Source of the DNA: Myxococcota bacterium
GTDB taxonomy: Bacteria; Myxococcota_A; SURF-8
Direction: 5' to 3'
Length of the DNA: 64,000 nucleotides
Assembly: GCA_963674735.2 (NCBI GenBank)
Contig: CAXXQS010000002.1
Span: 1,952,001 to 2,016,000, forward strand
How positions within the stretch are numbered: the stretch's first letter is position 1; each line of letters opens with the position of its first letter. The position numbers and the translations under genes were made by a program. A model generated the notes under the pieces. It saw only the letters and a program-made list of their open reading frames with translations. It made no database searches and was not told the origin of the DNA. This document shows positions 1 to 64,000 of this stretch, one piece after another.

Positions 1-300
1 TGGTGGGGGTGCAGGTTCCGCCGGAAATTTATCGTCGCATAGTTGCAATCCCGGCGGTTGAGGCGTCAAGCATTAAGCGGCGGTCGTCGCGAAAAGTTGG
101 TTTAAGACAGAGAAAGCGCTCGATCCCTCAGGCTTTCGATGGGTTTCGAGTGCTGTCCGTTGTTTCAAGAAGTAGCGTACGTATGGGTGTCTTGCTGGAA
201 GGGTGTTTGCTTTTAGCGTCGGTATCGTGAAGTCGGGGTGATCGGGTTATCTTCACACCGAAAACAGCGCGATATCGCGGGCGATTCCTTAAAGAAATGG

Positions 301-329
301 TTGACCGAATCTGTGTTTTCTGGTAGAAG
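301..329 (+). promoter_or_regulatory. putative sigma70 promoter for yajC-secDF
   Basis: TTGACC (301-306), 17-nt spacer, TGnTAGAAG (-10 at 324-329), about 70 nt upstream of yajC; the -10 match is imperfect. Confidence 0.4.
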
Positions 330-398
330 TAAGCACCCTGCGTCCGGACACGTGTGAATACCGGATAATCGGAGAGTTTTTAAAGGGTTAGGAGGGTT

Positions 399-740
399 TT
401 GGTGCCTACTGTCCAGCTCCTTAATTTGTTGATTGCGCAAGAAGCGCAGGCCACCGGGCCTGGCATGATGGACCTCGTCTTTCAAATCGGTCTGATCCTG
501 CTTATTTTCTATTTTCTGCTCATTCGTCCGCAGCAAAAACGGACCAAGCAACATCAGCGTTTGTTGAATGAGCTGAAACGCGACGATGAGGTTTTGACTT
601 CCGGCGGCATCTACGGGAAAATCACGGGATTGACCGAACAGGTGGTGACCTTGGAAGTGGCCCCCAACGTGCGCATTAAAGTGCAGCGAGCACAAATCAG
701 CGGTTTGAAAGCGACTGAGCAGTCCACCGAGAAAAAGTAG
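399..740 (+). CDS. yajC: preprotein translocase subunit YajC
   Basis: YFLLIRPQQKR...LKRDDEVLTSGGIYGKI motif; directly upstream of secD; GGAGG RBS at 391-395 (start TTG 399 or GTG 402). Confidence 0.95.
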   Translation: MVPTVQLLNLLIAQEAQATGPGMMDLVFQIGLILLIFYFLLIRPQQKRTKQHQRLLNELKRDDEVLTSGGIYGKITGLTEQVVTLEVAPNVRIKVQRAQISGLKATEQSTEKK

Positions 741-816
741 CACCGTCGCACCGAGCGTCGGATTGTGACCGTATGAGCGCGGCGGCTCTCGTCGCGGATT
801 CAAGGGAGTTTCATAT

Positions 817-2574
817 ATGGAACGGAAATGGTGGTGGAAAGTCGCCGTCGTCGCGACTTTTGTCGTGCTGGCCGTTATCTACCTGATTCCCACGTTGCTG
901 GGTGACGACCTCCCCGAATGGTATGAAGATATCATCAACAAAAGACTGAACCTGGGCCTCGATCTGCGTGGTGGCATCCACCTCGTTTTGGGAGTCGAAG
1001 TCGATAAGGCGGTTGTTGATTATGTCGATCGCCTCACCGAGGAAGTCGACCAGTACTGCGAAGAGGAAGATCTCGGCTGCGACCGGGTTACATCCGCCGA
1101 GGGTGAGCCGGTTTTGTATGTGCACTTCGATCAGGCCGAAGATCTGGAAGAAGCGAAAGAGCCTTTGAAGAGCTATTTGGGTAATATGACGCCCGAAACG
1201 GCTCCGGCGGACATGCCGCTGGTTCTGGCTTATCGCATCGAGGATGAATTCGCGCAGTCTCGCAAACGCTATGCCGTGTTGCAGGCAATCGAGACCCTGA
1301 GAAACCGGATCGATGAGATGGCGGTTCGCGAAGCGCTGGTGGCCAAGCAGGGTGAGAACTCCATTCTGATTCAAATTCCGGGTGTGAAAGATATCGAACG
1401 CGCCCGCAAAATGATCGGTCAAACCGCGCAACTCGAATTCAAAATCGTCGATGACAGCTATACCAAGCTCAATGAATTCAAAGACCAGCTGCCCGAGGGC
1501 TGGGAAATGCAGTACGAAAGCCGCAAGGATAAGAACGGAAACCTGGTGCGCACGCCTTACCTTGAAGCGATCAAGGATGAGGATGGTATCAATGTTGCGG
1601 CGATCCGTGCTTTCCTGGCCGACAAGATCGACGACGAGCACCAGATTCTGTTTGAAGAATTCGAAGACCCGAAGAAACTGGAAACGCGTCTGCGTAGCCA
1701 CAGTCTCTTCCGCAAGACCATGCTGACCGGCGATACGATCACCGACGCTCGGGTGAGTATCGATCAGCGTCAGAATCGTCCCTATGTTTCGCTCAATTTC
1801 GATCGGGCCGGTGCGAAGCAGTTCGGTAAAGTAACCGGCGATCACGTCCAACAGCGCATGGCTATCGTGCTCGACAACAAGGTCAAGTCGGCCCCGGTCA
1901 TTCAGACGGCGATTACCGGCGGACGCGCGATGATTACGCTCAATGCCCTGGAAAGTTACAACAAGCTGTTCCAGGAAGCCCAGGATTTGGCGGTTGTGCT
2001 GCGCGCCGGTGCCTTGCCTGCCCCGGTCAAGTTTGAAGAAACACGCACCGTCGGCCCGACGTTGGGACACGATTCGATCGAAAGCGGCAAGACCTCCATC
2101 TTGGTGGGCTTTGTCTTCGTCGTGATCTTCATGGTTATTTATTACCGGGCCGCCGGTTTGATCGCCGACCTGGCCTTGTTCCTCAATCTGCTGTTCATCA
2201 TGGCGGTTATGGCCGGTCTGGAAGCCACACTGACCTTGCCGGGCCTGGCGGGAATTGTGCTCACGATCGGTATGGCGGTGGATGCGAACGTCATTATATA
2301 TGAGCGCATTCGGGAGGAGCTACGTATCGGAAAGACACCCAAGGCGGCGGTCGAGAGCGGTTACGGCAAAGCTTTCTGGACGATTTTCGATGCGAATATC
2401 ACCACGGCTCTCGCCAGCTTCGTTTTGTGGAGTTACGGAACGGGGCCGGTAAAAGGTTTCGCCGTTACCCTGTTGGTTGGTATTGCCTGTTCGATGTTCA
2501 CTGCGATTGTTGTGACGCGACTGGTTTTCGATGTGATGACGCAAAAACGCGAATCGCAGACCCTTAGCATTTAG
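817..2574 (+). CDS. secD: protein translocase subunit SecD
   Basis: LGLDLRGG, LRAGALPAP, VGPTLG, IGMAVDANVIIYERIREE and DANITT motifs. Confidence 0.98.
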   Translation: MERKWWWKVAVVATFVVLAVIYLIPTLLGDDLPEWYEDIINKRLNLGLDLRGGIHLVLGVEVDKAVVDYVDRLTEEVDQYCEEEDLGCDRVTSAEGEPVLYVHFDQAEDLEEAKEPLKSYLGNMTPETAPADMPLVLAYRIEDEFAQSRKRYAVLQAIETLRNRIDEMAVREALVAKQGENSILIQIPGVKDIERARKMIGQTAQLEFKIVDDSYTKLNEFKDQLPEGWEMQYESRKDKNGNLVRTPYLEAIKDEDGINVAAIRAFLADKIDDEHQILFEEFEDPKKLETRLRSHSLFRKTMLTGDTITDARVSIDQRQNRPYVSLNFDRAGAKQFGKVTGDHVQQRMAIVLDNKVKSAPVIQTAITGGRAMITLNALESYNKLFQEAQDLAVVLRAGALPAPVKFEETRTVGPTLGHDSIESGKTSILVGFVFVVIFMVIYYRAAGLIADLALFLNLLFIMAVMAGLEATLTLPGLAGIVLTIGMAVDANVIIYERIREELRIGKTPKAAVESGYGKAFWTIFDANITTALASFVLWSYGTGPVKGFAVTLLVGIACSMFTAIVVTRLVFDVMTQKRESQTLSI

Positions 2575-2593
2575 TGCGGAGGAGTATATAACG

Positions 2594-3733
2594 ATGGAAT
2601 TCATCCGCCCCGACATAAATCTGCCTTTTATCCCAAACGCCAAGAAATTTCTTGTCGGTTCCGGCTTGGTTGTTCTTATTAGCTGGGCTTTGCTTTTGGC
2701 CCTCGGGCTCAACTACGGTATCGACTTCTCGGGTGGGACCGAGGTGCAGGTGTTGTTCAAGCAGGAAACGACGACCGGCGATATCCGCGATGCCATGACC
2801 GGCTTGAAGGGTATTTCGTCTGAGGTGCAGCGCTTCGGGCTCACCGAAGAAAACGAGTATCTGATCAAGTTGTCGGAGATTTCGTATATCGATGCAAATC
2901 GTGAGAAGGCTATTCAAGATGGTCTGTCTTCTGCCTACAGCGAGAAAGGATTTCGACGTTTCCACCATTCCACGGCCGGTGGCGACAAGATCGAATTCAC
3001 TTTGAACGAGAAAGTGGATGAAGCGAAGGTAAAAACGATTTTTGCCAATGCCGATTCGCCCTTGAATGAGTTGACCGTGACCGGATCCGAAGGTCGTTTC
3101 GTGTACCGTTGCGTCTTGGAAGGATTGGCCCCGCATATCTCTCAGGAGCTGGAAAAGCACTTTGGTAAAGACTCGTTTGAGATTCTGCGTCTCGACTCCG
3201 TTGGCCCGAAGGTGGGCGACCAGTTGAAGAAAAAAGGCATCCTGGCCATCGTGTATGCCCTGTTGGGAATCTTGATCTACATCGCCTTCCGCTTCGATGT
3301 GCGTTTTGCGCCGGGCGCGGTGGTTGCGTTGATCCACGATGTTTCCATCACCGCCGGTATCTTTGCAGTCTTGCGCATCGAATTCACCATTCCGACGATC
3401 GCGGCGCTTTTGACGATTGTCGGTTATTCGCTCAATGATACGATCGTGGTCTACGACCGCATACGCGAAAATATGTCGAAGGTGAAGGTGAAATCGATCG
3501 AGGATGTTGTCAATGAAAGCCTCAACCAGACGCTCAGCCGCACGATCCTGACATCGCTTACGACGCTTCTCGTGGTAACGTCCCTGATTGTCTTTGGCGG
3601 CGGAATCATTTTCGATTTTGCCCTGGCGCTTCTTATCGGTGTTGCGGTCGGAACCTACTCCTCGGTTTTCATCGCCTCGCCGATCATGATCTACATTTAC
3701 CGCTACCTCGAAAAACGCGCGGCTCACGCCTAG
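2594..3733 (+). CDS. secF: protein translocase subunit SecF
   Basis: GIDFSGG, VGPKVG, GYSLNDTIVVYDRIREN and GTYSSVFIASP motifs. Confidence 0.98.
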   Translation: MEFIRPDINLPFIPNAKKFLVGSGLVVLISWALLLALGLNYGIDFSGGTEVQVLFKQETTTGDIRDAMTGLKGISSEVQRFGLTEENEYLIKLSEISYIDANREKAIQDGLSSAYSEKGFRRFHHSTAGGDKIEFTLNEKVDEAKVKTIFANADSPLNELTVTGSEGRFVYRCVLEGLAPHISQELEKHFGKDSFEILRLDSVGPKVGDQLKKKGILAIVYALLGILIYIAFRFDVRFAPGAVVALIHDVSITAGIFAVLRIEFTIPTIAALLTIVGYSLNDTIVVYDRIRENMSKVKVKSIEDVVNESLNQTLSRTILTSLTTLLVVTSLIVFGGGIIFDFALALLIGVAVGTYSSVFIASPIMIYIYRYLEKRAAHA

Positions 3734-3755
3734 CCACCATGTGATGATCCAAATT

Positions 3756-3789
3756 AAAGCGCCTCCCCGGAAAAGGGAGGCGCTTTTTT
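3756..3789. terminator. bidirectional rho-independent terminator between secF and ftsZ
   Basis: AAAGCGCCTCCC-loop-GGGAGGCGCTTT inverted repeat followed by a T run, between convergent genes. Confidence 0.85.
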
Positions 3790-3816
3790 ATTGCGCAAGA
3801 TGCGAAGAACTTAGTT

Positions 3817-5124
3817 TCAACCTCGACTGCGGCGCAGGCTTTCGCGGCGGCGATAGGTGGGAATCGAGATCTGATCTTCAAAGAAATCCAGATCCAGAGC
3901 GCCGGGCAGTGTGGGCGCCGTCGCTTCCGCTTTCTGAACGCGGCTCAGTTCGGCCGGAATGGGCGGGGGCTGTTCGGCGTTTTGTTGACGGACGTCGGTT
4001 CGTTCGCGGCCTTTATGCCGTACCCAGGCCGGAATGTCGAGATTCTCCTGGAAGCTACGACGACGGCGAGCCCGTTCTACGCGTTCATTATCGGCCGGGG
4101 CTTGAAATCCGGTGGCTACCACGGTGACTTTCACCGAATCGCCCAGACTTTCGTCGATGACATAACCGAAGATGAAGTCGGCTTCCGGATCGGCGCTTTC
4201 CTGGATGAATCCGACCGCTTCGTCGACTTCCTGCAACGACAGGTTGCTGGAACCGGACACATTGACCAGCACTCCCTTCGCGCCCTTGATGTCCAGGTTG
4301 TCCAGAAGCGGCGAACTGATGGCTTGACGGGCGGCTTCGAGCGAACGTTCCGGTCCGCTGGCGCTGGCCGAACCCATGATGGCCATCCCCATATTCGCCA
4401 TGATCGCGCGCACGTCGGCGAAATCGACGTTGACGTAACCAGCCGTCGTAATCAAATCGCTGATTCCGCGTACGGCATTGACCAGCACGTCATCGGCACG
4501 TTTGAAGGCATCGACGATCCCGAGGTTGCTTTCTTCGAGTTCGAGCAATTTCTGATTCGGAATCACGATCAGCGTGTTGACGGATTCTTTCAGCGCTTCG
4601 ATACCCTGGTTGGCCATCTTTTCACGATTGCGTCCTTCGAAACGGAACGGCCGCGTGACGACACCGACTGTCAGGATGCCCATCTCAGTCGCTTTTCGGG
4701 CGATAATCGGAGCCGCCCCGGTGCCGGTTCCACCGCCCATGCCCGCCGTGATGAACAGCATGTCCACGTCGCGGATGTTTTCTTCGATAACGGCGACGGA
4801 TTCTTCGGCCGCTTTCATCCCTACGTTGGGGTTGCCGCCCGCGCCGAGCCCGCGTGTCAACTGTTCGCCGATCTGAACCTGAATGGGGACTTTCGACCGT
4901 TCCAGGGCCTGGATGTCGGTGTTGGCAATCATCAGGTTGACGTTTTCAACGTTTCGCTCAACCATCGTTCCGACGGCGTTGCCACCCGCGCCTCCGACAC
5001 CGACTACCGCCAATCGCGCAGCCTTATAGGTGTCGGCGTCGAAGTCGAACTTTAAAGGTTCTTGTCCGCTCATGTTTTGTTCCTCCTCGTTCCCGTTCCC
5101 GTTAAAATCGAAAAATTCTTTCAT
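3817..5124 (-). CDS. ftsZ: cell division protein FtsZ
   Basis: GVGGAGGNAV, GMGGGTGTGAAP tubulin signature, VNVDFADV. Confidence 0.99.
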   Translation of the reverse strand: MKEFFDFNGNGNEEEQNMSGQEPLKFDFDADTYKAARLAVVGVGGAGGNAVGTMVERNVENVNLMIANTDIQALERSKVPIQVQIGEQLTRGLGAGGNPNVGMKAAEESVAVIEENIRDVDMLFITAGMGGGTGTGAAPIIARKATEMGILTVGVVTRPFRFEGRNREKMANQGIEALKESVNTLIVIPNQKLLELEESNLGIVDAFKRADDVLVNAVRGISDLITTAGYVNVDFADVRAIMANMGMAIMGSASASGPERSLEAARQAISSPLLDNLDIKGAKGVLVNVSGSSNLSLQEVDEAVGFIQESADPEADFIFGYVIDESLGDSVKVTVVATGFQAPADNERVERARRRRSFQENLDIPAWVRHKGRERTDVRQQNAEQPPPIPAELSRVQKAEATAPTLPGALDLDFFEDQISIPTYRRRESLRRSRG

Positions 5125-5167
5125 TTCCCTTTTTCCGTTTATTTCCCGTATGAGTTTACGTATTCAA

Positions 5168-6390
5168 TCAAACAAAATCTTGAAACCAGGTTCGCACCCG
5201 ATCCATCATGCGTCGCATAAGGGGTTGACCGTTATGCAGATAAGCCGGAGCGTGTTTCGAGCCGTATAACAGCAGGCCAACCGCAGTGGCGTAGTTCGGA
5301 TTTTTGATCAAATCAACGAGACCCGCGAAACCCTGGGGCGCGGCACAGCGTACCGGGGCATCCATCAGCTCCTCGGCTAATTGTTCGATGCCATCGAGGT
5401 TGGTGACGCCTCCCGTGAGCACCACCCCCGCACCGAGGAGTTCTTCCAAACCGGTTTTGCGGATTTCCTTGTTGATCAAGGTCATGATTTCTTCGACACG
5501 CGCCTCCACGATGTCACACAACACCTGGCGCGACATCTGCTTGGTGTTGCCGGAACCGACCCGCGGGACATCGATGGAGTCGGCTTTATCGACGAGACAA
5601 CTCATGGCACAACCGTGTTCGCACTTGATCTTCTCGGCCGCGGCCATGGGCGTTCCCAAACCCACCGCGATGTCATGAGTGATGAATTCGCCACCCAGTG
5701 GCAAAACCGAGGTGTGGACCACGGAGCCCTTCAAATAAATGATGAGGTCGGCGGTGCCGCCTCCGATGTCAACCAGAGCCACTCCCAATTCTCGCTCGTC
5801 ATCGGTGAGGACCGCCTTGGCGGAGGACAGCGGCTCAAGTACGATGTCGGCGACGTTAAGGCGGCTTTATTGCAACTACGTACAATGTTTTGCGCGGAGG
5901 AAATGGCGCCGGTGACGATGTGGACTTTAGCTTCCAGGCGAATGCCGCTCATCCCGACCGGGATGTTGATCCCTTTTTGGCTGTCCACGATATATTCCTG
6001 GACAATGGTGTGCAACACCTTGCGGTCCATGGGAATCGCTACCGCTTTTGCCTGGTCCACTACCCGGTCAACATCCACGCGGGTGATTTCCTTACCTTTC
6101 ACCGCTACGATGCCATGGCTGTTGAAACCGCGAATGTGCTGACCGGCAATGCCGGTATAGACGCTGCTGATTTGGACGCCAGCCATCAGTTCGGCTTCTT
6201 GCACAGCACGTCGGATCGACTCGACGGTCGATTCGATGTCAGTGATGACACCATTCTGAAGGCCCTTCGAAGGATGGGTTCCCAGGCCGATCACTTCGAT
6301 AGTACCGTCTTCTTTCACTTCGCCGACAAGCGTTGCGATCTTGGTGGTCCCGATGTCGAGACCGACGATGATTTCCCCTTTGCGTGCCAT
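5168..6390 (-). pseudogene. ftsA: cell division protein FtsA with a 1-nt frameshift near 5862 (probably a sequence error)
   Basis: The N-half (GLDIGTTK..., ORF 5731-6390) and C-half (VDIGGGT...GGVT, ORF 5168-5788) are in different frames. Adding one G (AAA GCC G[G]C CTT AAC GTC) restores NKAGLNVADIVLEPLSSAKAVLTDDERELGVALVDIGGG. Confidence 0.9.
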
Positions 6391-6404
6391 GCATTCCTCC
6401 GCCG

Positions 6405-7280
6405 TTAGTATGGCTTGTTCTGTTCCGCGTTCCCGATTTCTTCTTCAATAGAGTCCGGCTTATCCAATCGAACGGAAATCCGTTCGGGTTGTTTACGGTT
6501 GTCGAGATGAATGACCTCGGCATTTTTCCCTTTGGCGCGAAGATATTTCAATAGTTTATTCGCGCGGTCGAGGGCTTCCTTCGTTCCGTTTTTTCCCATC
6601 ACCAGCGTGGTGGAAGGTTCGCCGACCGTTAGTTCCAAACCATTATGGTGAAAACGGGCGCTTTTTAGCGGGGCCAACATTGCCAGTGGATGGTTCCGAT
6701 AGACGGCCATCAATTCCAGAGAGCTTCGAACTTTGCTGCGTCCCAAATCCAACGGCTTGAAATCGTCTGCCGTCAGACCGTGAATAATGACGTAGTCGTT
6801 CGTGGCTTCGGGCGGTGCCACTTTAAACGGTGTGCCGTCTTGGTCGACGTAATACAGGCGGTCGAGCTGGACCAGTCCGACGGCTTGATATTCCTGCACT
6901 TCGATCAGAAGAGCATCGGGTAGGCGACGCGAAACGAGCGCCGATTTGATCCACGGATGCGACTCCACCTCAGCCGCGACTTTTTTAACATCGATATCAA
7001 AGATCGAAATACCCAGCTTGACCCGGCTGTAGTCGATGATTTCAGTCGTGCTGACCGTTTCAGCCTGGATGACATCGATCGTGCGTAGATCGAACCAGCG
7101 GCGTTCGTCCACCCAGACAGCCACTTCCTGCCAGATCATGAAAATGCCCACGAAAACGAGATAGATTCCAAATAACCGGACGATGCGCGCAAGGGGATGA
7201 TTGCGCCAGTCGTGGCTCTGAAAGCCTTCGTTGCGGCGTGTGTTGACACGCCTTTGATTTCCGGAGCGGCGAATGGCCAT
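6405..7280 (-). CDS. ftsQ: cell division protein FtsQ/DivIB
   Basis: single TM helix, POTRA-like PWIKSALVSRRLPDALLIEVQE; lies between ddl and ftsA. Confidence 0.9.
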   Translation of the reverse strand: MAIRRSGNQRRVNTRRNEGFQSHDWRNHPLARIVRLFGIYLVFVGIFMIWQEVAVWVDERRWFDLRTIDVIQAETVSTTEIIDYSRVKLGISIFDIDVKKVAAEVESHPWIKSALVSRRLPDALLIEVQEYQAVGLVQLDRLYYVDQDGTPFKVAPPEATNDYVIIHGLTADDFKPLDLGRSKVRSSLELMAVYRNHPLAMLAPLKSARFHHNGLELTVGEPSTTLVMGKNGTKEALDRANKLLKYLRAKGKNAEVIHLDNRKQPERISVRLDKPDSIEEEIGNAEQNKPY

Positions 7281-8242
7281 CAGTCGTCGTTCCTTTCAAT
7301 GGGCGGATGCAAATCCAATGACGCGGCCAGCAAAATGCGTTCCATCATGTCATCAAACGGGATGCCTTTCGCGGCCGCTGTCTTCGGAACCAGCGAATGC
7401 GAGGTCATCCCGGGTAGTGTGTTGAGTTCCAGAATCACCAAGCTCCCGTCGTCGCGTACGATCAGATCAACGCGTACCGCTCCTTGTCCGCGTACAACGG
7501 CGTTGGCACGTTCAGCCACTTGCAGGCACTCTGCATATTGGGAGGCGGGTAACGGAGCCGGATAAATATATTCAGTCGTATCCTCTAAATATTTAGCTGC
7601 GTAATCATAAAATTCGCCGGCTGGTTTGACCCAGATCGCTCCCAGGGCCTGCCCGTTGAGCAACGAAACCTGAATTTCACGGCCGGCGATGTAGGCCTCC
7701 ACCATCAAACGATCTTCGAGAGCCAAAGCTTTTTCGATCGCCGGGAGCAATTCTTCGGGTTGCTTGACGATGGAAATGCCGACAGAGGAACCGTCGGCGT
7801 TGGGTTTCACGACACACGGTAAGCCGAAGGGCAAATCACTTGCTTTCAAGGAGCGCGCTTCCTCGGCGTTGGCGAGGAAAATTGCCGGAGCCACCGGTAT
7901 CCCGGCGTCTTTGAAAATGATCTTGGCTTGGTATTTTTCCATGGCCAGTGCAGAACCGAAAACTTTAGCGCCGGTGTAGGGAATGCCCATAACTTCACAG
8001 AGGCCTTGGAGGCAGCCGTCCTCGCCCCATTTTCCATGTAAGGCGATGAAGGCGACGTCGATTTTCTCGGCGATCAGACGTGCGGGCAAGTCTCGGTCCT
8101 GGTCGATCAAAACGGCGTCGTAGCCGCGTTGAACGAGACCCCGGTGCACCGCTTGGCCGGTTTCGAGCGAGACGTCCCGCTCACTGGAGAGCCCTCCGTA
8201 AATAACCCCGATGCGTTTCTTTAAAAGGTCTTCTCGTTTCAT
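7280..8242 (-). CDS. ddl: D-alanine--D-alanine ligase
   Basis: GGLSSERDVS, LHGKWGEDG, GSSVG, YDYAAKY, ELNTLPGMT. Confidence 0.98.
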   Translation of the reverse strand: MKREDLLKKRIGVIYGGLSSERDVSLETGQAVHRGLVQRGYDAVLIDQDRDLPARLIAEKIDVAFIALHGKWGEDGCLQGLCEVMGIPYTGAKVFGSALAMEKYQAKIIFKDAGIPVAPAIFLANAEEARSLKASDLPFGLPCVVKPNADGSSVGISIVKQPEELLPAIEKALALEDRLMVEAYIAGREIQVSLLNGQALGAIWVKPAGEFYDYAAKYLEDTTEYIYPAPLPASQYAECLQVAERANAVVRGQGAVRVDLIVRDDGSLVILELNTLPGMTSHSLVPKTAAAKGIPFDDMMERILLAASLDLHPPIERNDD

Positions 8243-9657
8243 TGCCCGCTCTCTTTCCCGGTGATCGGAGCCAATAGCTCCAACACGCGGATCCCGACTT
8301 TTTTAACATCGCCCGCTCCGAGCGTGATAAACAAGTCGTTAGATCGCCGGTTGTCGAAAATCCACTGAGCGCAGTCCTCAAGCTCTGATACGTAATGCAC
8401 TTCCGGATGCCGAGCATGCCGTTTGATCGCTTTGAACATCGCCTCGGCCGTGATGCCGGGAATGGGCGCTTCGCTGGCCGGATAAATGTCGGTCACCAGA
8501 AGCACATCGGTTTCTTCGAAAGCGCTGACAAATTCGCCGAAAAGATCGCGTGTGCGGGTGTAGCGATGCGGCTGGAAGACGGCCACAACCCGATCGGCGT
8601 GACAGAGACGAGCGGCTGAAAGTGTGGCGCGGATCTCCGCCGGATGATGACCGTAGTCGTCCACCACAGTGACTCCGGCCGCCTGACCTTTTACCTGGAA
8701 GCGTCTGTCAATACCCCGGAAGCCTGCCAAGGCATCGGCGATGATGTTGAACGGCAGATCGAGTTCGGTGGCGCAGGCGATGGCCGCCAAGGCATTCAAC
8801 ACGTTATGGTGTCCCGGCAAGGTGACGCAGGCTGTCCCCAATTCGATTCCGCTACGCCAGACCTTGAAACGACTCTGCAAACCGTCGAATCGGATATCGG
8901 TTGCGCGGAAATCCGCATCGGCCGACTCACCATAGGTGACCGCTCGCCGGGTAACGCGCGGCAAAATCGCGCGTACCGTCGGGTGATCGCAGCACATGAC
9001 ATTGAGTCCGTAAAAAGGAACCCGATTGGCGAACGCGACGAACGCATCGATCAACGCTTCTTCGGTTTTATAATAATCGAGATGTTCCGGATCGATATTG
9101 GTGATAACCGTCATGATCGGTGTCAACTTGAGAAACGATCCGTCCGACTCATCTGCTTCGGCCACCATCAAACGTCCGGCCCCGGGGCGCGCGTTGGAGT
9201 CGAACGATTCGAGTCGTCCACCGACTACGCAGGTGGGATCTAATCCGGCTTCGGAACAAATCCAGGCCAATAGACTGGTCGTGGTGGTTTTGCCGTGTGA
9301 ACCGGCGATGGCGACGCCGTCTTTCATGCGCATCAGTTCGGCCAGCATCTCGGCGCGGGGAATAATGGGAATGCCGCGTTCTTGAGCGGCCTGCACTTCC
9401 GGGTTTTCGGTGGGGATGGCGGACGAATATACCAGCACATCCGCATCGCCGAGGTTCTCGGCAGCATGTCCGATAGCGGTCAATGCACCTTTTGCGCGCA
9501 GGCGTCGTAAAACGGCCGAATCGCGCATGTCCGATCCGGAAACGGCGAAACCCTGGGTTAGCAGGACTTCGGCGATTCCCGACATGCCGATGCCGCCCAG
9601 ACCCACAAAATGGACCCGTTTGATTTTGATTTTCAATACGCCGCTTTCATGCACCAT
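8239..9657 (-). CDS. murC: UDP-N-acetylmuramate--L-alanine ligase
   Basis: GLGGIGMSG, GSHGKTTTT, EADESDGSF, DDYGHHP, FQPHRYTRT. Confidence 0.98.
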   Translation of the reverse strand: MVHESGVLKIKIKRVHFVGLGGIGMSGIAEVLLTQGFAVSGSDMRDSAVLRRLRAKGALTAIGHAAENLGDADVLVYSSAIPTENPEVQAAQERGIPIIPRAEMLAELMRMKDGVAIAGSHGKTTTTSLLAWICSEAGLDPTCVVGGRLESFDSNARPGAGRLMVAEADESDGSFLKLTPIMTVITNIDPEHLDYYKTEEALIDAFVAFANRVPFYGLNVMCCDHPTVRAILPRVTRRAVTYGESADADFRATDIRFDGLQSRFKVWRSGIELGTACVTLPGHHNVLNALAAIACATELDLPFNIIADALAGFRGIDRRFQVKGQAAGVTVVDDYGHHPAEIRATLSAARLCHADRVVAVFQPHRYTRTRDLFGEFVSAFEETDVLLVTDIYPASEAPIPGITAEAMFKAIKRHARHPEVHYVSELEDCAQWIFDNRRSNDLFITLGAGDVKKVGIRVLELLAPITGKESGQ

Positions 9658-10790
9658 TATTGCCTCACAGGATGCTGTGGAATTTTGTCTGTTGAAGTCG
9701 GCCTGGTTTGTTCGCCGACCATGTCCAGTAGCATGTCCGCCACTTGATAGGCCGCATCGGGATGACCGACCTTCCGGGCGGCTTCGGCTTGTTGCGGTAA
9801 TAGCCGACGTTGTTCCAGGCGCTCACGGATAAACGCCACCAGTGTGTCCGCCGTCAGGTTGGCCTGCGAAATCATCCAGGCTGCACCCGCATAAACCAAT
9901 TCGGATGCATTGTGGGTCTGGTGGTCATCGGCAGCGGTCGGAAGTGGAATAAACAGAGCGGGGCGTCCCACCACCGCGAGCTCTGCACAGGTGGAGGCCC
10001 CGGCACGACAGACCACAAGATCGGCTTTAGCATAAGCCGACACGATGTTATCGATGAACGGCTCGACTTCACACTCAATCGAACTATTTTGGTAGGCGCT
10101 TCCCACCATTTTCCAATCGGGGATGCCGGTTTGATGATGAATGATCAATTGTTCGGCGATGTCGCTTAACTTGGGCAGCGCTTCGATCATGGCGATATTC
10201 AGGGCATGCGCCCCTTGGCTGCCGCCGGTGATCAGCAATCGCAATTTTCCATCGGAGGGTGGTGTGACTGCTTCAGCCGCTTTGCGCACGATCGTCGGTC
10301 GAACCGGGTTGCCGAGCCTTACCAGCTTGTGTTGGGGGAAATGGGTGGCGGCGCGGTTGAAATGGATGACCACGCGACGCACCAGGCGGCCGAGAACACG
10401 GTTGGTCACGCCCGGTAGCGAGTTCTGTTCGATGATAACGGTCGGAATGCGCAACATCCAGGCGGCCAGCACCACCGGACCCGAGGCGTAACCACCCACG
10501 CCCAAAACCAACTGAGGGCGTCGGTGTCTGATGATTCGAAGCGACTGCAAAAGACTCAACGGCAGTTTTGCGAGATTGACGAGCCGTTGCCACAGACCCA
10601 TGCGCTTCAATCCGCCTACCTGTATCAGGTCGAGCGGCAAGCCGAGTCGCGGTAAGACACGCGCTTCAAGACCGCGCTCCGTTCCGACGAAATGGATGGT
10701 ATGATCTCCGTGTTCCCGCAGGACATCCGCCACCGCAACACCGGAGAAGAGATGCCCGCCCGTTCCGCCACCGGCAATCAGGAGACGCAT
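9657..10790 (-). CDS. murG: undecaprenyldiphospho-muramoylpentapeptide beta-N-acetylglucosaminyltransferase
   Basis: MRLLIAGGGTGGH at ATG 10790 overlapping the ftsW stop (the ORF track over-extends it to 11189); GGYAS, GGSQGA, RAGASTCAE, DHQTHNA. Confidence 0.97.
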   Translation of the reverse strand: MRLLIAGGGTGGHLFSGVAVADVLREHGDHTIHFVGTERGLEARVLPRLGLPLDLIQVGGLKRMGLWQRLVNLAKLPLSLLQSLRIIRHRRPQLVLGVGGYASGPVVLAAWMLRIPTVIIEQNSLPGVTNRVLGRLVRRVVIHFNRAATHFPQHKLVRLGNPVRPTIVRKAAEAVTPPSDGKLRLLITGGSQGAHALNIAMIEALPKLSDIAEQLIIHHQTGIPDWKMVGSAYQNSSIECEVEPFIDNIVSAYAKADLVVCRAGASTCAELAVVGRPALFIPLPTAADDHQTHNASELVYAGAAWMISQANLTADTLVAFIRERLEQRRLLPQQAEAARKVGHPDAAYQVADMLLDMVGEQTRPTSTDKIPQHPVRQ

Positions 10791-11953
10791 CAGATGCCTC
10801 CCTTCAGGTTGCTGCCGCGAACCGTATAGCGGCTGATGTTCAACAAAATGCCGATAGCCAGCAGATTCGCGACCAAGGCCGATCCTCCATATGAAATGAA
10901 AGGCAAGGCGATCCCTTTGGGTGGTAGAAGGCCCAACACCACGCCTGCATTCATGGAAAACTGGATGGCGATGAGTGTGGTGAGACCGAAGGCCAGAAAA
11001 CAACCGAAGGTGTCGGGGACGCGCAGAGCAATCAGATAACCGCGTATGATCAGAATGCCGAGTAAAGCGAAAAGACCGATTGTTCCGGCGAAACCGAGTT
11101 CTTGGCCATAGGTAGCTAGAATGAAATCGCTGTGCGCCTGTGGCAGAAAGAACATTTTCATGGTTCCTTCGCCTAAACCCAGGCCCCACAAACCGCCCGA
11201 TCCGAAACTGATGATCGATTCACGGACCTGGTAACAAAGCAGACGGTAGTCCTGCTGCGAGCCGAGAAAGGCCAGTTGATTGAGAAAGGCTTTGAGGCGA
11301 TAGAGACTGTGGGGAAAAATAACCACCATCAAGGCCAAGAGGGGAGTCAGGGCCAGCATGGTACCGATAAGGTAACGCAGAGGAGATCCGCCGACAAACA
11401 GCATGAGTAGCGTAACCGCGAGCAAAAGGAACATGGTCCCGAAATCCGGTGCGACCAGAATCAGGCAGAGGACAATCATCGGTACGATCAAGTGATTAAA
11501 GAACCCGGTCATAAATCCTTCGGCAATCTCGCGCCGTTTTGAAAGAGAGTAGGAAAGGTAAATAATAAGTGTGAGCTTGGCCAGCTCGGACGGTTGCACG
11601 GTTACGGGACCGATCATCAACCAGCGGCGTGCTCCCAGAACCTCCTTGCCGACTCCTGGAATTAGAACCAAAGTGAGCAGGGCCAAGGTGAAAAAGAGCA
11701 GCGGGTAAACCAGGCGGCGGTAGTTTTGATAGTTGAAGCGTGAAGCGACAACCAGCCCCACCAGCCCGATACCGGCGAATAGGAGCTGGCGCAGGAAGAA
11801 GAAAAATTGGTTATCGATATGCTTGCGGGCAAAAAAGGCGGACGAAGACAGCACCATCACTAAACCGAGCCCCAAGAGCATCAGAGCCGTGGCCAGGAGG
11901 ATGTTATCGGCGGGGCGTACCCCGCTCGGATTGGCTGTTGTTCGCGCGTTCAT
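10790..11953 (-). CDS. ftsW: peptidoglycan glycosyltransferase FtsW
   Basis: GARRW, QPSELAK, PDFG, LPQAHSDFI, LPFISYGGS; multiple TM helices. Confidence 0.97.
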   Translation of the reverse strand: MNARTTANPSGVRPADNILLATALMLLGLGLVMVLSSSAFFARKHIDNQFFFFLRQLLFAGIGLVGLVVASRFNYQNYRRLVYPLLFFTLALLTLVLIPGVGKEVLGARRWLMIGPVTVQPSELAKLTLIIYLSYSLSKRREIAEGFMTGFFNHLIVPMIVLCLILVAPDFGTMFLLLAVTLLMLFVGGSPLRYLIGTMLALTPLLALMVVIFPHSLYRLKAFLNQLAFLGSQQDYRLLCYQVRESIISFGSGGLWGLGLGEGTMKMFFLPQAHSDFILATYGQELGFAGTIGLFALLGILIIRGYLIALRVPDTFGCFLAFGLTTLIAIQFSMNAGVVLGLLPPKGIALPFISYGGSALVANLLAIGILLNISRYTVRGSNLKGGI

Positions 11954-11960
11954 TGTCCTC

Positions 11961-13046
11961 TTAGATGTTGAATTTCAGTTTCAGACTACTCAATCCCACC
12001 AATGCTAAAATGATGGAGATGATCCATAATCGGACGACCATCTTTTGTTCGGCCCATCGTAATTCGAGTGAATGATGAAACGGGGCGATCCGAAAAACCC
12101 GTTTTCCCGTCAACTTGAAAGATCCGACCTGGATGATCACCGATAAAGCTTCCAAGACGAAGACGCCGCCCACGATAACCATGAGCAGTTCGTTTTTCGT
12201 TGCGACTGCCACGGCTCCGAGGCTGGCCCCGAGTCCCAAGGAGCCGACATCACCCATAAAGACGCTGGCGGGGTGGGCGTTGTACCACAGGAAGGCCAGG
12301 CAGCATCCGAAGATGGCTCCGCAGAAGACGGTCAGCTCGCCCGCTTCGGCTACATAGGGGACGTTCAAGTATCCCGCGAAAATGACGTTGCCGGAGAGAT
12401 ACGCCAGGATGGCGTAAACGAGCGAGGAGGTCATCACCGGACCGACGGCGAGCCCATCCGCTCCGTCGGTCAGGTTTACCGCATTAGCCGTACCCACCAC
12501 CACCACGGAGGCGAAGGGCAGATAGAACCAAGCCGGGAGGGATGCAATCGGTTTCCAGATAAATGGAATGGCCAGGTCGGTGGTCAGGTTCGTCTGGGTG
12601 AACAAAATAAAGACCATCAGGAAGGTTAAGGCAAACTCGGCCACGATCTTGATGCTGCCTGCCAGGCCTTTCGTGTTTCGCTGCGAAACCTTCATGTAGT
12701 CGTCAACCAGACCGATCAGGCCGAAACCGGCCGCGAAGGCCAACATGGCCCAGGTAAACGGAGTATCCAGTCGCGCCCACAAAAACGTGGACAGTAGAAG
12801 TGACAGCAGAATCAGGCCGCCACCCATGGTGGGTGTCCCTTCTTTGGCCAAGTGGGACTCGAGCCCGTCTTTACGGATTGTCTGGCCATACTGGTGACGC
12901 TTCAAGGTCCGGATGAACCAGGGTGACAGACTGAACGTAATAATCAGCGCCGACAGCGTCGCCATAGCGGTACGGAACGAAATATATTTGAATACCCGGA
13001 AGGGCACGTCGCCGCCGAACCATTCGTAAAAGATATGGTAAAACAT
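11961..13046 (-). CDS. mraY: phospho-N-acetylmuramoyl-pentapeptide transferase
   Basis: KEGTPTMGG, DDY, NAVNLTDGADGL, FMGDVGS, APFHH. Confidence 0.98.
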   Translation of the reverse strand: MFYHIFYEWFGGDVPFRVFKYISFRTAMATLSALIITFSLSPWFIRTLKRHQYGQTIRKDGLESHLAKEGTPTMGGGLILLSLLLSTFLWARLDTPFTWAMLAFAAGFGLIGLVDDYMKVSQRNTKGLAGSIKIVAEFALTFLMVFILFTQTNLTTDLAIPFIWKPIASLPAWFYLPFASVVVVGTANAVNLTDGADGLAVGPVMTSSLVYAILAYLSGNVIFAGYLNVPYVAEAGELTVFCGAIFGCCLAFLWYNAHPASVFMGDVGSLGLGASLGAVAVATKNELLMVIVGGVFVLEALSVIIQVGSFKLTGKRVFRIAPFHHSLELRWAEQKMVVRLWIISIILALVGLSSLKLKFNI

Positions 13047-14462
13047 CTAATCGTTCTCCTTGGTCCGCCGCGCAAGAACATCCACGGCCCGCTCCATGTG
13101 CATGCTTCGCGAACCTTTTACCAACACGGCATCCCCGGGTCGAATACCTTCTAGCAGTCGGTTTTCATACTCGTTCCAGTCCTGGGTCGCGGAGACGTGC
13201 TGAATGTCGAGTCCACCCGCGAGCGCGCCATCCGCCATCCGACCGGACAGCGGTCCGAAGGCCAGAAGCAACTTGACTCCGCTTTGCGCCGCCTTTTTGC
13301 CCACTTCGAAGTGGTAATCGGCGCTGGCTTCGCCCAATTCCAACATGTCGCCGAGGCAGGCCACCCGCCGTTTGTCGGGGGCCAGATCGGCCAGCACCGA
13401 AAAGGCGGCGGTCATCGAGGCCGGATTTGCATTATAGGCATCGTCGATCAATAGCAGCTCGGGAATATCCCGTCGCAGTTTAAGGCGTGCGCCCGGAACC
13501 TGAACCTGGGACAAGCCTTCGACCATTGCTTCGGGCGGGAGACTATAGGCCTGAGCGATGGCGATGGCGGCCAAGGCGTTCATCAAATTGTGTTGTCCCG
13601 GAAGAGGCAGGTGGAAATGAATATCCGTATCCACGACGTGCACCGTTGCTTCGCTGCCATTGGAGTCCAAACGACTGGCCACGGGATAAATGTCCGCGTG
13701 GGTATCCTGCAGCGAAAAGCTCAGACGACGTGCGACGGTCTTTTTTCCCAACTCCTTGGTGAATGGATTGTCCAGGTTGACGATCGCCCAGTCGTCGACG
13801 CTCAACTGCTCGAACAATTCCCCTTTGGCTTCGGCAACGGCCGCTTCGCTGCCTAGTGTTTCCAGATGGGCGGCATGGACATTGGTGATAAGGCCGATAT
13901 GGGGTTGGGCGATGGCGGCCAGACGCCGGATTTCACCACGCTCGCTCATGCCCATTTCAATGATGGCCGCACGCTCGTCACGCAGACGGAGTAACGTTAG
14001 GGGCAGACCGATGAGATTGTTGAAATTTCCGTCGGTTTTCAGGGTGGGAATCTGGGTTGCAAAAATGCCGGCGGCCATTTCTTTCGTGGTAGTCTTGCCG
14101 TTCGAACCGGTGATACCCACGACATCCGGGGCCACCGTTGCACGCCAAAAAGCCGCAAGGTCGCCAAGTGCCTTTAGCGTATCATGTACCAGAAAGACGG
14201 TACATTTGGGTGAAGCGGTTAGCCAGGCATTGACCTCGCCGCTGTGCGAGACCACCGCTCCCGCCGCTCCCGCTTCGAGGGCGCGTGCGACGAAAGCATG
14301 TCCATCGAAACTCTCCCCTTTCAGCGCGATAAACAAAGCGTTCGGCTGCAACGTTCGTGTGTCGGTGGAAACCGATGTCGCATGCATATTGGGATTACCG
14401 AAGCAGCGGATCGGCGTGATGGCTTGAACGATTTGGGGATATTGCAACAGGAAGTCGCTCAT
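13047..14462 (-). CDS. murF: UDP-MurNAc-tripeptide--D-Ala-D-Ala ligase
   Basis: GITGSNGKTTTKE, NFNNLIGLP, DDAYNANP, GDMLELG, VKGSR. Confidence 0.98.
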   Translation of the reverse strand: MSDFLLQYPQIVQAITPIRCFGNPNMHATSVSTDTRTLQPNALFIALKGESFDGHAFVARALEAGAAGAVVSHSGEVNAWLTASPKCTVFLVHDTLKALGDLAAFWRATVAPDVVGITGSNGKTTTKEMAAGIFATQIPTLKTDGNFNNLIGLPLTLLRLRDERAAIIEMGMSERGEIRRLAAIAQPHIGLITNVHAAHLETLGSEAAVAEAKGELFEQLSVDDWAIVNLDNPFTKELGKKTVARRLSFSLQDTHADIYPVASRLDSNGSEATVHVVDTDIHFHLPLPGQHNLMNALAAIAIAQAYSLPPEAMVEGLSQVQVPGARLKLRRDIPELLLIDDAYNANPASMTAAFSVLADLAPDKRRVACLGDMLELGEASADYHFEVGKKAAQSGVKLLLAFGPLSGRMADGALAGGLDIQHVSATQDWNEYENRLLEGIRPGDAVLVKGSRSMHMERAVDVLARRTKEND

Positions 14463-15988
14463 GTGTCGCCTTCCTTTCGCTTGTCGGCGATGGCGGCTGC
14501 CGCCTCTTCGCGGTCGTCGAAATGATGTTTGGTGCTTCCCAGGATCTGATAGTCTTCGTGACCTTTGCCTGAAATCAGAATGACATCGCCCGGCTGGGCC
14601 AACCGCACCGCGTGCCGAATCGCCTCGCGCCGGTTTTCGATCACCAGGTAGCTATTTGTGTCGATAGCGCACGTCTCCGCATCGATGGCGCGGCGGCCCG
14701 TCGAATCGATGCCGGAGCGAATCTCATCGATGATGGCGAAGGGATCTTCCGTGCGCGGATTATCGGAGGTGACGATCGGAATATCGGCCAGTTCGGAAGC
14801 AATACGGCCCATAATGGGACGTTTGCCGCGATCGCGATCGCCTCCACAGCCGAAAACCACAAACAGGCGGCCGGTTTTTAGCGGGTTCAGAACACTGATA
14901 GCGTTTTCCAATGCATCCGGTGTGTGGCTGTAATCGACGAAAACAGACAAATTGTCGTCGTTCGCAACGCGCTCCAGTCTGCCGGGAATATTCGGGCAGG
15001 CACCCAAACCCCGTGCGGCTTGTTCGGGATCAAGTCCCAATGCCAACCCGATACCCAGCGCTTGCAACATGTTGGCCGCGTTGTAACGCCCGATGAGCGA
15101 ACTTTCGAGAATGAGACGTTTTCCGAGGGCGTCGACGACGACCCGGGTTCCGCCGAGCGAAACATCCAGTTCGCAGGAGCGGATTTCCGCGTTTGATTCC
15201 GGGGTCAACGAGAAGCGGAATATCGATCCCGAGAATTCTCGGATCATGTCGTTGCCTGCCGGATCATCCGCGTTGATCACGGCGGATGGTGACGCTTTCC
15301 GGCTGTTCTTCAGCAGAGGGACAAACAACCTTCGCTTGGCATTGGCATAGTCTGCCATCGTGGCATGATAATCGAGATGGTCGCGCGTCAAATTGGTGAA
15401 CAATGCGCAGTCGAGTTCCGTGCCGTCGAGACGATGTTGTTCCAGAGCGTGCGATGAGGCTTCCATCAAAACGTCTGTGACGCCGGCTCGATGCATGTCG
15501 GCGAGCAGCTGCTGTAATTCCAACGGACCGGGAGTGGTGGTCGGTGCCGGGATCAGGCGTCCGGCATAGCGATAATTGATGGTACCGATCACACCCACCG
15601 CTCGACCGGCATGCGACAGCATGGCTTCGGCCAGATACGTTGTGGATGTTTTCCCGTTCGTGCCGGTAATGGCGGTGACGGTCATTTTTTGTGAAGGGTG
15701 TCCGTGGAAGGCGGCGGCGAGGGAGCCGGCGATGGTTCGGGTATTGGGGACCACGGCCAGCGCGACCGATTCGGGCACCTGGCTGCCATCTTCGGCGATG
15801 ATAGCCGACACTCCGGCTGAAAGCGCGTTGGAAATGAAACTGTGACCATCGGCGGCCGTACCGCGAATGGCGATAAAGGCGACGCCGGGCCCCGCCTGCC
15901 GCGAGTCGGTGCATAGACGGGTAATGCCTGGGTCTCCCCCGTGCCGTTTCGCGACTTCCACATGCTGAATCAGGTTTGAAAACTTCAT
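14459..15988 (-). CDS. murE: UDP-MurNAc-dipeptide--meso-DAP ligase
   Basis: TGTNGKTS, DHLDYH, VDYSHTPD, DNPR (DAP-specific motif), GKGHEDYQ. Confidence 0.98.
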   Translation of the reverse strand: MKFSNLIQHVEVAKRHGGDPGITRLCTDSRQAGPGVAFIAIRGTAADGHSFISNALSAGVSAIIAEDGSQVPESVALAVVPNTRTIAGSLAAAFHGHPSQKMTVTAITGTNGKTSTTYLAEAMLSHAGRAVGVIGTINYRYAGRLIPAPTTTPGPLELQQLLADMHRAGVTDVLMEASSHALEQHRLDGTELDCALFTNLTRDHLDYHATMADYANAKRRLFVPLLKNSRKASPSAVINADDPAGNDMIREFSGSIFRFSLTPESNAEIRSCELDVSLGGTRVVVDALGKRLILESSLIGRYNAANMLQALGIGLALGLDPEQAARGLGACPNIPGRLERVANDDNLSVFVDYSHTPDALENAISVLNPLKTGRLFVVFGCGGDRDRGKRPIMGRIASELADIPIVTSDNPRTEDPFAIIDEIRSGIDSTGRRAIDAETCAIDTNSYLVIENRREAIRHAVRLAQPGDVILISGKGHEDYQILGSTKHHFDDREEAAAAIADKRKEGDT

Positions 15989-17733
15989 GGCTCCTCCAAT
16001 AGGTTCGCCTGCTGTACGCAGACACCCAAAATGGGAGCGATTTCTTTTGCTATGTTATGAAATGCCGGGGCGGCGATGTCGCCGCCGTAATATTCATCGC
16101 CACGGGGTTCATCCACCATCACCAACAGGACGACACGCGGGTCTTGAGCGGGGAACAAACCGAGAAAACTACCGGTCCAGTAGATCCGCTCACCCGCTCT
16201 GGCATTCATGGCCAGCTTTTCCGATGTTCCCGTTTTCCCCGCGACTTGGCAGCCTTCGATCAGAGCCTTGCGCCCCGTTCCTTCGGTGGAAGCGGCCATG
16301 GCCAGCATGTCGATAAGTTGCCGGGACGTGCGTTCCGAGATGACTTGGCGGACGACACTGGGCTCGAACACTTTCTTTTCGACGCCATCCGCCGTCGTCA
16401 CTCGATCAACCACACGCGGGCGCATCAGTTTTCCACCATTGGCGATGGCCGACATGGCGGTGACCAATTGAATGGCGGTCACGTTGAGTCCCTGGCCGAA
16501 GGAAATCGTTGCCAGCTCGATTGGTTCCCAGTCCTCGGGTTTGGCTAGAAGTCCGGCCGATTCCGCCGGGAGGCGGATGCCACTTTTCTCGCCGAAACCG
16601 AAATCGCGCAAAATGGCATAGACCGAGTCTGCTCCCAGATCCGTACCGATTTTGGCGGCACCGATGTTGCTGGATTTGGCGATGACCTCGTTGACGCTCA
16701 GCCACCCATGACGTTTGGTGTCGTGAATGGTGTTGGGTCCGATCGTGAATTCGCCGAAACCGCAGTAAATTTTATCGTCGGGGACCAGCTGGGCCGTTTC
16801 CAGCGCTTGGGCGACAATGAAGGGCTTCAGGGTCGATCCCGGTTCATAGACCCATTCCACAGCTGCATTGTGCAGGCGAGATGGCTTGACCCCATTGAGG
16901 TTGTTCGGGTCGAAAGTCGGATACTGCGCCATGGCAAGAATGCCGCCGCTACGGGGATCCATCGCGATGGCGATCCCGACCCGAGCTTTGCTCGATTTTA
17001 CCGCTTTTTCAATCTCGCGTTCCGCCACGTATTGAATATTTTTATCCAATGTCAGGTAGAGGTGATCTCCGGTCGGAACGTCCAGCGTCAGGTCGAGATG
17101 CTCCCAGGTTACTTTTCCCGATGGGTCGCGCAGGCCTTGCAAGGTTCGTTCGCTGCCACGAAGGTCGTCGTTGAAACGCATTTCCAGGCCCATGCGGCCC
17201 TTCATGTCCATGTTTGTGAAGCCGAGAATTGGAGAGGCCAATTGACCGAAAGCGTATAGGCGTTTGTCTTCTTTCACGAAGGACAGGCCGCTTGGACGCT
17301 TCTCCTCCGGTAGTTCGGCCAATGCTTCGTTCACGCGGGTTTCGTCCGAGGCATCAAGGCGTCGGGCCAACCAAACAAAATAGCGCTTGCTGTCCAGCCG
17401 CGCCAGAACGCTGTCCGGTAGATCGAGGACGCGCTTGAGCAACTGTTTGGCGGTGCTGATTTCTTCGGGGGACATATTGCGCGGTTGCGCCATCAACGAC
17501 GGCACCTGCTGGTTGCTGGCCAGGATGCGCTGCCGTCTGTCGAATATTTTACCGCGTCGCGGCTGAATGACGACCGATCCGGCGGTTTGGCGCTGGGCCA
17601 TGCCTGCGTGACGTTCTCCTTGGAGAACCTGCAAGGAAAACGCCTGGCCACCGATGGCCGTGAGCCCGAGAAACAGCAGGCCGACGACAATCAGGATGCG
17701 GCGATGTACTTTGCGATAGTCACGATCCAACAT
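15985..17733 (-). CDS. ftsI: penicillin-binding protein 3 (FtsI), class B PBP
   Basis: RGKIFDR, EPGSTLK (SxxK), SSN (SxN), KTGT; position in dcw cluster. Confidence 0.95.
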   Translation of the reverse strand: MLDRDYRKVHRRILIVVGLLFLGLTAIGGQAFSLQVLQGERHAGMAQRQTAGSVVIQPRRGKIFDRRQRILASNQQVPSLMAQPRNMSPEEISTAKQLLKRVLDLPDSVLARLDSKRYFVWLARRLDASDETRVNEALAELPEEKRPSGLSFVKEDKRLYAFGQLASPILGFTNMDMKGRMGLEMRFNDDLRGSERTLQGLRDPSGKVTWEHLDLTLDVPTGDHLYLTLDKNIQYVAEREIEKAVKSSKARVGIAIAMDPRSGGILAMAQYPTFDPNNLNGVKPSRLHNAAVEWVYEPGSTLKPFIVAQALETAQLVPDDKIYCGFGEFTIGPNTIHDTKRHGWLSVNEVIAKSSNIGAAKIGTDLGADSVYAILRDFGFGEKSGIRLPAESAGLLAKPEDWEPIELATISFGQGLNVTAIQLVTAMSAIANGGKLMRPRVVDRVTTADGVEKKVFEPSVVRQVISERTSRQLIDMLAMAASTEGTGRKALIEGCQVAGKTGTSEKLAMNARAGERIYWTGSFLGLFPAQDPRVVLLVMVDEPRGDEYYGGDIAAPAFHNIAKEIAPILGVCVQQANLLEEP

Positions 17734-17745
17734 GAGCCGAGTCCG

Positions 17746-18216
17746 TTAAGGTAACCGTACCACTTGCGTGTGGGACGGGGGTTGCATTCCGCGCTGCTTG
17801 GCACGCTTGATAATCAGGTCCGGTTGCTTGTAAGCGCCGATGCGTTCAAGCAGCTTTTCCCGGTCTTTCATCAGTTGCAGTTCTTCATGCTTCATTTCCG
17901 TCATTTCGAAACGCGTGGCCCGGGTTTGTACCCGCAGATAGACGAAAGTGCTGGCCGAAAGGATAATCAGCACCAGGGTTATGAAAAAGACCAGGCGTTC
18001 CCAGGTCTTTGCTCCGCCTTCGAGTGTGGTGATCGCGGGCGAAAGGGATTTCCGCTTGGGCGAAGGTGACGCCATGGGCGGAAGGGCTGCCTCATTGGCA
18101 GACCGACGGCTTCGACGCACCGGACGGGACGCGGTTTTCTTGTTTCTGGGTTGCCGATTGCGGCGCGGCAAACTGATGCTGGCTGTGTTGCGTTTGGTCT
18201 GGGTCAGGTGAGTCAT
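17746..18216 (-). CDS. ftsL: cell division protein FtsL-like
   Basis: basic N-terminus, one TM helix, coiled coil, C-terminal AKQRGMQPP; lies between rsmH and ftsI. Confidence 0.75.
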   Translation of the reverse strand: MTHLTQTKRNTASISLPRRNRQPRNKKTASRPVRRSRRSANEAALPPMASPSPKRKSLSPAITTLEGGAKTWERLVFFITLVLIILSASTFVYLRVQTRATRFEMTEMKHEELQLMKDREKLLERIGAYKQPDLIIKRAKQRGMQPPSHTQVVRLP

Positions 18217-19151
18217 GGACGTCTCCTTTCCGCTACACGCAATTTCGCGCTTCGGGCGCGCGGGTTGGCGCTGATTTCATCTTCGCCCGGGATAGTCGGT
18301 TTCCGGGTGATGAGGCTCACTTCCTGGACTTTTCCACAGGTGCAGACGGGAAGTCCCGGAGGACAGACGCAGGCGCGAGCCCAATCGCGGAATGTGTGAC
18401 GCACGTGACGATCTTCCAGGCTGTGATAGGCGATGATTGCCATTCGGCCGCCTGGGTTCAGGGCGTCGAGTGCCTGGGGAAGCAGCCGTTCAAGATTCTC
18501 CATTTCACCGTTTGCGGCGATACGCAGTGCCTGGAAGCTGCGGGTGGCTGGATGGATGCGACGCGAGTGACGCTTTCTCGGGATTGCCGCTGCGACCGTA
18601 TCGGCCAGATCGGCGGTGCTGTTCAGGGTTCCATCGCTCAAGCGGTTTTTAATGGCGCGCGCAATACGACGGGCCATGGGTTCCTCTCCGTAACGGGCCA
18701 GGATCAGTTCGAGTTCACGTTCCGATACCCGTTCGATCAGTTCCCGGGCCGATTCTCCTCGGCTGGTGTCGAAGCGCATATCGATGGGCCCCTCGAAGCG
18801 GAAGCTGAAGCCGCGCGTCGGATCGTCGAGCTGTACGGAACTGAGACCCAAATCCGCCAGCAGACCGTCGATGCGGCTGATTCCCGCGCGGTCGAGAGCT
18901 TGGCGTAGATCGGCGAAGTTGCTTTGTACCAGCTTCAGCCGTTCTCCCACCCCCTCGTAACGTTTGCGGGTTCGTTCGATCATACCGCCATCCAAATCCA
19001 ATCCGATCACGATTCCATCCGGTGCCGAGGCGTCAAGCATGGCTCCGGCATGCCCGCCGCCGTTTACGGTGCAGTCCACATACACACCGCCGGGACGAAC
19101 ATCGAGAAGCTTGATGATCTCAGGTGCCAGAACTGGGAGATGCGCGCCCAT
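18213..19151 (-). CDS. rsmH: 16S rRNA (cytosine1402-N4)-methyltransferase
   Basis: HLPVL, DCTVNGGGH, DLGLSS, RGFSF, DMR, HSLEDR, NPRARSAKLR; start placed at ATG 19151 (MGAHLPV). Confidence 0.97.
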   Translation of the reverse strand: MGAHLPVLAPEIIKLLDVRPGGVYVDCTVNGGGHAGAMLDASAPDGIVIGLDLDGGMIERTRKRYEGVGERLKLVQSNFADLRQALDRAGISRIDGLLADLGLSSVQLDDPTRGFSFRFEGPIDMRFDTSRGESARELIERVSERELELILARYGEEPMARRIARAIKNRLSDGTLNSTADLADTVAAAIPRKRHSRRIHPATRSFQALRIAANGEMENLERLLPQALDALNPGGRMAIIAYHSLEDRHVRHTFRDWARACVCPPGLPVCTCGKVQEVSLITRKPTIPGEDEISANPRARSAKLRVAERRRP

Positions 19152-19155
19152 CCTG

Positions 19156-19494
19156 TTAGCAGCTGACCGTGTCGATGGCTTCGGACAAGCTTTCCGACAG
19201 TCCGAAACGCGGATCACCGCACATGAAGGCCAGGATATCGCGCACGTAGCGGTTTGCTCCCGCCAGCACCAAGTGCCCCTGCGAGCCGTGAAGACGGTGC
19301 TCGGTTTGAGTAAACAGGTCGGCGGCCCGATAGTGCAGGTGTTCGGTTTCGGACAGATCCACCACCACTTGCCGCAACCCGTGGTCGAGGCAGGTGTCGA
19401 GAGTAAGCCGTAGTTGGCGCAAATGTTCGCGCTCGATGGTTATTCCCGGATGAATGACGGCGGTTCCGTTCCGTTGTTCGGTGACGGAAAACAT
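19156..19494 (-). CDS. STAS-domain (anti-sigma-factor antagonist-like) protein
   Basis: about 112 aa from ATG 19494 after a GGGAG RBS; VVVDLSETEHLHY...GHLVLAGANRYVRDIL STAS pattern. Confidence 0.75.
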   Translation of the reverse strand: MFSVTEQRNGTAVIHPGITIEREHLRQLRLTLDTCLDHGLRQVVVDLSETEHLHYRAADLFTQTEHRLHGSQGHLVLAGANRYVRDILAFMCGDPRFGLSESLSEAIDTVSC

Positions 19495-19534
19495 CGTTCC
19501 CAGCTCCCTTATTCCCGTTGAGTATCCCGATGCG

Positions 19535-20017
19535 TTACCCGGTGAAGTGGTCGTCGTTCTCCATGAGCACCTGGTACGCTTCGTTTCGAAGGTCGTCATC
19601 GCGGGCCTCAAAACGATCTTTGGCCCACAATTCCATCATATTCCCGCTTCCAATCCACAAAATATCTCCGGCCAGGCCGGCAAATTCTCGATAATACGGA
19701 GGGATGACAATGCGTCCCTGAGCGTCCAGTTTGCAGGCAATGGCCTGCGAAACATAGCCGCGTAAAAGCTTGCGTCGGCGCTGCGCGCCCGGCATGCGAT
19801 TGGCTTCTTCACAGAATCGATCCCAAGCGTGAGACGGCCAGATTTCCAGGTAACGGTCCTGGGGGTCGAGTCCCTTCACGAGCCAGACCGCTTCCTCACC
19901 GTTGTCCGGAATCAACAGCCGGAACGGCTTGGGAATGCCCACGCGATTCTTCGAATCGATCTGTTTGGCGTGGGTGCCGCGAAAGAGTGCGGCGGCTGTC
20001 TCTTGAAGAGTGTCCAT
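19535..20017 (-). CDS. mraZ: division/cell wall cluster transcriptional repressor MraZ
   Basis: FRGTHAKQIDSKNRVGIP and LDAQGRIVIP (two DxxGR-type repeats); first gene of the dcw cluster. Confidence 0.95.
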   Translation of the reverse strand: MDTLQETAAALFRGTHAKQIDSKNRVGIPKPFRLLIPDNGEEAVWLVKGLDPQDRYLEIWPSHAWDRFCEEANRMPGAQRRRKLLRGYVSQAIACKLDAQGRIVIPPYYREFAGLAGDILWIGSGNMMELWAKDRFEARDDDLRNEAYQVLMENDDHFTG

Positions 20018-20120
20018 CTCACCTATTGCGCCGGTTGGTACCCTATGCTAGAATAAATACTTAATACCGGTCGTCGGACGACCGGGTTTTGGATTCCAAA
20101 GGTGCCCGGTTTTTTTCCCA

Positions 20121-20155
20121 TAGGGAAATCTTGGGATTAATAGGGCCACATAGGG
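20121..20155. promoter_or_regulatory. putative MraZ operator: four T(A/T)GGG boxes at 10-bp period
   Basis: TAGGG 20121, TTGGG 20131, TAGGG 20141, TAGGG 20151, immediately downstream of the predicted dcw -10 element. Confidence 0.7.
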
Positions 20156-20156
20156 A

Positions 20157-20185
20157 ATGATAGCAAAGTACCTATTATACGGCAA
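20157..20185 (-). promoter_or_regulatory. putative sigma70 promoter of the mraZ/dcw operon
   Basis: minus strand TTGCCG-N17-TATCAT with an extended -10 (TGC-TATCAT). Confidence 0.6.
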
Positions 20186-20221
20186 CACCTTTTTAGGCGT
20201 GGTGGCCGCTTTTTTTGTCGA

Positions 20222-20269
20222 TATCAATATGTTGTGTTGGCTATCAATTGACTACACAACATCTAGTGG
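20222..20269. promoter_or_regulatory. tandem NrdR-box-like sites
   Basis: TATCAATATGTTGTGT (20222-20237) and ACACAACATCTAGTGG (20254-20269) resemble the NrdR consensus acaCwAtATaTwGtgt; starts are 32 bp apart. Confidence 0.6.
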
Positions 20270-20425
20270 GTGTTGACGAGAGAATGAGGTTGCAGATCGT
20301 GAAAAATTGAGAGAAGGCCGCTCTCAAATCATTAATAATATTAATATTTTGCCTAATGTCGGGCAGGTGGGGAAGCGGTTACGGTTCAGTCGCTGATGGC
20401 TTGATGGAGACAGGCAGTTGGATAT

Positions 20426-22576
20426 ATGGGACGCACACTAGCCGAATACAAGGCTGAAATTGCCGAGCGACGTGCGGAAATCCTGACTATTTTTCGCACC
20501 CATTACGGCAATCAGGATACCTCGCGCATCGAGAAGGCGATGGATTATGCGGAGCTTTTACACCGTGGGCAACTGCGGCGTTCGGGTGTTCCCTATATTT
20601 TCCATCCTTTGGCGGTTACCCGGCTGGTAGCTGAGGCGCAACTGGATGAGAATTGTCTGATTGCCGCGCTTTTACACGATACGATCGAAGATACCGTGGC
20701 TTCCAAGCAGGTGATTGCCGACAAATTCGGTCCCTACATCAGCGACATCGTCCATGCGCTGACCAAAATCCGCAGCTATTCCAGCGAGCGTGCCGAAGAA
20801 GACAAACGGCAAACCTATCAACGCATTCTCAAGGCGGCCAGCAAAGATGTGCGTCCGCTGCTGATTAAAATTTTCGACCGGCTCAACAACATGCGTGACA
20901 TGACGCACATGCCGGAAGGTCATCGTCAGCGTATTTCCCGTGAAACGCTCGATGTCTATGTTCCGCTTACCCGGCGACTTGGGATGCGCCGTGTCGAACG
21001 GGATCTTACCAGCTTGAGTTTGCGTTTTCTTTTCGCCGAGGCGTACGAGCGGATCGAACAGCGTATCGAGAAGGAAGTCAAGGAACGAGAAGACGAATTG
21101 TACGAGAGTGTCGATACGATCACGCGTTTGTGCCAGGAGCAGGGAATCGACGTGGAGATCGTGACCGCCTGGCCCACGGTCGCCGACTTCTACGATACCG
21201 AACTCGGCATGCAACCCCACGCCGATGTCGTCATTCACTACAACCTCATTATTAACAATATTCTTAATATTTACACTGCGTTGGGTGTTCTGCACTCCGC
21301 CTTTACCCCCGTGCCGAAGCAGGTGCGGGACATGATCGCCAGTCCGATGGCCAACGGTTATCGTGCACTCGAAACGAGGGCGGTTAATGGTGGTCGTATG
21401 TATCGATTATCAGTTATGACGGCGGAAATGTATGATGTCAACGATCATGGAATCATCCACAATTGGCGGGTCAATCAAAATCGGCTTAGTGGATACTATA
21501 CGGGATATATGAATTTATTGGGTGAGATACTAGAGGACGAAAACGTCCGCGTCGACGAGGTTCTACAGCAGTCGGATGTCGAGGGCGTCGCCGTGTTTTC
21601 CCCTCAAAAAGATTTATACATGCTGCCAAAAGGAGCCATTGCGCTCGACTTCGCTTATGCCGTTCATCGCGAAGTCGGTGCACACGCGAAAGCGGCCATC
21701 GTCAATGGCGTAGAACGATCGATCCTTCAACGTTTGCGCTCCGGCGACGTGATTCGGGTTGTCACGGATGAACAGGTGGTTCCCGACGAGAGCTGGTTGG
21801 AACACGTGGCCAGTTCCAAGGCGCGTTCGTCGATTAAAAACTGGCTTCGACGCCAGCTCGATCAGCGTGCGATGGAACTGGGTCGCGATATGTTTTCGGA
21901 AGAACTGGTCAAGTATGGCTTCGACCCGAAAATTGTTGTGGAGGGACATGATTTTTCACGGGTATTGAAAAACAGCGGACTCAAGCTGAATGAGTTGTAC
22001 CGCCGTGTCGGCTATCGGCAGATTCTGGCGGCGGACTTCATTGCCGAACACGATATCGTACCTAAAAAACGGATTGCGAGCCAGACCAACGCCGAACGTG
22101 CGTCGATCAAGGAAAAAATCTTTTCCAGCCTGCGAAGTGTCAAAGGACCGACTCTGAAGTTTTCCAAAAACGATGTTTTCATCAAATACGCTCACTGTTG
22201 TACGCCTATCTTCGGCGATAAAGTCGTCGGCGTGGTCAGTGCCGGCAAAGGAGTGACGGTCCACCGCTATAGTTGTCCCAATCTGAAAAACCTGGATAAA
22301 GGCCGCTTGGTGGAAGTGGAATGGGATAGTGCCGAGGAAAATCTTACTTCCGCATTGCTGAACCTGCATATCAAGGATAAACGCGGGGTCATGGCCAAAA
22401 TCCTGCTTGCAGTCAACAAATATGGGATCAATTTATCTGAATTCAATGCGTATACCGTTGGGCACGAGGCATTTATGAAGTTACGACTCGATGTTTCAAA
22501 CCAGCGTGAGCTTCTGCGCGTTGTCAACGAGATCCGAAAAATTGAGGCCGTGGATGCGATCACCCGTGAGGAGTGA
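20426..22576 (+). CDS. spoT: long RelA/SpoT homologue (HD hydrolase, degenerate synthetase, TGS, ZFD, ACT)
   Basis: GQLRRSGVPYIFHP, LLHDTIEDT, DRLNNMR, TGS (LPKGAIALDFAYAVH), CCTPIFGD...VHRYSC, C-terminal ACT. Confidence 0.9.
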   Translation: MGRTLAEYKAEIAERRAEILTIFRTHYGNQDTSRIEKAMDYAELLHRGQLRRSGVPYIFHPLAVTRLVAEAQLDENCLIAALLHDTIEDTVASKQVIADKFGPYISDIVHALTKIRSYSSERAEEDKRQTYQRILKAASKDVRPLLIKIFDRLNNMRDMTHMPEGHRQRISRETLDVYVPLTRRLGMRRVERDLTSLSLRFLFAEAYERIEQRIEKEVKEREDELYESVDTITRLCQEQGIDVEIVTAWPTVADFYDTELGMQPHADVVIHYNLIINNILNIYTALGVLHSAFTPVPKQVRDMIASPMANGYRALETRAVNGGRMYRLSVMTAEMYDVNDHGIIHNWRVNQNRLSGYYTGYMNLLGEILEDENVRVDEVLQQSDVEGVAVFSPQKDLYMLPKGAIALDFAYAVHREVGAHAKAAIVNGVERSILQRLRSGDVIRVVTDEQVVPDESWLEHVASSKARSSIKNWLRRQLDQRAMELGRDMFSEELVKYGFDPKIVVEGHDFSRVLKNSGLKLNELYRRVGYRQILAADFIAEHDIVPKKRIASQTNAERASIKEKIFSSLRSVKGPTLKFSKNDVFIKYAHCCTPIFGDKVVGVVSAGKGVTVHRYSCPNLKNLDKGRLVEVEWDSAEENLTSALLNLHIKDKRGVMAKILLAVNKYGINLSEFNAYTVGHEAFMKLRLDVSNQRELLRVVNEIRKIEAVDAITREE

Positions 22577-22698
22577 ACGTCTCTAAGCGATAGAGTGCCG
22601 TTATCGGGGAATGCAAGACCTTGTATTGTTGTGCCGGGTCTGGTAGAAATGGCCAAACACTCGGATTCTATGGGCTCGACGTGTCGGGAGGAATCAAT

Positions 22699-23856
22699 AT
22701 GCGGGAAGTGGTTATTGTTTCGGCTGTGCGTTCCGCCATCTGTCGTGCCGATAAAGGCTCTTTGGCGCGGTTGCGACCGGATGAATTGATGGCGGCTGTC
22801 ATCAAAGAGGCGTTAGCGAAAACGGGCCATGTGAACCGGCATGAGATTGGCGACGTTTTAGTCGGCTGCGCGACGCAAGAAGGCGAGCAGGGACTGAATC
22901 TGGCTCGCAATGCCGCAATCATGGCGGAGATTCCGGTCACCGTACCGGCCGCGACCATCAGCCGCTACTGTTCTTCTTCGCTCACCGCTCTTGTAACGGG
23001 TGCTTCCCTGATTCAATCAGGTCATACGGACCTGATGGTGGTGGGTGGGGTGGAATCCATGAGCCGTGTTCCCTTGGGGGGGTACAATCCCAGTCCCCCG
23101 CCACGTCTGATGGAATCCCATCCGGAGGCGTTTACTCCAGCCGGAGTTGCGGCCGAGAATCTGGCCGTAAAATTCAATATTTCGCGTGAAGAACAAGATG
23201 CTTACGCCACAGAGTCGCATCGTCGGGCAATTGAAGCCTGGACAAATGGTCATTTTGCCAACGAAGTCATCTCGGTAAAATGCCTGGATGAAAAACGGCA
23301 AGAAACGGCCGTGACGCGTGACGACATTCCATGTGAAATTGATCCGGAAGCCTTGGCGAAGCTTTCTCCCGTCTTCCTGGCCGGAGGGTCCGTGACGGCC
23401 GGTAACAGCGCTCCGCGTAGTGATGGAGCGGCGGCGCTTGTTTTGATGTCGGCTTCCAAGGCTGCGGATCTGGGGCTGAAACCCCTTGCAACCTTGCGCA
23501 CTTGGGCCCGAGTGGGGTGCCCGGCCGAGATTATGTCTTATGGGGCCGTTACGGCAGCCAATCAGGTGCTGGAAAACGCGAAACTGGATGCTGCCCAGTT
23601 GGAGCATATTGAGTTGTCCGAACAATTCGCCGTGTCGGCCATTGCCGGGCTGCGCGAATTGAAACTGCCCTACGCCGAGCGGGTGAATCCTTATGGCGGG
23701 GCGATTGCTCTCGGTCACCCGATCGGTGCCGCCGGTGCCCGCATGGCCTGCACGTTGGTGAATGGTTTATTCCATCGTGGCGGTGGGTACGGACTGCTGA
23801 CCATCGGGGTCCTGGGCGGTCAGGGTGAAGCGCTGATTGTCGAATCAAGACCCTGA
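22699..23856 (+). CDS. fadA: acetyl-CoA C-acyltransferase (thiolase) family, divergent active site
   Basis: MREVVIVSAVRS start after a GGAGG RBS; YCSSSL, GGVESMS, TAGNS, VNPYGGAIALGHPIGA. Confidence 0.88.
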   Translation: MREVVIVSAVRSAICRADKGSLARLRPDELMAAVIKEALAKTGHVNRHEIGDVLVGCATQEGEQGLNLARNAAIMAEIPVTVPAATISRYCSSSLTALVTGASLIQSGHTDLMVVGGVESMSRVPLGGYNPSPPPRLMESHPEAFTPAGVAAENLAVKFNISREEQDAYATESHRRAIEAWTNGHFANEVISVKCLDEKRQETAVTRDDIPCEIDPEALAKLSPVFLAGGSVTAGNSAPRSDGAAALVLMSASKAADLGLKPLATLRTWARVGCPAEIMSYGAVTAANQVLENAKLDAAQLEHIELSEQFAVSAIAGLRELKLPYAERVNPYGGAIALGHPIGAAGARMACTLVNGLFHRGGGYGLLTIGVLGGQGEALIVESRP

Positions 23857-23875
23857 AGGGTTTTCGGAGGCGAAC

Positions 23876-26278
23876 ATGGGTGAGGAATTCCAGCGGTGCG
23901 TGGTGATCGGAGCGGGCTGGATGGGCGCGAGTATCGCGGCCCTGGTAGCCAGTGCCGGAGTTCCGACGGATTTGCTCGACCGATTGCCGCCGGTGGAACC
24001 CGGCGATGACGAAGTGCAAAACGGCTTCAGCCGGTTTTCCGATGCCTGGCGCAACAGCCTCGCTATCGGAGCCTCGGAGAGAGCTCGTTCACGCGGAGCT
24101 TTTCTTGCTCCCGAAGCGGTGACGCGGGTGCGTACCGGGAACATCGCCGACCACCTGGAGTGGATACGGCAGGCCGATTGGGTGATCGAAGCCGTCCCCG
24201 AGGTGCTGGATGTCAAACGGGCCACCTACGAACGGATACTCCCGCACCTCCGGCCGGAAACGGTTGTCAGTTCAAATACTTCCGGTATTTTGGCTTCGCG
24301 TTTAGCCGAGGGACTTCCCGATGATTTCGCCAAGCGTTTCATGGTGGGACACTTCTTCAATCCGGTGCGCTATATGCGCCTACTTGAAATTGTTGCAAAT
24401 CCGCGCACCGAACGCCAGGCGGTGGAACGACTCAAAGATTTTGCCAGTAAACGGCTTGGAAAAGGGGTGATCGAATCCCGCGACAAGCCGAATTTCGTAG
24501 CCAATCGCATCGGACTTTTTTCGTTGTTGACGGCCATGCACCACGCCCATGAGATGGGGATCGGTGTGCGTGAAGCCGACCGCCTGACCGGTCATGCCTT
24601 GGGACGCGCCAGCTCGGCGACCTTTCGCACGGCCGATCTGATTGGCCTGGATGCGCTGTTGCTGGTTCTAGACAACTTACACGGTATGTTGGCGGGCGAT
24701 CCCTGGCGCGAGCGTTTTAACGCCCCGGCTTTTTTCCGTATTTTGGTTGAACGGGGAAACTGGGGCCAAAAAAGCGGTTCGGGTTTTTATCACTATTTCG
24801 AAGAGAGTCAACGCCCCGGAGATGAGACCTTCAACCTCGATAGTCTGACCTACAAACGCAACGAGACGCGCCGTTTCGCCACGCTGGATCGAGCGTTCGA
24901 ACAACCCAATCCAGGCGAGCGTATCCGAGCCTTGATTTCCGGTGACGACGAGGGCGCCCGATTTGCTTGGGCCGTGTTGCGCGATACTTTGGTGTATGCG
25001 GCGGCGTGTTTGGGGGAGATTACCGATCATCCCATCGCCATCGACCGCGCCATGCGTTGGGGCTACAATTGGGATCTCGGTCCCTTCGAGATCTGGAACT
25101 ATTTGGGATTGCAGGACGTTGCCGAACGTATCGAACGCGATGGGGTGGCCTTGCCTGAAACGGCCAAGCGTCTTCTGGATAGCGAGCAGTCCGGCTGGTA
25201 TTTCGAAGAGCGCGGCCGTCGTTTCGAATGGGATCCGAAAAGCGCCGAGCTCAAACTCATTCCACGCCCTTGTTCCGTGAGTTTGAATACCATGCGGCGC
25301 GAGCATGATGTCCTGCTGACGCAGGGCAATGCGGTTTTAGCCGATTTGGGTGACGGCGTCGCCTGTCTGAGTTTGGCTTCGCGTTATGATGAAGCGCCGA
25401 TCATCGATACACAATTGGTGGGGTTGATTCGTCGAATCCAGGATGAGTGCAACACCCGCAAATTCAAAGGGCTGGTCATTCTATGCGAGGCGGCCGATTT
25501 TCTGCTCGATCTGGATTTCGAAACCCTGCTGGTCCGCATGGCCGATCATGATTGGGATGCGATCGAACAGGAAGTGATCGATCGCCAGCAAGCAAGCCTG
25601 ATGTTGAAACGCATCGGGTTTCCCGTTGTGGGCGCCATCAGCGGCCGCGCCATCGGGGCCGGATGTGAAATCGCCTGCCATATCGGACGTCTGCAAGTTC
25701 ACGCGGAGGCCCAATTCGCCATCGGTAATCTGGCGATGGGACTCATTCCGTCTGGCGGCGGCACCAAGGAACTGTTGTATCGGCTGATGGACCGGGTACG
25801 TATGGACGGTCCCCACCCGCTTGCACGCGCTGCCTTCCAAACCGTTTTTCCCGGCAAGGTGATCAAAGGCGCTTTCGAAGCCCGCAGTAGCGGATTTCTG
25901 CGTCGCGGCGACCGTCTGACGATGGGAATCGACCGCTTGTTGCCGGATGCAAAAGCCATGGTGCTCGACTTGATCGAGAACGGGAACAGTCTGCCCTTGT
26001 CCGCTCCCTTCCACCTGCCCGGTCCCGGTGGAGTGGCGGCTTTACGACTGGAGTTGCAGCATATGCAGCGACAGGGGTTGTTGAGTCCGCACGATGTGAC
26101 GGTCGGGGAGAAGCTGGCGGAAGTGTTATGTGGGGGGGAAACCTCGCCGTTTGAAGAGGTCAGCGAGGCGCAGCTGCTCGACCTGGAGCGCAAGGCCTTT
26201 GTCGATCTGTGCAAAATGGAAAAGACCCAGCAGCGGATCGAGCATTGGGTGAAAACTCGCCGCGTTCTACGCAACTAA
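23876..26278 (+). CDS. fadN: 3-hydroxyacyl-CoA dehydrogenase / enoyl-CoA hydratase fusion (FadN-like)
   Basis: GAGWMG, EAVPE, SSNTS, HFFNPVRYM, FVANRIG, GYNWDLGPFE, C-terminal crotonase-like domain; ATG 23876 after GGAGG. Confidence 0.9.
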   Translation: MGEEFQRCVVIGAGWMGASIAALVASAGVPTDLLDRLPPVEPGDDEVQNGFSRFSDAWRNSLAIGASERARSRGAFLAPEAVTRVRTGNIADHLEWIRQADWVIEAVPEVLDVKRATYERILPHLRPETVVSSNTSGILASRLAEGLPDDFAKRFMVGHFFNPVRYMRLLEIVANPRTERQAVERLKDFASKRLGKGVIESRDKPNFVANRIGLFSLLTAMHHAHEMGIGVREADRLTGHALGRASSATFRTADLIGLDALLLVLDNLHGMLAGDPWRERFNAPAFFRILVERGNWGQKSGSGFYHYFEESQRPGDETFNLDSLTYKRNETRRFATLDRAFEQPNPGERIRALISGDDEGARFAWAVLRDTLVYAAACLGEITDHPIAIDRAMRWGYNWDLGPFEIWNYLGLQDVAERIERDGVALPETAKRLLDSEQSGWYFEERGRRFEWDPKSAELKLIPRPCSVSLNTMRREHDVLLTQGNAVLADLGDGVACLSLASRYDEAPIIDTQLVGLIRRIQDECNTRKFKGLVILCEAADFLLDLDFETLLVRMADHDWDAIEQEVIDRQQASLMLKRIGFPVVGAISGRAIGAGCEIACHIGRLQVHAEAQFAIGNLAMGLIPSGGGTKELLYRLMDRVRMDGPHPLARAAFQTVFPGKVIKGAFEARSSGFLRRGDRLTMGIDRLLPDAKAMVLDLIENGNSLPLSAPFHLPGPGGVAALRLELQHMQRQGLLSPHDVTVGEKLAEVLCGGETSPFEEVSEAQLLDLERKAFVDLCKMEKTQQRIEHWVKTRRVLRN

Positions 26279-26322
26279 GGGTTGTGGCGTTGCCGGGCAT
26301 GTACCGGGAAGTGCAGTCCTGT

Positions 26323-26910
26323 TCATGTCTCTCGAACCTTGGTTTTCTTGAACTTCATGCCCGTACATTTGGCTTTTCGGATCGCTTTGACAATGGGCTC
26401 GGCCAAAAACGTCGTACCGCAGCCGCGCGGTCGAATCACTCGACGATCACCCAGTTTCGACCGTTGCAACACTGGAGCGACAACGGATGATTTGCTGATC
26501 TTTCCATCCATGCCATAGCCGTAATCCGTCCATTCCTCGTCCAGCACGTCCGGTCGGTCGGGGATGTGCAGGGCGTAGTAGGTGTGAAGGATGCCGTCTT
26601 GGTCTACAACGATGTTTTCCAGCCATTCGTAGGCATCGCTCGGCGAGGCATTCTGATCGATGATGGATCTAAGAAGTGGCGAACATAATTCCCAGCCTAA
26701 ATCATTGACAAGATAGTCGGTAAGGATTCCATCACGTAGCTCGAAGATTACCGGTTTCCATTTGTCGTAATGCTTCCCTTCCTGTCTCAGTGTCGGATAA
26801 AGGCCCTGAGGTGTATATCCAACACCGAAGGACATGTCGGAACTGCGAAAAAGATTGTAGAATATTTTCTGAGCCATGTTATCTCCTAAGCTTTGCAACG
26901 ATTTATTCAT
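26323..26910 (-). CDS. Imm11/DUF1629-like immunity protein, array copy 7
   Basis: DYLVNDLGWELCS..., YYALH...DVLDEE, C-terminal AIRKAKCTGMKF; paralogue of six neighbours; alternative RBS-supported start at 26877. Confidence 0.78.
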   Translation of the reverse strand: MNKSLQSLGDNMAQKIFYNLFRSSDMSFGVGYTPQGLYPTLRQEGKHYDKWKPVIFELRDGILTDYLVNDLGWELCSPLLRSIIDQNASPSDAYEWLENIVVDQDGILHTYYALHIPDRPDVLDEEWTDYGYGMDGKISKSSVVAPVLQRSKLGDRRVIRPRGCGTTFLAEPIVKAIRKAKCTGMKFKKTKVRET

Positions 26911-26954
26911 ACCACTCGGATCGTATCATGCCCGGTTCAGCTGTAATATGGGAG

Positions 26955-27521
26955 TTACACTACACGCTCTATTTTGAATTTCATGCCCGTGCATTTGGCT
27001 TTCTTGATGGCTTTCACAATTGGTTCTGCAAGAAAAATTCCCGGAGAATGCCGAGCACGAACAACTCGGTAACCATCGATTTTATTTCGACTGAATATAG
27101 GCCAGATAACTCTTCGCTTATCAAATGTGCCATCTTGATTATGGCCATAACTGCCAGCAGCTCCCATTGCATCCTCATCCAACACGTCCGGTCGGTCGGG
27201 GATGTGTAGGGCGTAGTAGGTGTGACGGACGCCGTGTGGATCAATAACGATGTTTTCCAGCCATTCGTAGTTGTCTTTGGGCGAGGCGTGCTGATCGATG
27301 ATGGATTTCAGTCGCTCCGAACACAAGACCCAGCCTAAGTCGTTGACAAGGTAATCGGTAAGGATTCCATCACGTAGCTCGAAGGTTACTGGAACCCAAT
27401 TATCGAAAGACGTTTCTTCCCAACGTAGAGTCGGATAGAGACCATTTGGTGTATAACCGACTCCGAAGGCAAAATTGCCGGAGCGAAACAATGAGTAATA
27501 TTTCATCGGCGATTTATTCAT
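26955..27521 (-). CDS. Imm11/DUF1629-like immunity protein, array copy 6 (divergent C-half)
   Basis: same family motifs; start ATG 27521 after GGGAGA (ORF track extends it to 27545). Confidence 0.78.
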   Translation of the reverse strand: MNKSPMKYYSLFRSGNFAFGVGYTPNGLYPTLRWEETSFDNWVPVTFELRDGILTDYLVNDLGWVLCSERLKSIIDQHASPKDNYEWLENIVIDPHGVRHTYYALHIPDRPDVLDEDAMGAAGSYGHNQDGTFDKRRVIWPIFSRNKIDGYRVVRARHSPGIFLAEPIVKAIKKAKCTGMKFKIERVV

Positions 27522-27576
27522 AGCAAGATCTCCCGTCAATACCATTCACTGCGAACCATACCCGGTTCAGTGCTGT

Positions 27577-28164
27577 TCATGTCTCTCGAACCTTGGTTTT
27601 TTTGAACTTCATGCCCGTACACTTGGCCTTTCGGATAGCTTTGACCACTGACTCGTTTAAAAACACGATGCTGGAATCACGTGGCCGAAAAATCCCATGA
27701 TCGTTGAGCTTCGACCGTTGGAGAATCGGAGCGATAATGCAGGACTTGTCGATGGTTCCATCCGCATTGCGACCGTAATCCGTCCATTCCTCGTCTAGCA
27801 CATCCGGTGGATCGGGGATGTACAAGGCGTAGTAAGAGTGGTGAATACCGTCTTGGTCCACGACGATATTTTCCAGCCATTCGTAGGCATCGTTCGGCGA
27901 GGCATGTTGATCGATAATGGATCTAAGAAGCTGGGAGCACAATTCCCAGCCTAAGTCATTTGCAAGATAGTCGGTAAGAATTCCGCCGCGTAGCTCGAAG
28001 GTTACCGGTTTCCATTTATCGTAATGCTTCCCTTCTTGTTCCAGTGTCGGATAAAGGCCTTGAGGTGTATAACCAACGCCGAAGGACATGTCGGAACTGC
28101 GAAACAGTTTATAGAAAAGTTGTTGAGCCATGTCATCTCCTAAGCTTTGCAACGATTTATTCAT
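27577..28164 (-). CDS. Imm11/DUF1629-like immunity protein, array copy 5
   Basis: same family motifs; alternative start at 28131 after AGGAG. Confidence 0.78.
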   Translation of the reverse strand: MNKSLQSLGDDMAQQLFYKLFRSSDMSFGVGYTPQGLYPTLEQEGKHYDKWKPVTFELRGGILTDYLANDLGWELCSQLLRSIIDQHASPNDAYEWLENIVVDQDGIHHSYYALYIPDPPDVLDEEWTDYGRNADGTIDKSCIIAPILQRSKLNDHGIFRPRDSSIVFLNESVVKAIRKAKCTGMKFKKTKVRET

Positions 28165-28200
28165 ACCACTCGGATCGTACCATACCCGGTTCGATGCTGT

Positions 28201-28755
28201 TCATGTCTCCCGCACCGTGGTTTTCTTGAACTTCATGCCCGTACATTTGGCTTTTCGGATAGCTTTCACGATGGGTTCAGCAAAAGAGGTCGTATTGCAG
28301 CCCCGCGGTCGAATCAGCCGACGATCACCCAGTTTCGATCGTTGAAGCATCGGAGCGACAATGCAGGATTTGTCGATGGTTCCATCCGCATTGCGACCGT
28401 AATCCGTCCATTCCTCGTCCAGCACATCCGGTGGATCGGGGATGTGCAGGGCGTAGTAGGTGTGACGGATGCCATTTTGGTCCACGATAATGTTTTCCAG
28501 CCATTCGTAGTCGTCCTGGGGTGAAGTATGCTGATCGATAATGGATTTCAAAAGATTCGAACAAAGCTCCCAACCTAAGTCGTTGACAAGGTAGTCGGAA
28601 AGAATGCCATCTCGTAACTCGAAAGTTACCGGAATCCATTTATCGTAATGCTTTCCTTCCCAAACTAGTGTGGCGTCGATGTCCCTAGGTGTATAGCCGA
28701 CGCCGAAGGACATGTCGGAACTGCGAAAAACATCGTAGAATAGTAATTGTTTCAT
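28201..28755 (-). CDS. Imm11/DUF1629-like immunity protein, array copy 4
   Basis: 184 aa, protein identical to copy 3. Confidence 0.78.
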   Translation of the reverse strand: MKQLLFYDVFRSSDMSFGVGYTPRDIDATLVWEGKHYDKWIPVTFELRDGILSDYLVNDLGWELCSNLLKSIIDQHTSPQDDYEWLENIIVDQNGIRHTYYALHIPDPPDVLDEEWTDYGRNADGTIDKSCIVAPMLQRSKLGDRRLIRPRGCNTTSFAEPIVKAIRKAKCTGMKFKKTTVRET

Positions 28756-28805
28756 CCTTCCCCCTTAATACCACTCGGATCGTACCATACCCGGTTCGAT
28801 GCTGT

Positions 28806-29360
28806 TCATGTCTCCCGCACCGTGGTTTTCTTGAACTTCATGCCCGTACATTTGGCTTTTCGGATAGCTTTCACGATGGGTTCAGCAAAAGAGGTCGTAT
28901 TGCAGCCCCGCGGTCGAATCAGCCGACGATCACCCAGTTTCGATCGTTGAAGCATCGGAGCGACAATGCAGGATTTGTCGATGGTTCCATCCGCATTGCG
29001 ACCGTAATCCGTCCATTCCTCGTCCAGCACATCCGGTGGATCGGGGATGTGCAGGGCGTAGTAGGTGTGACGGATGCCATTTTGGTCCACGATAATGTTT
29101 TCCAGCCATTCGTAGTCGTCCTGGGGTGAAGTATGCTGATCGATAATGGATTTCAAAAGATTCGAACAAAGCTCCCAACCTAAGTCGTTGACAAGGTAGT
29201 CGGAAAGAATGCCATCTCGTAACTCGAAAGTTACCGGAATCCATTTATCGTAATGCTTTCCTTCCCAAACTAGTGTGGCGTCGATGTCCCTAGGTGTATA
29301 GCCGACGCCGAAGGACATGTCGGAACTGCGAAAAACATCGTAGAATAGTAATTGTTTCAT
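28806..29360 (-). CDS. Imm11/DUF1629-like immunity protein, array copy 3
   Basis: 184 aa, protein identical to copy 4. Confidence 0.78.
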   Translation of the reverse strand: MKQLLFYDVFRSSDMSFGVGYTPRDIDATLVWEGKHYDKWIPVTFELRDGILSDYLVNDLGWELCSNLLKSIIDQHTSPQDDYEWLENIIVDQNGIRHTYYALHIPDPPDVLDEEWTDYGRNADGTIDKSCIVAPMLQRSKLGDRRLIRPRGCNTTSFAEPIVKAIRKAKCTGMKFKKTTVRET

Positions 29361-29410
29361 CCTTCCCCCTTAATACCATTCGGAGCGAACCATGCCCGGT
29401 TCGATGTTGT

Positions 29411-29971
29411 TCATGTCTCCCGCACCGTGGTTTTCTTGAACTTCATGCCCGTACACTTGGCCTTTCGAATGGCTTTGACAATGGGGTCGGCCAAAAACGT
29501 CGTGCCGCAGCCGCGCGGTCGGATCACCCGACGATCACCCAGTTTCGATCGTTGAAGCATCGGAGCGACAATGCAGGATTTGTCGATGGTTCCATCTGCA
29601 TTGCGACCGTAATCCGTCCATTCCTCGTCCAGCACGTCCGGCCGGTCGGGGATGTGCAGGGCGTAGTATGTGTGACGGACACCGTGTGGATCAATAACGA
29701 TGTTTTCCAGCCATTCGTAGGCGTCGCTCGGTGAGGCGTTCTGATCGATGGTATTTTTTAGTCGTTCCGAGCATAGGTCCCATCCATACACGATGGCCTG
29801 ATAATCCGTGATTACTCCCACTCGTAAAATGAATTCCACGGGTTCCCACATGTTGTTCTGTTGTCTATCCAACAACATCCATTGCGGTGTTTTATTGATT
29901 ACCTCTGCCACTGGATGATTCAAGTCATCATCCATGAATAGCTTGTAGAAGCTAATAAAAGTATTTTTCAT
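29411..29971 (-). CDS. Imm11/DUF1629-like immunity protein, array copy 2 (divergent N-terminus)
   Basis: unique N-terminal ~65 aa joined to a C-half shared with the other copies; GGAGG RBS. Confidence 0.78.
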   Translation of the reverse strand: MKNTFISFYKLFMDDDLNHPVAEVINKTPQWMLLDRQQNNMWEPVEFILRVGVITDYQAIVYGWDLCSERLKNTIDQNASPSDAYEWLENIVIDPHGVRHTYYALHIPDRPDVLDEEWTDYGRNADGTIDKSCIVAPMLQRSKLGDRRVIRPRGCGTTFLADPIVKAIRKAKCTGMKFKKTTVRET

Positions 29972-30025
29972 ATTACCCCTCCTATGGATACCACTCGGAT
30001 CGTACCATGCCCGGTTCGACGCCGT

Positions 30026-30613
30026 TCATGTCTCTCGAACCTTGGTTTTCTTGAGCTTCATGCCCATGCATTTAGCTTTTCGAATGGCTTTGACAATGGG
30101 CTCGGCCAAAAACGTCGTACCGCAGCCGCGCGGTCGGATCAGCCGACGATCGCCCAGTTTCGATCGTTGCAACACTGGAGCGACAACGGATGATTTGCTG
30201 ATCTTTCCATCCATGCCATAGCCGTAATCCGTCCATTCCTCGTCCAGCACATCCGGTCTGTCGGGGATATGCAGGGCGTAGTAGGTGTGACGGATGCCGT
30301 CTTGGTCCACGACGACGTTTTCCAGCCATTCGTAGGCATCGCTCGGTGAGGCGTTCTGATCGATGATGGATCTAAGAAGTGGCGAACATAATTCCCAGCC
30401 TAAATCATTGACAAGATAGTCGGAAAGAATGCCATCACGTAGCTTGAAGGTTACCGGTTTCCATTCATCGTAATGCTTCCCTTCTTGTCTCAGTGTTGGA
30501 TAAAGGCCCTGAGGTGTATAACCAACGCCGAAGGACATATCAGAACTGCGAAACAGTTTATAGAAAAGTTGCTGAGCCATGTCATCTCCTAAGCTTTGCA
30601 ACGATTTATTCAT
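30026..30613 (-). CDS. Imm11/DUF1629-like immunity protein, array copy 1 (presumed cognate)
   Basis: directly downstream of the toxin, ATG overlapping the toxin end; alternative start at 30580 after AGGAG. Confidence 0.8.
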   Translation of the reverse strand: MNKSLQSLGDDMAQQLFYKLFRSSDMSFGVGYTPQGLYPTLRQEGKHYDEWKPVTFKLRDGILSDYLVNDLGWELCSPLLRSIIDQNASPSDAYEWLENVVVDQDGIRHTYYALHIPDRPDVLDEEWTDYGYGMDGKISKSSVVAPVLQRSKLGDRRLIRPRGCGTTFLAEPIVKAIRKAKCMGMKLKKTKVRET

Positions 30614-31592
30614 ACCATTCGGAGCGTATCATGCCCGGTTCATCCAGCACTTTTTCACGAACAAAACGGCCAAACAGATCCAGGAATTTATCAGCATCGG
30701 CACCGGCTTCACGTTGTGCTTCTTCCATTTTCTCCAATACAAATTTATGATAATCCTCCGCGTGCCGCCCGGTATGCGGGATTTCAACCTTGTTCCACGC
30801 ACCGTCGAGGTCGAGATCGTAAAAATCGGCGATCTTCTTGAACTCGGGTGTGTACTCCGAATGGTGGGTGTTGGATGCCAGGTGGTGCGTGTGGACTGGG
30901 AAAGACTTCAGCATGTCGCGGATGGCCGCGCGGCGTTCGGGCAGATCGTCCATGGCCTGTAGTGTCCGGCGGGCTTCGGCGACGCTCAGGAATTTCTTCC
31001 CGAATATGTAAACGACCGGACCGATCAGCAGGTCGGAAGGATCGGGAACACCCACCGCTTCAACGACTTCGGCGGCGGCGGCCAGGGCATCGGCGGCCTT
31101 TTGACCTGCCCGGTTCACGTCGGCGAGATAGGCTTGGCTGTCCGAGCCTTCGCCCGCCAGTGCTTGTTCGTGAGCCACCTTCCGTCGGATCTTCGCCTCC
31201 GCCTGATCCACGGGATCGCCGGTGAACCAGGATTTGACCCAGCCGCCCAGATTGTCCGCGTTCCAGAAATCCGATGGCGTTTCCGTTTCTTCATCCTCTC
31301 CGGTGAAGTGGAAGTCCATCTCGTCCATCCCTTCGTCGACCGGCGGTCTCGCGGCTACTTCCAATTTGCAGGCGCAATTGGGATGCAGGGGTGGGTGGAC
31401 GTCCCAATCCTGGGCGAGGCGTGTTTCTCCGTCGAGCGCCGCGCAGGCGTCGCAGGTCTTGTCGCCCGAGGTCACCCAGGTCAGGTATACCCGGTCGCCG
31501 TTATACCCGGCGACGGCAGCCAGGTGTCCGAACCGGCCCAGTTTCGCATAGGCCCGGTAGGTTTGGAGTCGTTCCGTTTCTATCTGCGCCAC
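30606..31592 (-). CDS. polymorphic toxin: MuF (phage minor head protein)-like N-terminus plus C-terminal AHH-type HNH/EndoVII nuclease
   Basis: WVTSGDKTCDACAALDG...PPLHPNCAC (MuF pattern); HTHHLASN...LDLDGAWNKVEIPHTGRHAEDYHKFV (Tox-AHH pattern); GTG start after GAGGAG; followed by immunity genes. Confidence 0.8.
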   Translation of the reverse strand: MAQIETERLQTYRAYAKLGRFGHLAAVAGYNGDRVYLTWVTSGDKTCDACAALDGETRLAQDWDVHPPLHPNCACKLEVAARPPVDEGMDEMDFHFTGEDEETETPSDFWNADNLGGWVKSWFTGDPVDQAEAKIRRKVAHEQALAGEGSDSQAYLADVNRAGQKAADALAAAAEVVEAVGVPDPSDLLIGPVVYIFGKKFLSVAEARRTLQAMDDLPERRAAIRDMLKSFPVHTHHLASNTHHSEYTPEFKKIADFYDLDLDGAWNKVEIPHTGRHAEDYHKFVLEKMEEAQREAGADADKFLDLFGRFVREKVLDEPGMIRSEWYE

Positions 31593-31714
31593 GATTGTCT
31601 CTCCTCACATGGATTCAAAGCACCGGTATCAGCATAGCGCATGCGGTGTAGAAATCAAGGAGCGAAAGAGTTCAAATAAGCGCATGAGGGAGCATGAAGG
31701 AGCGTGCAGGAGCG

Positions 31715-32539
31715 TCAGGGTGCATCGGGAGCGTCGGGGTCGTCTTCCAGATTCCACATGAATCGGCAGCGGCCCATCATGCAGGTTTCGATCGGTAAAC
31801 AATCGTCTTGATCCGAACATTGCGGTGGTGAGCACTCCTCGGCGATGCATAAAGCACCGATGGGGCAACTCGTGTCGTATTCACAACTCTGCTTGCGGCA
31901 AAGGGACTCGATGCAGGCGCTTTGGGGTGGGCAGTCGATGTTTGTTTCGCAGGGGAAGCTTTCACAGCCTGCCCGGTAACAAAGATAGCCGACCGGGCAA
32001 TCCGTTTCCGATTCGCATTCCGCGGGTGCACAGTGGAAGGATCGGCACGTTTCATCCTGTTCGCAGTTCAAGGTGTAATAGCAGTCGGCGGTGTCGCAGC
32101 GACTATTCAGGCAAATGCTTTCACTGTCGCAGTCGCTGTCGACCTCACATTCTCCTTTGATGCAGCGCTTGGCCAGGCAGACATCGGAAGACTGATAGTC
32201 GCAGACGTACCCCGTTGGACAGTCGCTGGTTTGGTAGCATTGAGTCAGCGAGACACTGCAGCGTCCGCTTTCGCAGATACTGTCCACGGCGCAATCGCAA
32301 TCGCTTAGGCAGTGCGGTTCCACGCAAGACCTTCCTTCGCAGATCAGATCCCCGCAGGCAGTATCGTTCAGGCAGTCGTCGGGGGCGTCGTTGCAGCGAC
32401 CGCCGGGGCCGCAGATCGTGTTTCCAGGACAATCGATATCGCGCGAACAGGTTTCTCCCAGGTCGTTTGTCCGGTGGGTGCAGGCGGAGAGTGAAAACAG
32501 GAACAGTGATAGAAGCAACAAATATCGGCTCATTGCCAT
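31715..32539 (-). CDS. cysteine-rich repeat lipoprotein
   Basis: lipobox LSAC, then about 9-10 C-x2-3-D-x-D-C-x4-5-C-x4-C units. Confidence 0.85.
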   Translation of the reverse strand: MAMSRYLLLLSLFLFSLSACTHRTNDLGETCSRDIDCPGNTICGPGGRCNDAPDDCLNDTACGDLICEGRSCVEPHCLSDCDCAVDSICESGRCSVSLTQCYQTSDCPTGYVCDYQSSDVCLAKRCIKGECEVDSDCDSESICLNSRCDTADCYYTLNCEQDETCRSFHCAPAECESETDCPVGYLCYRAGCESFPCETNIDCPPQSACIESLCRKQSCEYDTSCPIGALCIAEECSPPQCSDQDDCLPIETCMMGRCRFMWNLEDDPDAPDAP

Positions 32540-32542
32540 GCC

Positions 32543-35476
32543 TTAGAAAACATTGTCGAGGGAGAAATACAGCGACCGAATGCCGTCCTGATCGAGCCCG
32601 GCCTGGTAGCCCATGCGGAGTGTGATGGCCTGGAAATACCCCACCAGGATGTCCAGGCGGATTTCGCCGCCGATTCCCTTGCGAGTGTCGCTGATTTCGA
32701 AATCCTCCGCCCAGGGATAGCCTGCGTCGAAGAAGGGGGCGGCATGCAGACGGCGGAAGTAGATCGGCAGCGTCGCAACCCCGCGGTCGATATTCCAGAT
32801 TACGAAGCGGTATTCGGATTTGAACAGGAAGAATTTGTCTCCGGCGATGGAATAAGGGTCGTATCCACGGATGAAATCACCGTAAACGCGATTGTTGCGG
32901 ATCAGGTCGGAGACGAAGTCGCTTTCGGGAAGACCCCCGATGTAAAACAGGCGTCGGTCTTGATAGTCGGACAAGCCCATGCCGCCCGAAATCTTCATGG
33001 CCAGCGAATGGCCATCCACCCAGGGGTTGGCGATGTATTCCGCCCAGCCGCCCACGACGGTGATGTTGTTGAACTGCGAACCCAGCACTTCGGTTTCGGT
33101 GCGGACGTTGACGTACAGCGAACGGCCCGAGGCACTGCCGACGAAACCGGGAAATCCTTGGCGGTTGTTGTAGGACCAGCCGATGGAAAAGCCGCTGCCG
33201 AGTCCGGTGTCGGCAAAGGTGGGCGGATCTTCCAGCGGTTCATAGTCATAGCGGTTCAGCAAACGTGTGTACCGGAAGTTGGTTGAAAGTGACAGGGTGT
33301 GGCCGTAATGGTGGCTGTTCAAACCGCGCACCAAGCGGTTCGTGAAAGGGAAGGAAATCGAAGCCGATGCACCGGTACGCGATTCGTTCTGATCGATCAC
33401 CTCGCCGTTTTTAATGGCGGCAGCCTGAACGGTGTAGGAAGTATGAGTGGCGCGAAGGGAGAGGTTCGGCAGAAAACGCTTATAGCTGTAGCTGACACCG
33501 ATGGTGGGATCTCCGCTTTTCAGGCCGACATCGGCTTCCAGTTCCCAGTGATGATTCCCGGCAATGTCGTCGCCCCACATATGGATTCCCAACGTTGAGC
33601 CTGCGTGATCTTCACCGGAGGTCGGTTTCCACAGTTTTGGGTACAAAGAGGGGAAGGGCGAGTATTCCCGATCTTCAAAAGGAACTTCCGGCTCGTCGTA
33701 GGTGCGGCGGGGGCGTAATTCCGGAACGTCGGGTGCTGGAGGGGCACCCAGTTTTTCCAAATCGATCCAAGCCAGATCATAGCCGTTCCACTTGTAACTC
33801 GACACAATCAGCCGCTTGCCGTCGGGCGTAGCCAAGGGGGAGAAAACGCCTCCCAGAACATTGGTCAACTGCCGTGTTTGCTTCGAGACCGTGTCGTAGC
33901 TGTAGGCGTTGTAAATACCCGTGCGATCGGACGACCAGAAGAGTTGGCGACCGTCGAACGACCAGGTCGGGGACATATCCAGGGCGTTATCCTGAGTGAT
34001 GGGGATGATTTGTTGTGTGTCGAAATCGTAAAGATAGATATCTTTGAAGCCGTCTTGACGCCAGCCGGTGAAAGCCAGGTAACGGCCATCGGGTGACCAG
34101 GCAGGACTGAAAACCTGATCGAAATTTCCTTCGGGCAGCAGATCGATGGCGTCTTTGGAGTCGACGTCCAGAAGCATGAGCTTGGATTGTCCGGGACCGA
34201 AGCTGACGAAGGCCAGATGGCGACCATCGGGTGCGAAACTGGGATCGCGCGCCCGCAGGCCATCCGTGAGACGTTCGCTGGTTTTACGTTCGAGGTCGTG
34301 CAGGAAGAGGTCGTAGTAGTAATATTCCATGCGTGTATACGTGAGCTGGCCTGTCACCACGCGTCTTCCGTCCGGGGCGATGGTCGCTCCGCCGTCGTCG
34401 TCGGCTTCGATGACGATCTCATGTTCCATCGTGTCGAGGTCCAGCACCGCCCAGCCATGCCGATTGGGTCGGGCGTCGTCGTGGAAATACAGCATTTTAT
34501 CGCCGGTTGGAAAAAAACGCGCCGAATCGTGATCTTCGCCGGTGTCGGTGAGGGGATGCAATTCGGTTAGTCCCAGGGCTTTCAAACGCTCGGAATCGCG
34601 TCTGTAGCGGGCGATGGTGAGGTCTTTCCATTCCGCGTAGAGACGCAGATAGTCGTCATCGGTGATTCGTTTGAGAACCGTATTGAGGGAATAGGGAATC
34701 AGCCGTTGACCATACAGATAGCCGAGAGCGGCAAAGGTTTTTTGATCGTATTTATCGGCCAGATATTGCATGAACCTGGCCCCGTATAGATACCAGATAT
34801 TGCCGCGCGGCCAGCGGTCGGTGTTGGCCCCGATCTGATCGATTTCCAAGAAATGGTCTTGCAGGGAGTCCATGCGCAGATACATGTCGAACAAGGCCGA
34901 ACGCTGGCGCCCACCGGCGGTGAAAAAAGATTCGTGGAAAATCGCCATTCCCTCGGTGTACCAGCGCGGCATGTACTGATTGGGGTGGATCATTCCGCCG
35001 AAAATCATATTCACGGCGGCCGGGATGCCCGATTTGGTATCAAGCTGAATCACATGGGTGAATTCATGGGAAAAAAGAACGCGGTACCAGTCGTCATAAT
35101 CGTTGAGGACCGATTTGCGTCCGGGCGGTACGGCGTAAAGAACCATGTGGTTATAGGGGTAGACGTTGACCCAGCCATTGGGCGTATCCACATGGTCCAC
35201 AAGGGCGATTTCGGTTTTGAATTTAGGCTCGTATTCCAAAAGCGGCGTCATTTCGGAATAGATATGCTCCGCCATGCGAGCCAGTTGGCGGGCCATGTTT
35301 TCCAGCCCTTGGTGGTAGCTGATGCGGAAATGTTCGGTTTCCATCGTTCGCCAGTGGAGGTCATAGGGGTACGCCCCGAGCGGTTGTTCAAACAAACCCA
35401 GGGTGAGAAGCAGAAACATTAGAATGCCGAGAAACCACTGCCTCATCATCGCCTCATAATATAATCGTTTCATCAT
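32543..35476 (-). CDS. Omp85/BamA-TamA family outer membrane protein with N-terminal HExxH peptidase-like domain and TolB/PD40 beta-propeller
   Basis: signal peptide, HEFTH...WYTEG, repeated PxW/FSPDG units, IRGY Omp85 loop motif, C-terminal aromatic (FSLDNVF). Confidence 0.85.
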   Translation of the reverse strand: MMKRLYYEAMMRQWFLGILMFLLLTLGLFEQPLGAYPYDLHWRTMETEHFRISYHQGLENMARQLARMAEHIYSEMTPLLEYEPKFKTEIALVDHVDTPNGWVNVYPYNHMVLYAVPPGRKSVLNDYDDWYRVLFSHEFTHVIQLDTKSGIPAAVNMIFGGMIHPNQYMPRWYTEGMAIFHESFFTAGGRQRSALFDMYLRMDSLQDHFLEIDQIGANTDRWPRGNIWYLYGARFMQYLADKYDQKTFAALGYLYGQRLIPYSLNTVLKRITDDDYLRLYAEWKDLTIARYRRDSERLKALGLTELHPLTDTGEDHDSARFFPTGDKMLYFHDDARPNRHGWAVLDLDTMEHEIVIEADDDGGATIAPDGRRVVTGQLTYTRMEYYYYDLFLHDLERKTSERLTDGLRARDPSFAPDGRHLAFVSFGPGQSKLMLLDVDSKDAIDLLPEGNFDQVFSPAWSPDGRYLAFTGWRQDGFKDIYLYDFDTQQIIPITQDNALDMSPTWSFDGRQLFWSSDRTGIYNAYSYDTVSKQTRQLTNVLGGVFSPLATPDGKRLIVSSYKWNGYDLAWIDLEKLGAPPAPDVPELRPRRTYDEPEVPFEDREYSPFPSLYPKLWKPTSGEDHAGSTLGIHMWGDDIAGNHHWELEADVGLKSGDPTIGVSYSYKRFLPNLSLRATHTSYTVQAAAIKNGEVIDQNESRTGASASISFPFTNRLVRGLNSHHYGHTLSLSTNFRYTRLLNRYDYEPLEDPPTFADTGLGSGFSIGWSYNNRQGFPGFVGSASGRSLYVNVRTETEVLGSQFNNITVVGGWAEYIANPWVDGHSLAMKISGGMGLSDYQDRRLFYIGGLPESDFVSDLIRNNRVYGDFIRGYDPYSIAGDKFFLFKSEYRFVIWNIDRGVATLPIYFRRLHAAPFFDAGYPWAEDFEISDTRKGIGGEIRLDILVGYFQAITLRMGYQAGLDQDGIRSLYFSLDNVF

Positions 35477-35566
35477 AAACGAGGCGAAGGGACGCGCAAA
35501 GGAAAAACGACAGAATTCCGAATGATTCGGAGCCTAAAGCCGGACATGCTTCGGCAATAATGCCGA

Positions 35567-37072
35567 TCAATATGGGACTCCGATGTAGATGGGATTGGAA
35601 TACACCCAGATTATTTCGTGTATATACGTGTCGGCTTCGTTTCCCAGCCAAGGGCGTAGATGCTCCGGCACGATTCGCACTTCGCTACGGTAAATGCCGG
35701 ATTCGACCGCAATTTCCAGGTCATGCCCACCTTCGGCGACGACCTCCCATTCGCCGTCATCGGCCTTGAGAATGCGTGCCGATAGGATCGGCTGCGGCCC
35801 GTTCGGGTCCAGACGATAGACCTGTGGCAGGGTTACGCTCAATTGGGCGGATGATCCGGCAAGGATGTGGTCTCCCATTTCATATACAGTTTCAGCGACT
35901 TCGGCATGGAAATCGAAGCCTACCGGATACCCGAGGTAGTCAAAGGCGCCGTACAGGCGTCCGTGGGCGATCGCTTGTTTGAGAACGGCGTCGTCCACCT
36001 CGCCTTCAGGAATCAACACGTAGTTCGAAAACCAATGCATCATGCGGCGAAAGGAATCGATTCGTTCGCCATCGGGACTGGGATTCTTGAACACGTTGCG
36101 ATGGGCGTCGGTGGCGAGGATAGCGGGTAGGGGCTTTTGCATCAAGGCTTTCGACCAGCGGAAAAGGTCGGCTTCGCTTTCCTGGAAAATGCCGATGATG
36201 GCCAGTTCGACCTCCGGGATGGCTTCCGGCTCGGTATCCATCCGTAGCAACAGGCCGATGGCGGCTCCCATGTTGTCCATCAGGTTCTGATGTAAATTGA
36301 ACATTTCGATGCCATCAATCGGCAGATCGAGAATGGTTTCCACTTCCCAACCTTCGGTATGTTGCAGGAAGACCAATCCGCCGGCGGCCTGCATGGCGTG
36401 TATGGCGTCGGCGTCCTTGCTGTTGTAAATGATTTTGCGTTCTTCGATGGTCTCGGCAACGTGATGCTCCAATCCGATCGGCATCATCCCGGTTTCGGTG
36501 CCTGCCGCGACGATTACCCGCCGTCCGTCTTCGCAAACGACCCGATTGGCGACCGGCAGGCCACCTCGTTCGATCAGCTCGTCGCCTTGCTGATAAAGTA
36601 GCACCTCCGGATATTCGTATTCGGCGAAGAGATCGTCGTGATCCGTCAGGAAAACGAAGTCTTGGGCTGTCAGGCACATTCCGGTGCGGCAGTCTTCGAA
36701 ACAGGTTTCATTACGGACGCCATCGATGAAGGGCTCATCGTCGCAGGCGTCATGGGAGTAGGGGGAATGGCTGTGGATAATACCGCGTTTGATGATGAAA
36801 CCTCGTTGCGGTGGCAGTTCATCGGAAGCCATCACCATCCAGGGGTCGTGAAACGGGCCTTCGGGTGCTTCTTCCGTTTCGTTTTCCGAAAGGATATCGG
36901 TTTCCAAGGAATCGTCATCCGCGTCTCGTTCGGCGTCCACGTCACCATCCGGTTCTTGGCTGGTGTCTTGGTCTCCATCGGGAGTCGCGTTCGAGTCGTC
37001 GGCATCGGACATGCAGCCGCTCAAACCTACAAGAAACAGTGACATTATGAAAACAACATTGATGACTCGCAT
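35567..37072 (-). CDS. lipoprotein with PHP-like metallohydrolase domain
   Basis: lipobox LSGC, acidic DGD linker, IHSHSPYSHD, LTDH and TDAH metal-binding motifs. Confidence 0.7.
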   Translation of the reverse strand: MRVINVVFIMSLFLVGLSGCMSDADDSNATPDGDQDTSQEPDGDVDAERDADDDSLETDILSENETEEAPEGPFHDPWMVMASDELPPQRGFIIKRGIIHSHSPYSHDACDDEPFIDGVRNETCFEDCRTGMCLTAQDFVFLTDHDDLFAEYEYPEVLLYQQGDELIERGGLPVANRVVCEDGRRVIVAAGTETGMMPIGLEHHVAETIEERKIIYNSKDADAIHAMQAAGGLVFLQHTEGWEVETILDLPIDGIEMFNLHQNLMDNMGAAIGLLLRMDTEPEAIPEVELAIIGIFQESEADLFRWSKALMQKPLPAILATDAHRNVFKNPSPDGERIDSFRRMMHWFSNYVLIPEGEVDDAVLKQAIAHGRLYGAFDYLGYPVGFDFHAEVAETVYEMGDHILAGSSAQLSVTLPQVYRLDPNGPQPILSARILKADDGEWEVVAEGGHDLEIAVESGIYRSEVRIVPEHLRPWLGNEADTYIHEIIWVYSNPIYIGVPY

Positions 37073-37255
37073 CGGAGATGTCCTTTCGATGGAGATCGGT
37101 TCGACGAGATCGGGTAACGGACTCGTAACTTGTCATATTCACAGCATTATCGGATACTTTGTTCGTATTGACAACGGAATAATCCCGACAAGGGCACGCG
37201 CGCGATCTCCCGTGCTGCGATTGGGGTGTCGATACTGCCGGAAAGAACGGAAAAG

Positions 37256-38230
37256 TCAGACGGTTCCTTCTCCGAACAGATCGTTGAGAGCGACCAGGTA
37301 ATCAAAATCCCATTTCAGCGCTTTCCAGTCGGTGCAGCGGGTACAGGTGGGGTGTTCGAATCGGTGGTTCAGGTGAGATTCCCTCAAGTCGCGCATGGTT
37401 TGCGACCGCCATATTTCCGCCAATGTTTGGTCGCCGATGCGGCCGATCACGGTTTCTTTGCGCCAGTCGTCGGGACAGAATCGAATCGAGCCGTCGTAGG
37501 TTACCACCAGACGGGTGAAGGGCACCACGCAGGGCCAGCGATCCAGTGGATTCTCGGGATTCGACCAACGGGCGTCGTCGTCGAGATCCTTTTTCGGAGT
37601 CAGCTCCTTGGTATCCACATATTGGCGGTGGATGATTTTATCGGCCAGCGGCGACCAGAAACGTTCGAACTGCTCGTATTCGCCTTTGGGAAGTTCGGGT
37701 TGGCGGATGATGCTCACCATCAGTTTGATCTGGTCTTTCAGTCCACGCGCGTCGCGTTCTCGCAACAGAGTGAAAATATTGGCCATCACCCGAGAGAAGT
37801 CGGATCCTTTTCGGATGGCGTGATAGCTGTCGGGGTAAAGCGCATCGAGACTGACTTCGACGGCCAGGCGCGTCTCTCCCGGATTGAGCAGCGCATCCAA
37901 GGTTTCGCCTTCCATCAGAAGACCGTTGGTGTTTATGGCCAGAACGCGTACTTTTTTCTGGAAGACTCGTCGCAGTTGGGCGGCGATGCCTTTGGGCAGT
38001 AGGGTTTCGCCATCGGGAGTGAGGCGTAGTACGCCGCGGTGGGTGGCGACTTCGTCGATGACCTGGTCCATCACGCTATCGGAAATGGTTTCGGGCCGGT
38101 AATCCGGGACGAGGTTGAACGGATCGGCTTGTGGGCAGTGGATGCAGCGGATGTTGCAGACATTGGTATTTTCCACATGCACGATGGGCGGGAAATCGGC
38201 ATGTTCGGGGCGCTTGAATCCATAAGTCAT
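37256..38230 (-). CDS. radical SAM protein with SPASM/twitch domain
   Basis: CNIRCIHC; C-terminal C...DGSIRFC...IG...EIW...CTRC. Confidence 0.9.
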   Translation of the reverse strand: MTYGFKRPEHADFPPIVHVENTNVCNIRCIHCPQADPFNLVPDYRPETISDSVMDQVIDEVATHRGVLRLTPDGETLLPKGIAAQLRRVFQKKVRVLAINTNGLLMEGETLDALLNPGETRLAVEVSLDALYPDSYHAIRKGSDFSRVMANIFTLLRERDARGLKDQIKLMVSIIRQPELPKGEYEQFERFWSPLADKIIHRQYVDTKELTPKKDLDDDARWSNPENPLDRWPCVVPFTRLVVTYDGSIRFCPDDWRKETVIGRIGDQTLAEIWRSQTMRDLRESHLNHRFEHPTCTRCTDWKALKWDFDYLVALNDLFGEGTV

Positions 38231-39282
38231 GAAGACTCCTCGTATACGTTATACGGCAGAACGAAAAAACCGGGAAACGCCTGGCTCACCGCATCTTTTC
38301 CGGCCCGTATGAAGGGGGCGACATCGGTGAGAATTTTGGTGAAAACGCTTGTTTCGGCTTCGGCGCAACCCCAGTTTCGCTTATACGTGTAGCTGGGCGA
38401 TTCTTTCGACGGTGACGATTGGAAGTTAATGGCCCCGCAACCGAGATTGCGTCCCAGTTGAATGGCGGCGTCGTCGAGCAGGAAGCCGGCTCCTTGGCGC
38501 ATGAATTCGGTGGTGGCGGCGCGGAGATAGATGTCCAAGCTCCAACCGGTGAGAAACAAACCGCCTGCCACCATCTTGTCGTCTTGCCGGACTGCGCCGA
38601 ACCGGCACAAGCCTGCCGGGGCCAGTGCGTCGAACAGATCCGCGAAAAAACTGAGGGGTGCGGGGGTGGCTCCGAAGTCGGAAAAACGCGGACATAGGAT
38701 ATGCGAGTACCACTCCGGCAGGTAGGGGCGTCCTTCAACGCCGGAGAAGGCTACCGATAATCCGGCGTCGCTGGCGCGTTTACGTTGGCGTTTGATAAAG
38801 CCACGTATCTTCCAATTCGGAGCGTTATCGGGATCGAAATCATCCGGCAAGTATTGGTAAAACTTATCGAAAATGAAGTCGGGGTCCAGGGCTTCCCGGT
38901 ATAACTCCCGGTCGTCGAAAAACGGGGCGTTAAACAAGCTCAGAACGTCGATCTTCGCTTCACGTGCGGCGGACAGCCAGGCGGATAAAAGCTGTGGGTA
39001 AAGGTTGTTTGAGGGAACGTCGTTACGGCGCAGGATGCCCCCATATCCGGCTGCGAGGGGGCCGGACATCCAGACGGAGCCGATGTCATGTTTGATTTCG
39101 CAAAACGGAAGAAATCCCAGAAGTCGGTTGGCGTGGAAGGCGGCCATGGCGTACCAGGTGTAGCGGGATTCGGACAGACGTTGCCACGCTGCGCTGTGTT
39201 GGGCTAAAGGACGGAACTGTGCGGCCTCGAACTCGTTGAGATAAGGGGTTAGATCTTCGCGGGTGACAAGTGTGCAGTCCAT
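38227..39282 (-). CDS. GNAT/FemAB-like acyltransferase
   Basis: FemAB-type layout: GYGG, FFADLF, VAGGLF, YKRNWG; sits in the sugar-modification operon. Confidence 0.7.
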   Translation of the reverse strand: MDCTLVTREDLTPYLNEFEAAQFRPLAQHSAAWQRLSESRYTWYAMAAFHANRLLGFLPFCEIKHDIGSVWMSGPLAAGYGGILRRNDVPSNNLYPQLLSAWLSAAREAKIDVLSLFNAPFFDDRELYREALDPDFIFDKFYQYLPDDFDPDNAPNWKIRGFIKRQRKRASDAGLSVAFSGVEGRPYLPEWYSHILCPRFSDFGATPAPLSFFADLFDALAPAGLCRFGAVRQDDKMVAGGLFLTGWSLDIYLRAATTEFMRQGAGFLLDDAAIQLGRNLGCGAINFQSSPSKESPSYTYKRNWGCAEAETSVFTKILTDVAPFIRAGKDAVSQAFPGFFVLPYNVYEESS

Positions 39283-39296
39283 TTCTGTGGATTGCC

Positions 39297-40283
39297 TTAT
39301 TTGAAAATAGTCGGAAGCTCAGGTAGCTCCTGCAAGTGCTGGTGATACCACGCAGCGGTTCGCTGAATACCTTCCTCAAGATCGATGTTGGCGGTAAAAT
39401 CGATCAATTCCCGTGACTTATCGATGCTTGGGATCCTTAGTTCGATATCGGAACTGAGCGCTTCTCTAAAGACAATACGCGATTGCGATCCGAGAACGCG
39501 ACAGACCATCTGAGCCAGTCCGAGGATCGTGATCGCCGCTCGCGCATTTCCGATGTTAAAAGATTCGCCGATGGCTCGCGGGTGTTCCATGACGTGCAGA
39601 ACGCCTTCAATCATATCGTCGATATAGCACCAGGCGCGGATCTGGGTGCCGTCTCCGAACACGATGAGGTCTTCGTTCAGGAGCGCTTTTCGGATGAAAA
39701 TATGCAAGGCGCCTTCGCCGACCTGGCCCGGGCCGTAAATATTGAATGGTCGCAAGGTGACGGTGGGCATGCCGTATTGGCGATGGTAGCTGAAGGAGAG
39801 ATGCTCGCCGGCCAGCTTGCTGACGGCGTAAATCCAGCGCGCTTCCCCGACGGCGCCGATGGAAGAACTGTCGTTTTCGGTGGAGCGGAAGGCCGCTGAA
39901 CCGAAAACTTCGCTGGTGGAAAAATCGATAAAACGCTTGAGTTTGGGAAGGGAGAGTGCGGCGCGCAGAACATTTCCCGTTCCCATCATATTGATTTCCA
40001 TGGTTTTGACGGGCATGCGCGCGACGGTATCGATTCCCGCAACGGCGGCCGCATGGACCACGTAATCAGCCCCTTGAATGGCCGTGGCCAGCGCGGTTTC
40101 GTCCAGAACGTCGCCTTTGATGATCGTCAGGCTGGGATGGTTGGCATAAGGCTTGCCGCTCAGGGCATCGCGGTCAAAGGTATCGAAGACGGTGATCGTG
40201 TTCTGTTCGATCAGGCGTTCGACCAAGGTCGAGCCGATAAACCCGCCGCCGCCGGTGATGAAAATATGTTGCCCTTCAATCAT
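39297..40283 (-). CDS. NAD-dependent epimerase/dehydratase (extended SDR)
   Basis: [29 protein letters not shown]. Confidence 0.93.
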
Positions 40284-41388
40284 GGTTGTTCCCCTGCTTG
40301 GCGGTTAAAACATCGGTATTGGAAAGACGGTCTTCGGCTTCGATCAGTGTCAGCATGGCGCGTCCGAAGTTCCACTTTCCGAAAAAGCGCTCATACTGTT
40401 CCGATTCCAGGTAGGCGCGCATGGCATCGAGGTAGTCGTTGTAGCGGGCTTTGGTCATACCGTTCAGGTATCGATGTAGATCGGCGTAATCCTCGAAAGC
40501 GCGAACATCCACGAAGGTTTCGGCCGGGAAGTAGTCGGTTGGATTGACCGGTCCCCAATAGACCGGCACGGTTTCCCCGCGGAAGCAGTGCAGAATTTTT
40601 TCGGAAATATATCCGTAAACACCGATGCAATTTTCGAAACATAGATTGAATTTGTAGTGCGCCAGAACGGCCATCTTGTTTTCCACCTCACCCACGTAAG
40701 AATGGAAAAAGACCGGTTTCTTATGAGGCCAGCGTTGGACGACGCGCGCCGGATCGTTCAGTCCGCGACCGTAAACATGGAACTCGTCGGATGCCTGTTC
40801 GAAAAATTTGGAAGCTCGAAAACGTTCCGAATAAAGCTCCCGGTAGCTGTCATTGTTGGCATAGCGGTAGCTGTTCATCATCATCATGTAGCGCTTTTGT
40901 TCAAAGGGAATCGGCTTCCAGCCGCTCATGTCGGGGTATGCTTTTCCTTCGGAGATGCGGAAGAACCGGCGGTTGTCGATCAGGTCGTCCTGGTGGGTGA
41001 GGATGCGCCGAAACATCCCCGTCAGCTTCATCAATTCATGGCGTGTATTGGTTGAGTGAATCACCGGAGGCTCGTAGGCCACGAAATAGCAGGGGATATC
41101 CAGTTCGCGGCATTTTTTGTAGAGATCCGGATTGGGGCCGTAGAGTCCGAAAAACACCGCTTTATCCACGCTTCGCAGATCGCTGTATTGATCGTAGGTG
41201 TGTACGTTGACACCGTGGTCGTTCAGATACTGCTTCATGTTCAGCCAGACATGCAGCAGTTTGTCGTGATTCAGGACGCTGGTTTCGTCGAAAATGGCGT
41301 CGCCGTTGTAAATCTCTCCATCCAGAAACAGAGCGAGATTCAGTGTTTTCTCGTTCGAAGCATCATTTTTCGGTTTCATCGCGGCCAC
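40276..41388 (-). CDS. glycosyltransferase family 10 (fucosyltransferase-like)
   Basis: YKFNLCFEN...GYISEKI...VPVYWG GT10 motif; EPP upstream. Confidence 0.85.
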
Positions 41389-44300
41389 CTCCCATCCAGA
41401 TCGTCCGGTCGGATTGGGGGGCCACCCGGATCGAGCCAGGCCGGATCGAAGGGGAAGATCGGGTTTTTCGATACCATGATGTTTCCGTATCCACTGGCAT
41501 CGATGTTCAGGTTGAGCTGTTTGTCTTGTGCTTTGAAGCTTTCCAGGTGCAGCCCTAAAAGATCGTTTCCGGGATGTTGGAAGCAGATGCCGTGAATAAA
41601 GCCGCGCTCAAAAAGATGGTGCAGGACTTCGGCCATTTTTTTTCCCAGACGAATGTGATACTCAAACAGGATATAGTCGATGCGCGGGTACCAATCGTCA
41701 CGAAGTCCCTCCAGCACCTTCAGCTCGTGACCCTCAACGTCGATTTTAAGCAACGATACCTGCTGAATTCCTTTCCTGTCGAGCAGATCGTCCAGACGAC
41801 GTAAACGCACCGACTGGCTGCCGTGGTTGTCCGAGTAGCGAAATTTAAGGACATTCCGGGTGTCGGAATCCAGGGTGTTGAAGCCGCGTTCGTTGCCGAT
41901 GCATAACGAGCCTTTTCCGTTTTGGTCTGAGCAGGCGCAATGGACATAGGCCGCTCGTTCGCCGAATGCGGCGGTTTTTTGCTTGAGCGTGGGGATCAAG
42001 GTTTCATCGGGTTCAATGGACAAGACCCGGTGGCCCCAATCAAGAAAGGCGTGGCTGACGTCCCCCAGATTGGCTCCGACATCCACCACCCAGGCGTCGG
42101 ATTTCTTGTTGCGGATCACATAGCCTGCGATAGCCATCTCCTTTTCGGAGAAATCGGCGGGTAAGGGGGGATACATTTCGATGTAGCGGGAATATTTTTG
42201 AAGCTCACTGGAAAGTCCGGCGACTTCGTGAGCATGTAAGGCGAGATCCAGGTGTCGCGGTTCGATATCCGCCGACGTCATCAGACGTCCGGCGGCTGCG
42301 GCAGCCGAAGTGAAGTCATCGACCTGCAGGCGCGCGAGCCCCAATCGCCATAAAGACTCGAAATCGCGCGGGTCTTCCTTGAACAGCATATCGAAAAAAC
42401 CCGATGCGTCGGCAAAGCGTTGAAGGTTCATGAGCGCCATTCCGACCGTGAAACGTAGAGCGGAATCTTGCGGAATGATCCCCATGGCGATGTTTAGCGC
42501 TTGCATGGCTTCGAGCGGTTTGTTCAGGTTGAGGTTGGCGATACCGACCAGCATGGCAGCCGTGCCTTCCAGACCGGCCGGGGGAGCGCTTGATGCTTCG
42601 CTCAACAAAGCCTGCCAATCCGATTCGGCAAGGAAGCGCTGCATGCGGTCGATCCAGGGAAAATGCAAGCGCGGGTCGGTCAATGCGTCGGCGATCGGCG
42701 CGAGAAGTGTGTAGGGAAGATGATTGATGTCGGCGATGTCGCCGGAGGCACATTGTTCGGCTACATACCAGCGTAAAAGACGGGGTGCGTCTTGCATCTT
42801 GTTTTTGACGGCATTGATGTCCGGCTTCTTACCAGATAATAGCGATAATTCCAATTCAAGGGCCGTCGATTCGATTTTCGCTTTAAATCCCGGGCTTGTC
42901 AGGATTTTGTCCCCGATTGCAGGGGGTTCCGCCCCATCCAACCAAGCGGCCAACCAAGCACCGGCGTGTTTGCCGAATGCATCTTGCCGCAGCCAGCAGG
43001 CAAAAGGTGGAGGATCGTCCGAGGCGTACTTGTTCGGAATGAGATTCAAGGCGGCAAATGGGATGTTCTGCGCATCCGGCGTATTAAGCGCCATCGCGAG
43101 CGCATCGAATGCATTGGGTTCGAGGATCAAACCTTCGCGTATGGAACCGATCCAGACAGTGCGGCTTTCGTCTTTAGTATGAACCAGGTATTCCTCAAGT
43201 TCGAGGCGGTTTCGAAAACCCCGCAGGGTGAGGCCGGTTTCAGGATCGGTATAGCGTGTGTCGATGGGAAAGGGAAACAGTACCTCGATGGGTTCATCCT
43301 TTCCGGCGTCGGTCAAGGCACGAATCGCGGGGGCGGCCAGAACCGCCTGAAGCGATTGAATGGTTGGGGAATAGACGATTCGCCAGGCGATGGGTGGATC
43401 TTCTTCATTGACCCGTTGCTCGTTTTGTGTCGGTCCGAGTCCGAGTGCGACATAGCGAAAATTCGCCGGAGGATCGTTTTTAAACCAACGCCAGCTATCC
43501 ACCAGAAGGCGCGGGGCGGCCATGCAATCGGCCAGACGCGGCCAGTCCAGTTCGATGAACTGCGGCCAGCTTGTCAGCAGGATCAGCGCCGATGCTCCTT
43601 CCGCCGCGGTATAGGGATCGGATTCATAGCGGACCTGCTTACCCAGTTCATTTTCGGCGGCCTTCAACGCCTTGGGATCGTGCAGCACGACTTCGTAGCC
43701 CGCATCGGCCAGGCGCACGGCCAATTGCAAAGATTGGGACGCTTCCACGATGTGAGTGGACGGTTTGTAAGATAAACCGAACAGAGCCACGCGGCTTCCG
43801 GCCGGGAGGGTTTGCGTGACCGATTCTTCGAGTCGAGCGACGACGCGCTGGTTGATCGCGACGACATGGGGCGCCAGATTGGCCTGCATACCCAGGTTTT
43901 CGACAAAACGCTGAAAGGCGATATTGTCACGAGGGAAACAGGGACCGCCGAACCCCAGACCGCCCTTGATGTATTTCGATCCTACCCGTGTGTCGGCGCC
44001 GATGGCTTCCGAAACGGCATCCACGTCCGCACCGGGTACCTTTTCACAGATGGCCGCCAGTTCGTTGGCGAAGCTGATTTTGGTGGTGACGTAGCAGTTG
44101 AGGCTCAGTTTGGTGATTTCGGCGTTGACCAGCGACATGATGGCGTAGTGCGGCTTGTTTTTCACCATGCGTGCATACAGGCTACGCAGTGCGTTGCCGG
44201 TTTGGGAGTCCGAACCGCCGATCAGCACCATATCGGGGTTGAAAAAATTATGGACGACCGAGCCGAGGGCAATGAATTCCGGATTGTAGGCCAACCCGAA

Positions 44301-44741
44301 ATCGATGCCGCAGCGTTTACCCGACAATTCTTCCAGAAGCGGTTTGAATGAACCGTCGCAACTGCCGGGCATGACGGTTGAAACGACATCGACGATATGG
44401 AAACGATCCTTTTCGGCTAAAAGCGGTCCGATGGCGCGCAGCACGGTTTCCACCATGGCATTGGTGAATGCACCCGAATCGGTCGAGGGGGTGGGGACGA
44501 TGATCAGTGTCGCCTCGCTGTTGGCAATGGCATCGCCGAGATCGTCGGTTACGCGCAGGTGATCCCAGGCTTGTTCCAGCAGGTCGGTCAATCCGGTTTC
44601 GTCGATCGGGTTCTCACGGCGGGACAGTGCTTCGAGAATGGCGGGGTTACTATCGACTCCGATTACCTTGACCCCGGCGGAGGCAAAGCAGGCCGCCGTG
44701 CAGAGCCCCAGTTTTCCGAGCCCGATTACCGAAATATCCAT
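41376..44741 (-). CDS. nucleotide-sugar dehydrogenase fused to TPR-like region and FkbM-family methyltransferase
   Basis: GLGKLG, VPTPS, YNPEF, GFGGPCFPRD in the first ~430 aa; helical TPR-like segment; VDVGANLG...LLKIDVEGHE at the C-terminus. Confidence 0.88.
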   Translation of the reverse strand: MDISVIGLGKLGLCTAACFASAGVKVIGVDSNPAILEALSRRENPIDETGLTDLLEQAWDHLRVTDDLGDAIANSEATLIIVPTPSTDSGAFTNAMVETVLRAIGPLLAEKDRFHIVDVVSTVMPGSCDGSFKPLLEELSGKRCGIDFGLAYNPEFIALGSVVHNFFNPDMVLIGGSDSQTGNALRSLYARMVKNKPHYAIMSLVNAEITKLSLNCYVTTKISFANELAAICEKVPGADVDAVSEAIGADTRVGSKYIKGGLGFGGPCFPRDNIAFQRFVENLGMQANLAPHVVAINQRVVARLEESVTQTLPAGSRVALFGLSYKPSTHIVEASQSLQLAVRLADAGYEVVLHDPKALKAAENELGKQVRYESDPYTAAEGASALILLTSWPQFIELDWPRLADCMAAPRLLVDSWRWFKNDPPANFRYVALGLGPTQNEQRVNEEDPPIAWRIVYSPTIQSLQAVLAAPAIRALTDAGKDEPIEVLFPFPIDTRYTDPETGLTLRGFRNRLELEEYLVHTKDESRTVWIGSIREGLILEPNAFDALAMALNTPDAQNIPFAALNLIPNKYASDDPPPFACWLRQDAFGKHAGAWLAAWLDGAEPPAIGDKILTSPGFKAKIESTALELELSLLSGKKPDINAVKNKMQDAPRLLRWYVAEQCASGDIADINHLPYTLLAPIADALTDPRLHFPWIDRMQRFLAESDWQALLSEASSAPPAGLEGTAAMLVGIANLNLNKPLEAMQALNIAMGIIPQDSALRFTVGMALMNLQRFADASGFFDMLFKEDPRDFESLWRLGLARLQVDDFTSAAAAAGRLMTSADIEPRHLDLALHAHEVAGLSSELQKYSRYIEMYPPLPADFSEKEMAIAGYVIRNKKSDAWVVDVGANLGDVSHAFLDWGHRVLSIEPDETLIPTLKQKTAAFGERAAYVHCACSDQNGKGSLCIGNERGFNTLDSDTRNVLKFRYSDNHGSQSVRLRRLDDLLDRKGIQQVSLLKIDVEGHELKVLEGLRDDWYPRIDYILFEYHIRLGKKMAEVLHHLFERGFIHGICFQHPGNDLLGLHLESFKAQDKQLNLNIDASGYGNIMVSKNPIFPFDPAWLDPGGPPIRPDDLDGRWPR

Positions 44742-44773
44742 GGTGCGGGATCCCCTTCCTGAACCGAATATCG

Positions 44774-45985
44774 CTATATGAATTTATAGGTCATACTGTC
44801 GTTCAGGATGACCTGCTCGTAGATTTCATTATGGGGTTGATAGGTGCAGCGTGGACATTCCGCGCAGACATTCACCGAATCGAGGACGTTCCAGTGAGCC
44901 TCGTTCCCCCAGACCTGGTTGATTTTGGCCGGATCGGTGCACTGTCTCAGAAGTTCCAGCTTGGGATCGCCGCGCCGATCGCAACACAAGCCGAGATTGA
45001 AGGCATCCTCCGGGGCGGATGGGTCCATGGGCGCCATGACGACGGCCGTCATGAACACCGCATAGCAACGATCGAAGTAGTTGGCGCGGGTGAACTGCGA
45101 GTTGAATTTATGGGTGACGCCGAAAACACCGAAGTTCTCATCGCTGTATTCGACGGCCTCGGCGATCTGTTCACGAAACAACTCAATCTGCTCAGGGGAG
45201 AAACTGATTTCCTGCTCGCCGCCGATTTTATCCCAGGTTGTGGATGCCGGACGGAAGTGGATGTTTTTGCAGCCGATTTCCTTCGCCAGCTTGGTAGCTT
45301 GGACGATCTCGCCGATGTTATCTTTGTAGAGCAGGTATTTGAAGCTGACGCCGTAGGCCGGGTGCGGCATTCCCAACCGCGTGTTGTGGCGGCGGGCGTA
45401 ATCGGCCAGAAGCTCGATGTTGGTGATGACGGTATCGAAGATGTTTTGTTCGGGTCGCGTGCCCTTGTAGGCGTCGAAGGTTTTGGCCGTTCCCGCATCG
45501 ACCGACACGCCCACCCACGTGCACTGGGACAACGCATCGACATTTTTGTGAATCAGGCTGCCGTTGGTGACGAGTCCGATTTCGATATCCTTGCGCGACA
45601 GGCGGTCGATGAAACTGGAGGTGGCCGGGTTGAGTAAGGGCTCTCCACCACCTGCGACACACACGGCCTTTACACCCGGTTCCACATCGGGGACGTTCGG
45701 CCCCCAACTCGGCAGGAAGTCGGCCAAAGCCAGCAGTGTTTTTTTCGAGATCGAGTCGCGCGGTTTTTTTCGCACGAATTCGGCGTTGCACCATTCGCAG
45801 TCGAAGTTGCAGCGGTTGGTGGGGTCTACCGTGATCAGGATGGGCGCGGGGATCGGTCGGCCACGCTTGATGTGGCTCCAACGGTGGACGTGGGCCAGAA
45901 GCTTGTAGCTGTTGAATGGATTCCAGCGCTTGCTGGGATGCCATTCCAAAGAAGGCTTACTCGCGACCTTTTCGTTATCGGCCAT
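44774..45985 (-). CDS. radical SAM protein
   Basis: CNFDCEWC, GGGEP, TNG, C-terminal C...CCD...CPRC cluster. Confidence 0.9.
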   Translation of the reverse strand: MADNEKVASKPSLEWHPSKRWNPFNSYKLLAHVHRWSHIKRGRPIPAPILITVDPTNRCNFDCEWCNAEFVRKKPRDSISKKTLLALADFLPSWGPNVPDVEPGVKAVCVAGGGEPLLNPATSSFIDRLSRKDIEIGLVTNGSLIHKNVDALSQCTWVGVSVDAGTAKTFDAYKGTRPEQNIFDTVITNIELLADYARRHNTRLGMPHPAYGVSFKYLLYKDNIGEIVQATKLAKEIGCKNIHFRPASTTWDKIGGEQEISFSPEQIELFREQIAEAVEYSDENFGVFGVTHKFNSQFTRANYFDRCYAVFMTAVVMAPMDPSAPEDAFNLGLCCDRRGDPKLELLRQCTDPAKINQVWGNEAHWNVLDSVNVCAECPRCTYQPHNEIYEQVILNDSMTYKFI

Positions 45986-46036
45986 GTCAGAATCCTGTCA
46001 TCCGCTGTTGCTAAAACCTCTACTCCCGTATTGTGT

Positions 46037-46052
46037 AGCAAATCCCATGCCG
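46037..46052 (-). promoter_or_regulatory. putative sigma54 (-24/-12) promoter
   Basis: minus strand CGGCATGGGATTTGCT (GG-N10-GC), about 50 nt upstream of the first gene of the 37.2-46.0 kb operon. Confidence 0.55.
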
Positions 46053-46254
46053 AGTGGGTGCCATTCGAACAATCATACTCGATTACTGGCGATAGATTTA
46101 AATAGAGTCTGGAATAACAGCTAGATAGACGTTCATACTTCGCGGAAAATTCTCGCTTTCATCTCTTCAGGAAAAGCAACGTTCTGAAACTGGCGATAAA
46201 TAGCGAAAAAACCATCGTTTTTTTGACAATTCGATGTTGGGTCTTCGATACCGC

Positions 46255-47319
46255 TTATGTCTTACGGGCGGCGATGAAAGCAGGGTCGAAAATCGGGCTA
46301 TCCACACCGGAAATGATCTCGACTCCTGCATTATGGGCACAACTTGTCCAATCCATCGTCATGCGAGAACGGGTGGTGACAAACGACTCCATATTGCGGA
46401 TCAGGTCGATGGTGGAAACGGGTGGTTCAGTGGTGACGACCACATCGGCATACTCAGGTGTATCCGGCATGGCCGATTGCAAGCGGGCAAGATTTTGAGG
46501 TAGTTGTTCATCGTTGGGAAGATTGAGCACGAGTGAAACGTCGTCTTTTTCGTCAAATACGTCTAAGTAGGCTTGGACCACTTTCGGCCACACCGGATAC
46601 GGGTCTTCGAAATCGGGCATCAGCAACACGGTATGGCGACGGCGGTCCAGCGTGACGGGTTCCGCTGCGGGCGGAGGTTCGTAGAAGCGTTCGAGAAAGG
46701 CATCTATATCATCGGCAAACAGCGATTTGTTGGCTTCTAGCTTGTCGTTTTCCCAATTCCACCAGCGCATGGCGAGCAGTTTTTCGATTTGCTCATCCGT
46801 GAAGCGTTTTCGCACCAGGGTCATGGGATTCCCCACCGCGATCGTGTAGGGCGGAACGTCTTTCGAGACGACGGTCCTGGCCCCGATGACGGCGCCGTTG
46901 CCGATACGGCGTCCAGCCATCAGGACTGCACCGTTGCCGATCCAGACATCGTGGCCGATTAGGATTTGACCTCGCCGTTTCATTTCGGGACGTACAGGCA
47001 GGTAGGGCGAGGTGCTGACGGCTTGATGATCGTAGTCGCGGTTGATCAGAGCGGTTACTTGGTGACCGATCGAGCAGTAGTTGCCGATCTGCAGGTTGAT
47101 GATTTCGTCTTCCTTGTTCATATGCACCAGCAGCTCGTTCGAGTAACTGAATTTTCCAAACGCACCGATCGTGAAATCCGGTTTGCTGCCGTTCGTGATG
47201 GACAGCGCGCGCGTTTCAGGCGCATAGGTAAGCGTAATCGGGAAAATCATCAGGCCTCCATAGCGTTGAGCACGATGCGAAATCATACCGTATTTATCTT
47301 CAAAGCTCCAGATTTTCAC
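46255..47319 (-). CDS. CatB/Vat-family hexapeptide O-acetyltransferase with extra C-terminal domain
   Basis: IGNYCSI, IGHDVWIG, IGNGAVIGA, VPPYTIAVGNP, RF...LLAMRWWNW; C-terminal AYLDVFDEKDDVSLVL resembles a GT-B fragment. Confidence 0.85.
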   Translation of the reverse strand: MKIWSFEDKYGMISHRAQRYGGLMIFPITLTYAPETRALSITNGSKPDFTIGAFGKFSYSNELLVHMNKEDEIINLQIGNYCSIGHQVTALINRDYDHQAVSTSPYLPVRPEMKRRGQILIGHDVWIGNGAVLMAGRRIGNGAVIGARTVVSKDVPPYTIAVGNPMTLVRKRFTDEQIEKLLAMRWWNWENDKLEANKSLFADDIDAFLERFYEPPPAAEPVTLDRRRHTVLLMPDFEDPYPVWPKVVQAYLDVFDEKDDVSLVLNLPNDEQLPQNLARLQSAMPDTPEYADVVVTTEPPVSTIDLIRNMESFVTTRSRMTMDWTSCAHNAGVEIISGVDSPIFDPAFIAARKT

Positions 47320-47437
47320 GTGGTTTGTCTTCTTTGAAAGGTATCGGCTTGGCGCTCCGTCTCTGTTGGAGTATGATGCTCCGTACGACTGAATCAGCGA
47401 TCGTGACGTCCTTGGACGCGAGGGTAAGGGAGGTTCT

Positions 47438-48772
47438 GTGGCCGATAAACCAACACTTCAAAAGGCCGAGGCATGTTTTGAAGCCGGTGATTTCGCGGGC
47501 GCGCGCACGATCTTAAAGACGCTTTTAGCCGATGATCCGAATCAGGCAGAGCTGCTGAATGCTTTGGGGGCGGTGGAGGCGCAGGCCGGGAACCTGGAGG
47601 CTGCGGTCGCTTGGCTTGAGCGGTCTTTCAAACTCGATCCGACCGACCGTGATGCCGGTCTCAACTTGGCCGCTGTCCTTCGCGAACTGGGGCGTCCCGG
47701 TGCGGTTCTCGACGTGCTCGATTCCCTGGCGACGGTTCATTCCGACGATCCCGATCTTATCGCCATGCGGGATGTCTGTGCCCGGGAGACCGACGTCTCC
47801 TCCAATGTCTCCCACTTGGCGGCGCGTCCCAAGATGGCCTTGCTTTGCATACGCGGCATGGAGAATTTCATCGGCGATATTGCCGAGCATTTCGGTCAGT
47901 ACTATGAATGTCGCCAGGTTGTGAGCCTCAATCAGCGCGACTTTGCTGAGGCAGCGGCCTGGGCTGACATCGTTTGGATCGAGTGGGCCAATCAACTGGC
48001 TATCGACTTAACCAAGCATCCGACCCTGTTAGATGGAAAAACGGTCGTTTGTCGTCTTCACAGCTACGAAGCCTATGCGGGGTTTGTGCCGCAGATCGAC
48101 TGGTCTAAAATCGACACGTTGATTGTGGTGGCTGCCCACATCCGCGAACATGTGATGGCGCAAGTTCCCGATATTATGAAAAAGGTAAATGAAATCACCG
48201 TGATTCCATCGGGGATCGATCTCGACCGTTTTCCTTTTCGCAAACGAAGTGCGGGGCCGCATGTGGCCTATCTGGGCAGTATCAATTACAAAAAAGGGCC
48301 GATGCTGCTATTTCATGCCTTCCATGCCCTCACAAGCGCTCACCCGGAGTTCCGTCTGTCTATCGGTGGAGACATCCAGGATGCCCGTTATCACTATTAC
48401 TTCGAACAGCTCAGCCACGAAACCGGGATCGCCGATCGCATTCACTTTGATGGCCACATTGCCGATGTGCCGGGCTGGTTGGAAGACAAAGACCTGATTG
48501 TGTGTAGTTCTGTGCTGGAGAGCCAGTATCTGGCTATCATGGAAGCGATGGCATGCGGAATCAAACCGGCGATTCACAACTTTGTGGGAGCCTCGGGTAT
48601 CTACCCCCGCGAGTACCTGTGGAACACCATCCCCGAATTTGTCGGCATGGCGACCAACCAAGAGTATAAGTCGTTGGAATATCGCGAGTTTATACAAAAC
48701 AATTACGAAATGAAAAAGCAGTTGGAGGCTCTGTCCACTCTCGTTGAGAGGCGTTTGGGAATTGGCCGCTAG
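47438..48772 (+). CDS. TPR-containing glycosyltransferase (GT-B, family 4-like)
   Basis: N-terminal TPRs (ELLNALG, NLAAVL); KKGP and SVLESQYLAIMEAMACG GT4 motif. Confidence 0.85.
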   Translation: MADKPTLQKAEACFEAGDFAGARTILKTLLADDPNQAELLNALGAVEAQAGNLEAAVAWLERSFKLDPTDRDAGLNLAAVLRELGRPGAVLDVLDSLATVHSDDPDLIAMRDVCARETDVSSNVSHLAARPKMALLCIRGMENFIGDIAEHFGQYYECRQVVSLNQRDFAEAAAWADIVWIEWANQLAIDLTKHPTLLDGKTVVCRLHSYEAYAGFVPQIDWSKIDTLIVVAAHIREHVMAQVPDIMKKVNEITVIPSGIDLDRFPFRKRSAGPHVAYLGSINYKKGPMLLFHAFHALTSAHPEFRLSIGGDIQDARYHYYFEQLSHETGIADRIHFDGHIADVPGWLEDKDLIVCSSVLESQYLAIMEAMACGIKPAIHNFVGASGIYPREYLWNTIPEFVGMATNQEYKSLEYREFIQNNYEMKKQLEALSTLVERRLGIGR

Positions 48773-49004
48773 AGATTGCTCGTGTCTGGGGCATTGCTTT
48801 TTTACTGGCATGTAAGTATAATAATGAAAAACACAGGATTTGGGGTTACAAAAAGCTTGCATTGGTCGATCATTAATGGTAGGTAAATAGGTCAAGAGGT
48901 AATGAGGTATACCGGATTTTGGGAATAACGGCGATTCATGTTCCCTCTTACCTTGCAGGACGCCATTTTTCAATTGAAGTTGTACAGCTTGAATAGGTGA
49001 AATC

Positions 49005-49220
49005 ATGGGTATGATTTCCAGCATTGCCGCTTCAACCACAGCCAACACACGGTCCATCACCGCGCAGAAGAGCGAGATCGCCCTAGTCAAGAAAGCCCTG
49101 GATGCACAGAAGGCGAAAGGCAAGGCCGTTATCTCGTTGATCGAACAAAGCCGACTGCCGCCGGATCGCTTGGATCTGAGCGGGTCCGCCCCCGGTAGCC
49201 GTCTGAATGTTTATGCCTGA
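49005..49220 (+). CDS. YjfB-family (putative motility) small protein
   Basis: VKKALDAQ...LI...GSRLNVYA pattern, 71 aa, AGGTG RBS. Confidence 0.7.
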   Translation: MGMISSIAASTTANTRSITAQKSEIALVKKALDAQKAKGKAVISLIEQSRLPPDRLDLSGSAPGSRLNVYA

Positions 49221-49441
49221 GCGGTATGGTCGCTGATCTTCTCTTTCAAACGAACGCTCGCTTTCTCATCCGATCCATCATTCCCTAAATAGCTTCAACC
49301 TATTGTAAATTCAGCCATATTAAAACGGAATCGCTTGAATTGGCTCATGAACGCACTCGTGCAGACTGCGCCTGTCGAGTCCGGCTTGCGTTGGAGAGAC
49401 GAATGACGTATACTCAGTAGACTAAAAAGGAGGCCTGATCC

Positions 49442-50623
49442 ATGGGGAATCCACGTCATCCGATCCGTCTGCGCTCGACCGAGACGTTCGCCATCGTCTT
49501 TTTATTCGTCCTCATCTTTTTCGGCTTCAGCCTTCCCGCCGTCGCTCAGGAGCCGGTACGCTACGACCGCCTGACCATCTGCATTTCGCGCGATCAGCCG
49601 AGCTTGACGGTGAAAGGTGTTTCCCTGCATTTTTTCGACGATGATCTGGGGGAACTGAAATATCAGGTTGAAGGAGTGCATGAACACAGTGTCAGCACGT
49701 CCGATGAGAACGGATTTCTGGTGGATGGAAAGCCGATTTCCGCCCAGCAACTGCGCATTCGCGCCACCCAGAACTGGATCGACGTCAAGGGCCGCGTGTT
49801 CCGCGAGGACATGCTGATTGTACGTGAACCCGAAAACCCGCGGAAGCTGGCGCTGGTGAACGAAGTCAACCTGGAGGGGTATCTGTACGGTCTGATCAAC
49901 AAGGAAAGCATCCCGAGTTGGCCGCTTGAAGCCAAGAAGGCTCAGGCGGTGGCCGCGCGTTCGTATGCCGTCTACAAGAAAATCAACCATCCCCAGGAAG
50001 TCTGCGATCTGGCCTCTACCGCCATCGATCAGATGTATGGCGGCTATAGCGCCGAGGATGACGAGGCCCGCAAGGCGGTGGACGACACGCGAGGCGAGGT
50101 GATGGTGTACAACAATCGGCTGGTGAAGGCCTTTTATCACTCCACTTGCGGGGGGCAAACGGCGAGTTCGGAAGAAGTGTGGAACGAGCCCTATCCCTAT
50201 TCGGCTCCGCAGATGTGTTTGTATTGCAAGGATTCTCCTTCCTACAGTTGGACTTTCGGCCTTTCTCGCCAAGCGTTGGCCAAGGCCTTGGACGTTCCCA
50301 AGGCGTACTGGAAAAGTTTCTTAATCGACATTCCCGTTCGCGATACATCACGGCGGGTGAAGACGGTTCGTTTGCGTTACGGCAAGAAGACGGTCACCAT
50401 GAGTGGGGATGATTTCCGCGCCAAGCTCGGCTACAACAAGTTGAAAAGCACTCAGTTCACTTTCCGCATCGCCGCCGGTAAAGCGACCTTTAGCGGTCGC
50501 GGTTTGGGCCATGGCGTCGGCATGTGTCAGTGGGGCGCGGCGGGTATGGCCAAACAGGGGTCGAATTACGAGCAGATTCTCTCTCACTACTATGTTGGAA
50601 CTCAGATCCGGCGGCTTTACTGA
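49442..50623 (+). CDS. SpoIID/LytB domain protein (lytic transglycosylase-like)
   Basis: VNEVNLEGYL...E, EAKKAQAVAARSY, YHSTCGG, GLGHGVGMCQWGA. Confidence 0.93.
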   Translation: MGNPRHPIRLRSTETFAIVFLFVLIFFGFSLPAVAQEPVRYDRLTICISRDQPSLTVKGVSLHFFDDDLGELKYQVEGVHEHSVSTSDENGFLVDGKPISAQQLRIRATQNWIDVKGRVFREDMLIVREPENPRKLALVNEVNLEGYLYGLINKESIPSWPLEAKKAQAVAARSYAVYKKINHPQEVCDLASTAIDQMYGGYSAEDDEARKAVDDTRGEVMVYNNRLVKAFYHSTCGGQTASSEEVWNEPYPYSAPQMCLYCKDSPSYSWTFGLSRQALAKALDVPKAYWKSFLIDIPVRDTSRRVKTVRLRYGKKTVTMSGDDFRAKLGYNKLKSTQFTFRIAAGKATFSGRGLGHGVGMCQWGAAGMAKQGSNYEQILSHYYVGTQIRRLY

Positions 50624-50749
50624 GGCAAGCTGTACTGAGCCAGGTTTCAAACCCTCGCTTTCCCTTCTCAATCCCTTTTTCTCGTGCTAGGCTATAACGC
50701 GACCCGGTCGACCCGGGCCGTTTCGCTGATATCAACCTAAAGGAGCGTT

Positions 50750-53386
50750 ATGATGCGGACGTCTGTTCCCGTTATCGCAATCGTATTGTCGGTTCTGGTC
50801 GGTTGGAATTTGTTGGCTGTGCCAACAGCGCAGGCGGGACAAACCGTCGCCGCCAAATTGGACCCGTCCGTGTTGACACGTTTCGATGCAGAGGGAAAAG
50901 TCCGGGTGGTGGTTCGTTTCGCCGATGCCGTGCGGTCGTCGGTCACGCCCGCCGGTCCTTTCCAGGAACGCCGGGGAGTGGCGAAAACCGCCGCTCAACG
51001 AGCCGAACTCGCGGCGCTCCAAGCGCGTTTGGTTGCCGATTTGTCGACCCGCGGCCCCCTGGCCGTCCATCATCGTTTCACCCGTTACCCCATGCTGGCG
51101 CTCACGATCGATCGAACGCAACTGGGCGTATTGATGGACGATCCCAAGGTGCTACGCATCCTTCCCGATCATCTGCTGGTGCCGCATCTGGCCAGCTCGC
51201 TGCCCTTTTTGGGAGCGGCTGAAATGCACGATCAGGGTATTCGCGGGGCGGGAACGGCGGTCGCCATTCTCGATACGCCGGTTCATTATTGGAAATCCGA
51301 TTTCGGAAGCTGTTCGGAACCGGGGGTGGAGGGTTGTGCGGTCAAGGTTTGGATGAATTTCGCCGGGCAAGACATCGACGAGGTGGCCGACCGGACCACC
51401 CATGGCACCAACGTGGCGGGGATTTCGCTGGGTGTCGCTCCCGAAACCGATATTTTAGCGCTCAATGTCTTCGAATATATTGAGGGAATGGGCTTTCGCG
51501 CCTATAGCTCTACCACCGCCGCCGCGCTTGAATGGGTGGCCGAAAACGCCACAACCTACAACATCGTGGCGGCCAATATGTCGCTTGGTTCCGATCGCGA
51601 AGACCCCGCTCCCTGCAATGGCGACTCGGTCTATCTCGACCCGATTTTGGATCTATGGCACGAGCACGGCGTTTTAGTGAGTATCTCGTCGGGTAACGAG
51701 AATCGGGATAACTCGGTGGGAAGTCCGGCCTGCATTTCCATGGGCGTCGCTACCGGCGCGCAGTTCGATGAGGACGTCTCGATGATCATGGGGATGGGCT
51801 GTTCGCAGCCCTATCCCGTCTACGGCGAAGTCACCTGTTTTTCCAACATGAATGGCATGCTTGATTTCATTGCTCCCGGCATCTGGGTGGATGCGGGAGG
51901 ACTCGACAACTTCGGCGGAACTTCCATGGCTGCGCCGCATGTGGCGGGAGCGGTGGCGCTGTTTCAGTCGGGTTGGCTGGCGGGCGAAGGGGCGTTTCGC
52001 AGTGCTCCCTGGGCGTTGGCTTCCATGCAAATGACCGCGACACCCAATTATTACGAGGGCTGGTCGTTTATGGAATTGAATTTACGGCAGAGTGGGCAAC
52101 CCGATTGGGATCGCGGCTGGCATTTCAGCGCCTACGATGGCGAAGATGAAGCGGCGGAGATTCCCCTGGGGGATGATTCCCTCACCTTGGATGCGACGAT
52201 CGAAGGGCTCGGCGGAACGGCCAACGGTGTCTATCTGAAACTGGAAGTCATTCACAACAACCCCCAGAATGTGACTGCCACCCTGACCGCTCCTTCGGGT
52301 GCGCAAGCGTCCGTGACTTTGCCGAACGGTTTCTCGAATTTCAATGGCGTGATCGGTCGGCACTGGTTTCCGGGGGCCTTCGCGGCTTTGGCCGACAGTC
52401 CGGTCGATGGCCAGTGGCAGCTCGAACTCTCCGATGGTCGCAACGCCGCCACGGCGGGTGAAGAAATCGGCTACTACCTCAATGCCACCCTGTTTTTCAC
52501 CACGGATGACTGCGTGCCGTCATGTGAGGGGCGCGATTGCGGCGATGACCGCTGCGGTGGCCTATGCGGCGAATGCGCGGATGGCCGTCACTGTAACTTC
52601 CGCACGGGCGCCTGCGTGTTGGAAGGCGAATACTGCCCGGGTGACAGTTGCGCGGGGGCGGTGGAACTGCCGGTCCCGGCCTCGGACACCTTTACCGGCG
52701 ACACCAGTCTCTGTGCTTACGACGATGCGGGAGACTGCGGTGGCGATTACACCCCGGAGCAGGTTTTCACCTTTACCTTCGAGCGTCCGGGCTACATCGC
52801 CGCCACCAGCACCGGTTACGACACCCTGTTGTATCTGCGCCGCGATACTTGCGACGGCGAGGAGGTGGCCTGCAACAACAACCACGACGACGTGGCCGAT
52901 CGGGGTTCGCGCATCGAAACCGAGTTGGAAACGGGAACCTACTATCTTTTCGTAGACGGCGGCATTCAGTCCGGGCCGTTCGACCTGCAATTCGAGGCTT
53001 GCATGCCTGATTGCGACGGTCGCGACTGCGGTGATGACGGTTGTGGCGGTAATTGCGGCGACTGCGGCGATGACGGAACCTGCGGCGATGACGGGCAATG
53101 TTGCGTGCCGGATTGCGAAGATCGTGATTGCGGCGACGACGGCTGCGGCGGCCTATGCGGCGAATGCGCCGATGGCGTCGATTGCGTGGAAGGTCTTTGC
53201 GCTGAAGAAGACCCGGATGGGGATAGCGATTCGGCCGATGCTAACGAGGATGGAGACGCCGAAGCATCCCTATCGGACGGTGATGACACCACCGATGATG
53301 GCGGCTGCCGTCATGCCGGATCGTCTGCCTGGTGGGGTTGCTTGTTCCTGCTTCCCTTGCTGATCATCCGGCGACGCCTGGTCTAG
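50750..53386 (+). CDS. secreted S8 subtilase with P-domain, Cys-rich repeats and MYXO-CTERM-like tail
   Basis: VAILDT, HGTNVAG and GTSMAAPHVAG catalytic triad; CGDDGCGG repeats; GGC...hydrophobic...RRR C-terminus. Confidence 0.9.
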   Translation: MMRTSVPVIAIVLSVLVGWNLLAVPTAQAGQTVAAKLDPSVLTRFDAEGKVRVVVRFADAVRSSVTPAGPFQERRGVAKTAAQRAELAALQARLVADLSTRGPLAVHHRFTRYPMLALTIDRTQLGVLMDDPKVLRILPDHLLVPHLASSLPFLGAAEMHDQGIRGAGTAVAILDTPVHYWKSDFGSCSEPGVEGCAVKVWMNFAGQDIDEVADRTTHGTNVAGISLGVAPETDILALNVFEYIEGMGFRAYSSTTAAALEWVAENATTYNIVAANMSLGSDREDPAPCNGDSVYLDPILDLWHEHGVLVSISSGNENRDNSVGSPACISMGVATGAQFDEDVSMIMGMGCSQPYPVYGEVTCFSNMNGMLDFIAPGIWVDAGGLDNFGGTSMAAPHVAGAVALFQSGWLAGEGAFRSAPWALASMQMTATPNYYEGWSFMELNLRQSGQPDWDRGWHFSAYDGEDEAAEIPLGDDSLTLDATIEGLGGTANGVYLKLEVIHNNPQNVTATLTAPSGAQASVTLPNGFSNFNGVIGRHWFPGAFAALADSPVDGQWQLELSDGRNAATAGEEIGYYLNATLFFTTDDCVPSCEGRDCGDDRCGGLCGECADGRHCNFRTGACVLEGEYCPGDSCAGAVELPVPASDTFTGDTSLCAYDDAGDCGGDYTPEQVFTFTFERPGYIAATSTGYDTLLYLRRDTCDGEEVACNNNHDDVADRGSRIETELETGTYYLFVDGGIQSGPFDLQFEACMPDCDGRDCGDDGCGGNCGDCGDDGTCGDDGQCCVPDCEDRDCGDDGCGGLCGECADGVDCVEGLCAEEDPDGDSDSADANEDGDAEASLSDGDDTTDDGGCRHAGSSAWWGCLFLLPLLIIRRRLV

Positions 53387-53388
53387 CG

Positions 53389-53416
53389 AAAACGCCCCGT
53401 CCATCGACGGGGCGTT
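53389..53416. terminator. rho-independent terminator between the S8 peptidase and ilvE
   Basis: AACGCCCCGTC-CATC-GACGGGGCGTT hairpin; T run on the minus strand. Confidence 0.75.
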
Positions 53417-53440
53417 GAAGGTGAGAATGGGTGGAATCGG

Positions 53441-54516
<1,076 letters not shown>

Positions 54517-54517
<1 letters not shown>

Positions 54518-55998
54518 CAGGCTCTCCTTTCCATGTTTTGAACCAGCGTTCCCAGTCGTTCCAAACCTTCCTCGATCTGCTCGGGCGGGTTGGAGGCGAA
54601 ATTCAAACGCATGCAGTTTTTACCATGACGGTCGGCAAAGAAAAAGGTTCCAGGCGAAAATAATATACCATTCTTTTTAGCCTGGACCTGTAAATCCATG
54701 ACATCCAAGTGGTCCGGCAGGACAACCCAGAGGTGTAATCCGCCTTTCGGTTCGGTAAAACGTACCGAGGCGGGGAAATGCGTCGCGAGGGTCCGTACCA
54801 TGGCGTCTTTGCGTTTTCGGTAGGCGCGTCGCACGCGTCGCAGGTGTCGGGCATAGCTGCCCGAACGCAAAAAGTCATCCGCCAGCAGTTGCGATAAGGA
54901 GGGCGAGCTGACGTCGTGAATTTCTTTCATGCGCCTCAACCGCACCGCCAGATCCTGGCGCGCCACTAAAAAACCGACCCGCAACCCCGGGGAAATCGAC
55001 TTCGAAAACGAGCCGATGTAAATCACGTGGCCGGAATCGGGCATGGCTTTGATCGGTGGGATGATTTTACCGGTGAAACGCAAATCGCCATAGGTGTCGT
55101 CTTCCAGTACTGTTACGCCGTAGCGGCGCGTCAGGTCGAGAATGCGCCGCCGGCGGATTTCCGTGAGGGTGATGCCGGTCGGGTTCTGGAAATTCGGCAC
55201 GGTGTATAGCAGGCGGAAGCGCGAACGGCGGAGCTTGGTTTCCAAACGGTCGAGATCGAGACCCCGGCTATCGAGCGGAACCGTTTCCATCTGGATACCC
55301 AGCATACGACAGGCCGAAATAACCCCCATGTAAGCGGGGCTTTCCACCAAAACCGATTCGCCGGGCCGTACCAGAACCTGCAAGGCCAAGGTGATGGCTT
55401 GTTGTGCCCCGCTGGTTACGAGGAGTTGGTCGTGTCGTTGCAACACCAGGCCGCGTCCTTCAAGCCAGTCTGTCAGGGAACCGACCAATGGGTCGTAGCC
55501 GCGTGTCCGCGAATAGCCCAGCGCGCCCCCACCTTTTTCTCCCAGAATGGCTGCCAGACGTCGCCGGATTTGAGCGACCGGGATAAAATCTCGCGGGGGG
55601 AAGGCCGCCGCAAAAGAAATGTAGTCGGATGAGGCCGCCGTGTCGACCGTTTCCATAATGCTGTCGGCCACTTCTTCGGGCGCCGGGCCGAATGGAGAGC
55701 CTTCGAAGAAGCGTTGCTCTTCGGCCGGACCGAAATCCATCGCTTTGTCGGCTTGGGGGAGTGGATCGGCCACAAACATGCCTTTACCACGAACGGTGAT
55801 CAGCCAGCCGCTTTGTTTGAGAGAGTCGATGGCTTTAAGCAGAGTCAGTTTGTTGACTCCGGCTTCCTGCGCCATTTGTCGCAACGAGGGTAGAGCCGTG
55901 CCAGGTTCGAATTCGCCGTTGAGGATCGATTCGCGGATCGCTCTGCGCATCTGAAGGTGAAGAGGGGTGGACAGGTTTCGGTCGACAACCAGTAGCAT
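54517..55998 (-). CDS. MocR/GabR-family regulator (GntR HTH plus PLP aminotransferase domain)
   Basis: LPSLRQMA...RGKGMFV, TSGAQQ, PNFQNPTG, EDD, GSFSKSISPGLRVG; start at ATG 55998 after GGAGG. Confidence 0.92.
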
Positions 55999-56098
55999 CG
56001 GAACCTCCAAACGCGAGTTTAGCGGTATTTGAGGATCGATACCAGTGTTTTTTATAGGATTATCGCAATCCGGGATAAACCGGTTTGGATTGGGGAGG

Positions 56099-56878
56099 CT
56101 ATTTCTTCTGAACTTTTCCGGTCATGGGGACGAAGCGGACGGGAAAAATGGATCGTCGCTCGATTCCGCCGTTTTCACCTTTTCGAATAACCAGCAGTTC
56201 CTGTTGCCAATCTCCGACCGGGATGACCATCCGTCCCCCCGGCTTGAGCTGATCGAAAATGGGTTGTGGTATCTCAGTGGGGGCGGCTGTCACAATGATG
56301 GCGTCGAAAGGGGCCGCTTCCGGCCATCCGTGATAGCCGTCGCCGCAACGGACGTGTAGCCGACGATAGTTCATTTTTTCAAGCCGCTTTTTAGCTCGGT
56401 TGCATAAGGGTTGCGAAATTTCGATGCTGTAAACATCCTTGGCCAGCTCTGCCAGGATTGCCGCTTGATATCCGGAACCGGTACCTATTTCCAATACTTT
56501 TTCCGTGCCTTTCAGATTCAGAAGTTCACTCATTTTCGCCACGATATAGGGTTGGGAAATGGTTTGGCCGTAACCGATGCGAAGGGGTCGGTCTTCGTAG
56601 GCTTGCGATTGCGACTCGAATGGGACGAAGCAGTGGCGTTCCACTTTGCGCATGGCGGCCAACACGCGTGCATCGGTCACGTCGCGGGCGACGATTTGAG
56701 TTTCCACCATTCGCAGGCGAGCGGCCTCCATGGTGTCGTCCTTTCCGCTGGGGTTGGCGGGATCGGCCCATAACCGTCCCAACCAAAGAGGGAATAGAAT
56801 CAGAATCAACAATGCCCAAGTCGTGGTCCGTTCGGCGGATGGCAACCGAGATCGTGCTTTGTGTTCAGGTCCAGGCAT
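56099..56878 (-). CDS. pcm: protein-L-isoaspartate O-methyltransferase with N-terminal hydrophobic segment
   Basis: GQTISQPY, VLEIGTGSGYQAA, APFDAIIVTAA, VRFVPM. Confidence 0.95.
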   Translation of the reverse strand: MPGPEHKARSRLPSAERTTTWALLILILFPLWLGRLWADPANPSGKDDTMEAARLRMVETQIVARDVTDARVLAAMRKVERHCFVPFESQSQAYEDRPLRIGYGQTISQPYIVAKMSELLNLKGTEKVLEIGTGSGYQAAILAELAKDVYSIEISQPLCNRAKKRLEKMNYRRLHVRCGDGYHGWPEAAPFDAIIVTAAPTEIPQPIFDQLKPGGRMVIPVGDWQQELLVIRKGENGGIERRSIFPVRFVPMTGKVQKK

Positions 56879-57088
56879 GACAGCCTCTACCTTCGATGGT
56901 GTCTTGGTCTCCCTTTCATCATTACGGGCACGGCTTTGCTTGTCAAGGTGTCGCTTTGCCTAATATGGAAAGAGGGTGTGGCATCGTAATTTTATTTCAA
57001 TATCAAGAAGCACTTGCGAGCCTTGGAGGGTTTCACTATAATCGGACCCGCCTTGTGGAGACCAACTTAAGCTATCGAAGGAGCGATC

Positions 57089-58012
57089 ATGTTTTTTCCC
57101 AAAGCCGCGGCTGGCTTTTTTTGCCTGATCATCATTCTCAGCCTATCCACGTTCGTGCAAGCTCAGGACAAAGGGGCTGATGCGAAACCCGAGTTAAACA
57201 AGGGGTTTACTGTCGCACTTACGTCCGTTAAGGCTTCGGGGCGAGGTTTTGAAAAGCTGTCGGATTCCGTGAAAGCCTTTTTCACCCGTGATTCCCGATA
57301 TACCGTGGTGTCTGGTTTGGGAGAAGGTGTGACCCATACCTTGGCTATTGAGATTGTGCGTGCTAAAGGGAAACAACAGCTCAAGCTGAAAGGGGCGCTG
57401 GTCAATGGCGCTGAGGCCGAATATGTGGGTGAATTGTCCAAACGCCCGTCTTTAGCGGAAGTCGAGGCCGAATTATCGCGTGGACTGCGTGAGTTGTTCG
57501 ATTACCAACCCGCCCCTCGCAAGATCATGCTGCGTATTGTGGGGACGGCGGAAGAAGGCGACGCCGACGGCGGCAGTGTTGAAGACGCCATTTTTACTGC
57601 GATTTCCTCGGAGTTCGAACAGGTTTTGGCCGATCCGTACAAATTGCCGGTCAAAGATAAAGATGTCCCCGCCCTTTACAAAGGGGATAAGAAGAAACTC
57701 GCTATCCTCAAGAAGGACGCCGCTTGCGATTTGTTGGTGGTGGGAACGGTGCATATGCCGGCGACAAAGAATGTCGGGGGTGCACAGGATAACCGCTATC
57801 GCGGGAAAGCGGAAGTTCGCTTGCGGGTATGGGATCTTGCCCGGCACATGGTGCTCTCGGAAGTCAAGATGGATCTCAATGGCGAGGGCATTTTCTCCGA
57901 GCTTTTATATAGTCTGTTCGATGCCGCTTCGGTGCAATCAACCGAACAAATCAAAAAAGACTTGGGTTTTCCTGTCGTGGCAGCCGATGCGGGGGCACGT
58001 GACGAAGAGTAA
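57089..58012 (+). CDS. hypothetical exported protein
   Basis: signal peptide ending VQA, AGGAG RBS, 307 aa; no recognised motif. Confidence 0.7.
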   Translation: MFFPKAAAGFFCLIIILSLSTFVQAQDKGADAKPELNKGFTVALTSVKASGRGFEKLSDSVKAFFTRDSRYTVVSGLGEGVTHTLAIEIVRAKGKQQLKLKGALVNGAEAEYVGELSKRPSLAEVEAELSRGLRELFDYQPAPRKIMLRIVGTAEEGDADGGSVEDAIFTAISSEFEQVLADPYKLPVKDKDVPALYKGDKKKLAILKKDAACDLLVVGTVHMPATKNVGGAQDNRYRGKAEVRLRVWDLARHMVLSEVKMDLNGEGIFSELLYSLFDAASVQSTEQIKKDLGFPVVAADAGARDEE

Positions 58013-58114
58013 CACCGATAGGTTTGTGAGGCTGAAAACGACCGAGCGACTCTGGGTTTCGGTTGAGACTCCTGTGATTGATCACTTCGGTTTGTTTGGG
58101 AGTGGGAGGGATCG

Positions 58115-58975
58115 ATGCTGACCCAGTGTCCGCATTGCGAAAAGGCGATTGTGGTGCCCGAGCCGGGTATCCATTCCTGCCCCAAATGTAGAGCGCGTAT
58201 CTGGGTTTATCCGGCCGATAGCGACAAAGCCGATCGTGTATTGATCAGTCCGGAGGTGATGGAAGCGCAACAGCGCGACCAGCGCGGGCGTCCACGGGAT
58301 CCCGACTTGGCCGAAATGGTTCGAAGCGACCAGTTGACCGCTCCATGGGAGGAACGTCGCGTGCGGGGTGGGTGGTCCGCCTTTAAATCTACCTGGAAGG
58401 CCAGCACGTTTGCCCCCAGTATGTTTTTCAGCAAACTCAAGACCGATCCCCCCGCTCGCGGAGTGCTCAGTTATGGCTGGCTGATTTTAACAGTCGGCTA
58501 TCTTCTTTGGGGAATGTACCGTCTCTATTTTCTTCCGATGATTATAGAGGCTTCACGTGAATCCGCTCACGCAGTGGCGGAACTGCCGCCGCTTGAAGAT
58601 ATGCGGTTGATCACCATGGGTGTGATGCTGTTATCGCCCCTGACAGCCTTGGTCAGCCTCTATGTCAATGCCGGTCTTTTTCATTTGATTCTTCGTCTGA
58701 TCGGTGCGGCGAAAACCGAATTTTCGGGGACTTTCCGTGTGGTGGTTTACGCCACTTCTCCCATGTTATTCATGGCGTTCCCACTTTTCGGTGATTTTGC
58801 GGCGTTTGTCTGGAGTATGGTGGTGAGTGTGATCGGCCTCTCACGCATTCATGGCATTTCTTCGGCAAAAAGCATGTTGGTGGTTTTCTTTCCTCCACTG
58901 GCGTTCTATGTTCTGCTTCTTTTAGGCGCACGGGCCGTGGAAAGTCTTTCCATTGCCCCCTTCGTTTTACCGTAA
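58115..58975 (+). CDS. zinc-ribbon plus YIP1-family membrane protein
   Basis: CPHC...CPKC, PWEER, 5 TM helices, TFRVVVYA, GLSRIH. Confidence 0.8.
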   Translation: MLTQCPHCEKAIVVPEPGIHSCPKCRARIWVYPADSDKADRVLISPEVMEAQQRDQRGRPRDPDLAEMVRSDQLTAPWEERRVRGGWSAFKSTWKASTFAPSMFFSKLKTDPPARGVLSYGWLILTVGYLLWGMYRLYFLPMIIEASRESAHAVAELPPLEDMRLITMGVMLLSPLTALVSLYVNAGLFHLILRLIGAAKTEFSGTFRVVVYATSPMLFMAFPLFGDFAAFVWSMVVSVIGLSRIHGISSAKSMLVVFFPPLAFYVLLLLGARAVESLSIAPFVLP

Positions 58976-58992
58976 ATCGATTTGGTAGACGG

Positions 58993-60606
58993 TCAGTCGT
59001 CCATCATTTCACGTGCTGTGGCGGCGGCTTGTTCGTGCGGCCAACGCTCGATCAGGAAGTTGCGCCATTGGCGGGCTCGGTTGACTTTATTGAGTTGGGT
59101 CAGATAAACCGTCATCAATTCCAAAATAAGATTGGGCGTGTTGGGATGATCCAAGTGCGCGCGCACCGTGATCTCCAGAAGGATTACCGCTTTGGGAAGC
59201 GAACTGTTTTTGCGTAACAATTTCATGGCGATGCCATACAGAACGAGCGGATCGAAATCGCGGGCCAATGCATCGTTGGCCGTAATGGCATCGGTGGCTT
59301 CCTCCAAGCGGCGCTCGTGTATCAGGCGGCTTACATCGTCAAATGTCATGGTCATTTCGTTCGCGGTTGAGGTTTCGCCGGTTTGTTCGGCTTGATCTTG
59401 CCCCAGGTCTTTTAACAATTCCTTTGTGACCGGATGGGCCGGGTATTGATTCTTCAGGCGCTTGACCCATTTCTGGGTTTCCAGCGCTTCGACTCCGCGC
59501 GCGACGCTCAGCAGGCGGATCATGCGGCCCATGAAATCCGGCAAATGCCGATTGGTAGGATCGATATGGCGTAATTCTTCGACCAAACCGACGGACTGAG
59601 CCGGATCGCCTACGGTTATTCTGTCTTCAGCCAAACGTGCCAAGAGTACCGAGCCCAGGTCGAAATGACCGTAGGTCTTGCTCATCAATTCATAGAATTC
59701 GTAAGCAATAGGCTCGTTTTTCTGGTCGATCAGCATCTGAATTGCGTGACGGCTTTCGTAAGTCGCGCTGGTTTTGTCGTCTCGACCGATGTGGAGTTTC
59801 ACCAGTTCAAGGCGTAATCCGTAATCGTTGGGACGCTTCTGGATCAACCGCTTCAAAGCCTTGAGATCGAGATCCATTTCGGATGTGCCGAGTTCCGTTG
59901 GGGACAGGGATATTTCCGAGATCTTCTCTGTTTCGATCTCATATCGTGAAGTGACCATCTCCGAGGAGTTGTCTGAATTAAGCTGTATCTCCCTGGACTT
60001 CTTCGATGATTTCGTTTTATTCGGCGATACTTTGCGATCCGAGTTGGATTCCGATTTCGTCGTTCTCATGCCGATGGCCCACGACAAGAAACCCAAAAGC
60101 AGGCCTATGGCGGCACCGCCGAGGTGGAAAACGACATGCGTTGTGCTGTAGCCATCGACTTGGGCGAAGAAAAACTGGCTTAGTATCCACAAGAAGATAA
60201 GACCGAAACGCGTGGGCTGGTTATAGGCGATAACGAGGTAACAAAAGGCCAGAGAACTGATGGCGGCGGAAGGACCGACCAGAGGCGGGCTCATTTCGTC
60301 GGCGAATTGCAGCCATAAAAGAGCGCCACCCGCTGCACCCGCCACCAATACCATCAACGTGTACAGCGGCCCCAGACGTCGTTCGACGCCGTAGCCGAAC
60401 ACAGCCAGGAAGACCAATGAAACGATGGCTTGCAGGATGCTGGCATGCACCATGAAATGTCCGACCAAGCGCCAGCCTGTCAGGAAATCAAGCGATAAGG
60501 CCAGGTCGTCCAGATCCAGCTCTTGCCGGACCTGCATCACCAATAGAATGACTATTGCGAGAATGAAAAGCCAGGTAACAATCGTGGCTCGCCGGATGGT
60601 TTCCAA
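58993..60606 (-). CDS. rhomboid-family intramembrane protease with helical (TPR-like) C-terminal domain
   Basis: WRL...FMVH, FGYGVERRLG, VGPS (GxS), HLGG. Confidence 0.72.
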   Translation of the reverse strand: METIRRATIVTWLFILAIVILLVMQVRQELDLDDLALSLDFLTGWRLVGHFMVHASILQAIVSLVFLAVFGYGVERRLGPLYTLMVLVAGAAGGALLWLQFADEMSPPLVGPSAAISSLAFCYLVIAYNQPTRFGLIFLWILSQFFFAQVDGYSTTHVVFHLGGAAIGLLLGFLSWAIGMRTTKSESNSDRKVSPNKTKSSKKSREIQLNSDNSSEMVTSRYEIETEKISEISLSPTELGTSEMDLDLKALKRLIQKRPNDYGLRLELVKLHIGRDDKTSATYESRHAIQMLIDQKNEPIAYEFYELMSKTYGHFDLGSVLLARLAEDRITVGDPAQSVGLVEELRHIDPTNRHLPDFMGRMIRLLSVARGVEALETQKWVKRLKNQYPAHPVTKELLKDLGQDQAEQTGETSTANEMTMTFDDVSRLIHERRLEEATDAITANDALARDFDPLVLYGIAMKLLRKNSSLPKAVILLEITVRAHLDHPNTPNLILELMTVYLTQLNKVNRARQWRNFLIERWPHEQAAATAREMMDD

Positions 60607-60888
60607 GCGTATCCCCTATCTGTCTGATACTGCCTTTGATGATTTTCGTTCTTCACGAATGCTAAATTATTGATTGGTTTAACCAATTCTGTCAAGCGAC
60701 ATCTGGATTTTTACATGCATTCGGCTTTGGTAGATCATCTGCTTGGGAGGGATATTTTGCATTTTCACGCACCCTCACCATGCATCAATCTCTGCCTTTG
60801 CGAGAGAGTTTCTCGGTTTAGGCCAAGATGCAACGAGGATGGTCGTCGGGATGAAACCATTTTCGGCTCTGCTCTTGCAGTTAGGTGG

Positions 60889-61971
60889 TCAGTCGGGATT
60901 GCTGGTGGTCATAATCCCATCTTTCACCCACACTTCAGGGCTTTCCGTGAGGAAATTCCCTTCGGGTTCGCCGAAGGGATGATGCCAGTCGGCGGTTTCC
61001 GGGCTGGTGTTTCCGTCATTGAACAGGAAACGAAGGTCGATTCCCGGTGTTAGTGTGGCTTCCGCCCACCACCAGACGCCCGTTCCGCGTCCTGCTCCTT
61101 GAGTCATTGCCAGTCCGGGGAAAGAAGTCCAGGGACCGGCTTCCAGACCGGTTGTGCTGTAGTAAAGATAGGGTTGGGTCCAGCCGGAGAAGAAATGGAC
61201 TCGGTACGTGTTGGTGGTTGCATCCAGCTCACTTTCCGTTTCGACATCGCCGTCCGTTTCGACATCGCCGTCAGTTTCGACATCGTCGTCGGTTTCGACA
61301 TCGTCGTCGGTTTCGACATCGCCGTCGGTTTCGACATCGCCGTCGGTTTCGACATCGCCGTCGGTTTCGACATCGCCGTCAGTTTCGACATCGCCGTCAG
61401 TTTCGACATCGCCGTCGGTTTCAATATCGCCGTCGGTTTCGACATCGCCGTCGGGATCATCTCCATCGGTGGGAGTGTCGGGATTCTGGGTGTAGAGTTT
61501 TCCGTCTTTCACCCACACTTCGGCCTCTTGCGTGGCAAAATGACAATCGTAACAATCCTCTTGGCCGAAGGGTTTGATCCATACCGCCTGGGTCTGGTCT
61601 TCATGGCCGTCGTTGAAAAGAAAATGAAGCTGAGGAGCTTCGATCGACCCGCTCCACCCATACCAATCATTGCCTTCATCAGTCATTGCACTACCGGGAT
61701 AGCTGACGAAACCCGTTCCGCCATCCGTGCTGTAATAGAGGTAAGGCGAGAATGATGCGTGAAGGTGTACGGTGAAATTGAAGGTGTCGCCATCGGTGGG
61801 ATCATCGCCGTCGCTGGGTGTCCATTCATGTTCATCGCCATCGGTGAATGGGTTGTCGCCATCGGGCAAATCACCGTCTTGGGCGTCCTCGCCACCCGTG
61901 GAACAGGCGACGATCATTCCCATCAGGATGAGACCGAAAATCAATCCTAACCGATGTCTGTTCCAACGCAT
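60889..61971 (-). CDS. lipoprotein with two related aromatic beta-domains (CBM26-like, tentative) and an acidic repeat linker
   Basis: lipobox IVAC; duplicated PYLYYST...PG.AMT...W...FLFNDG...EVWVKDG domain. Confidence 0.7.
   Translation of the reverse strand: MRWNRHRLGLIFGLILMGMIVACSTGGEDAQDGDLPDGDNPFTDGDEHEWTPSDGDDPTDGDTFNFTVHLHASFSPYLYYSTDGGTGFVSYPGSAMTDEGNDWYGWSGSIEAPQLHFLFNDGHEDQTQAVWIKPFGQEDCYDCHFATQEAEVWVKDGKLYTQNPDTPTDGDDPDGDVETDGDIETDGDVETDGDVETDGDVETDGDVETDGDVETDGDVETDDDVETDDDVETDGDVETDGDVETESELDATTNTYRVHFFSGWTQPYLYYSTTGLEAGPWTSFPGLAMTQGAGRGTGVWWWAEATLTPGIDLRFLFNDGNTSPETADWHHPFGEPEGNFLTESPEVWVKDGIMTTSNPD
61237..61452. repeat. 12 x 18-bp coding tandem repeat (DGDVET)
   Basis: unit approximately GTTTCGACATCGCCGTC(G/A/C) on the plus strand; variants DGDIET and DDDVET. 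Confidence 0.95.
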
Positions 61972-61981
61972 GAAAATTCTC

Positions 61982-63154
61982 CTAATGGGCGGTTGAATTT
62001 CGCTTTCGCCATTGCTCTTGTTCTTGTCTCGTCGAATGTTGCTCCGTTTCGATCAGATCGGGGAGCACGTCGTCCGGGCCGATGGCCTGGGCGGCGGCGT
62101 AGAGAGCCTGCGCATAGGCGATGAGCATGTCCCGGTTGTGAAGAGCAGCGAGCCAGTCCGCTGGGAACGCGTTTTTGCCATGCAGAGCGCCTAGGGCGGC
62201 TCCCGTCAGGGCTCCGACGGTATCGGTGTCGCCGCCCAGTGTGGCGGCTTGAATCAGGGCTTCACGTGGATCGCGGATGAACGCCAAAGAAAGCACCAAC
62301 GCCAAGGCAACGGATGCCGGAGCATAGCCGGATGTGGCACGGATATTGGAGAACAAACTGGTTGCCGAAGCATTTCTTTCGATGTCCTCAAGGGCTGCTT
62401 CGACGGGTTTTGTGGTCCACTCGGGCAGTTGTTTGAGGACGTGCATCCAAGGATCATCGGGTTCCGGCGGAGCGATCAGATAGGGAGCATATTCCCCTGC
62501 CAGCACCTCCCAAGCACGGGTTCCGCCACGGAGAAGATCGTGAGCCACGTCTTCGACGACCACTCGGCCGGGTTGCTGTGTTGACAGGAGTGCCGTGAAT
62601 TGGGCTTGGGTGACGGCCGCCAGGATGCCGGTTGCCCGGCGATGGGTGGGCAGGGCGCAGTCGATGGTGGCACGGATCAAATGTTGGGGGTCGTCGCGGT
62701 AGAAAATACCCAGCGGCGCAACACGCAGGGCGGCCCCATTGCCGGATGAATCCAGTCCCGAACGATTCCAGGGTTCTCCGCGACGCCATTCGTCCAGCGA
62801 ACGACGGAAATTCGCTCCCACTCCGCGTAGGGCTCCCAAATCCGGTTCGCCGCCGGATTGAGCATCGGCCAGCTTGAGGCAGGTATCGATAAACAGGTCG
62901 GGCGAAAAAACACCGGCCGTGATCAGGACACGAGCGACGGCCAAAGCTTGCTGGGTGTCGTCGGTATACAGGCCGGGTTGTCGCCAGGCCGTGCCGTGAT
63001 GGTCGCCCAAGTCCAACATCTGTTCGATGCGGCCGAAACGTTCGGCGATTTCACGTCGACCAAGCCCTTCAACGGGAGCGCCCAGCGCATCGCCTAGAGC
63101 TCCTCCGATCAGCACTCCGATAAAACGGTCTTTCAGTTCCATGTCTTTTTTCAT
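61982..63154 (-). CDS. ADP-ribosylglycohydrolase (DraG/ARH family)
   Basis: GDALG, YTDDT, GNGAALR, TH, GGDTDTVG. Confidence 0.93.
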   Translation of the reverse strand: MKKDMELKDRFIGVLIGGALGDALGAPVEGLGRREIAERFGRIEQMLDLGDHHGTAWRQPGLYTDDTQQALAVARVLITAGVFSPDLFIDTCLKLADAQSGGEPDLGALRGVGANFRRSLDEWRRGEPWNRSGLDSSGNGAALRVAPLGIFYRDDPQHLIRATIDCALPTHRRATGILAAVTQAQFTALLSTQQPGRVVVEDVAHDLLRGGTRAWEVLAGEYAPYLIAPPEPDDPWMHVLKQLPEWTTKPVEAALEDIERNASATSLFSNIRATSGYAPASVALALVLSLAFIRDPREALIQAATLGGDTDTVGALTGAALGALHGKNAFPADWLAALHNRDMLIAYAQALYAAAQAIGPDDVLPDLIETEQHSTRQEQEQWRKRNSTAH

Positions 63155-63318
63155 CCTTTACCGTTCCGACCCGTAAAAATTACCACACCCTCTTTCAAAT
63201 GCAAAGTCCGTGCATGGTCGTCGAAAACGAATCATGACTTTTTTCTTTGCATACGGACCGAGCTGAGCGACAATGCGGCCGTTCGGGCCAATCCGAACCT
63301 TGTGAAGGAGAAAGAAAC

Positions 63319-63756
63319 ATGGCCGACTCGGCAAAGAAACTGGAACCCGGCAAGCGCGTAACTTTGGACATCACTTTGAAGCTGGCCAATGGGGAATTGA
63401 TTTCCAGTTCCAAAGAAGAAGGGCCACTCACATTTACGGTGGGTGATGAAAGTGTTGTCCCCGGCCTGGAAGCCGGTTTGCTCGGTCTTTGCGAAGGTGA
63501 GAGCTTCGATATTCAGGTGGCACCGGAAGAGGCCTACGGCGTTTTCGATGAAGACGCCTATGAGCTGGTTCCCTCCGATGCCTTTGCCGATGAAATCGAA
63601 GAGGGTGAGGATTATGTCTTTGAGGATGAGGATGGTGAGCCGATTATCGTCACGGTCGCCGAAATCAGCGAAGAGGGCGTATTGCTCGACTTCAACCACC
63701 CGCTGGCTGGTGAAGCTCTTAATTTCACTGGTGTAATAACGAAAGTGGAAGACTAA
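63319..63756 (+). CDS. slyD: FKBP-type peptidyl-prolyl isomerase, SlyD-like without His-rich tail
   Basis: VPGLEAGL, APEEAYG, DFNHPLAG; ATG 63319 after AAGGAG. Confidence 0.88.
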   Translation: MADSAKKLEPGKRVTLDITLKLANGELISSSKEEGPLTFTVGDESVVPGLEAGLLGLCEGESFDIQVAPEEAYGVFDEDAYELVPSDAFADEIEEGEDYVFEDEDGEPIIVTVAEISEEGVLLDFNHPLAGEALNFTGVITKVED

Positions 63757-63777
63757 AAGCCTGTGGTCGGCCGGGAC

Positions 63778-64000
63778 TTACTCCGTCTCCTCGGCGGGGA
63801 CTTTCCCGGCTTCGTTGGCCTCTCGGCGCTGTTCCTCTTCCAATATGCGATCGGAATGGGGGACGGCTTTGATCATCCACTCCACCCGAAGTTTGGTTTG
63901 CTCCGTATCGGAGAGTTTGCCGCGTGTCAGTCCTTGTTCGGCTCGTGCCAGGAAGAAGCGTTGGACGGACAGGGCGCAGGCCACGGAGATATTGAAGCTT
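63778..64000 (-). CDS. trmH: TrmH/SpoU-family RNA methyltransferase, 3' part (truncated by the window edge)
   Basis: frame stays open to the window end and reads SFNISVACAL (SpoU motif 3), followed by a TrmH-like C-terminal helix. Confidence 0.7.
   Translation of the reverse strand, partial: SFNISVACALSVQRFFLARAEQGLTRGKLSDTEQTKLRVEWMIKAVPHSDRILEEEQRREANEAGKVPAEETE

Follow-up and report, generated by a model that had tools for sequence, protein, structure and literature searches.

A single AHH nuclease toxin gene followed by seven co-oriented Imm11-type immunity genes, all intact and all on the minus strand, was found in the window (the whole 64,000-nucleotide stretch that was analysed), and each immunity gene is preceded by a 30-nt copy of the last ten codons of the toxin. 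We lean towards reading this arrangement as a homogeneous polyimmunity locus of a polymorphic AHH toxin, one that homologous recombination has remodelled and in which the toxin tip connects live toxin modules to orphan cassettes. The locus suggests that the tail of a toxin may act as a recombination handle for stacking spare antidotes. The repeating unit consists of the last 30 nt of the toxin ORF, a stop codon, a cassette-specific leader, an immunity gene and a flank of about 8 nt. The toxin, its cognate immunity gene 1 and the six orphan cassettes probably belong to one operon; the numbers of promoter-like and terminator-like sites do not exceed those in shuffled sequence, which was taken as support for a single operon. 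The GC content is 0.45-0.51 over the array (26600-30799, the last 65 toxin codons included) and 0.55-0.63 in the flanks.

The toxin gene (30606..31592, 328 aa) has a GTG start with GAGGAG ahead of it and is single-copy in the genome. From N- to C-terminus, its product has a MuF-like domain, a linker and an AHH (HNH/EndoVII) nuclease domain. The N-terminal domain, of zinc-ribbon type (aa 5-77, 31362..31580), matches the Pfam profile Phage_Mu_F at 24.4 bits, under the cut-off of 29.6, and probably represents the constant, trafficking portion common to a family of polymorphic toxins. Residues 2-103 share 48% identity with a 358-aa toxin of a relative, G006, a protein that scores for both AHH and Phage_Mu_F. 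The G006 genome gave 8 matches in all to this query, several being pieces of the same two loci, and it illustrates a simple state in which a MuF-N/AHH toxin is accompanied by one Imm11 gene without an array. The nuclease core (aa 230-303, 30684..30905) contains an H-T-H-H motif and scores 39.6 bits against the AHH profile (cut-off 22.3). H236, H237, N267, H277 and P319 are invariant in 21/21 aligned homologues. Among 700 homologues at E <=1e-3, the best outside the window align over residues ~219-328 and reach their own C-termini, where homologues end in a motif of the NPx(L/M)(L/V)R..(G/W)W type. This motif and the invariant P319 place the tip within the nuclease domain. The last 49 codons (30609..30755), which encode most of the predicted immunity-binding surface, have a GC3 of 0.35 versus 0.73 upstream, with a changepoint after codon 279 (1/5000 shuffles). 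Together with the low GC of the whole array, this changepoint was counted in favour of module exchange in the live toxin.

The seven immunity ORFs encode proteins of 184-196 aa when the longest ORFs are taken (genes 1-7: 30026-30613, 29411-29971, 28806-29360, 28201-28755, 27577-28164, 26955-27545 and 26323-26910) and of 184-188 aa from the RBS-supported starts, which are the lengths given below and agree with those in the database records. Gene 1 (type A, 184 aa, 30026..30580) has an ATG supported by AGGAG; with a start at 30613, the longer ORF overlaps the stop codon of the toxin gene. Gene 2 (type B, 186 aa, 29411..29971, Imm11 29.4 bits) is unique in its N-terminal third and mosaic in the rest. 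Gene 3 (type C, 184 aa, 28806..29360) is 100% identical to gene 4 (28201..28755), which lies inside an exact 611-nt run. Gene 5 (a type A variant, 184 aa, 27577..28131, Imm11 35.7 bits) is a mosaic of a gene 1-like 5' part, a gene 3-like middle and one unique 3' segment. Gene 6 (type D, 188 aa, 26955..27521, Imm11 31.8 bits) is the most divergent copy, with a different C-terminus and a 16-nt spacer downstream. The last cassette, gene 7 (type A, 184 aa, 26323..26877), is 93% identical to gene 1 at the protein level when the longest ORFs are compared, and its 3' flank, ACAGGACT, shows homology with the internal spacers. The Imm11 profile scores above its cut-off of 22.1 in four of the seven copies and below it in one (16.9 bits), and does not match the two identical copies, genes 3 and 4. 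The initial annotation, which had described an AHH toxin followed by seven Imm11-type paralogues of ~185 aa, is borne out by these profiles and ORFs. Among the cassettes, dN/dS is 0.11-0.34, with dS of 0.25-2.8. Judged from these substitution rates, the cassettes are old, functional and kept by purifying selection.

The complex predicted for toxin residues 215-328 and immunity protein 1 has a score of 0.86 (median of three runs), against 0.00 for the best control. At least 81% of contacts agree between runs, and the partner has a pLDDT of 85 or higher. Of 80 solved complexes, 58 attain the mark used for this score, as do 2 of 110 mismatched pairs; the PDB contains no sequence relative of either the toxin or the immunity chain. 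Immunity protein 1 is predicted, with controls passed, to bind the toxin through residues 279-295, 306-314, 318, 321 and 326-328.

The repeat pattern, GAACCGGGYATGRTWCGMWSYGARTGGTAT, matches seven times in the window and in none of 100 shuffles, and the 5.26-Mb genome holds no further copy with <=3 mismatches (reversed-pattern control, 0). Tip T0 (30612..30641) comprises the last ten sense codons of the live toxin, E-P-G-M-I-R-S-E-W-Y, and is followed by GAA TAA. The orphan tips are J1 (29988..30017; EPGMVRSEWY, then CCA TAG), J2 (29373..29402; then TAA), the identical J3 (28768..28797; then TAA) and J4 (28163..28192; then GAA TAA), J5 (27539..27568; serine encoded by AGT where the others have TCC, then TGA) and J6 (26909..26938; EPGMIRSEWY, then GAA TAA). 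An in-frame stop thus occurs at most one codon after every tip (GAA TAA in three, TAA in two, CCA TAG and TGA in one each). The preceding stop is 8 nt from the tip at five junctions and 16 nt at one. The repeat ahead of each immunity gene, its stop in 7/7 copies and the 8-16 nt spacing are as the initial annotation had described, and the genome-wide search for the motif returned the same seven copies.

The variable tip positions are 9, 13, 15, 18, 19-21 and 24. Read in the toxin frame, these changes alter one of ten residue columns (I/V), compared with 3-6 of 9-10 in the other five frames. When the tip changes were relocated by Monte Carlo (100,000 trials per model), an outcome with <=1 variable residue and no stop was obtained at a frequency of 8e-5 under a block model and 3e-5 under an independent model. 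The spacers vary at 5/8 sites versus 3/20 first and second codon positions of the tips (Fisher 0.022). The tips have pS of 0-0.88 and pN of 0-0.12, and the immunity genes pS of 0.21-0.73. The earlier claims that the copies are synonymous except for I/V and diverged under coding constraint are both upheld by these comparisons.

An ACAG-type spacer is present at 6/6 junctions and at the array end. One homologous spacer at all junctions implies that the toxin-tip/immunity junction was made once, by one founding duplication, and was not acquired separately for each cassette. Because the spacers have diverged at 5/8 sites, the junctions are old, and the tips must either have been renewed many times or be directly selected in place. 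Cassettes 3 and 4 form an exact duplicate, a 611-nt run with a period of 605 at 28163-28773 and 28768-29378. All four differences between the two units are confined to tip positions 9-24, and the crossover of this in-place duplication falls within the last 6 nt of a tip, which agrees with the earlier proposal of recombination at the 30-nt site and shows that recombination can resolve in the tip. The cassettes are strongly mosaic, with the nearest neighbour switching along the unit; max-chi-square segments were matched by 0-1 of 300 shuffles in 5/5 triplets tested, and conversion tracts between cassettes have 96-100% identity.

Relatives and donors were sought in several collections. A degenerate tip pattern had no match in contigs from metagenomes, genomes and viruses, and no toxin allele with any tip variant was found outside the locus. 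At E <=1e-30, the only protein sharing the toxin C-terminus is the toxin itself. The best immunity homologue outside the locus has 41% identity, and the immunity profile matched 0/400 other genomes of the phylum. Alternative joints were absent from contigs of three public runs of one study, contigs of a kind that drop rare variants. No related array, second toxin allele or close immunity homologue was present in any collection searched, so the postulated donor pool is unobserved. Of the proposal that foreign toxin-tip/immunity junctions were captured by recombination at the tip, the recombination is upheld; against the capture stand the lack of variant-tip toxin alleles and a joint that was made once. 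Simple in-place duplication, which the initial annotation had set against capture, did take place for at least one cassette (3/4). With the lineage so thinly sampled, the absence of variant-tip alleles cannot count as a refutation either, and the capture of alleles from outside is unproven.

In the scheme that we propose, one illegitimate tandem duplication would have created the first joint between an immunity flank and a toxin tip. The resulting conserved block of immunity 3' end, spacer and tip could then have provided homology both for unequal crossing-over and for recombination with diverged toxin-immunity modules carried by related strains. Live toxin modules and orphan cassettes would have no sequence in common except the tip, and for this reason incoming modules would cross over inside it. 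At each such event the old immunity gene would be shifted downstream instead of being lost, and the orphan tips would be renewed again and again from genes that are under selection for these ten codons, since the codons encode a conserved portion of the nuclease domain with predicted contacts to the immunity protein. The stacked paralogues may protect against toxin variants of relatives. Thirty nucleotides with 1-7 mismatches are a short substrate for RecA-type recombination; this, the unobserved donors, the diverged spacers of the old junctions, the absence of alternative joints and the tip haplotypes, which lack a clean association with either flanking cassette type, are points against the scheme.

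The coding-type variation of the tips could also arise if the orphan tips are selected now, as short ORFs translated from an ATG at the preceding stop (ACATGA) to the next RBS, serving as a ribosome relay from cistron to cistron or yielding a toxin-tail-like peptide of ~14 aa. We consider this possible although distinctly less probable. An in-frame ATG overlaps the upstream TGA in 5/6 orphan tips, 6/6 stop 0-1 codon past TAT and adjoin the next Shine-Dalgarno, the tips are constrained beside diverged spacers as direct selection predicts, and toxin residues 318, 321 and 326-328 are among the predicted contacts. However, the ATG arises incidentally from the conserved ...ACA TGA with which the immunity genes end, codons 2-4 of the mini-ORFs vary non-synonymously (N-G-V, N-N-I, N-S-I, N-S-T), J6 keeps the peptide without an upstream in-frame start codon, and a ribosome relay requires an open frame but not a fixed sequence.

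Plain in-place tandem duplication with divergence and gene conversion, the tips being neutral passengers and their silent-only pattern due to chance or homogenisation, would accommodate the duplicated cassettes 3/4, the founding junction common to all units, the conversion tracts and the lack of any foreign allele. It is disfavoured, and we regard it as improbable: the tip pattern is rare in both Monte Carlo models, neutral tips should resemble the spacers in variability, homogenisation reduces diversity without sorting it by codon position, and the switch from TCC to AGT alters all three bases yet still encodes serine. Still less probable, to the point of being very unlikely, is an integron-like or rAID-like system whose site-specific recombinase would insert immunity cassettes into the 30-nt site, even if the short co-oriented immunity genes, the conserved motif that separates them and the exactness and uniformity of the boundaries would fit it. 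The motif is a piece of toxin ORF and not an attC-like element. As noted initially, the window holds no tyrosine recombinase; the genome has 11 Phage_integrase matches, the nearest ~175 kb from the locus. The seven junctions fold no better than shuffled sequence (0/7, z -1.03 to +1.11), and a 6-bp hairpin occurs in just two of the seven tips. With no recombinase nearby and no junction folding above shuffles, there is no sign of dedicated acquisition machinery.

rAID systems were reportedly described by Ross et al. in 2019, and the orphan toxin/immunity modules of CDI and Rhs loci were reportedly treated by Poole et al. in 2011. As in CDI/Rhs loci, displaced modules here would lie downstream of the main polymorphic toxin gene and recombine via shared homology. 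CDI/Rhs orphans, as generally portrayed, keep the whole toxin C-terminal domain and some 5' constant region and can be re-armed; in contrast, just the last ten toxin codons are left in the present orphans, which would supply immunity and no toxin. The Koskiniemi experiment on such orphan modules is described in PMC5361080 and PMC9484751. The rAID systems and integrons treated by Azhieh et al. 2025 (10.1101/2025.05.03.651265) resemble our array in their co-oriented orphan immunity genes and conserved intergenic motifs, with a proposed role in defence against the toxins of others. As presented there, they are defined by an associated tyrosine recombinase, of which none lies within ~175 kb here, and their immunity genes are heterogeneous, whereas the motif here is toxin coding sequence.

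Zhang et al. 2012 (PMC3482391) paired Imm11 with Tox-AHH, listed Imm11 among the families forming prominent homogeneous polyimmunity loci and proposed such loci as a backup against toxins of non-kin. Our array is like them in its tandem, co-oriented and tightly spaced paralogues. It differs in being fused directly to a live toxin gene and in its toxin-derived repeat between genes, a feature not described in the account of these loci given there; XerC/D recombinases adjoin several of those loci, and none is near ours.

A string of immunity genes behind one effector is also known from the T6SS of Vibrio cholerae, where Kirchberger et al. 2017 (PMC5361080) ascribe orphan immunity arrays to sequential effector displacement. 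On this model, the old effector gives way to an incoming effector-immunity module while its own immunity gene moves downstream, and in one case the 3' end of the displaced effector was left behind. The proposal for V. cholerae is an illegitimate (homology-facilitated) right-hand join, while here all joins consist of one and the same 30-nt toxin tip, and both crossovers could be homologous. According to that report, the V. cholerae immunity genes are of unrelated types and their donors are documented in other strains; the present genes are paralogues, and no donor is known.

The esaG (and tipC) strings that Garrett et al. 2022 (PMC9484751) described in type VII secretion loci differ from the present locus in toxin family, immunity family and phylum. 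The account of them given there does not report a toxin-ORF origin or silent-only variation for the esaG intergenic block, and the toxin fragment it mentions, a tspA 3' fragment between tsaI10 and tsaI11, is a single instance, whereas here one heads every cassette. In both cases the string lies behind a polymorphic nuclease toxin gene and is made up of paralogues that are not identical. As far as that account goes, the esaG strings share with our array an organisation into homology blocks and variable regions, one block spanning gene end and intergenic region, as well as mosaic genes and duplication by recombination at the gene-end block; the esaG11 duplication parallels that of cassettes 3/4.

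The live toxin gene (328 aa, minus strand, 30606-31592, with a GTG start behind GAGGAG) is present as a single copy in the genome. Its final ten sense codons, EPGMIRSEWY, form the 30-nt tip T0, of which six orphan copies, J1-J6, lie further along the array. The 30-nt pattern has seven matches in the window, compared to none in 100 shuffles, and no match was found elsewhere in the 5.26-Mb genome with three mismatches allowed. Five of the orphan tips start 8 nt past the stop codon of the preceding immunity gene, and one starts 16 nt past it. Every tip runs into an in-frame stop zero to one codon past TAT, followed by a cassette-type-specific leader and ribosome-binding site. The initial annotation, made from the sequence alone, had described the toxin with its seven paralogues, the tip repeat, the stops and the spacing correctly in every checkable detail.

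Eight of the 30 tip positions are variable (9, 13, 15, 18, 19-21 and 24). When read in the toxin frame, the changes affect one of the ten residue columns (I/V), with the three-base TCC/AGT swap still encoding serine; each of the five remaining frames has 3-6 variable columns out of 9-10. Random relocation of the tip changes (100,000 trials per model) produced a stop-free outcome with no more than one variable column at a frequency of 8e-5 with the serine block kept intact and 3e-5 with the changes moved independently. The adjoining spacer, which is the short flank from the previous stop codon to the next tip, served as an internal neutral control. It is variable at 5/8 sites in J1-J5, vs. 3/20 tip sites at first and second codon positions (Fisher, 0.022). 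The tip pS of 0-0.88 is in the range of the immunity-gene pS (0.21-0.73), and tip pN is 0-0.12. These comparisons indicate that the tips have evolved as coding sequence. The tip frame has only 18-54 open codons between stops and overlaps the previous immunity gene. No RNA or DNA structure was detected at the tips, the seven junction regions having z values from -1.03 to +1.11 relative to shuffles.

The seven ORFs downstream of the toxin (184-196 aa) are co-oriented on the minus strand, with 63-93% pairwise identity among their proteins and gaps of 41-76 nt from each stop to the next start supported by a ribosome-binding site. Exactly seven such genes exist in the whole genome, all of them in this array, which makes it a homogeneous polyimmunity locus as defined by at least four tandem, co-oriented, close-set paralogous immunity genes. 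Four of the seven copies score above the Imm11 (PF07791) cut-off of 22.1 bits (29.4, 35.7, 31.8 and 24.5) and belong to this family. The Imm11 check suggested at first reading thus bears out for these four, while one further copy stays below the threshold at 16.9 bits and the identical pair has no match at E 0.1 or better. Promoter-like and terminator-like sites are not enriched in the array. Pairwise comparison of the distinct immunity genes gives dS values of 0.25 to 2.8 with dN/dS of 0.11-0.34, and all cassettes have therefore been kept as proteins through long divergence. The long immunity ORF of type A (cassettes 1, 5 and 7) starts at an ATG built from the toxin's final TAT GAA TAA (tATGAATAA; 30606-30613, minus strand). 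The type D cassette (cassette 6; 27510-27545, minus strand) has the same ATGAATAAATCG start, 17 nt further downstream. Based on these start positions, the toxin stop and the immunity start probably overlapped originally.

The Tox-AHH model (PF14412), also suggested for checking in the initial annotation, matches residues 230-303 of the toxin with 39.6 bits against a cut-off of 22.3, placing the protein in this family. H236, H237, N267 and H277 are unchanged in all 21 aligned homologues and correspond to the putative His-His and Asn/His residues of the HNH/EndoVII type; the AHH motif itself reads T-H-H, likewise in some homologues. An exhaustive HMMER search found 700 proteins matching the toxin at E 1e-3 or better. 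Besides the toxin itself, the best homologues have 40-53% identity over residues ~219-328, in alignments that reach their own C-termini. The 20 C-termini inspected share a related ending, ..NPx(L/M)(L/V)R..(G/W)W.., and tip residue P319 is unchanged in 21/21 aligned sequences. Judged from these alignments, the tip is part of the nuclease domain.

Immunity gene 1 directly follows the AHH toxin, and its product is predicted to bind this toxin. The predicted complex of toxin residues 215-328 with immunity protein 1 has a score of 0.86 (median of three runs; best control, 0.00), with contact agreement of at least 81% and partner pLDDT of at least 85. The same mark was attained by 58 of 80 solved complexes and by 2 of 110 mismatched pairs. 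No sequence relative of the toxin or the immunity chain was found in the PDB. The prediction supports toxin/immunity binding and places the interface on residues 279-295 and 306-314 of the toxin together with 318, 321 and 326-328 in the tip. The tip would be conserved because it is part of the nuclease domain and a predicted contact with the immunity protein, and the same piece of toxin would double as the homology joining live toxin modules to orphan cassettes. On the immunity side, 35 of 42 interface positions are variable vs. 79 of 142 elsewhere (Fisher, 0.001); with types A and C (cassettes 3 and 4) only, the numbers are 17/42 vs. 42/142 (P 0.19). This is a weak hint at best of specificity divergence at the predicted interface. 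Past codon 279 (~30755), the GC3 of the toxin falls to 0.35, compared to 0.73 before it, a change matched by 1 of 5000 shuffles, and the GC content over 26600-30799, which includes the last 65 toxin codons, is 0.45-0.51 vs. 0.55-0.63 in the flanks. The 49 codons past the drop encode the segment for which binding to the immunity protein is predicted. We infer that the drop may mark the left-hand boundary of a specificity module that was replaced in the live toxin.

The Phage_Mu_F model scores 24.4 bits on the first 77 toxin residues, under its cut-off of 29.6, and covers profile positions 32-111 only, the end of the model. Toxin residues 2-103 share 48% identity with a protein of G006, a relative genome of the same order, and the C-terminal AHH region of that protein is just 31% identical. 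The G006 toxin is followed by one Imm11 gene, so that a constant N-terminus, a differing C-terminus and an own immunity gene are seen as in polymorphic toxins. G006 represents the simple state, with a MuF-N/AHH toxin and one Imm11 gene. Of the eight G006 matches to the N-terminal query, several are fragments of the same two loci, and no fewer than three of the others cover residues 37-78 only. The array is surrounded by chromosomal genes of an ordinary kind, encoding a thiolase, a hydroxyacyl-CoA dehydrogenase, RelA/SpoT, a PD40-repeat protein and a cysteine-rich DUF7107 protein, and no phage or secretion genes were found among them. With its sub-threshold MuF score and no phage genes among its neighbors, the toxin falls outside the MuF temperate-phage toxin class as delineated in the available part of PMC5576092. 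The domain comparisons point to a putative short polymorphic toxin family with a MuF-like N-terminus in a non-prophage chromosomal setting.

The first ~100 residues of the toxin (31362-31580, minus strand) contain a MuF-like CxxC...HPNC(A/R)C zinc-ribbon-type domain, which recurs in the G006 stretch L027 (4635-5711). A second MuF-N/AHH toxin copy in G006 (C3:193175-194172; stretches L020, L021 and L023) is broken by TGA and TAA and followed by an Imm11 gene (C3:194520-194771); this locus looks like a toxin gene that has decayed while its immunity gene was kept. In the window, the gene immediately upstream of the toxin encodes a cysteine-rich predicted lipoprotein with DUF7107 repeats (31715-32539, minus strand). 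A different cysteine-rich protein of 727 aa (L027, 10232-12415, minus strand) is ~4.5 kb from the G006 toxin locus, and the presence of cysteine-rich neighbors at both toxin loci may be coincidence. Downstream of the G006 toxin locus, a 168-aa ORF lies between the two copies of a 100-nt direct repeat, which are 85% identical (L027, 8948-9047 and 9641-9740). In the window, a 501-aa ORF belonging to the same gene string as the array (35567-37072, minus strand) matches none of the Pfam families at E 1e-3 or better.

The same ACAG-type spacer starts all six internal junctions as well as the flank past the last cassette. The flank-to-tip joint was therefore made once, and the single shared spacer speaks against independent illegitimate captures. 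The founding event would presumably have been an illegitimate tandem duplication that happened to begin 30 nt before the toxin stop, with later copies inheriting the joint; this means that the 30-nt boundary is a frozen accident and not a designed site. Units 3 and 4 have four differences, all within the tip, and an exact 605-nt periodicity over 611 nt (28163-28773 and 28768-29378). They are an in-place tandem duplication by unequal crossing-over; the exchange point falls within the final six bases of a tip, where the shared block of immunity 3' end, spacer and tip has its edge. Unit 2 (type B) is mosaic, its first 240 columns being unique and the remainder nearest in turn to unit 6 (92-93%), unit 3 (96-100%) and unit 1 (95%). 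In all five triplets tested, the best segment by max-chi-square was matched by 0-1 of 300 shuffles, and by these alignments the cassettes are strongly mosaic. A decayed tip past the last cassette was rejected since, when aligned locally to the junctions, the flank scored no better than 93-444 of 500 shuffles; the flank is junction-like in its first 12 nt only. A breakpoint between cassettes 1 and 5 at the tip 3' end was also discarded, as 4 differences in 24 nt vs. ~9 in 176 nt (hand count) are too few.

The search for toxin alleles with matching tips and cassettes, which had been proposed with the capture hypothesis, returned none in any collection searched, in a thinly sampled lineage whose family comprises five other genomes from four genera. 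A word-index search with the toxin C-terminus recovered the toxin itself only (1 of 200 candidates). The immunity profile found 14 proteins, five of them from the window, the best outside one being 41% identical. Genome, metagenome and viral contigs had no related loci and no stretch matching a degenerate tip pattern. Among 400 other genomes of the phylum, none matched the immunity profile and 20 had Imm11 matches at E 1e-5 or better, none side by side; diverged tandem Imm11 copies could be missed because this threshold detects just three of the seven copies in the window's own genome. For the locus, three public sequencing runs from one study are listed, with no RNA run listed as covering it. 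Contigs from these runs gave no alternative joints against the array, being short fragments too broken up to show structural variants, and in the run X3 the uncovered parts track low depth and are not evidence. One contig with five differences from cassette 7 has cassette-1 letters at all five places (alignment read by eye), and is therefore cassette 1 placed on its near-twin. The loose contig ends stem from high-depth, GC-rich contigs of other organisms.

We lean toward an esaG-like recombining locus, in which the tip links live toxin modules to orphan cassettes, as the best reading of these observations. The tip is the sole sequence common to the live toxin module and an orphan cassette. An incoming diverged toxin-immunity module would have to cross over within the tip, which would leave the resident immunity gene downstream without illegitimate joining and would rewrite the orphan tip from a gene whose ten codons are under selection. 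Such rewriting from live toxin genes would explain tips that stayed coding-clean while the neighboring spacers drifted. The main weakness of this reading is that the donor pool is wholly unobserved. More tentatively, the last ten toxin codons could serve as a portable, recombinase-free landing pad at which competitor modules are captured. One crossover would then occur inside the tip, and the other either in the next tip or in the immunity 3' block, which is conserved; by such a two-sided crossover, foreign immunity genes would be added and the former ones kept in order. The array would be a heritable record of toxins met or formerly carried, and its orphan tips would stay coding-clean through constant overwriting with sequence from live toxin genes.

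Direct selection on translated orphan tips would be compatible with the ATG overlapping the previous TGA at five of the six orphan tips. However, the first codons of this mini-ORF vary non-synonymously, J6 is without a start codon, and a ribosome relay would leave the residues unfixed, so that we regard this explanation as unlikely. The relocation frequencies (8e-5 and 3e-5) and the variability of the spacer (5/8) vs. that of the tip (3/20) make it quite improbable that the tips are neutral passengers of in-place duplication. Cassette insertion driven by a recombinase is hardly credible with junctions devoid of structure and the nearest recombinase ~175 kb off; as stated in the initial annotation, the window has none, the 11 Phage_integrase matches all being elsewhere in the genome.

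The assembly of orphan immunity strings is an acknowledged open point. According to the available part of the rAID preprint (10.1101/2025.05.03.651265), the acquisition route of homologous orphan copies is not yet clear, and rare illegitimate recombination was invoked for such strings in the Vibrio cholerae study (PMC5361080, section 13, from the portion available). The present locus offers a concrete, testable alternative. Silent-only variation is an unusual evolutionary mark for a sequence of which six out of seven copies are formally non-coding, and looking for it in other polyimmunity loci could separate displacement or capture from simple duplication. The array, resting on one genome, is interesting mainly as a mechanistic clue.

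Compared to known systems, integrons and rAID loci have an adjacent tyrosine recombinase, in contrast to the ~175 kb separating this array from the nearest of the 11 genomic Phage_integrase matches, and a structured site between cassettes, in contrast to junctions with z from -1.03 to +1.11. CDI/Rhs orphans still have a toxin C-terminal domain and share 5' homology with the main gene, whereas just 30 nt of the toxin 3' end is retained here. In the V. cholerae arrays, orphans have counterparts among the cognate immunity genes that accompany live effectors in other strains; no such relatives were found here, the family comprising five other genomes. The outcome described in the available text of PMC5361080 is the same, with the resident immunity gene staying downstream, but the route proposed here needs no illegitimate joining. 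The locus resembles the esaG strings of Staphylococcus aureus, where conserved homology blocks, gene end and intergenic sequence included, drive gain, loss and mosaicism (PMC9484751, as far as its accessible part goes); here too, such blocks, mosaic genes and copy gain at the blocks are seen. Within the accessible parts of the respective papers, the literature already covers Imm11/AHH pairing and homogeneous Imm11 polyimmunity loci (PMC3482391), arrays formed by displacement (PMC5361080), and immunity paralogues that recombine, one array of which contains a lone toxin 3' fragment (PMC9484751). Our literature search, extending to the available parts of these sources, found no account of orphan cassettes that are each headed by a toxin 3' tip or of silent-only variation in such relics, two points on which the esaG supplementary alignments (PMC9484751) may bear. 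From this comparison, the array is a variation on the known polyimmunity and displacement themes, the part that may be new being the tips and their silent-only variation.

Follow-up and report, generated by a model that had tools for sequence, protein, structure and literature searches.

Organization of the locus

We analyzed a window of 64,000 nt (positions 1,952,001–2,016,000 of contig CAXXQS010000002.1) from a genome that is 94% complete (G000); positions below are counted within this window. ORF and Pfam analyses identified a toxin gene on the reverse strand (30606..31592), present as a single copy in the genome, which encodes a protein of 328 aa composed of a mini-MuF domain (residues 1–80, 31353..31592), an acidic/helical middle region and an AHH nuclease domain (residues 230–303, 30684..30905). 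On the same strand, a Shine-Dalgarno-like GAGGAG (31601..31606) was read 8 nt before the GTG start codon at 31592, and the open frame comprises just 332 codons, so no further N-terminal extension is possible. A promoter and terminator scan of positions 26000–32800 found sites no more numerous than in shuffled sequence, and word-index homologue searches with toxin residues 1–100 and 95–328 returned only the toxin itself.

This architecture agreed with the first-pass annotation of the stretch, which had been made by reading the letters. The N-terminal pattern that it quoted was exact at W39, G44-D45, C47, C50, L53-D54-G55, P67-P68-L69-H70-P71-N72-C73 and C75. The acidic linker that it placed behind this pattern (residues 81–130, 31203..31352, reverse strand) was delimited by charge count, with 14 D/E versus 2 K/R in residues 80–130, and by low confidence in the full-length AF2 model; this model, computed from an alignment of 4 rows, was of low quality (pLDDT 48) and was used for the N-terminal domain only. 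The mean Kyte-Doolittle hydropathy was ≤0.66 in every 15-residue window of the first 45 aa and therefore, judged solely by hydropathy, the toxin has no signal-peptide-like segment, as had been claimed. The C-terminal AHH nuclease was likewise recovered, as PF14412 matched residues 230–303 (E = 5.9e-10, 39.6 bits versus a cut-off of 22.3). The motif residues were assigned by eye against the quoted family motif, without a family alignment, as T235-H236-H237, N267, H273, H277 and Y281. They reproduce the Tox-AHH motif [AG]HH, N, H, H, Y (Zhang et al. 2012, PMC3482391, cited here and below from excerpts), except for a T in place of A or G at the first position (THH).

Directly downstream of the toxin gene, on the same strand, lie seven tandem Imm11 genes that were absent from the first-pass annotation. 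The first of these (195 aa, 30026..30613) matched PF07791 below the cut-off (E = 0.0042). There is an 8-nt overlap between its ATG and the stop codon of the toxin, and the toxin is translationally coupled to the array. The six further genes are paralogue 2 (186 aa, 29411..29971; E = 6e-7, 29.4 bits versus a cut-off of 22.1), paralogues 3 and 4 (184 aa each, 28806..29360 and 28201..28755), paralogue 5 (195 aa, 27577..28164; 35.1 bits in the genome search, at positions 27592–27990 of the window and C2:1979592-1979990 in genome coordinates), paralogue 6 (196 aa, 26955..27545; E = 1.1e-7, 31.8 bits) and paralogue 7 (195 aa, 26323..26910; 24.7 bits), which is 93% identical to paralogue 1. Four of the seven proteins exceeded the PF07791 cut-off, and the three below it, two of which are identical, shared 63–93% identity with those that passed. 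The identical proteins are encoded by paralogues 3 and 4, a recent duplication with a 605-nt tandem unit that was 100% identical across the stretches compared. Among 10 genomes of the class, Imm11 occurred beside AHH loci only.

Zhang et al. (2012) described Imm11 as the immunity for Tox-AHH and noted homogeneous polyimmunity loci. The present locus resembles these systems in its AHH nuclease, its Imm11 immunity and its homogeneous polyimmunity array. However, the AHH toxins described there use T2SS, T5SS, T6SS, T7SS or TcdB/TcaC heads, whereas the toxin studied here has a mini-MuF head, and MuF is not listed as a route in the excerpted table of that paper. The first Imm11 gene is presumed to encode the cognate immunity of the AHH toxin. 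Because of the seven-gene array, which is the strongest evidence, we consider that the locus probably represents a working polymorphic toxin-immunity system. The AHH domain would act in the cytoplasm as a toxic, metal-dependent DNase of the HNH/EndoVII fold, the adjacent and coupled Imm11 protein would neutralize it in the producer, and the six further paralogues probably protect against variant AHH toxins of relatives.

Homology of the N-terminal domain to MuF

Residues 5–77 of the toxin matched Phage_Mu_F (PF04233) from profile position 32 to 111 of 112 (E = 5.3e-5), with a score of 24.4 bits that is below the cut-off of 29.6, and TIGR01641 (SPP1 gp7) likewise matched below its cut-off (E = 1.9e-4); the toxin has no MuF domain that is both complete and above the threshold of the family profile. 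An alignment of the mini-MuF with canonical MuF using hhalign yielded a probability of 99.2% (E = 3.5e-19, 53 columns). The homology was confined to the C-terminal ∼55–75 residues of phage MuF, which form the last third of the canonical protein. Canonical relatives are 287–317 aa in length with the core at their C-terminal end, and PF04233 was carried, mostly at the C-terminal end, by 31 of 49 scanned phmmer matches. All PHROG matches (7/7) were of the MuF type in the head-and-packaging category. When modeled alone, the mini-MuF was predicted by AF2 to be compact (pLDDT 92, pTM 0.80), with two helices and a three-stranded sheet, and most of its best 50 BFVD fold matches bore annotations of minor-capsid, head-morphogenesis or portal proteins. 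Residues C47, C50, H70, C73 and C75 are likely Zn ligands, as suggested by the invariant Cys/His columns. The best of 80 viral-contig loci (L007) contained an ordinary 313-aa MuF behind a 477-aa ORF.

Judging from these comparisons, the toxin N-terminus is the C-terminal core of MuF, a minor head protein of phages (SPP1 gp7 type); this core putatively binds Zn. The minimal MuF-like N-terminus claimed in the first-pass annotation therefore stands, with hhalign, the PHROG matches and the BFVD folds in agreement and PF04233 below its cut-off; the possibility raised alongside it, that the N-terminus does not match MuF at all, does not. The resemblance extended to profiles and to viral MuF models but not to solved structures. 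A PDB sequence search with residues 1–90 gave 0 matches, a Foldseek search of the mini-MuF against PDB gave none at E ≤ 0.001 and VIA-align wide gave a best Z of only 3.3; in these searches the MuF core accordingly had no counterpart among solved structures.

Proteins consisting of the MuF core also occur by themselves. The Atlas look-alikes of the mini-MuF were clusters of 78–105-aa proteins, 46–76% of which carry PF04233. Such stand-alone proteins of about 80–105 aa have the same autonomous C-terminal MuF core; they are single-domain proteins, whereas the mini-MuF described here forms part of a toxin that is accompanied by immunity genes.

Distribution and genomic context of the toxin family

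The mini-MuF toxin family is very small and was found in 3 of 10 genomes (G000, G002 and G007) of an uncultured class. The mini-MuF is fused to AHH in G000 and G002, both of which also show the pairing of AHH with Imm11, and to Tlde1 in P0003 and P0004/G007, while in P0002 it is joined to a HEALH-containing C-terminus without a domain assignment. A 169-aa ORF lies downstream of the G007 Tlde1 copy (P0004-like, locus L004). A constant N-terminus with swapped toxin ends is typical of polymorphic toxins.

MuF polymorphic toxins are such a group: the family shares with them an N-terminal MuF-derived module, a variable C-terminal toxin, downstream immunity and swapped ends, and its N-terminal homology falls within the MuF superfamily as delimited by Jamet et al. 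2017 (PF04233, PF06152, MuF3, MuF4). The characterized examples are Apk2 and Bxa (PMC11699363), with residues 1–322 of Bxa serving as its N-terminal query. Known members, however, carry the whole MuF, whereas only its last ∼75–80 residues are present here. Known members also adjoin portal and terminase genes in prophages; MuF toxins have been described as exclusively encoded in temperate phages, and 96% of bacterial muf genes lie in prophages or remnants (Jamet et al. 2017, PMC5576092). The toxin gene of the window, in contrast, lies outside any head module on the core chromosome, with the nearest head genes 870 kb away. In the literature searched, the supplementary tables of Jamet et al. 2017 aside, we found no MuF toxin described as truncated and lying outside prophages.

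A Pfam scan of 46 of the 50 ORFs of ≥80 aa in the window revealed no phage genes, in accordance with the earlier remark that portal, terminase and capsid genes are missing from the 64 kb. The window instead holds the dcw cell-division cluster, RelA/SpoT and genes for fatty-acid oxidation, envelope and polysaccharide functions. In relatives, toxin copies lie between tatC and pilB or beside a recombinase and TA genes. At the three readable loci (own genome and relatives), neither prophage nor head genes occur near the toxin, and the loci share neither a lysis gene nor a dedicated exporter next to it. The readable contexts (3/3) thus lie outside prophages, contrary to the possibility that all homologues reside in intact prophages.

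Head-tail genes and searches for injection machines in the genome

We searched the whole genome with the head-marker profiles PF05133, PF04860, PF03237, PF03354 and PF05065 without a match, and PF06074 was also silent, as was its control. That the genome lacks head genes was nevertheless rejected, as PF04466 found a TerL and PHROGs found a capsid gene; the early Pfam negatives arose because those models missed divergent proteins. The genes belong to a 17-kb head-tail cluster (G000:C2:1094003-1111337), about 870 kb from the toxin, which contains TerL (phrog_2, E = 1.3e-34), a major head protein (phrog_212, E = 5.5e-66) and tail genes, with no MuF gene. A 483-aa ORF in the portal position (G000:C2:1108031-1109482) is probably an SPP1-type portal, on the basis of gene order and language-model look-alikes: all 30 of its 30 named Atlas look-alikes were SPP1_portal-bearing clusters (score 0.98). 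Nothing matched this ORF in Pfam or PHROGs, and a profile of the protein gave only chance-level matches to PDB sequences (E = 0.38 and worse).

The cluster is flanked by cellular genes on both sides, its genes share one orientation, and no integrase or replication genes were found among the 26 ORFs scanned in and around it. It is collinear and single-copy in G005, G006, G008 and G002, and it looks GTA-like because of this collinearity across relatives. Of the 10 genomes of the class, 8 had a detectable portal-like gene, whether intact or decayed. It is intact in the toxin carriers G000 and G002, both of which are complete enough, and the cluster was not found in the third carrier, G007, whose genome is 79% complete. 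The cluster is also intact in the toxin-less genomes G005, G006 and G008, and stop codons in the portal-like gene of G003 and G004 show that it is decaying there. The cluster is similar to RcGTA in its length of ∼17 kb, its single orientation, its single copy and its class-wide collinearity, and it is known from its genes alone; unlike RcGTA-type GTAs, it is decaying in two genomes. To our knowledge, no GTA carries toxin cargo.

Relatives also harbor a prophage family with a TerL-portal-MuF module (3 copies in G005, 2 in G004, 4 in G002 and 1 in G008). A tblastn search of the own genome with the TerL, portal and MuF of this family returned just the core of the toxin (E = 0.008). CRISPR candidate repeat arrays are present in the own genome; blasted against 1.19 Mb of loci, a small target, the array regions gave no match of at least 22 nt.

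In searches for injection machines, PF05943 (TssC sheath) had no match in the own genome and VgrG (PF05954) had none in any of the 10 genomes of the class, so the T6SS expected for a T6SS effector (TssC sheath, VgrG spike) was not seen. Sheath and VirB4 markers were not found. The sole FHIPEP gene lies in a flagellar flhA-flhF-flhG-fliA cluster, and no injectisome marker was found. Of the prophage, GTA and eCIS loci that the first-pass annotation proposed to look for elsewhere in the genome, a GTA-like head-tail cluster was therefore located, whereas the prophage family of the relatives and a sheath were not.

Possible routes of toxin delivery

There is a serious possibility, if somewhat short of an even chance, that the mini-MuF serves as a tag for head loading, by which the toxin is packed in trans into particles of the phage type. 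As a portable tag, it would dock the toxin on the portal or in the interior of a procapsid encoded elsewhere; the toxin would leave the producer within particles freed by lysis, and ejection of the particle contents would carry it into a neighboring cell. In excerpts of the literature, strong portal binding is described as targeting SPP1 gp7 to the procapsid interior, delivery at infection is proposed for toxins fused to gp7-like proteins, and capsid targeting is the only role given for the MuF family. We found no statement in the literature as to which part of MuF binds the portal. A complex prediction between the mini-MuF and the portal of the relatives' prophage family, which is not the portal-like protein of the own genome, scored 0.00 against a mark of 0.32 and bears on binding in neither direction.

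Two candidate vehicles could serve this route, namely the conserved 17-kb MuF-less head-tail cluster with its probable SPP1-type portal, and infecting phages whose heads are of the MuF type and which relatives commonly carry as prophages. The more specific proposal that the ∼80-residue MuF core is self-sufficient and that the chromosomal toxins ride a GTA-like particle that is domesticated, lacks MuF and has a portal of the SPP1 type appears rather unlikely as it stands. Several observations argue against head loading: just the last third of canonical MuF is kept; the cluster lies far from the toxin, is intact in toxin-less genomes and is decaying in two others; and an ejected toxin would have to get into the cytoplasm before it could cut DNA. 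The immunity array does not favor the particle route, because any intercellular route predicts one.

As this family demonstrates, a core of ∼80 residues can be all that is left of MuF on chromosomal toxin genes far from head modules. The mini-MuF points to the piece of MuF that is likely sufficient for capsid targeting, and it offers a small, testable tag. If the toxin is loaded into the head-tail cluster, polymorphic toxins would be linked with GTA-like particles and a function would be suggested for the domesticated cluster; if the toxin rides on GTA-like particles, these would be a device that is freed by lysis and delivers toxin for kin discrimination, and the toxin would be the first such cargo known for a GTA-type element. 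If loading is not real, signal-less toxins would be exported along a path that the standard markers all miss.

A polymorphic toxin that works without a phage-type particle, released by lysis or vesicles or through an unrecognized exporter, is possible but on the whole doubtful. The mini-MuF would then serve, for example, receptor binding or translocation, as in colicins and S-type pyocins, or act as an exporter tag. The layout resembles that of nuclease bacteriocins (colicin E-type, S-type pyocins) in the small N-terminal domain followed by a linker, the lack of a signal peptide, the C-terminal HNH-superfamily DNase and the adjacent downstream immunity gene. Head genes are absent near all three readable loci, the toxin carrier G007 has no detected head-tail cluster at 79% completeness, and the relatives with periplasm-acting Tlde1 would need only periplasm entry. 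The toxin nevertheless differs from nuclease bacteriocins in that no receptor-binding or translocation domains are recognizable, no lysis gene is present and the N-terminus is the core of a phage head protein. Moreover, neither a lysis gene nor a dedicated exporter is conserved at the three loci, searches for TssC, VgrG, sheath and VirB4 gave no match, and the particle-free route leaves aside the capsid targeting that is the sole known role of MuF.

We regard it as improbable that the protein is a poison pill of the host, in which the mini-MuF would compete with the MuF of an infecting phage for the portal and the AHH domain would ruin the DNA of progeny heads or the next infection. Relatives hold one to four prophages with the MuF module while the own genome has none and holds CRISPR arrays, which would fit such a defense, as would the stand-alone MuF cores among the Atlas look-alikes. 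However, seven diversified immunity genes and swapped ends that include the cell-wall-acting Tlde1 form the pattern expected of inter-bacterial warfare rather than of a defense system, no PADLOC model matched (0/4 proteins), and G002 carries the toxin together with four such prophages.

A purely intracellular toxin-antitoxin or addiction module on a mobile island, never exported, is decidedly improbable. The GC content of the immunity array (0.49) against that of the genome (0.56), the absence of the island from the corresponding site in G006, and the serine recombinase, transposase and other TA genes that adjoin the G002 copies are all compatible with a mobile element. Tlde1 acts on peptidoglycan, however, and the Tlde1 relatives would be unfit as cytoplasmic toxins. 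An addiction module would also leave the conserved and well-folded N-terminal domain without a role, and the excerpts of Zhang et al. 2012 (PMC3482391) present polyimmunity arrays and the swapping of C-termini as characteristic of polymorphic toxins that are exported.

Finally, it is highly improbable that the gene is the decayed remnant of a prophage MuF toxin with a functionless N-terminal stub, as the partial, sub-cut-off coverage of PF04233 and the broken second copy of G002 might suggest, because no phage genes lie beside any of the three readable copies, a good ribosome-binding site precedes the start codon and the frame does not continue upstream, the mini-MuF is predicted to fold confidently on its own, and five proteins (G000, G002, P0002, P0003 and P0004/G007) start within a few residues of one another and conserve the whole 80-residue domain.

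A truncated MuF domain at the N-terminus of an AHH nuclease

We examined the toxin gene (30606–31592, reverse strand), whose product of 328 aa begins at a GTG codon located 8 nt past GAGGAG. Because only four further codons are open upstream of this start (open frame of 332 aa), the shortness of the N-terminus does not stem from misannotation. The cysteine-rich pattern reported by the first-pass annotation was complete in the toxin sequence (W39, GD44–45, C47, C50, LDG53–55, PPLHPNC67–73 and C75), and its nuclease assignment agreed with a Pfam AHH match at residues 230–303 (E = 5.9e-10; 39.6 bits, compared with a cut-off of 22.3). The residues corresponding to the Tox-AHH motif described by Zhang et al. 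(2012), namely [AG]HH, N, H, H and Y, were placed by eye at T235-H236-H237, N267, H273, H277 and Y281. The acidic linker was likewise evident from residues 80–130 (14 D/E versus 2 K/R), and, judged by hydropathy only, the N-terminal stretches were insufficiently hydrophobic for a signal peptide, as had been proposed. The GC content was 0.64 in the N-terminal part of the gene and 0.54 in the C-terminal part, compared with 0.56 for the genome.

Residues 5–77 aligned with positions 32–111 of the 112 positions of Pfam Phage_Mu_F (PF04233), with a score below the cut-off (E = 5.3e-5; 24.4 bits versus 29.6), and the SPP1 gp7 model of NCBIfam matched the toxin weakly (E = 1.9e-4). In profile searches of the whole genome (G000; 5.26 Mb in three contigs, 94% complete), PF04233 and AHH each matched this gene only. 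A HMMER search of residues 1–100 against 1.84 billion representative proteins returned 51 matches at E ≤ 1e-3, of which 49 were scanned with Pfam (all except the query and a fragment of 48 aa): 31 carried PF04233, mostly at the extreme C-terminal end of proteins of ~150–480 aa, and four were repeat proteins that appeared to be spurious. A profile of eight versions placed at the N-terminus was aligned with one of twenty canonical MuF proteins over 53 columns (query 31–83 on template 193–247; probability 99.2%, E = 3.5e-19), and all seven PHROG matches were head-and-packaging families of the MuF type. AlphaFold2, applied to a 41-row alignment, predicted a compact and confident fold (pLDDT 92, pTM 0.80) of two helices followed by a three-stranded sheet bearing Cys/His knuckles. 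The top 50 Foldseek matches to this model among predicted viral structures (probability 0.92–1.00, TM-score of ~0.5 on the query) mostly bore annotations of minor-capsid, head-morphogenesis or portal proteins, portal–MuF fusions included, and about a third had no name; no solved structure resembled the domain in sequence or structure searches. The best match on a viral contig was a canonical MuF of 313 aa, aligned through its last ~75 residues, and language-model look-alikes were clusters of 78–105-aa proteins, many with PF04233. The profile, PHROG, fold and viral-contig matches together indicate that this N-terminus (hereafter mini-MuF) corresponds to the last third of MuF and to no other part of it.

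The toxin gene is followed by a polyimmunity array

Directly 3΄ of the toxin gene are seven tandem paralogous genes of 184–196 aa (26323–30613, reverse strand), an array absent from the first-pass annotation. The ATG of the first gene overlaps the toxin stop codon by 8 nt; the paralogues are 63–93% identical to this first copy, and a tandem duplication of 605 nt has left two of them identical. Four of the seven passed the Pfam cut-off for Imm11 (PF07791), a family listed by Zhang et al. (2012) as an immunity partner of Tox-AHH whose genes form homogeneous polyimmunity loci. Across the 10 genomes of this uncultured class (G000 and nine others, G001–G009), Imm11 was found beside AHH loci only. 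The GC content of the array (0.49) was lower than that of the genome. This strong family evidence makes it very probable that the locus encodes a toxin and its immunity proteins.

Relatives form a small polymorphic family outside head modules

The entire 80-residue N-terminus was common to only four other proteins in the HMMER set and the class genomes: one of 399 aa with a long acidic linker and a C-terminus that contains HEALH and matched no assigned family (P0002), two of 227 and 232 aa with a Tlde1 domain (P0003 and P0004), and one of 358 aa in G002 with an AHH C-terminus, followed by Imm11. The G002 protein was 31% identical to the toxin over its full length (E = 8e-42), and its Imm11 gave no BLASTP alignment with that of the window. 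The N-terminus of P0003 was closely similar to that of the G002 protein, whereas their toxin ends differed. A trafficking head that stays constant while toxins are swapped behind it classically behaves in this way. Family members are very few: a full-length N-terminal match was present in only G000, G007 and G002 among the 10 class genomes, only these three reached E ≤ 1e-9 among 401 genomes sampled from the phylum, and all database clusters were singletons or pairs. Relatives from metagenome-assembled genomes were labelled only as 'Deltaproteobacteria' or 'uncultured Myxococcales'.

We further analyzed the gene neighborhoods. No phage genes were found among the ORFs scanned in the 64-kb window, as first proposed, and the remainder of the window is core chromosome (a dcw cluster, RelA/SpoT, fatty-acid oxidation and polysaccharide genes). 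The toxin–Imm11 island comes after a conserved pair comprising a 977-aa PD40-repeat protein (32543–35476, reverse strand) and, directly after it, a Cys-rich protein of 274 aa with six DUF7107 repeats and a lipoprotein-like N-terminus (31715–32539, reverse strand). Every one of the 10 genomes has the PD40 protein; in G006, the pair (61% and 45% identity, respectively) is followed by unrelated genes and not by the island. In G007, a Tlde1 family member and a downstream 169-aa ORF, which matched no family and is presumed to encode immunity, lie between tatA–tatC and the type IV pilus genes pilB–pilT–pilC (contig C309, locus L004, 2335–3490). The AHH version in G002 adjoins a serine recombinase, DUF2924, an MNT/HepT pair and a DUF4143 ATPase. 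A second G002 copy (locus L103, C3:183200–203199, at ~9500–11600), beside an rve transposase, is broken by a TGA stop or a frameshift, with AHH left as a 118-aa fragment of its own, and retains an intact Imm11, an orphan-immunity situation. None of these readable loci is a head module, and homologues are therefore not confined to intact prophages.

The system operates in the manner of a MuF polymorphic toxin but lacks two defining features of that family, a complete MuF domain and residence in a prophage head module. Jamet et al. (2017; PMC5576092) placed 96% of bacterial muf genes in prophages or remnants and called MuF toxins exclusively phage-encoded; the Bxa/Apk2 study (PMC11699363) covers only prophage-encoded members with N-termini of ~320 aa, and MuF is not among the Tox-AHH delivery routes listed by Zhang et al. 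(2012; PMC3482391). Full-text literature searches revealed no account of a MuF toxin that is both truncated and chromosomal.

A MuF-less head–tail cluster is encoded elsewhere in the genome

Profiles of three portal families, two terminase families and the HK97 capsid had no match in G000, suggesting an absence of head genes that was ruled out by a Terminase_3 match at C2:1110152–1110559. The match lies in a one-directional head–tail cluster of ~17 kb (C2:1094003–1111337; L119:3504 to L120:2838 in the extracted loci), ~870 kb from the toxin. Its genes are, in order, a 176-aa ORF, TerL (phrog_2, E = 1.3e-34), a 483-aa ORF where a portal gene is expected, a short segment that weakly matched a scaffold, a major head protein (MCP; phrog_212, E = 5.5e-66), approximately eight small ORFs, a minor tail protein, a virion or tail-fibre-like protein of 1119 aa and four further ORFs. 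Pfam, PHROG and PDB-sequence searches gave no match for the 483-aa protein. Its named Atlas look-alikes, 30 in total, were all clusters bearing SPP1_portal (score 0.98), which was carried by 11–32% of members in the three best clusters; the protein is probably an SPP1-type portal, these look-alikes being a lead and not an alignment.

No MuF gene was present in the cluster, no integrase or replication gene was found among the 26 ORFs scanned, and the flanks are cellular (an acyltransferase, also found in this position in G005, DUF3881 and a sigma-54 activator). In G006, G005, G002 and G008, the cluster occurs once and in collinear order; across these genomes the MCP is 70–82% identical, compared with 49–62% for the core PD40 protein. 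The portal-like gene was detectable in eight of the 10 genomes: five have it intact, two (G003 and G004) have it interrupted by stop codons, and the G001 version is distant. Neither G009 nor G007 (79% complete) gave a match. We infer that this old, largely vertically inherited head–tail cluster may be a GTA-like element or a defective, anciently domesticated prophage.

A separate prophage family, specific to this class and encoding TerL, a portal and a canonical MuF of 287–317 aa (PF04233, E = 2.9e-20), occurs in one to four copies per genome in G005, G004, G002 and G008, with 66–86% identity between copies at five loci of the first three (L105–L109). At L105, the prophage module is followed by a 1166-aa, polyvalent-protein-like product with a D12 adenine methyltransferase domain. 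Of the particle types sought outside the window (prophage, GTA or eCIS), G000 yielded the MuF-less GTA-like cluster; homology searches with the relatives' TerL, portal and MuF did not recover the prophage family there, and profile searches found neither TssC nor a phage-type sheath.

Possible routes of toxin delivery

MuF-type proteins such as SPP1 gp7 are described as targeted by the portal to the capsid interior (PMC6316719, PMC5576092). This role, the trafficking-head behavior, the MuF-less head in G000 and the failure to find the standard injection machines lead us to favor, tentatively, head loading in trans as the candidate route. None of the 10 class genomes matched VgrG/gpD or VirB4, and the single FHIPEP gene of G000 adjoins flhF, flhG and fliA and is therefore flagellar and not part of an injectisome. 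Mini-MuF would act as a trafficking head that loads the toxin into phage-type heads encoded in trans, the candidate vehicle being the head with the probable SPP1-type portal; loaded particles would be freed by lysis and would eject their contents through the envelope. Release by lysis would explain the missing secretion signal, and ejection through the envelope would suit cargoes that act on the cell wall, namely Tlde1 and, in P0028, a GH108 lysozyme carried by a more distant version of the N-terminal core. However, the cluster is unlinked to the toxin and is present without it in relatives, and the toxin carrier G007 lacks the cluster, although its assembly is incomplete. The tie between toxin and cluster is circumstantial.

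An unrecognised export or lysis-release route is the next reading, a rather doubtful one. The toxin might also be a poison pill against phages, hijacking those of the MuF type as they infect, which seems improbable; the four proteins compared matched no defence-system model. An intracellular addiction module is a slightly weaker proposition still, and a remnant without function would be very surprising.

Other features of the genome and window

Periodic repeat arrays typical of CRISPR were observed at C1:520980–538243 and C1:1753037–1753379 of G000; one repeat is common to three of them (at least 20, 13 and 6 copies, with a spacing of 68–78 nt), a fourth has another repeat, and no match to the arrays was found in the 1.19 Mb of loci compared. 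In the window, a polysaccharide gene cluster that also holds two radical-SAM genes contains a 1121-aa ORF (41376–44741, reverse strand) in which a complete UDP-glucose/GDP-mannose dehydrogenase (three domains, residues 1–420) is fused to a C-terminal FkbM-type methyltransferase. The RelA/SpoT homologue (20426–22576, forward strand) has a strong HD hydrolase domain and a partial, weak synthetase match (positions 32–108 of the 113 of PF04607; 33.5 bits).
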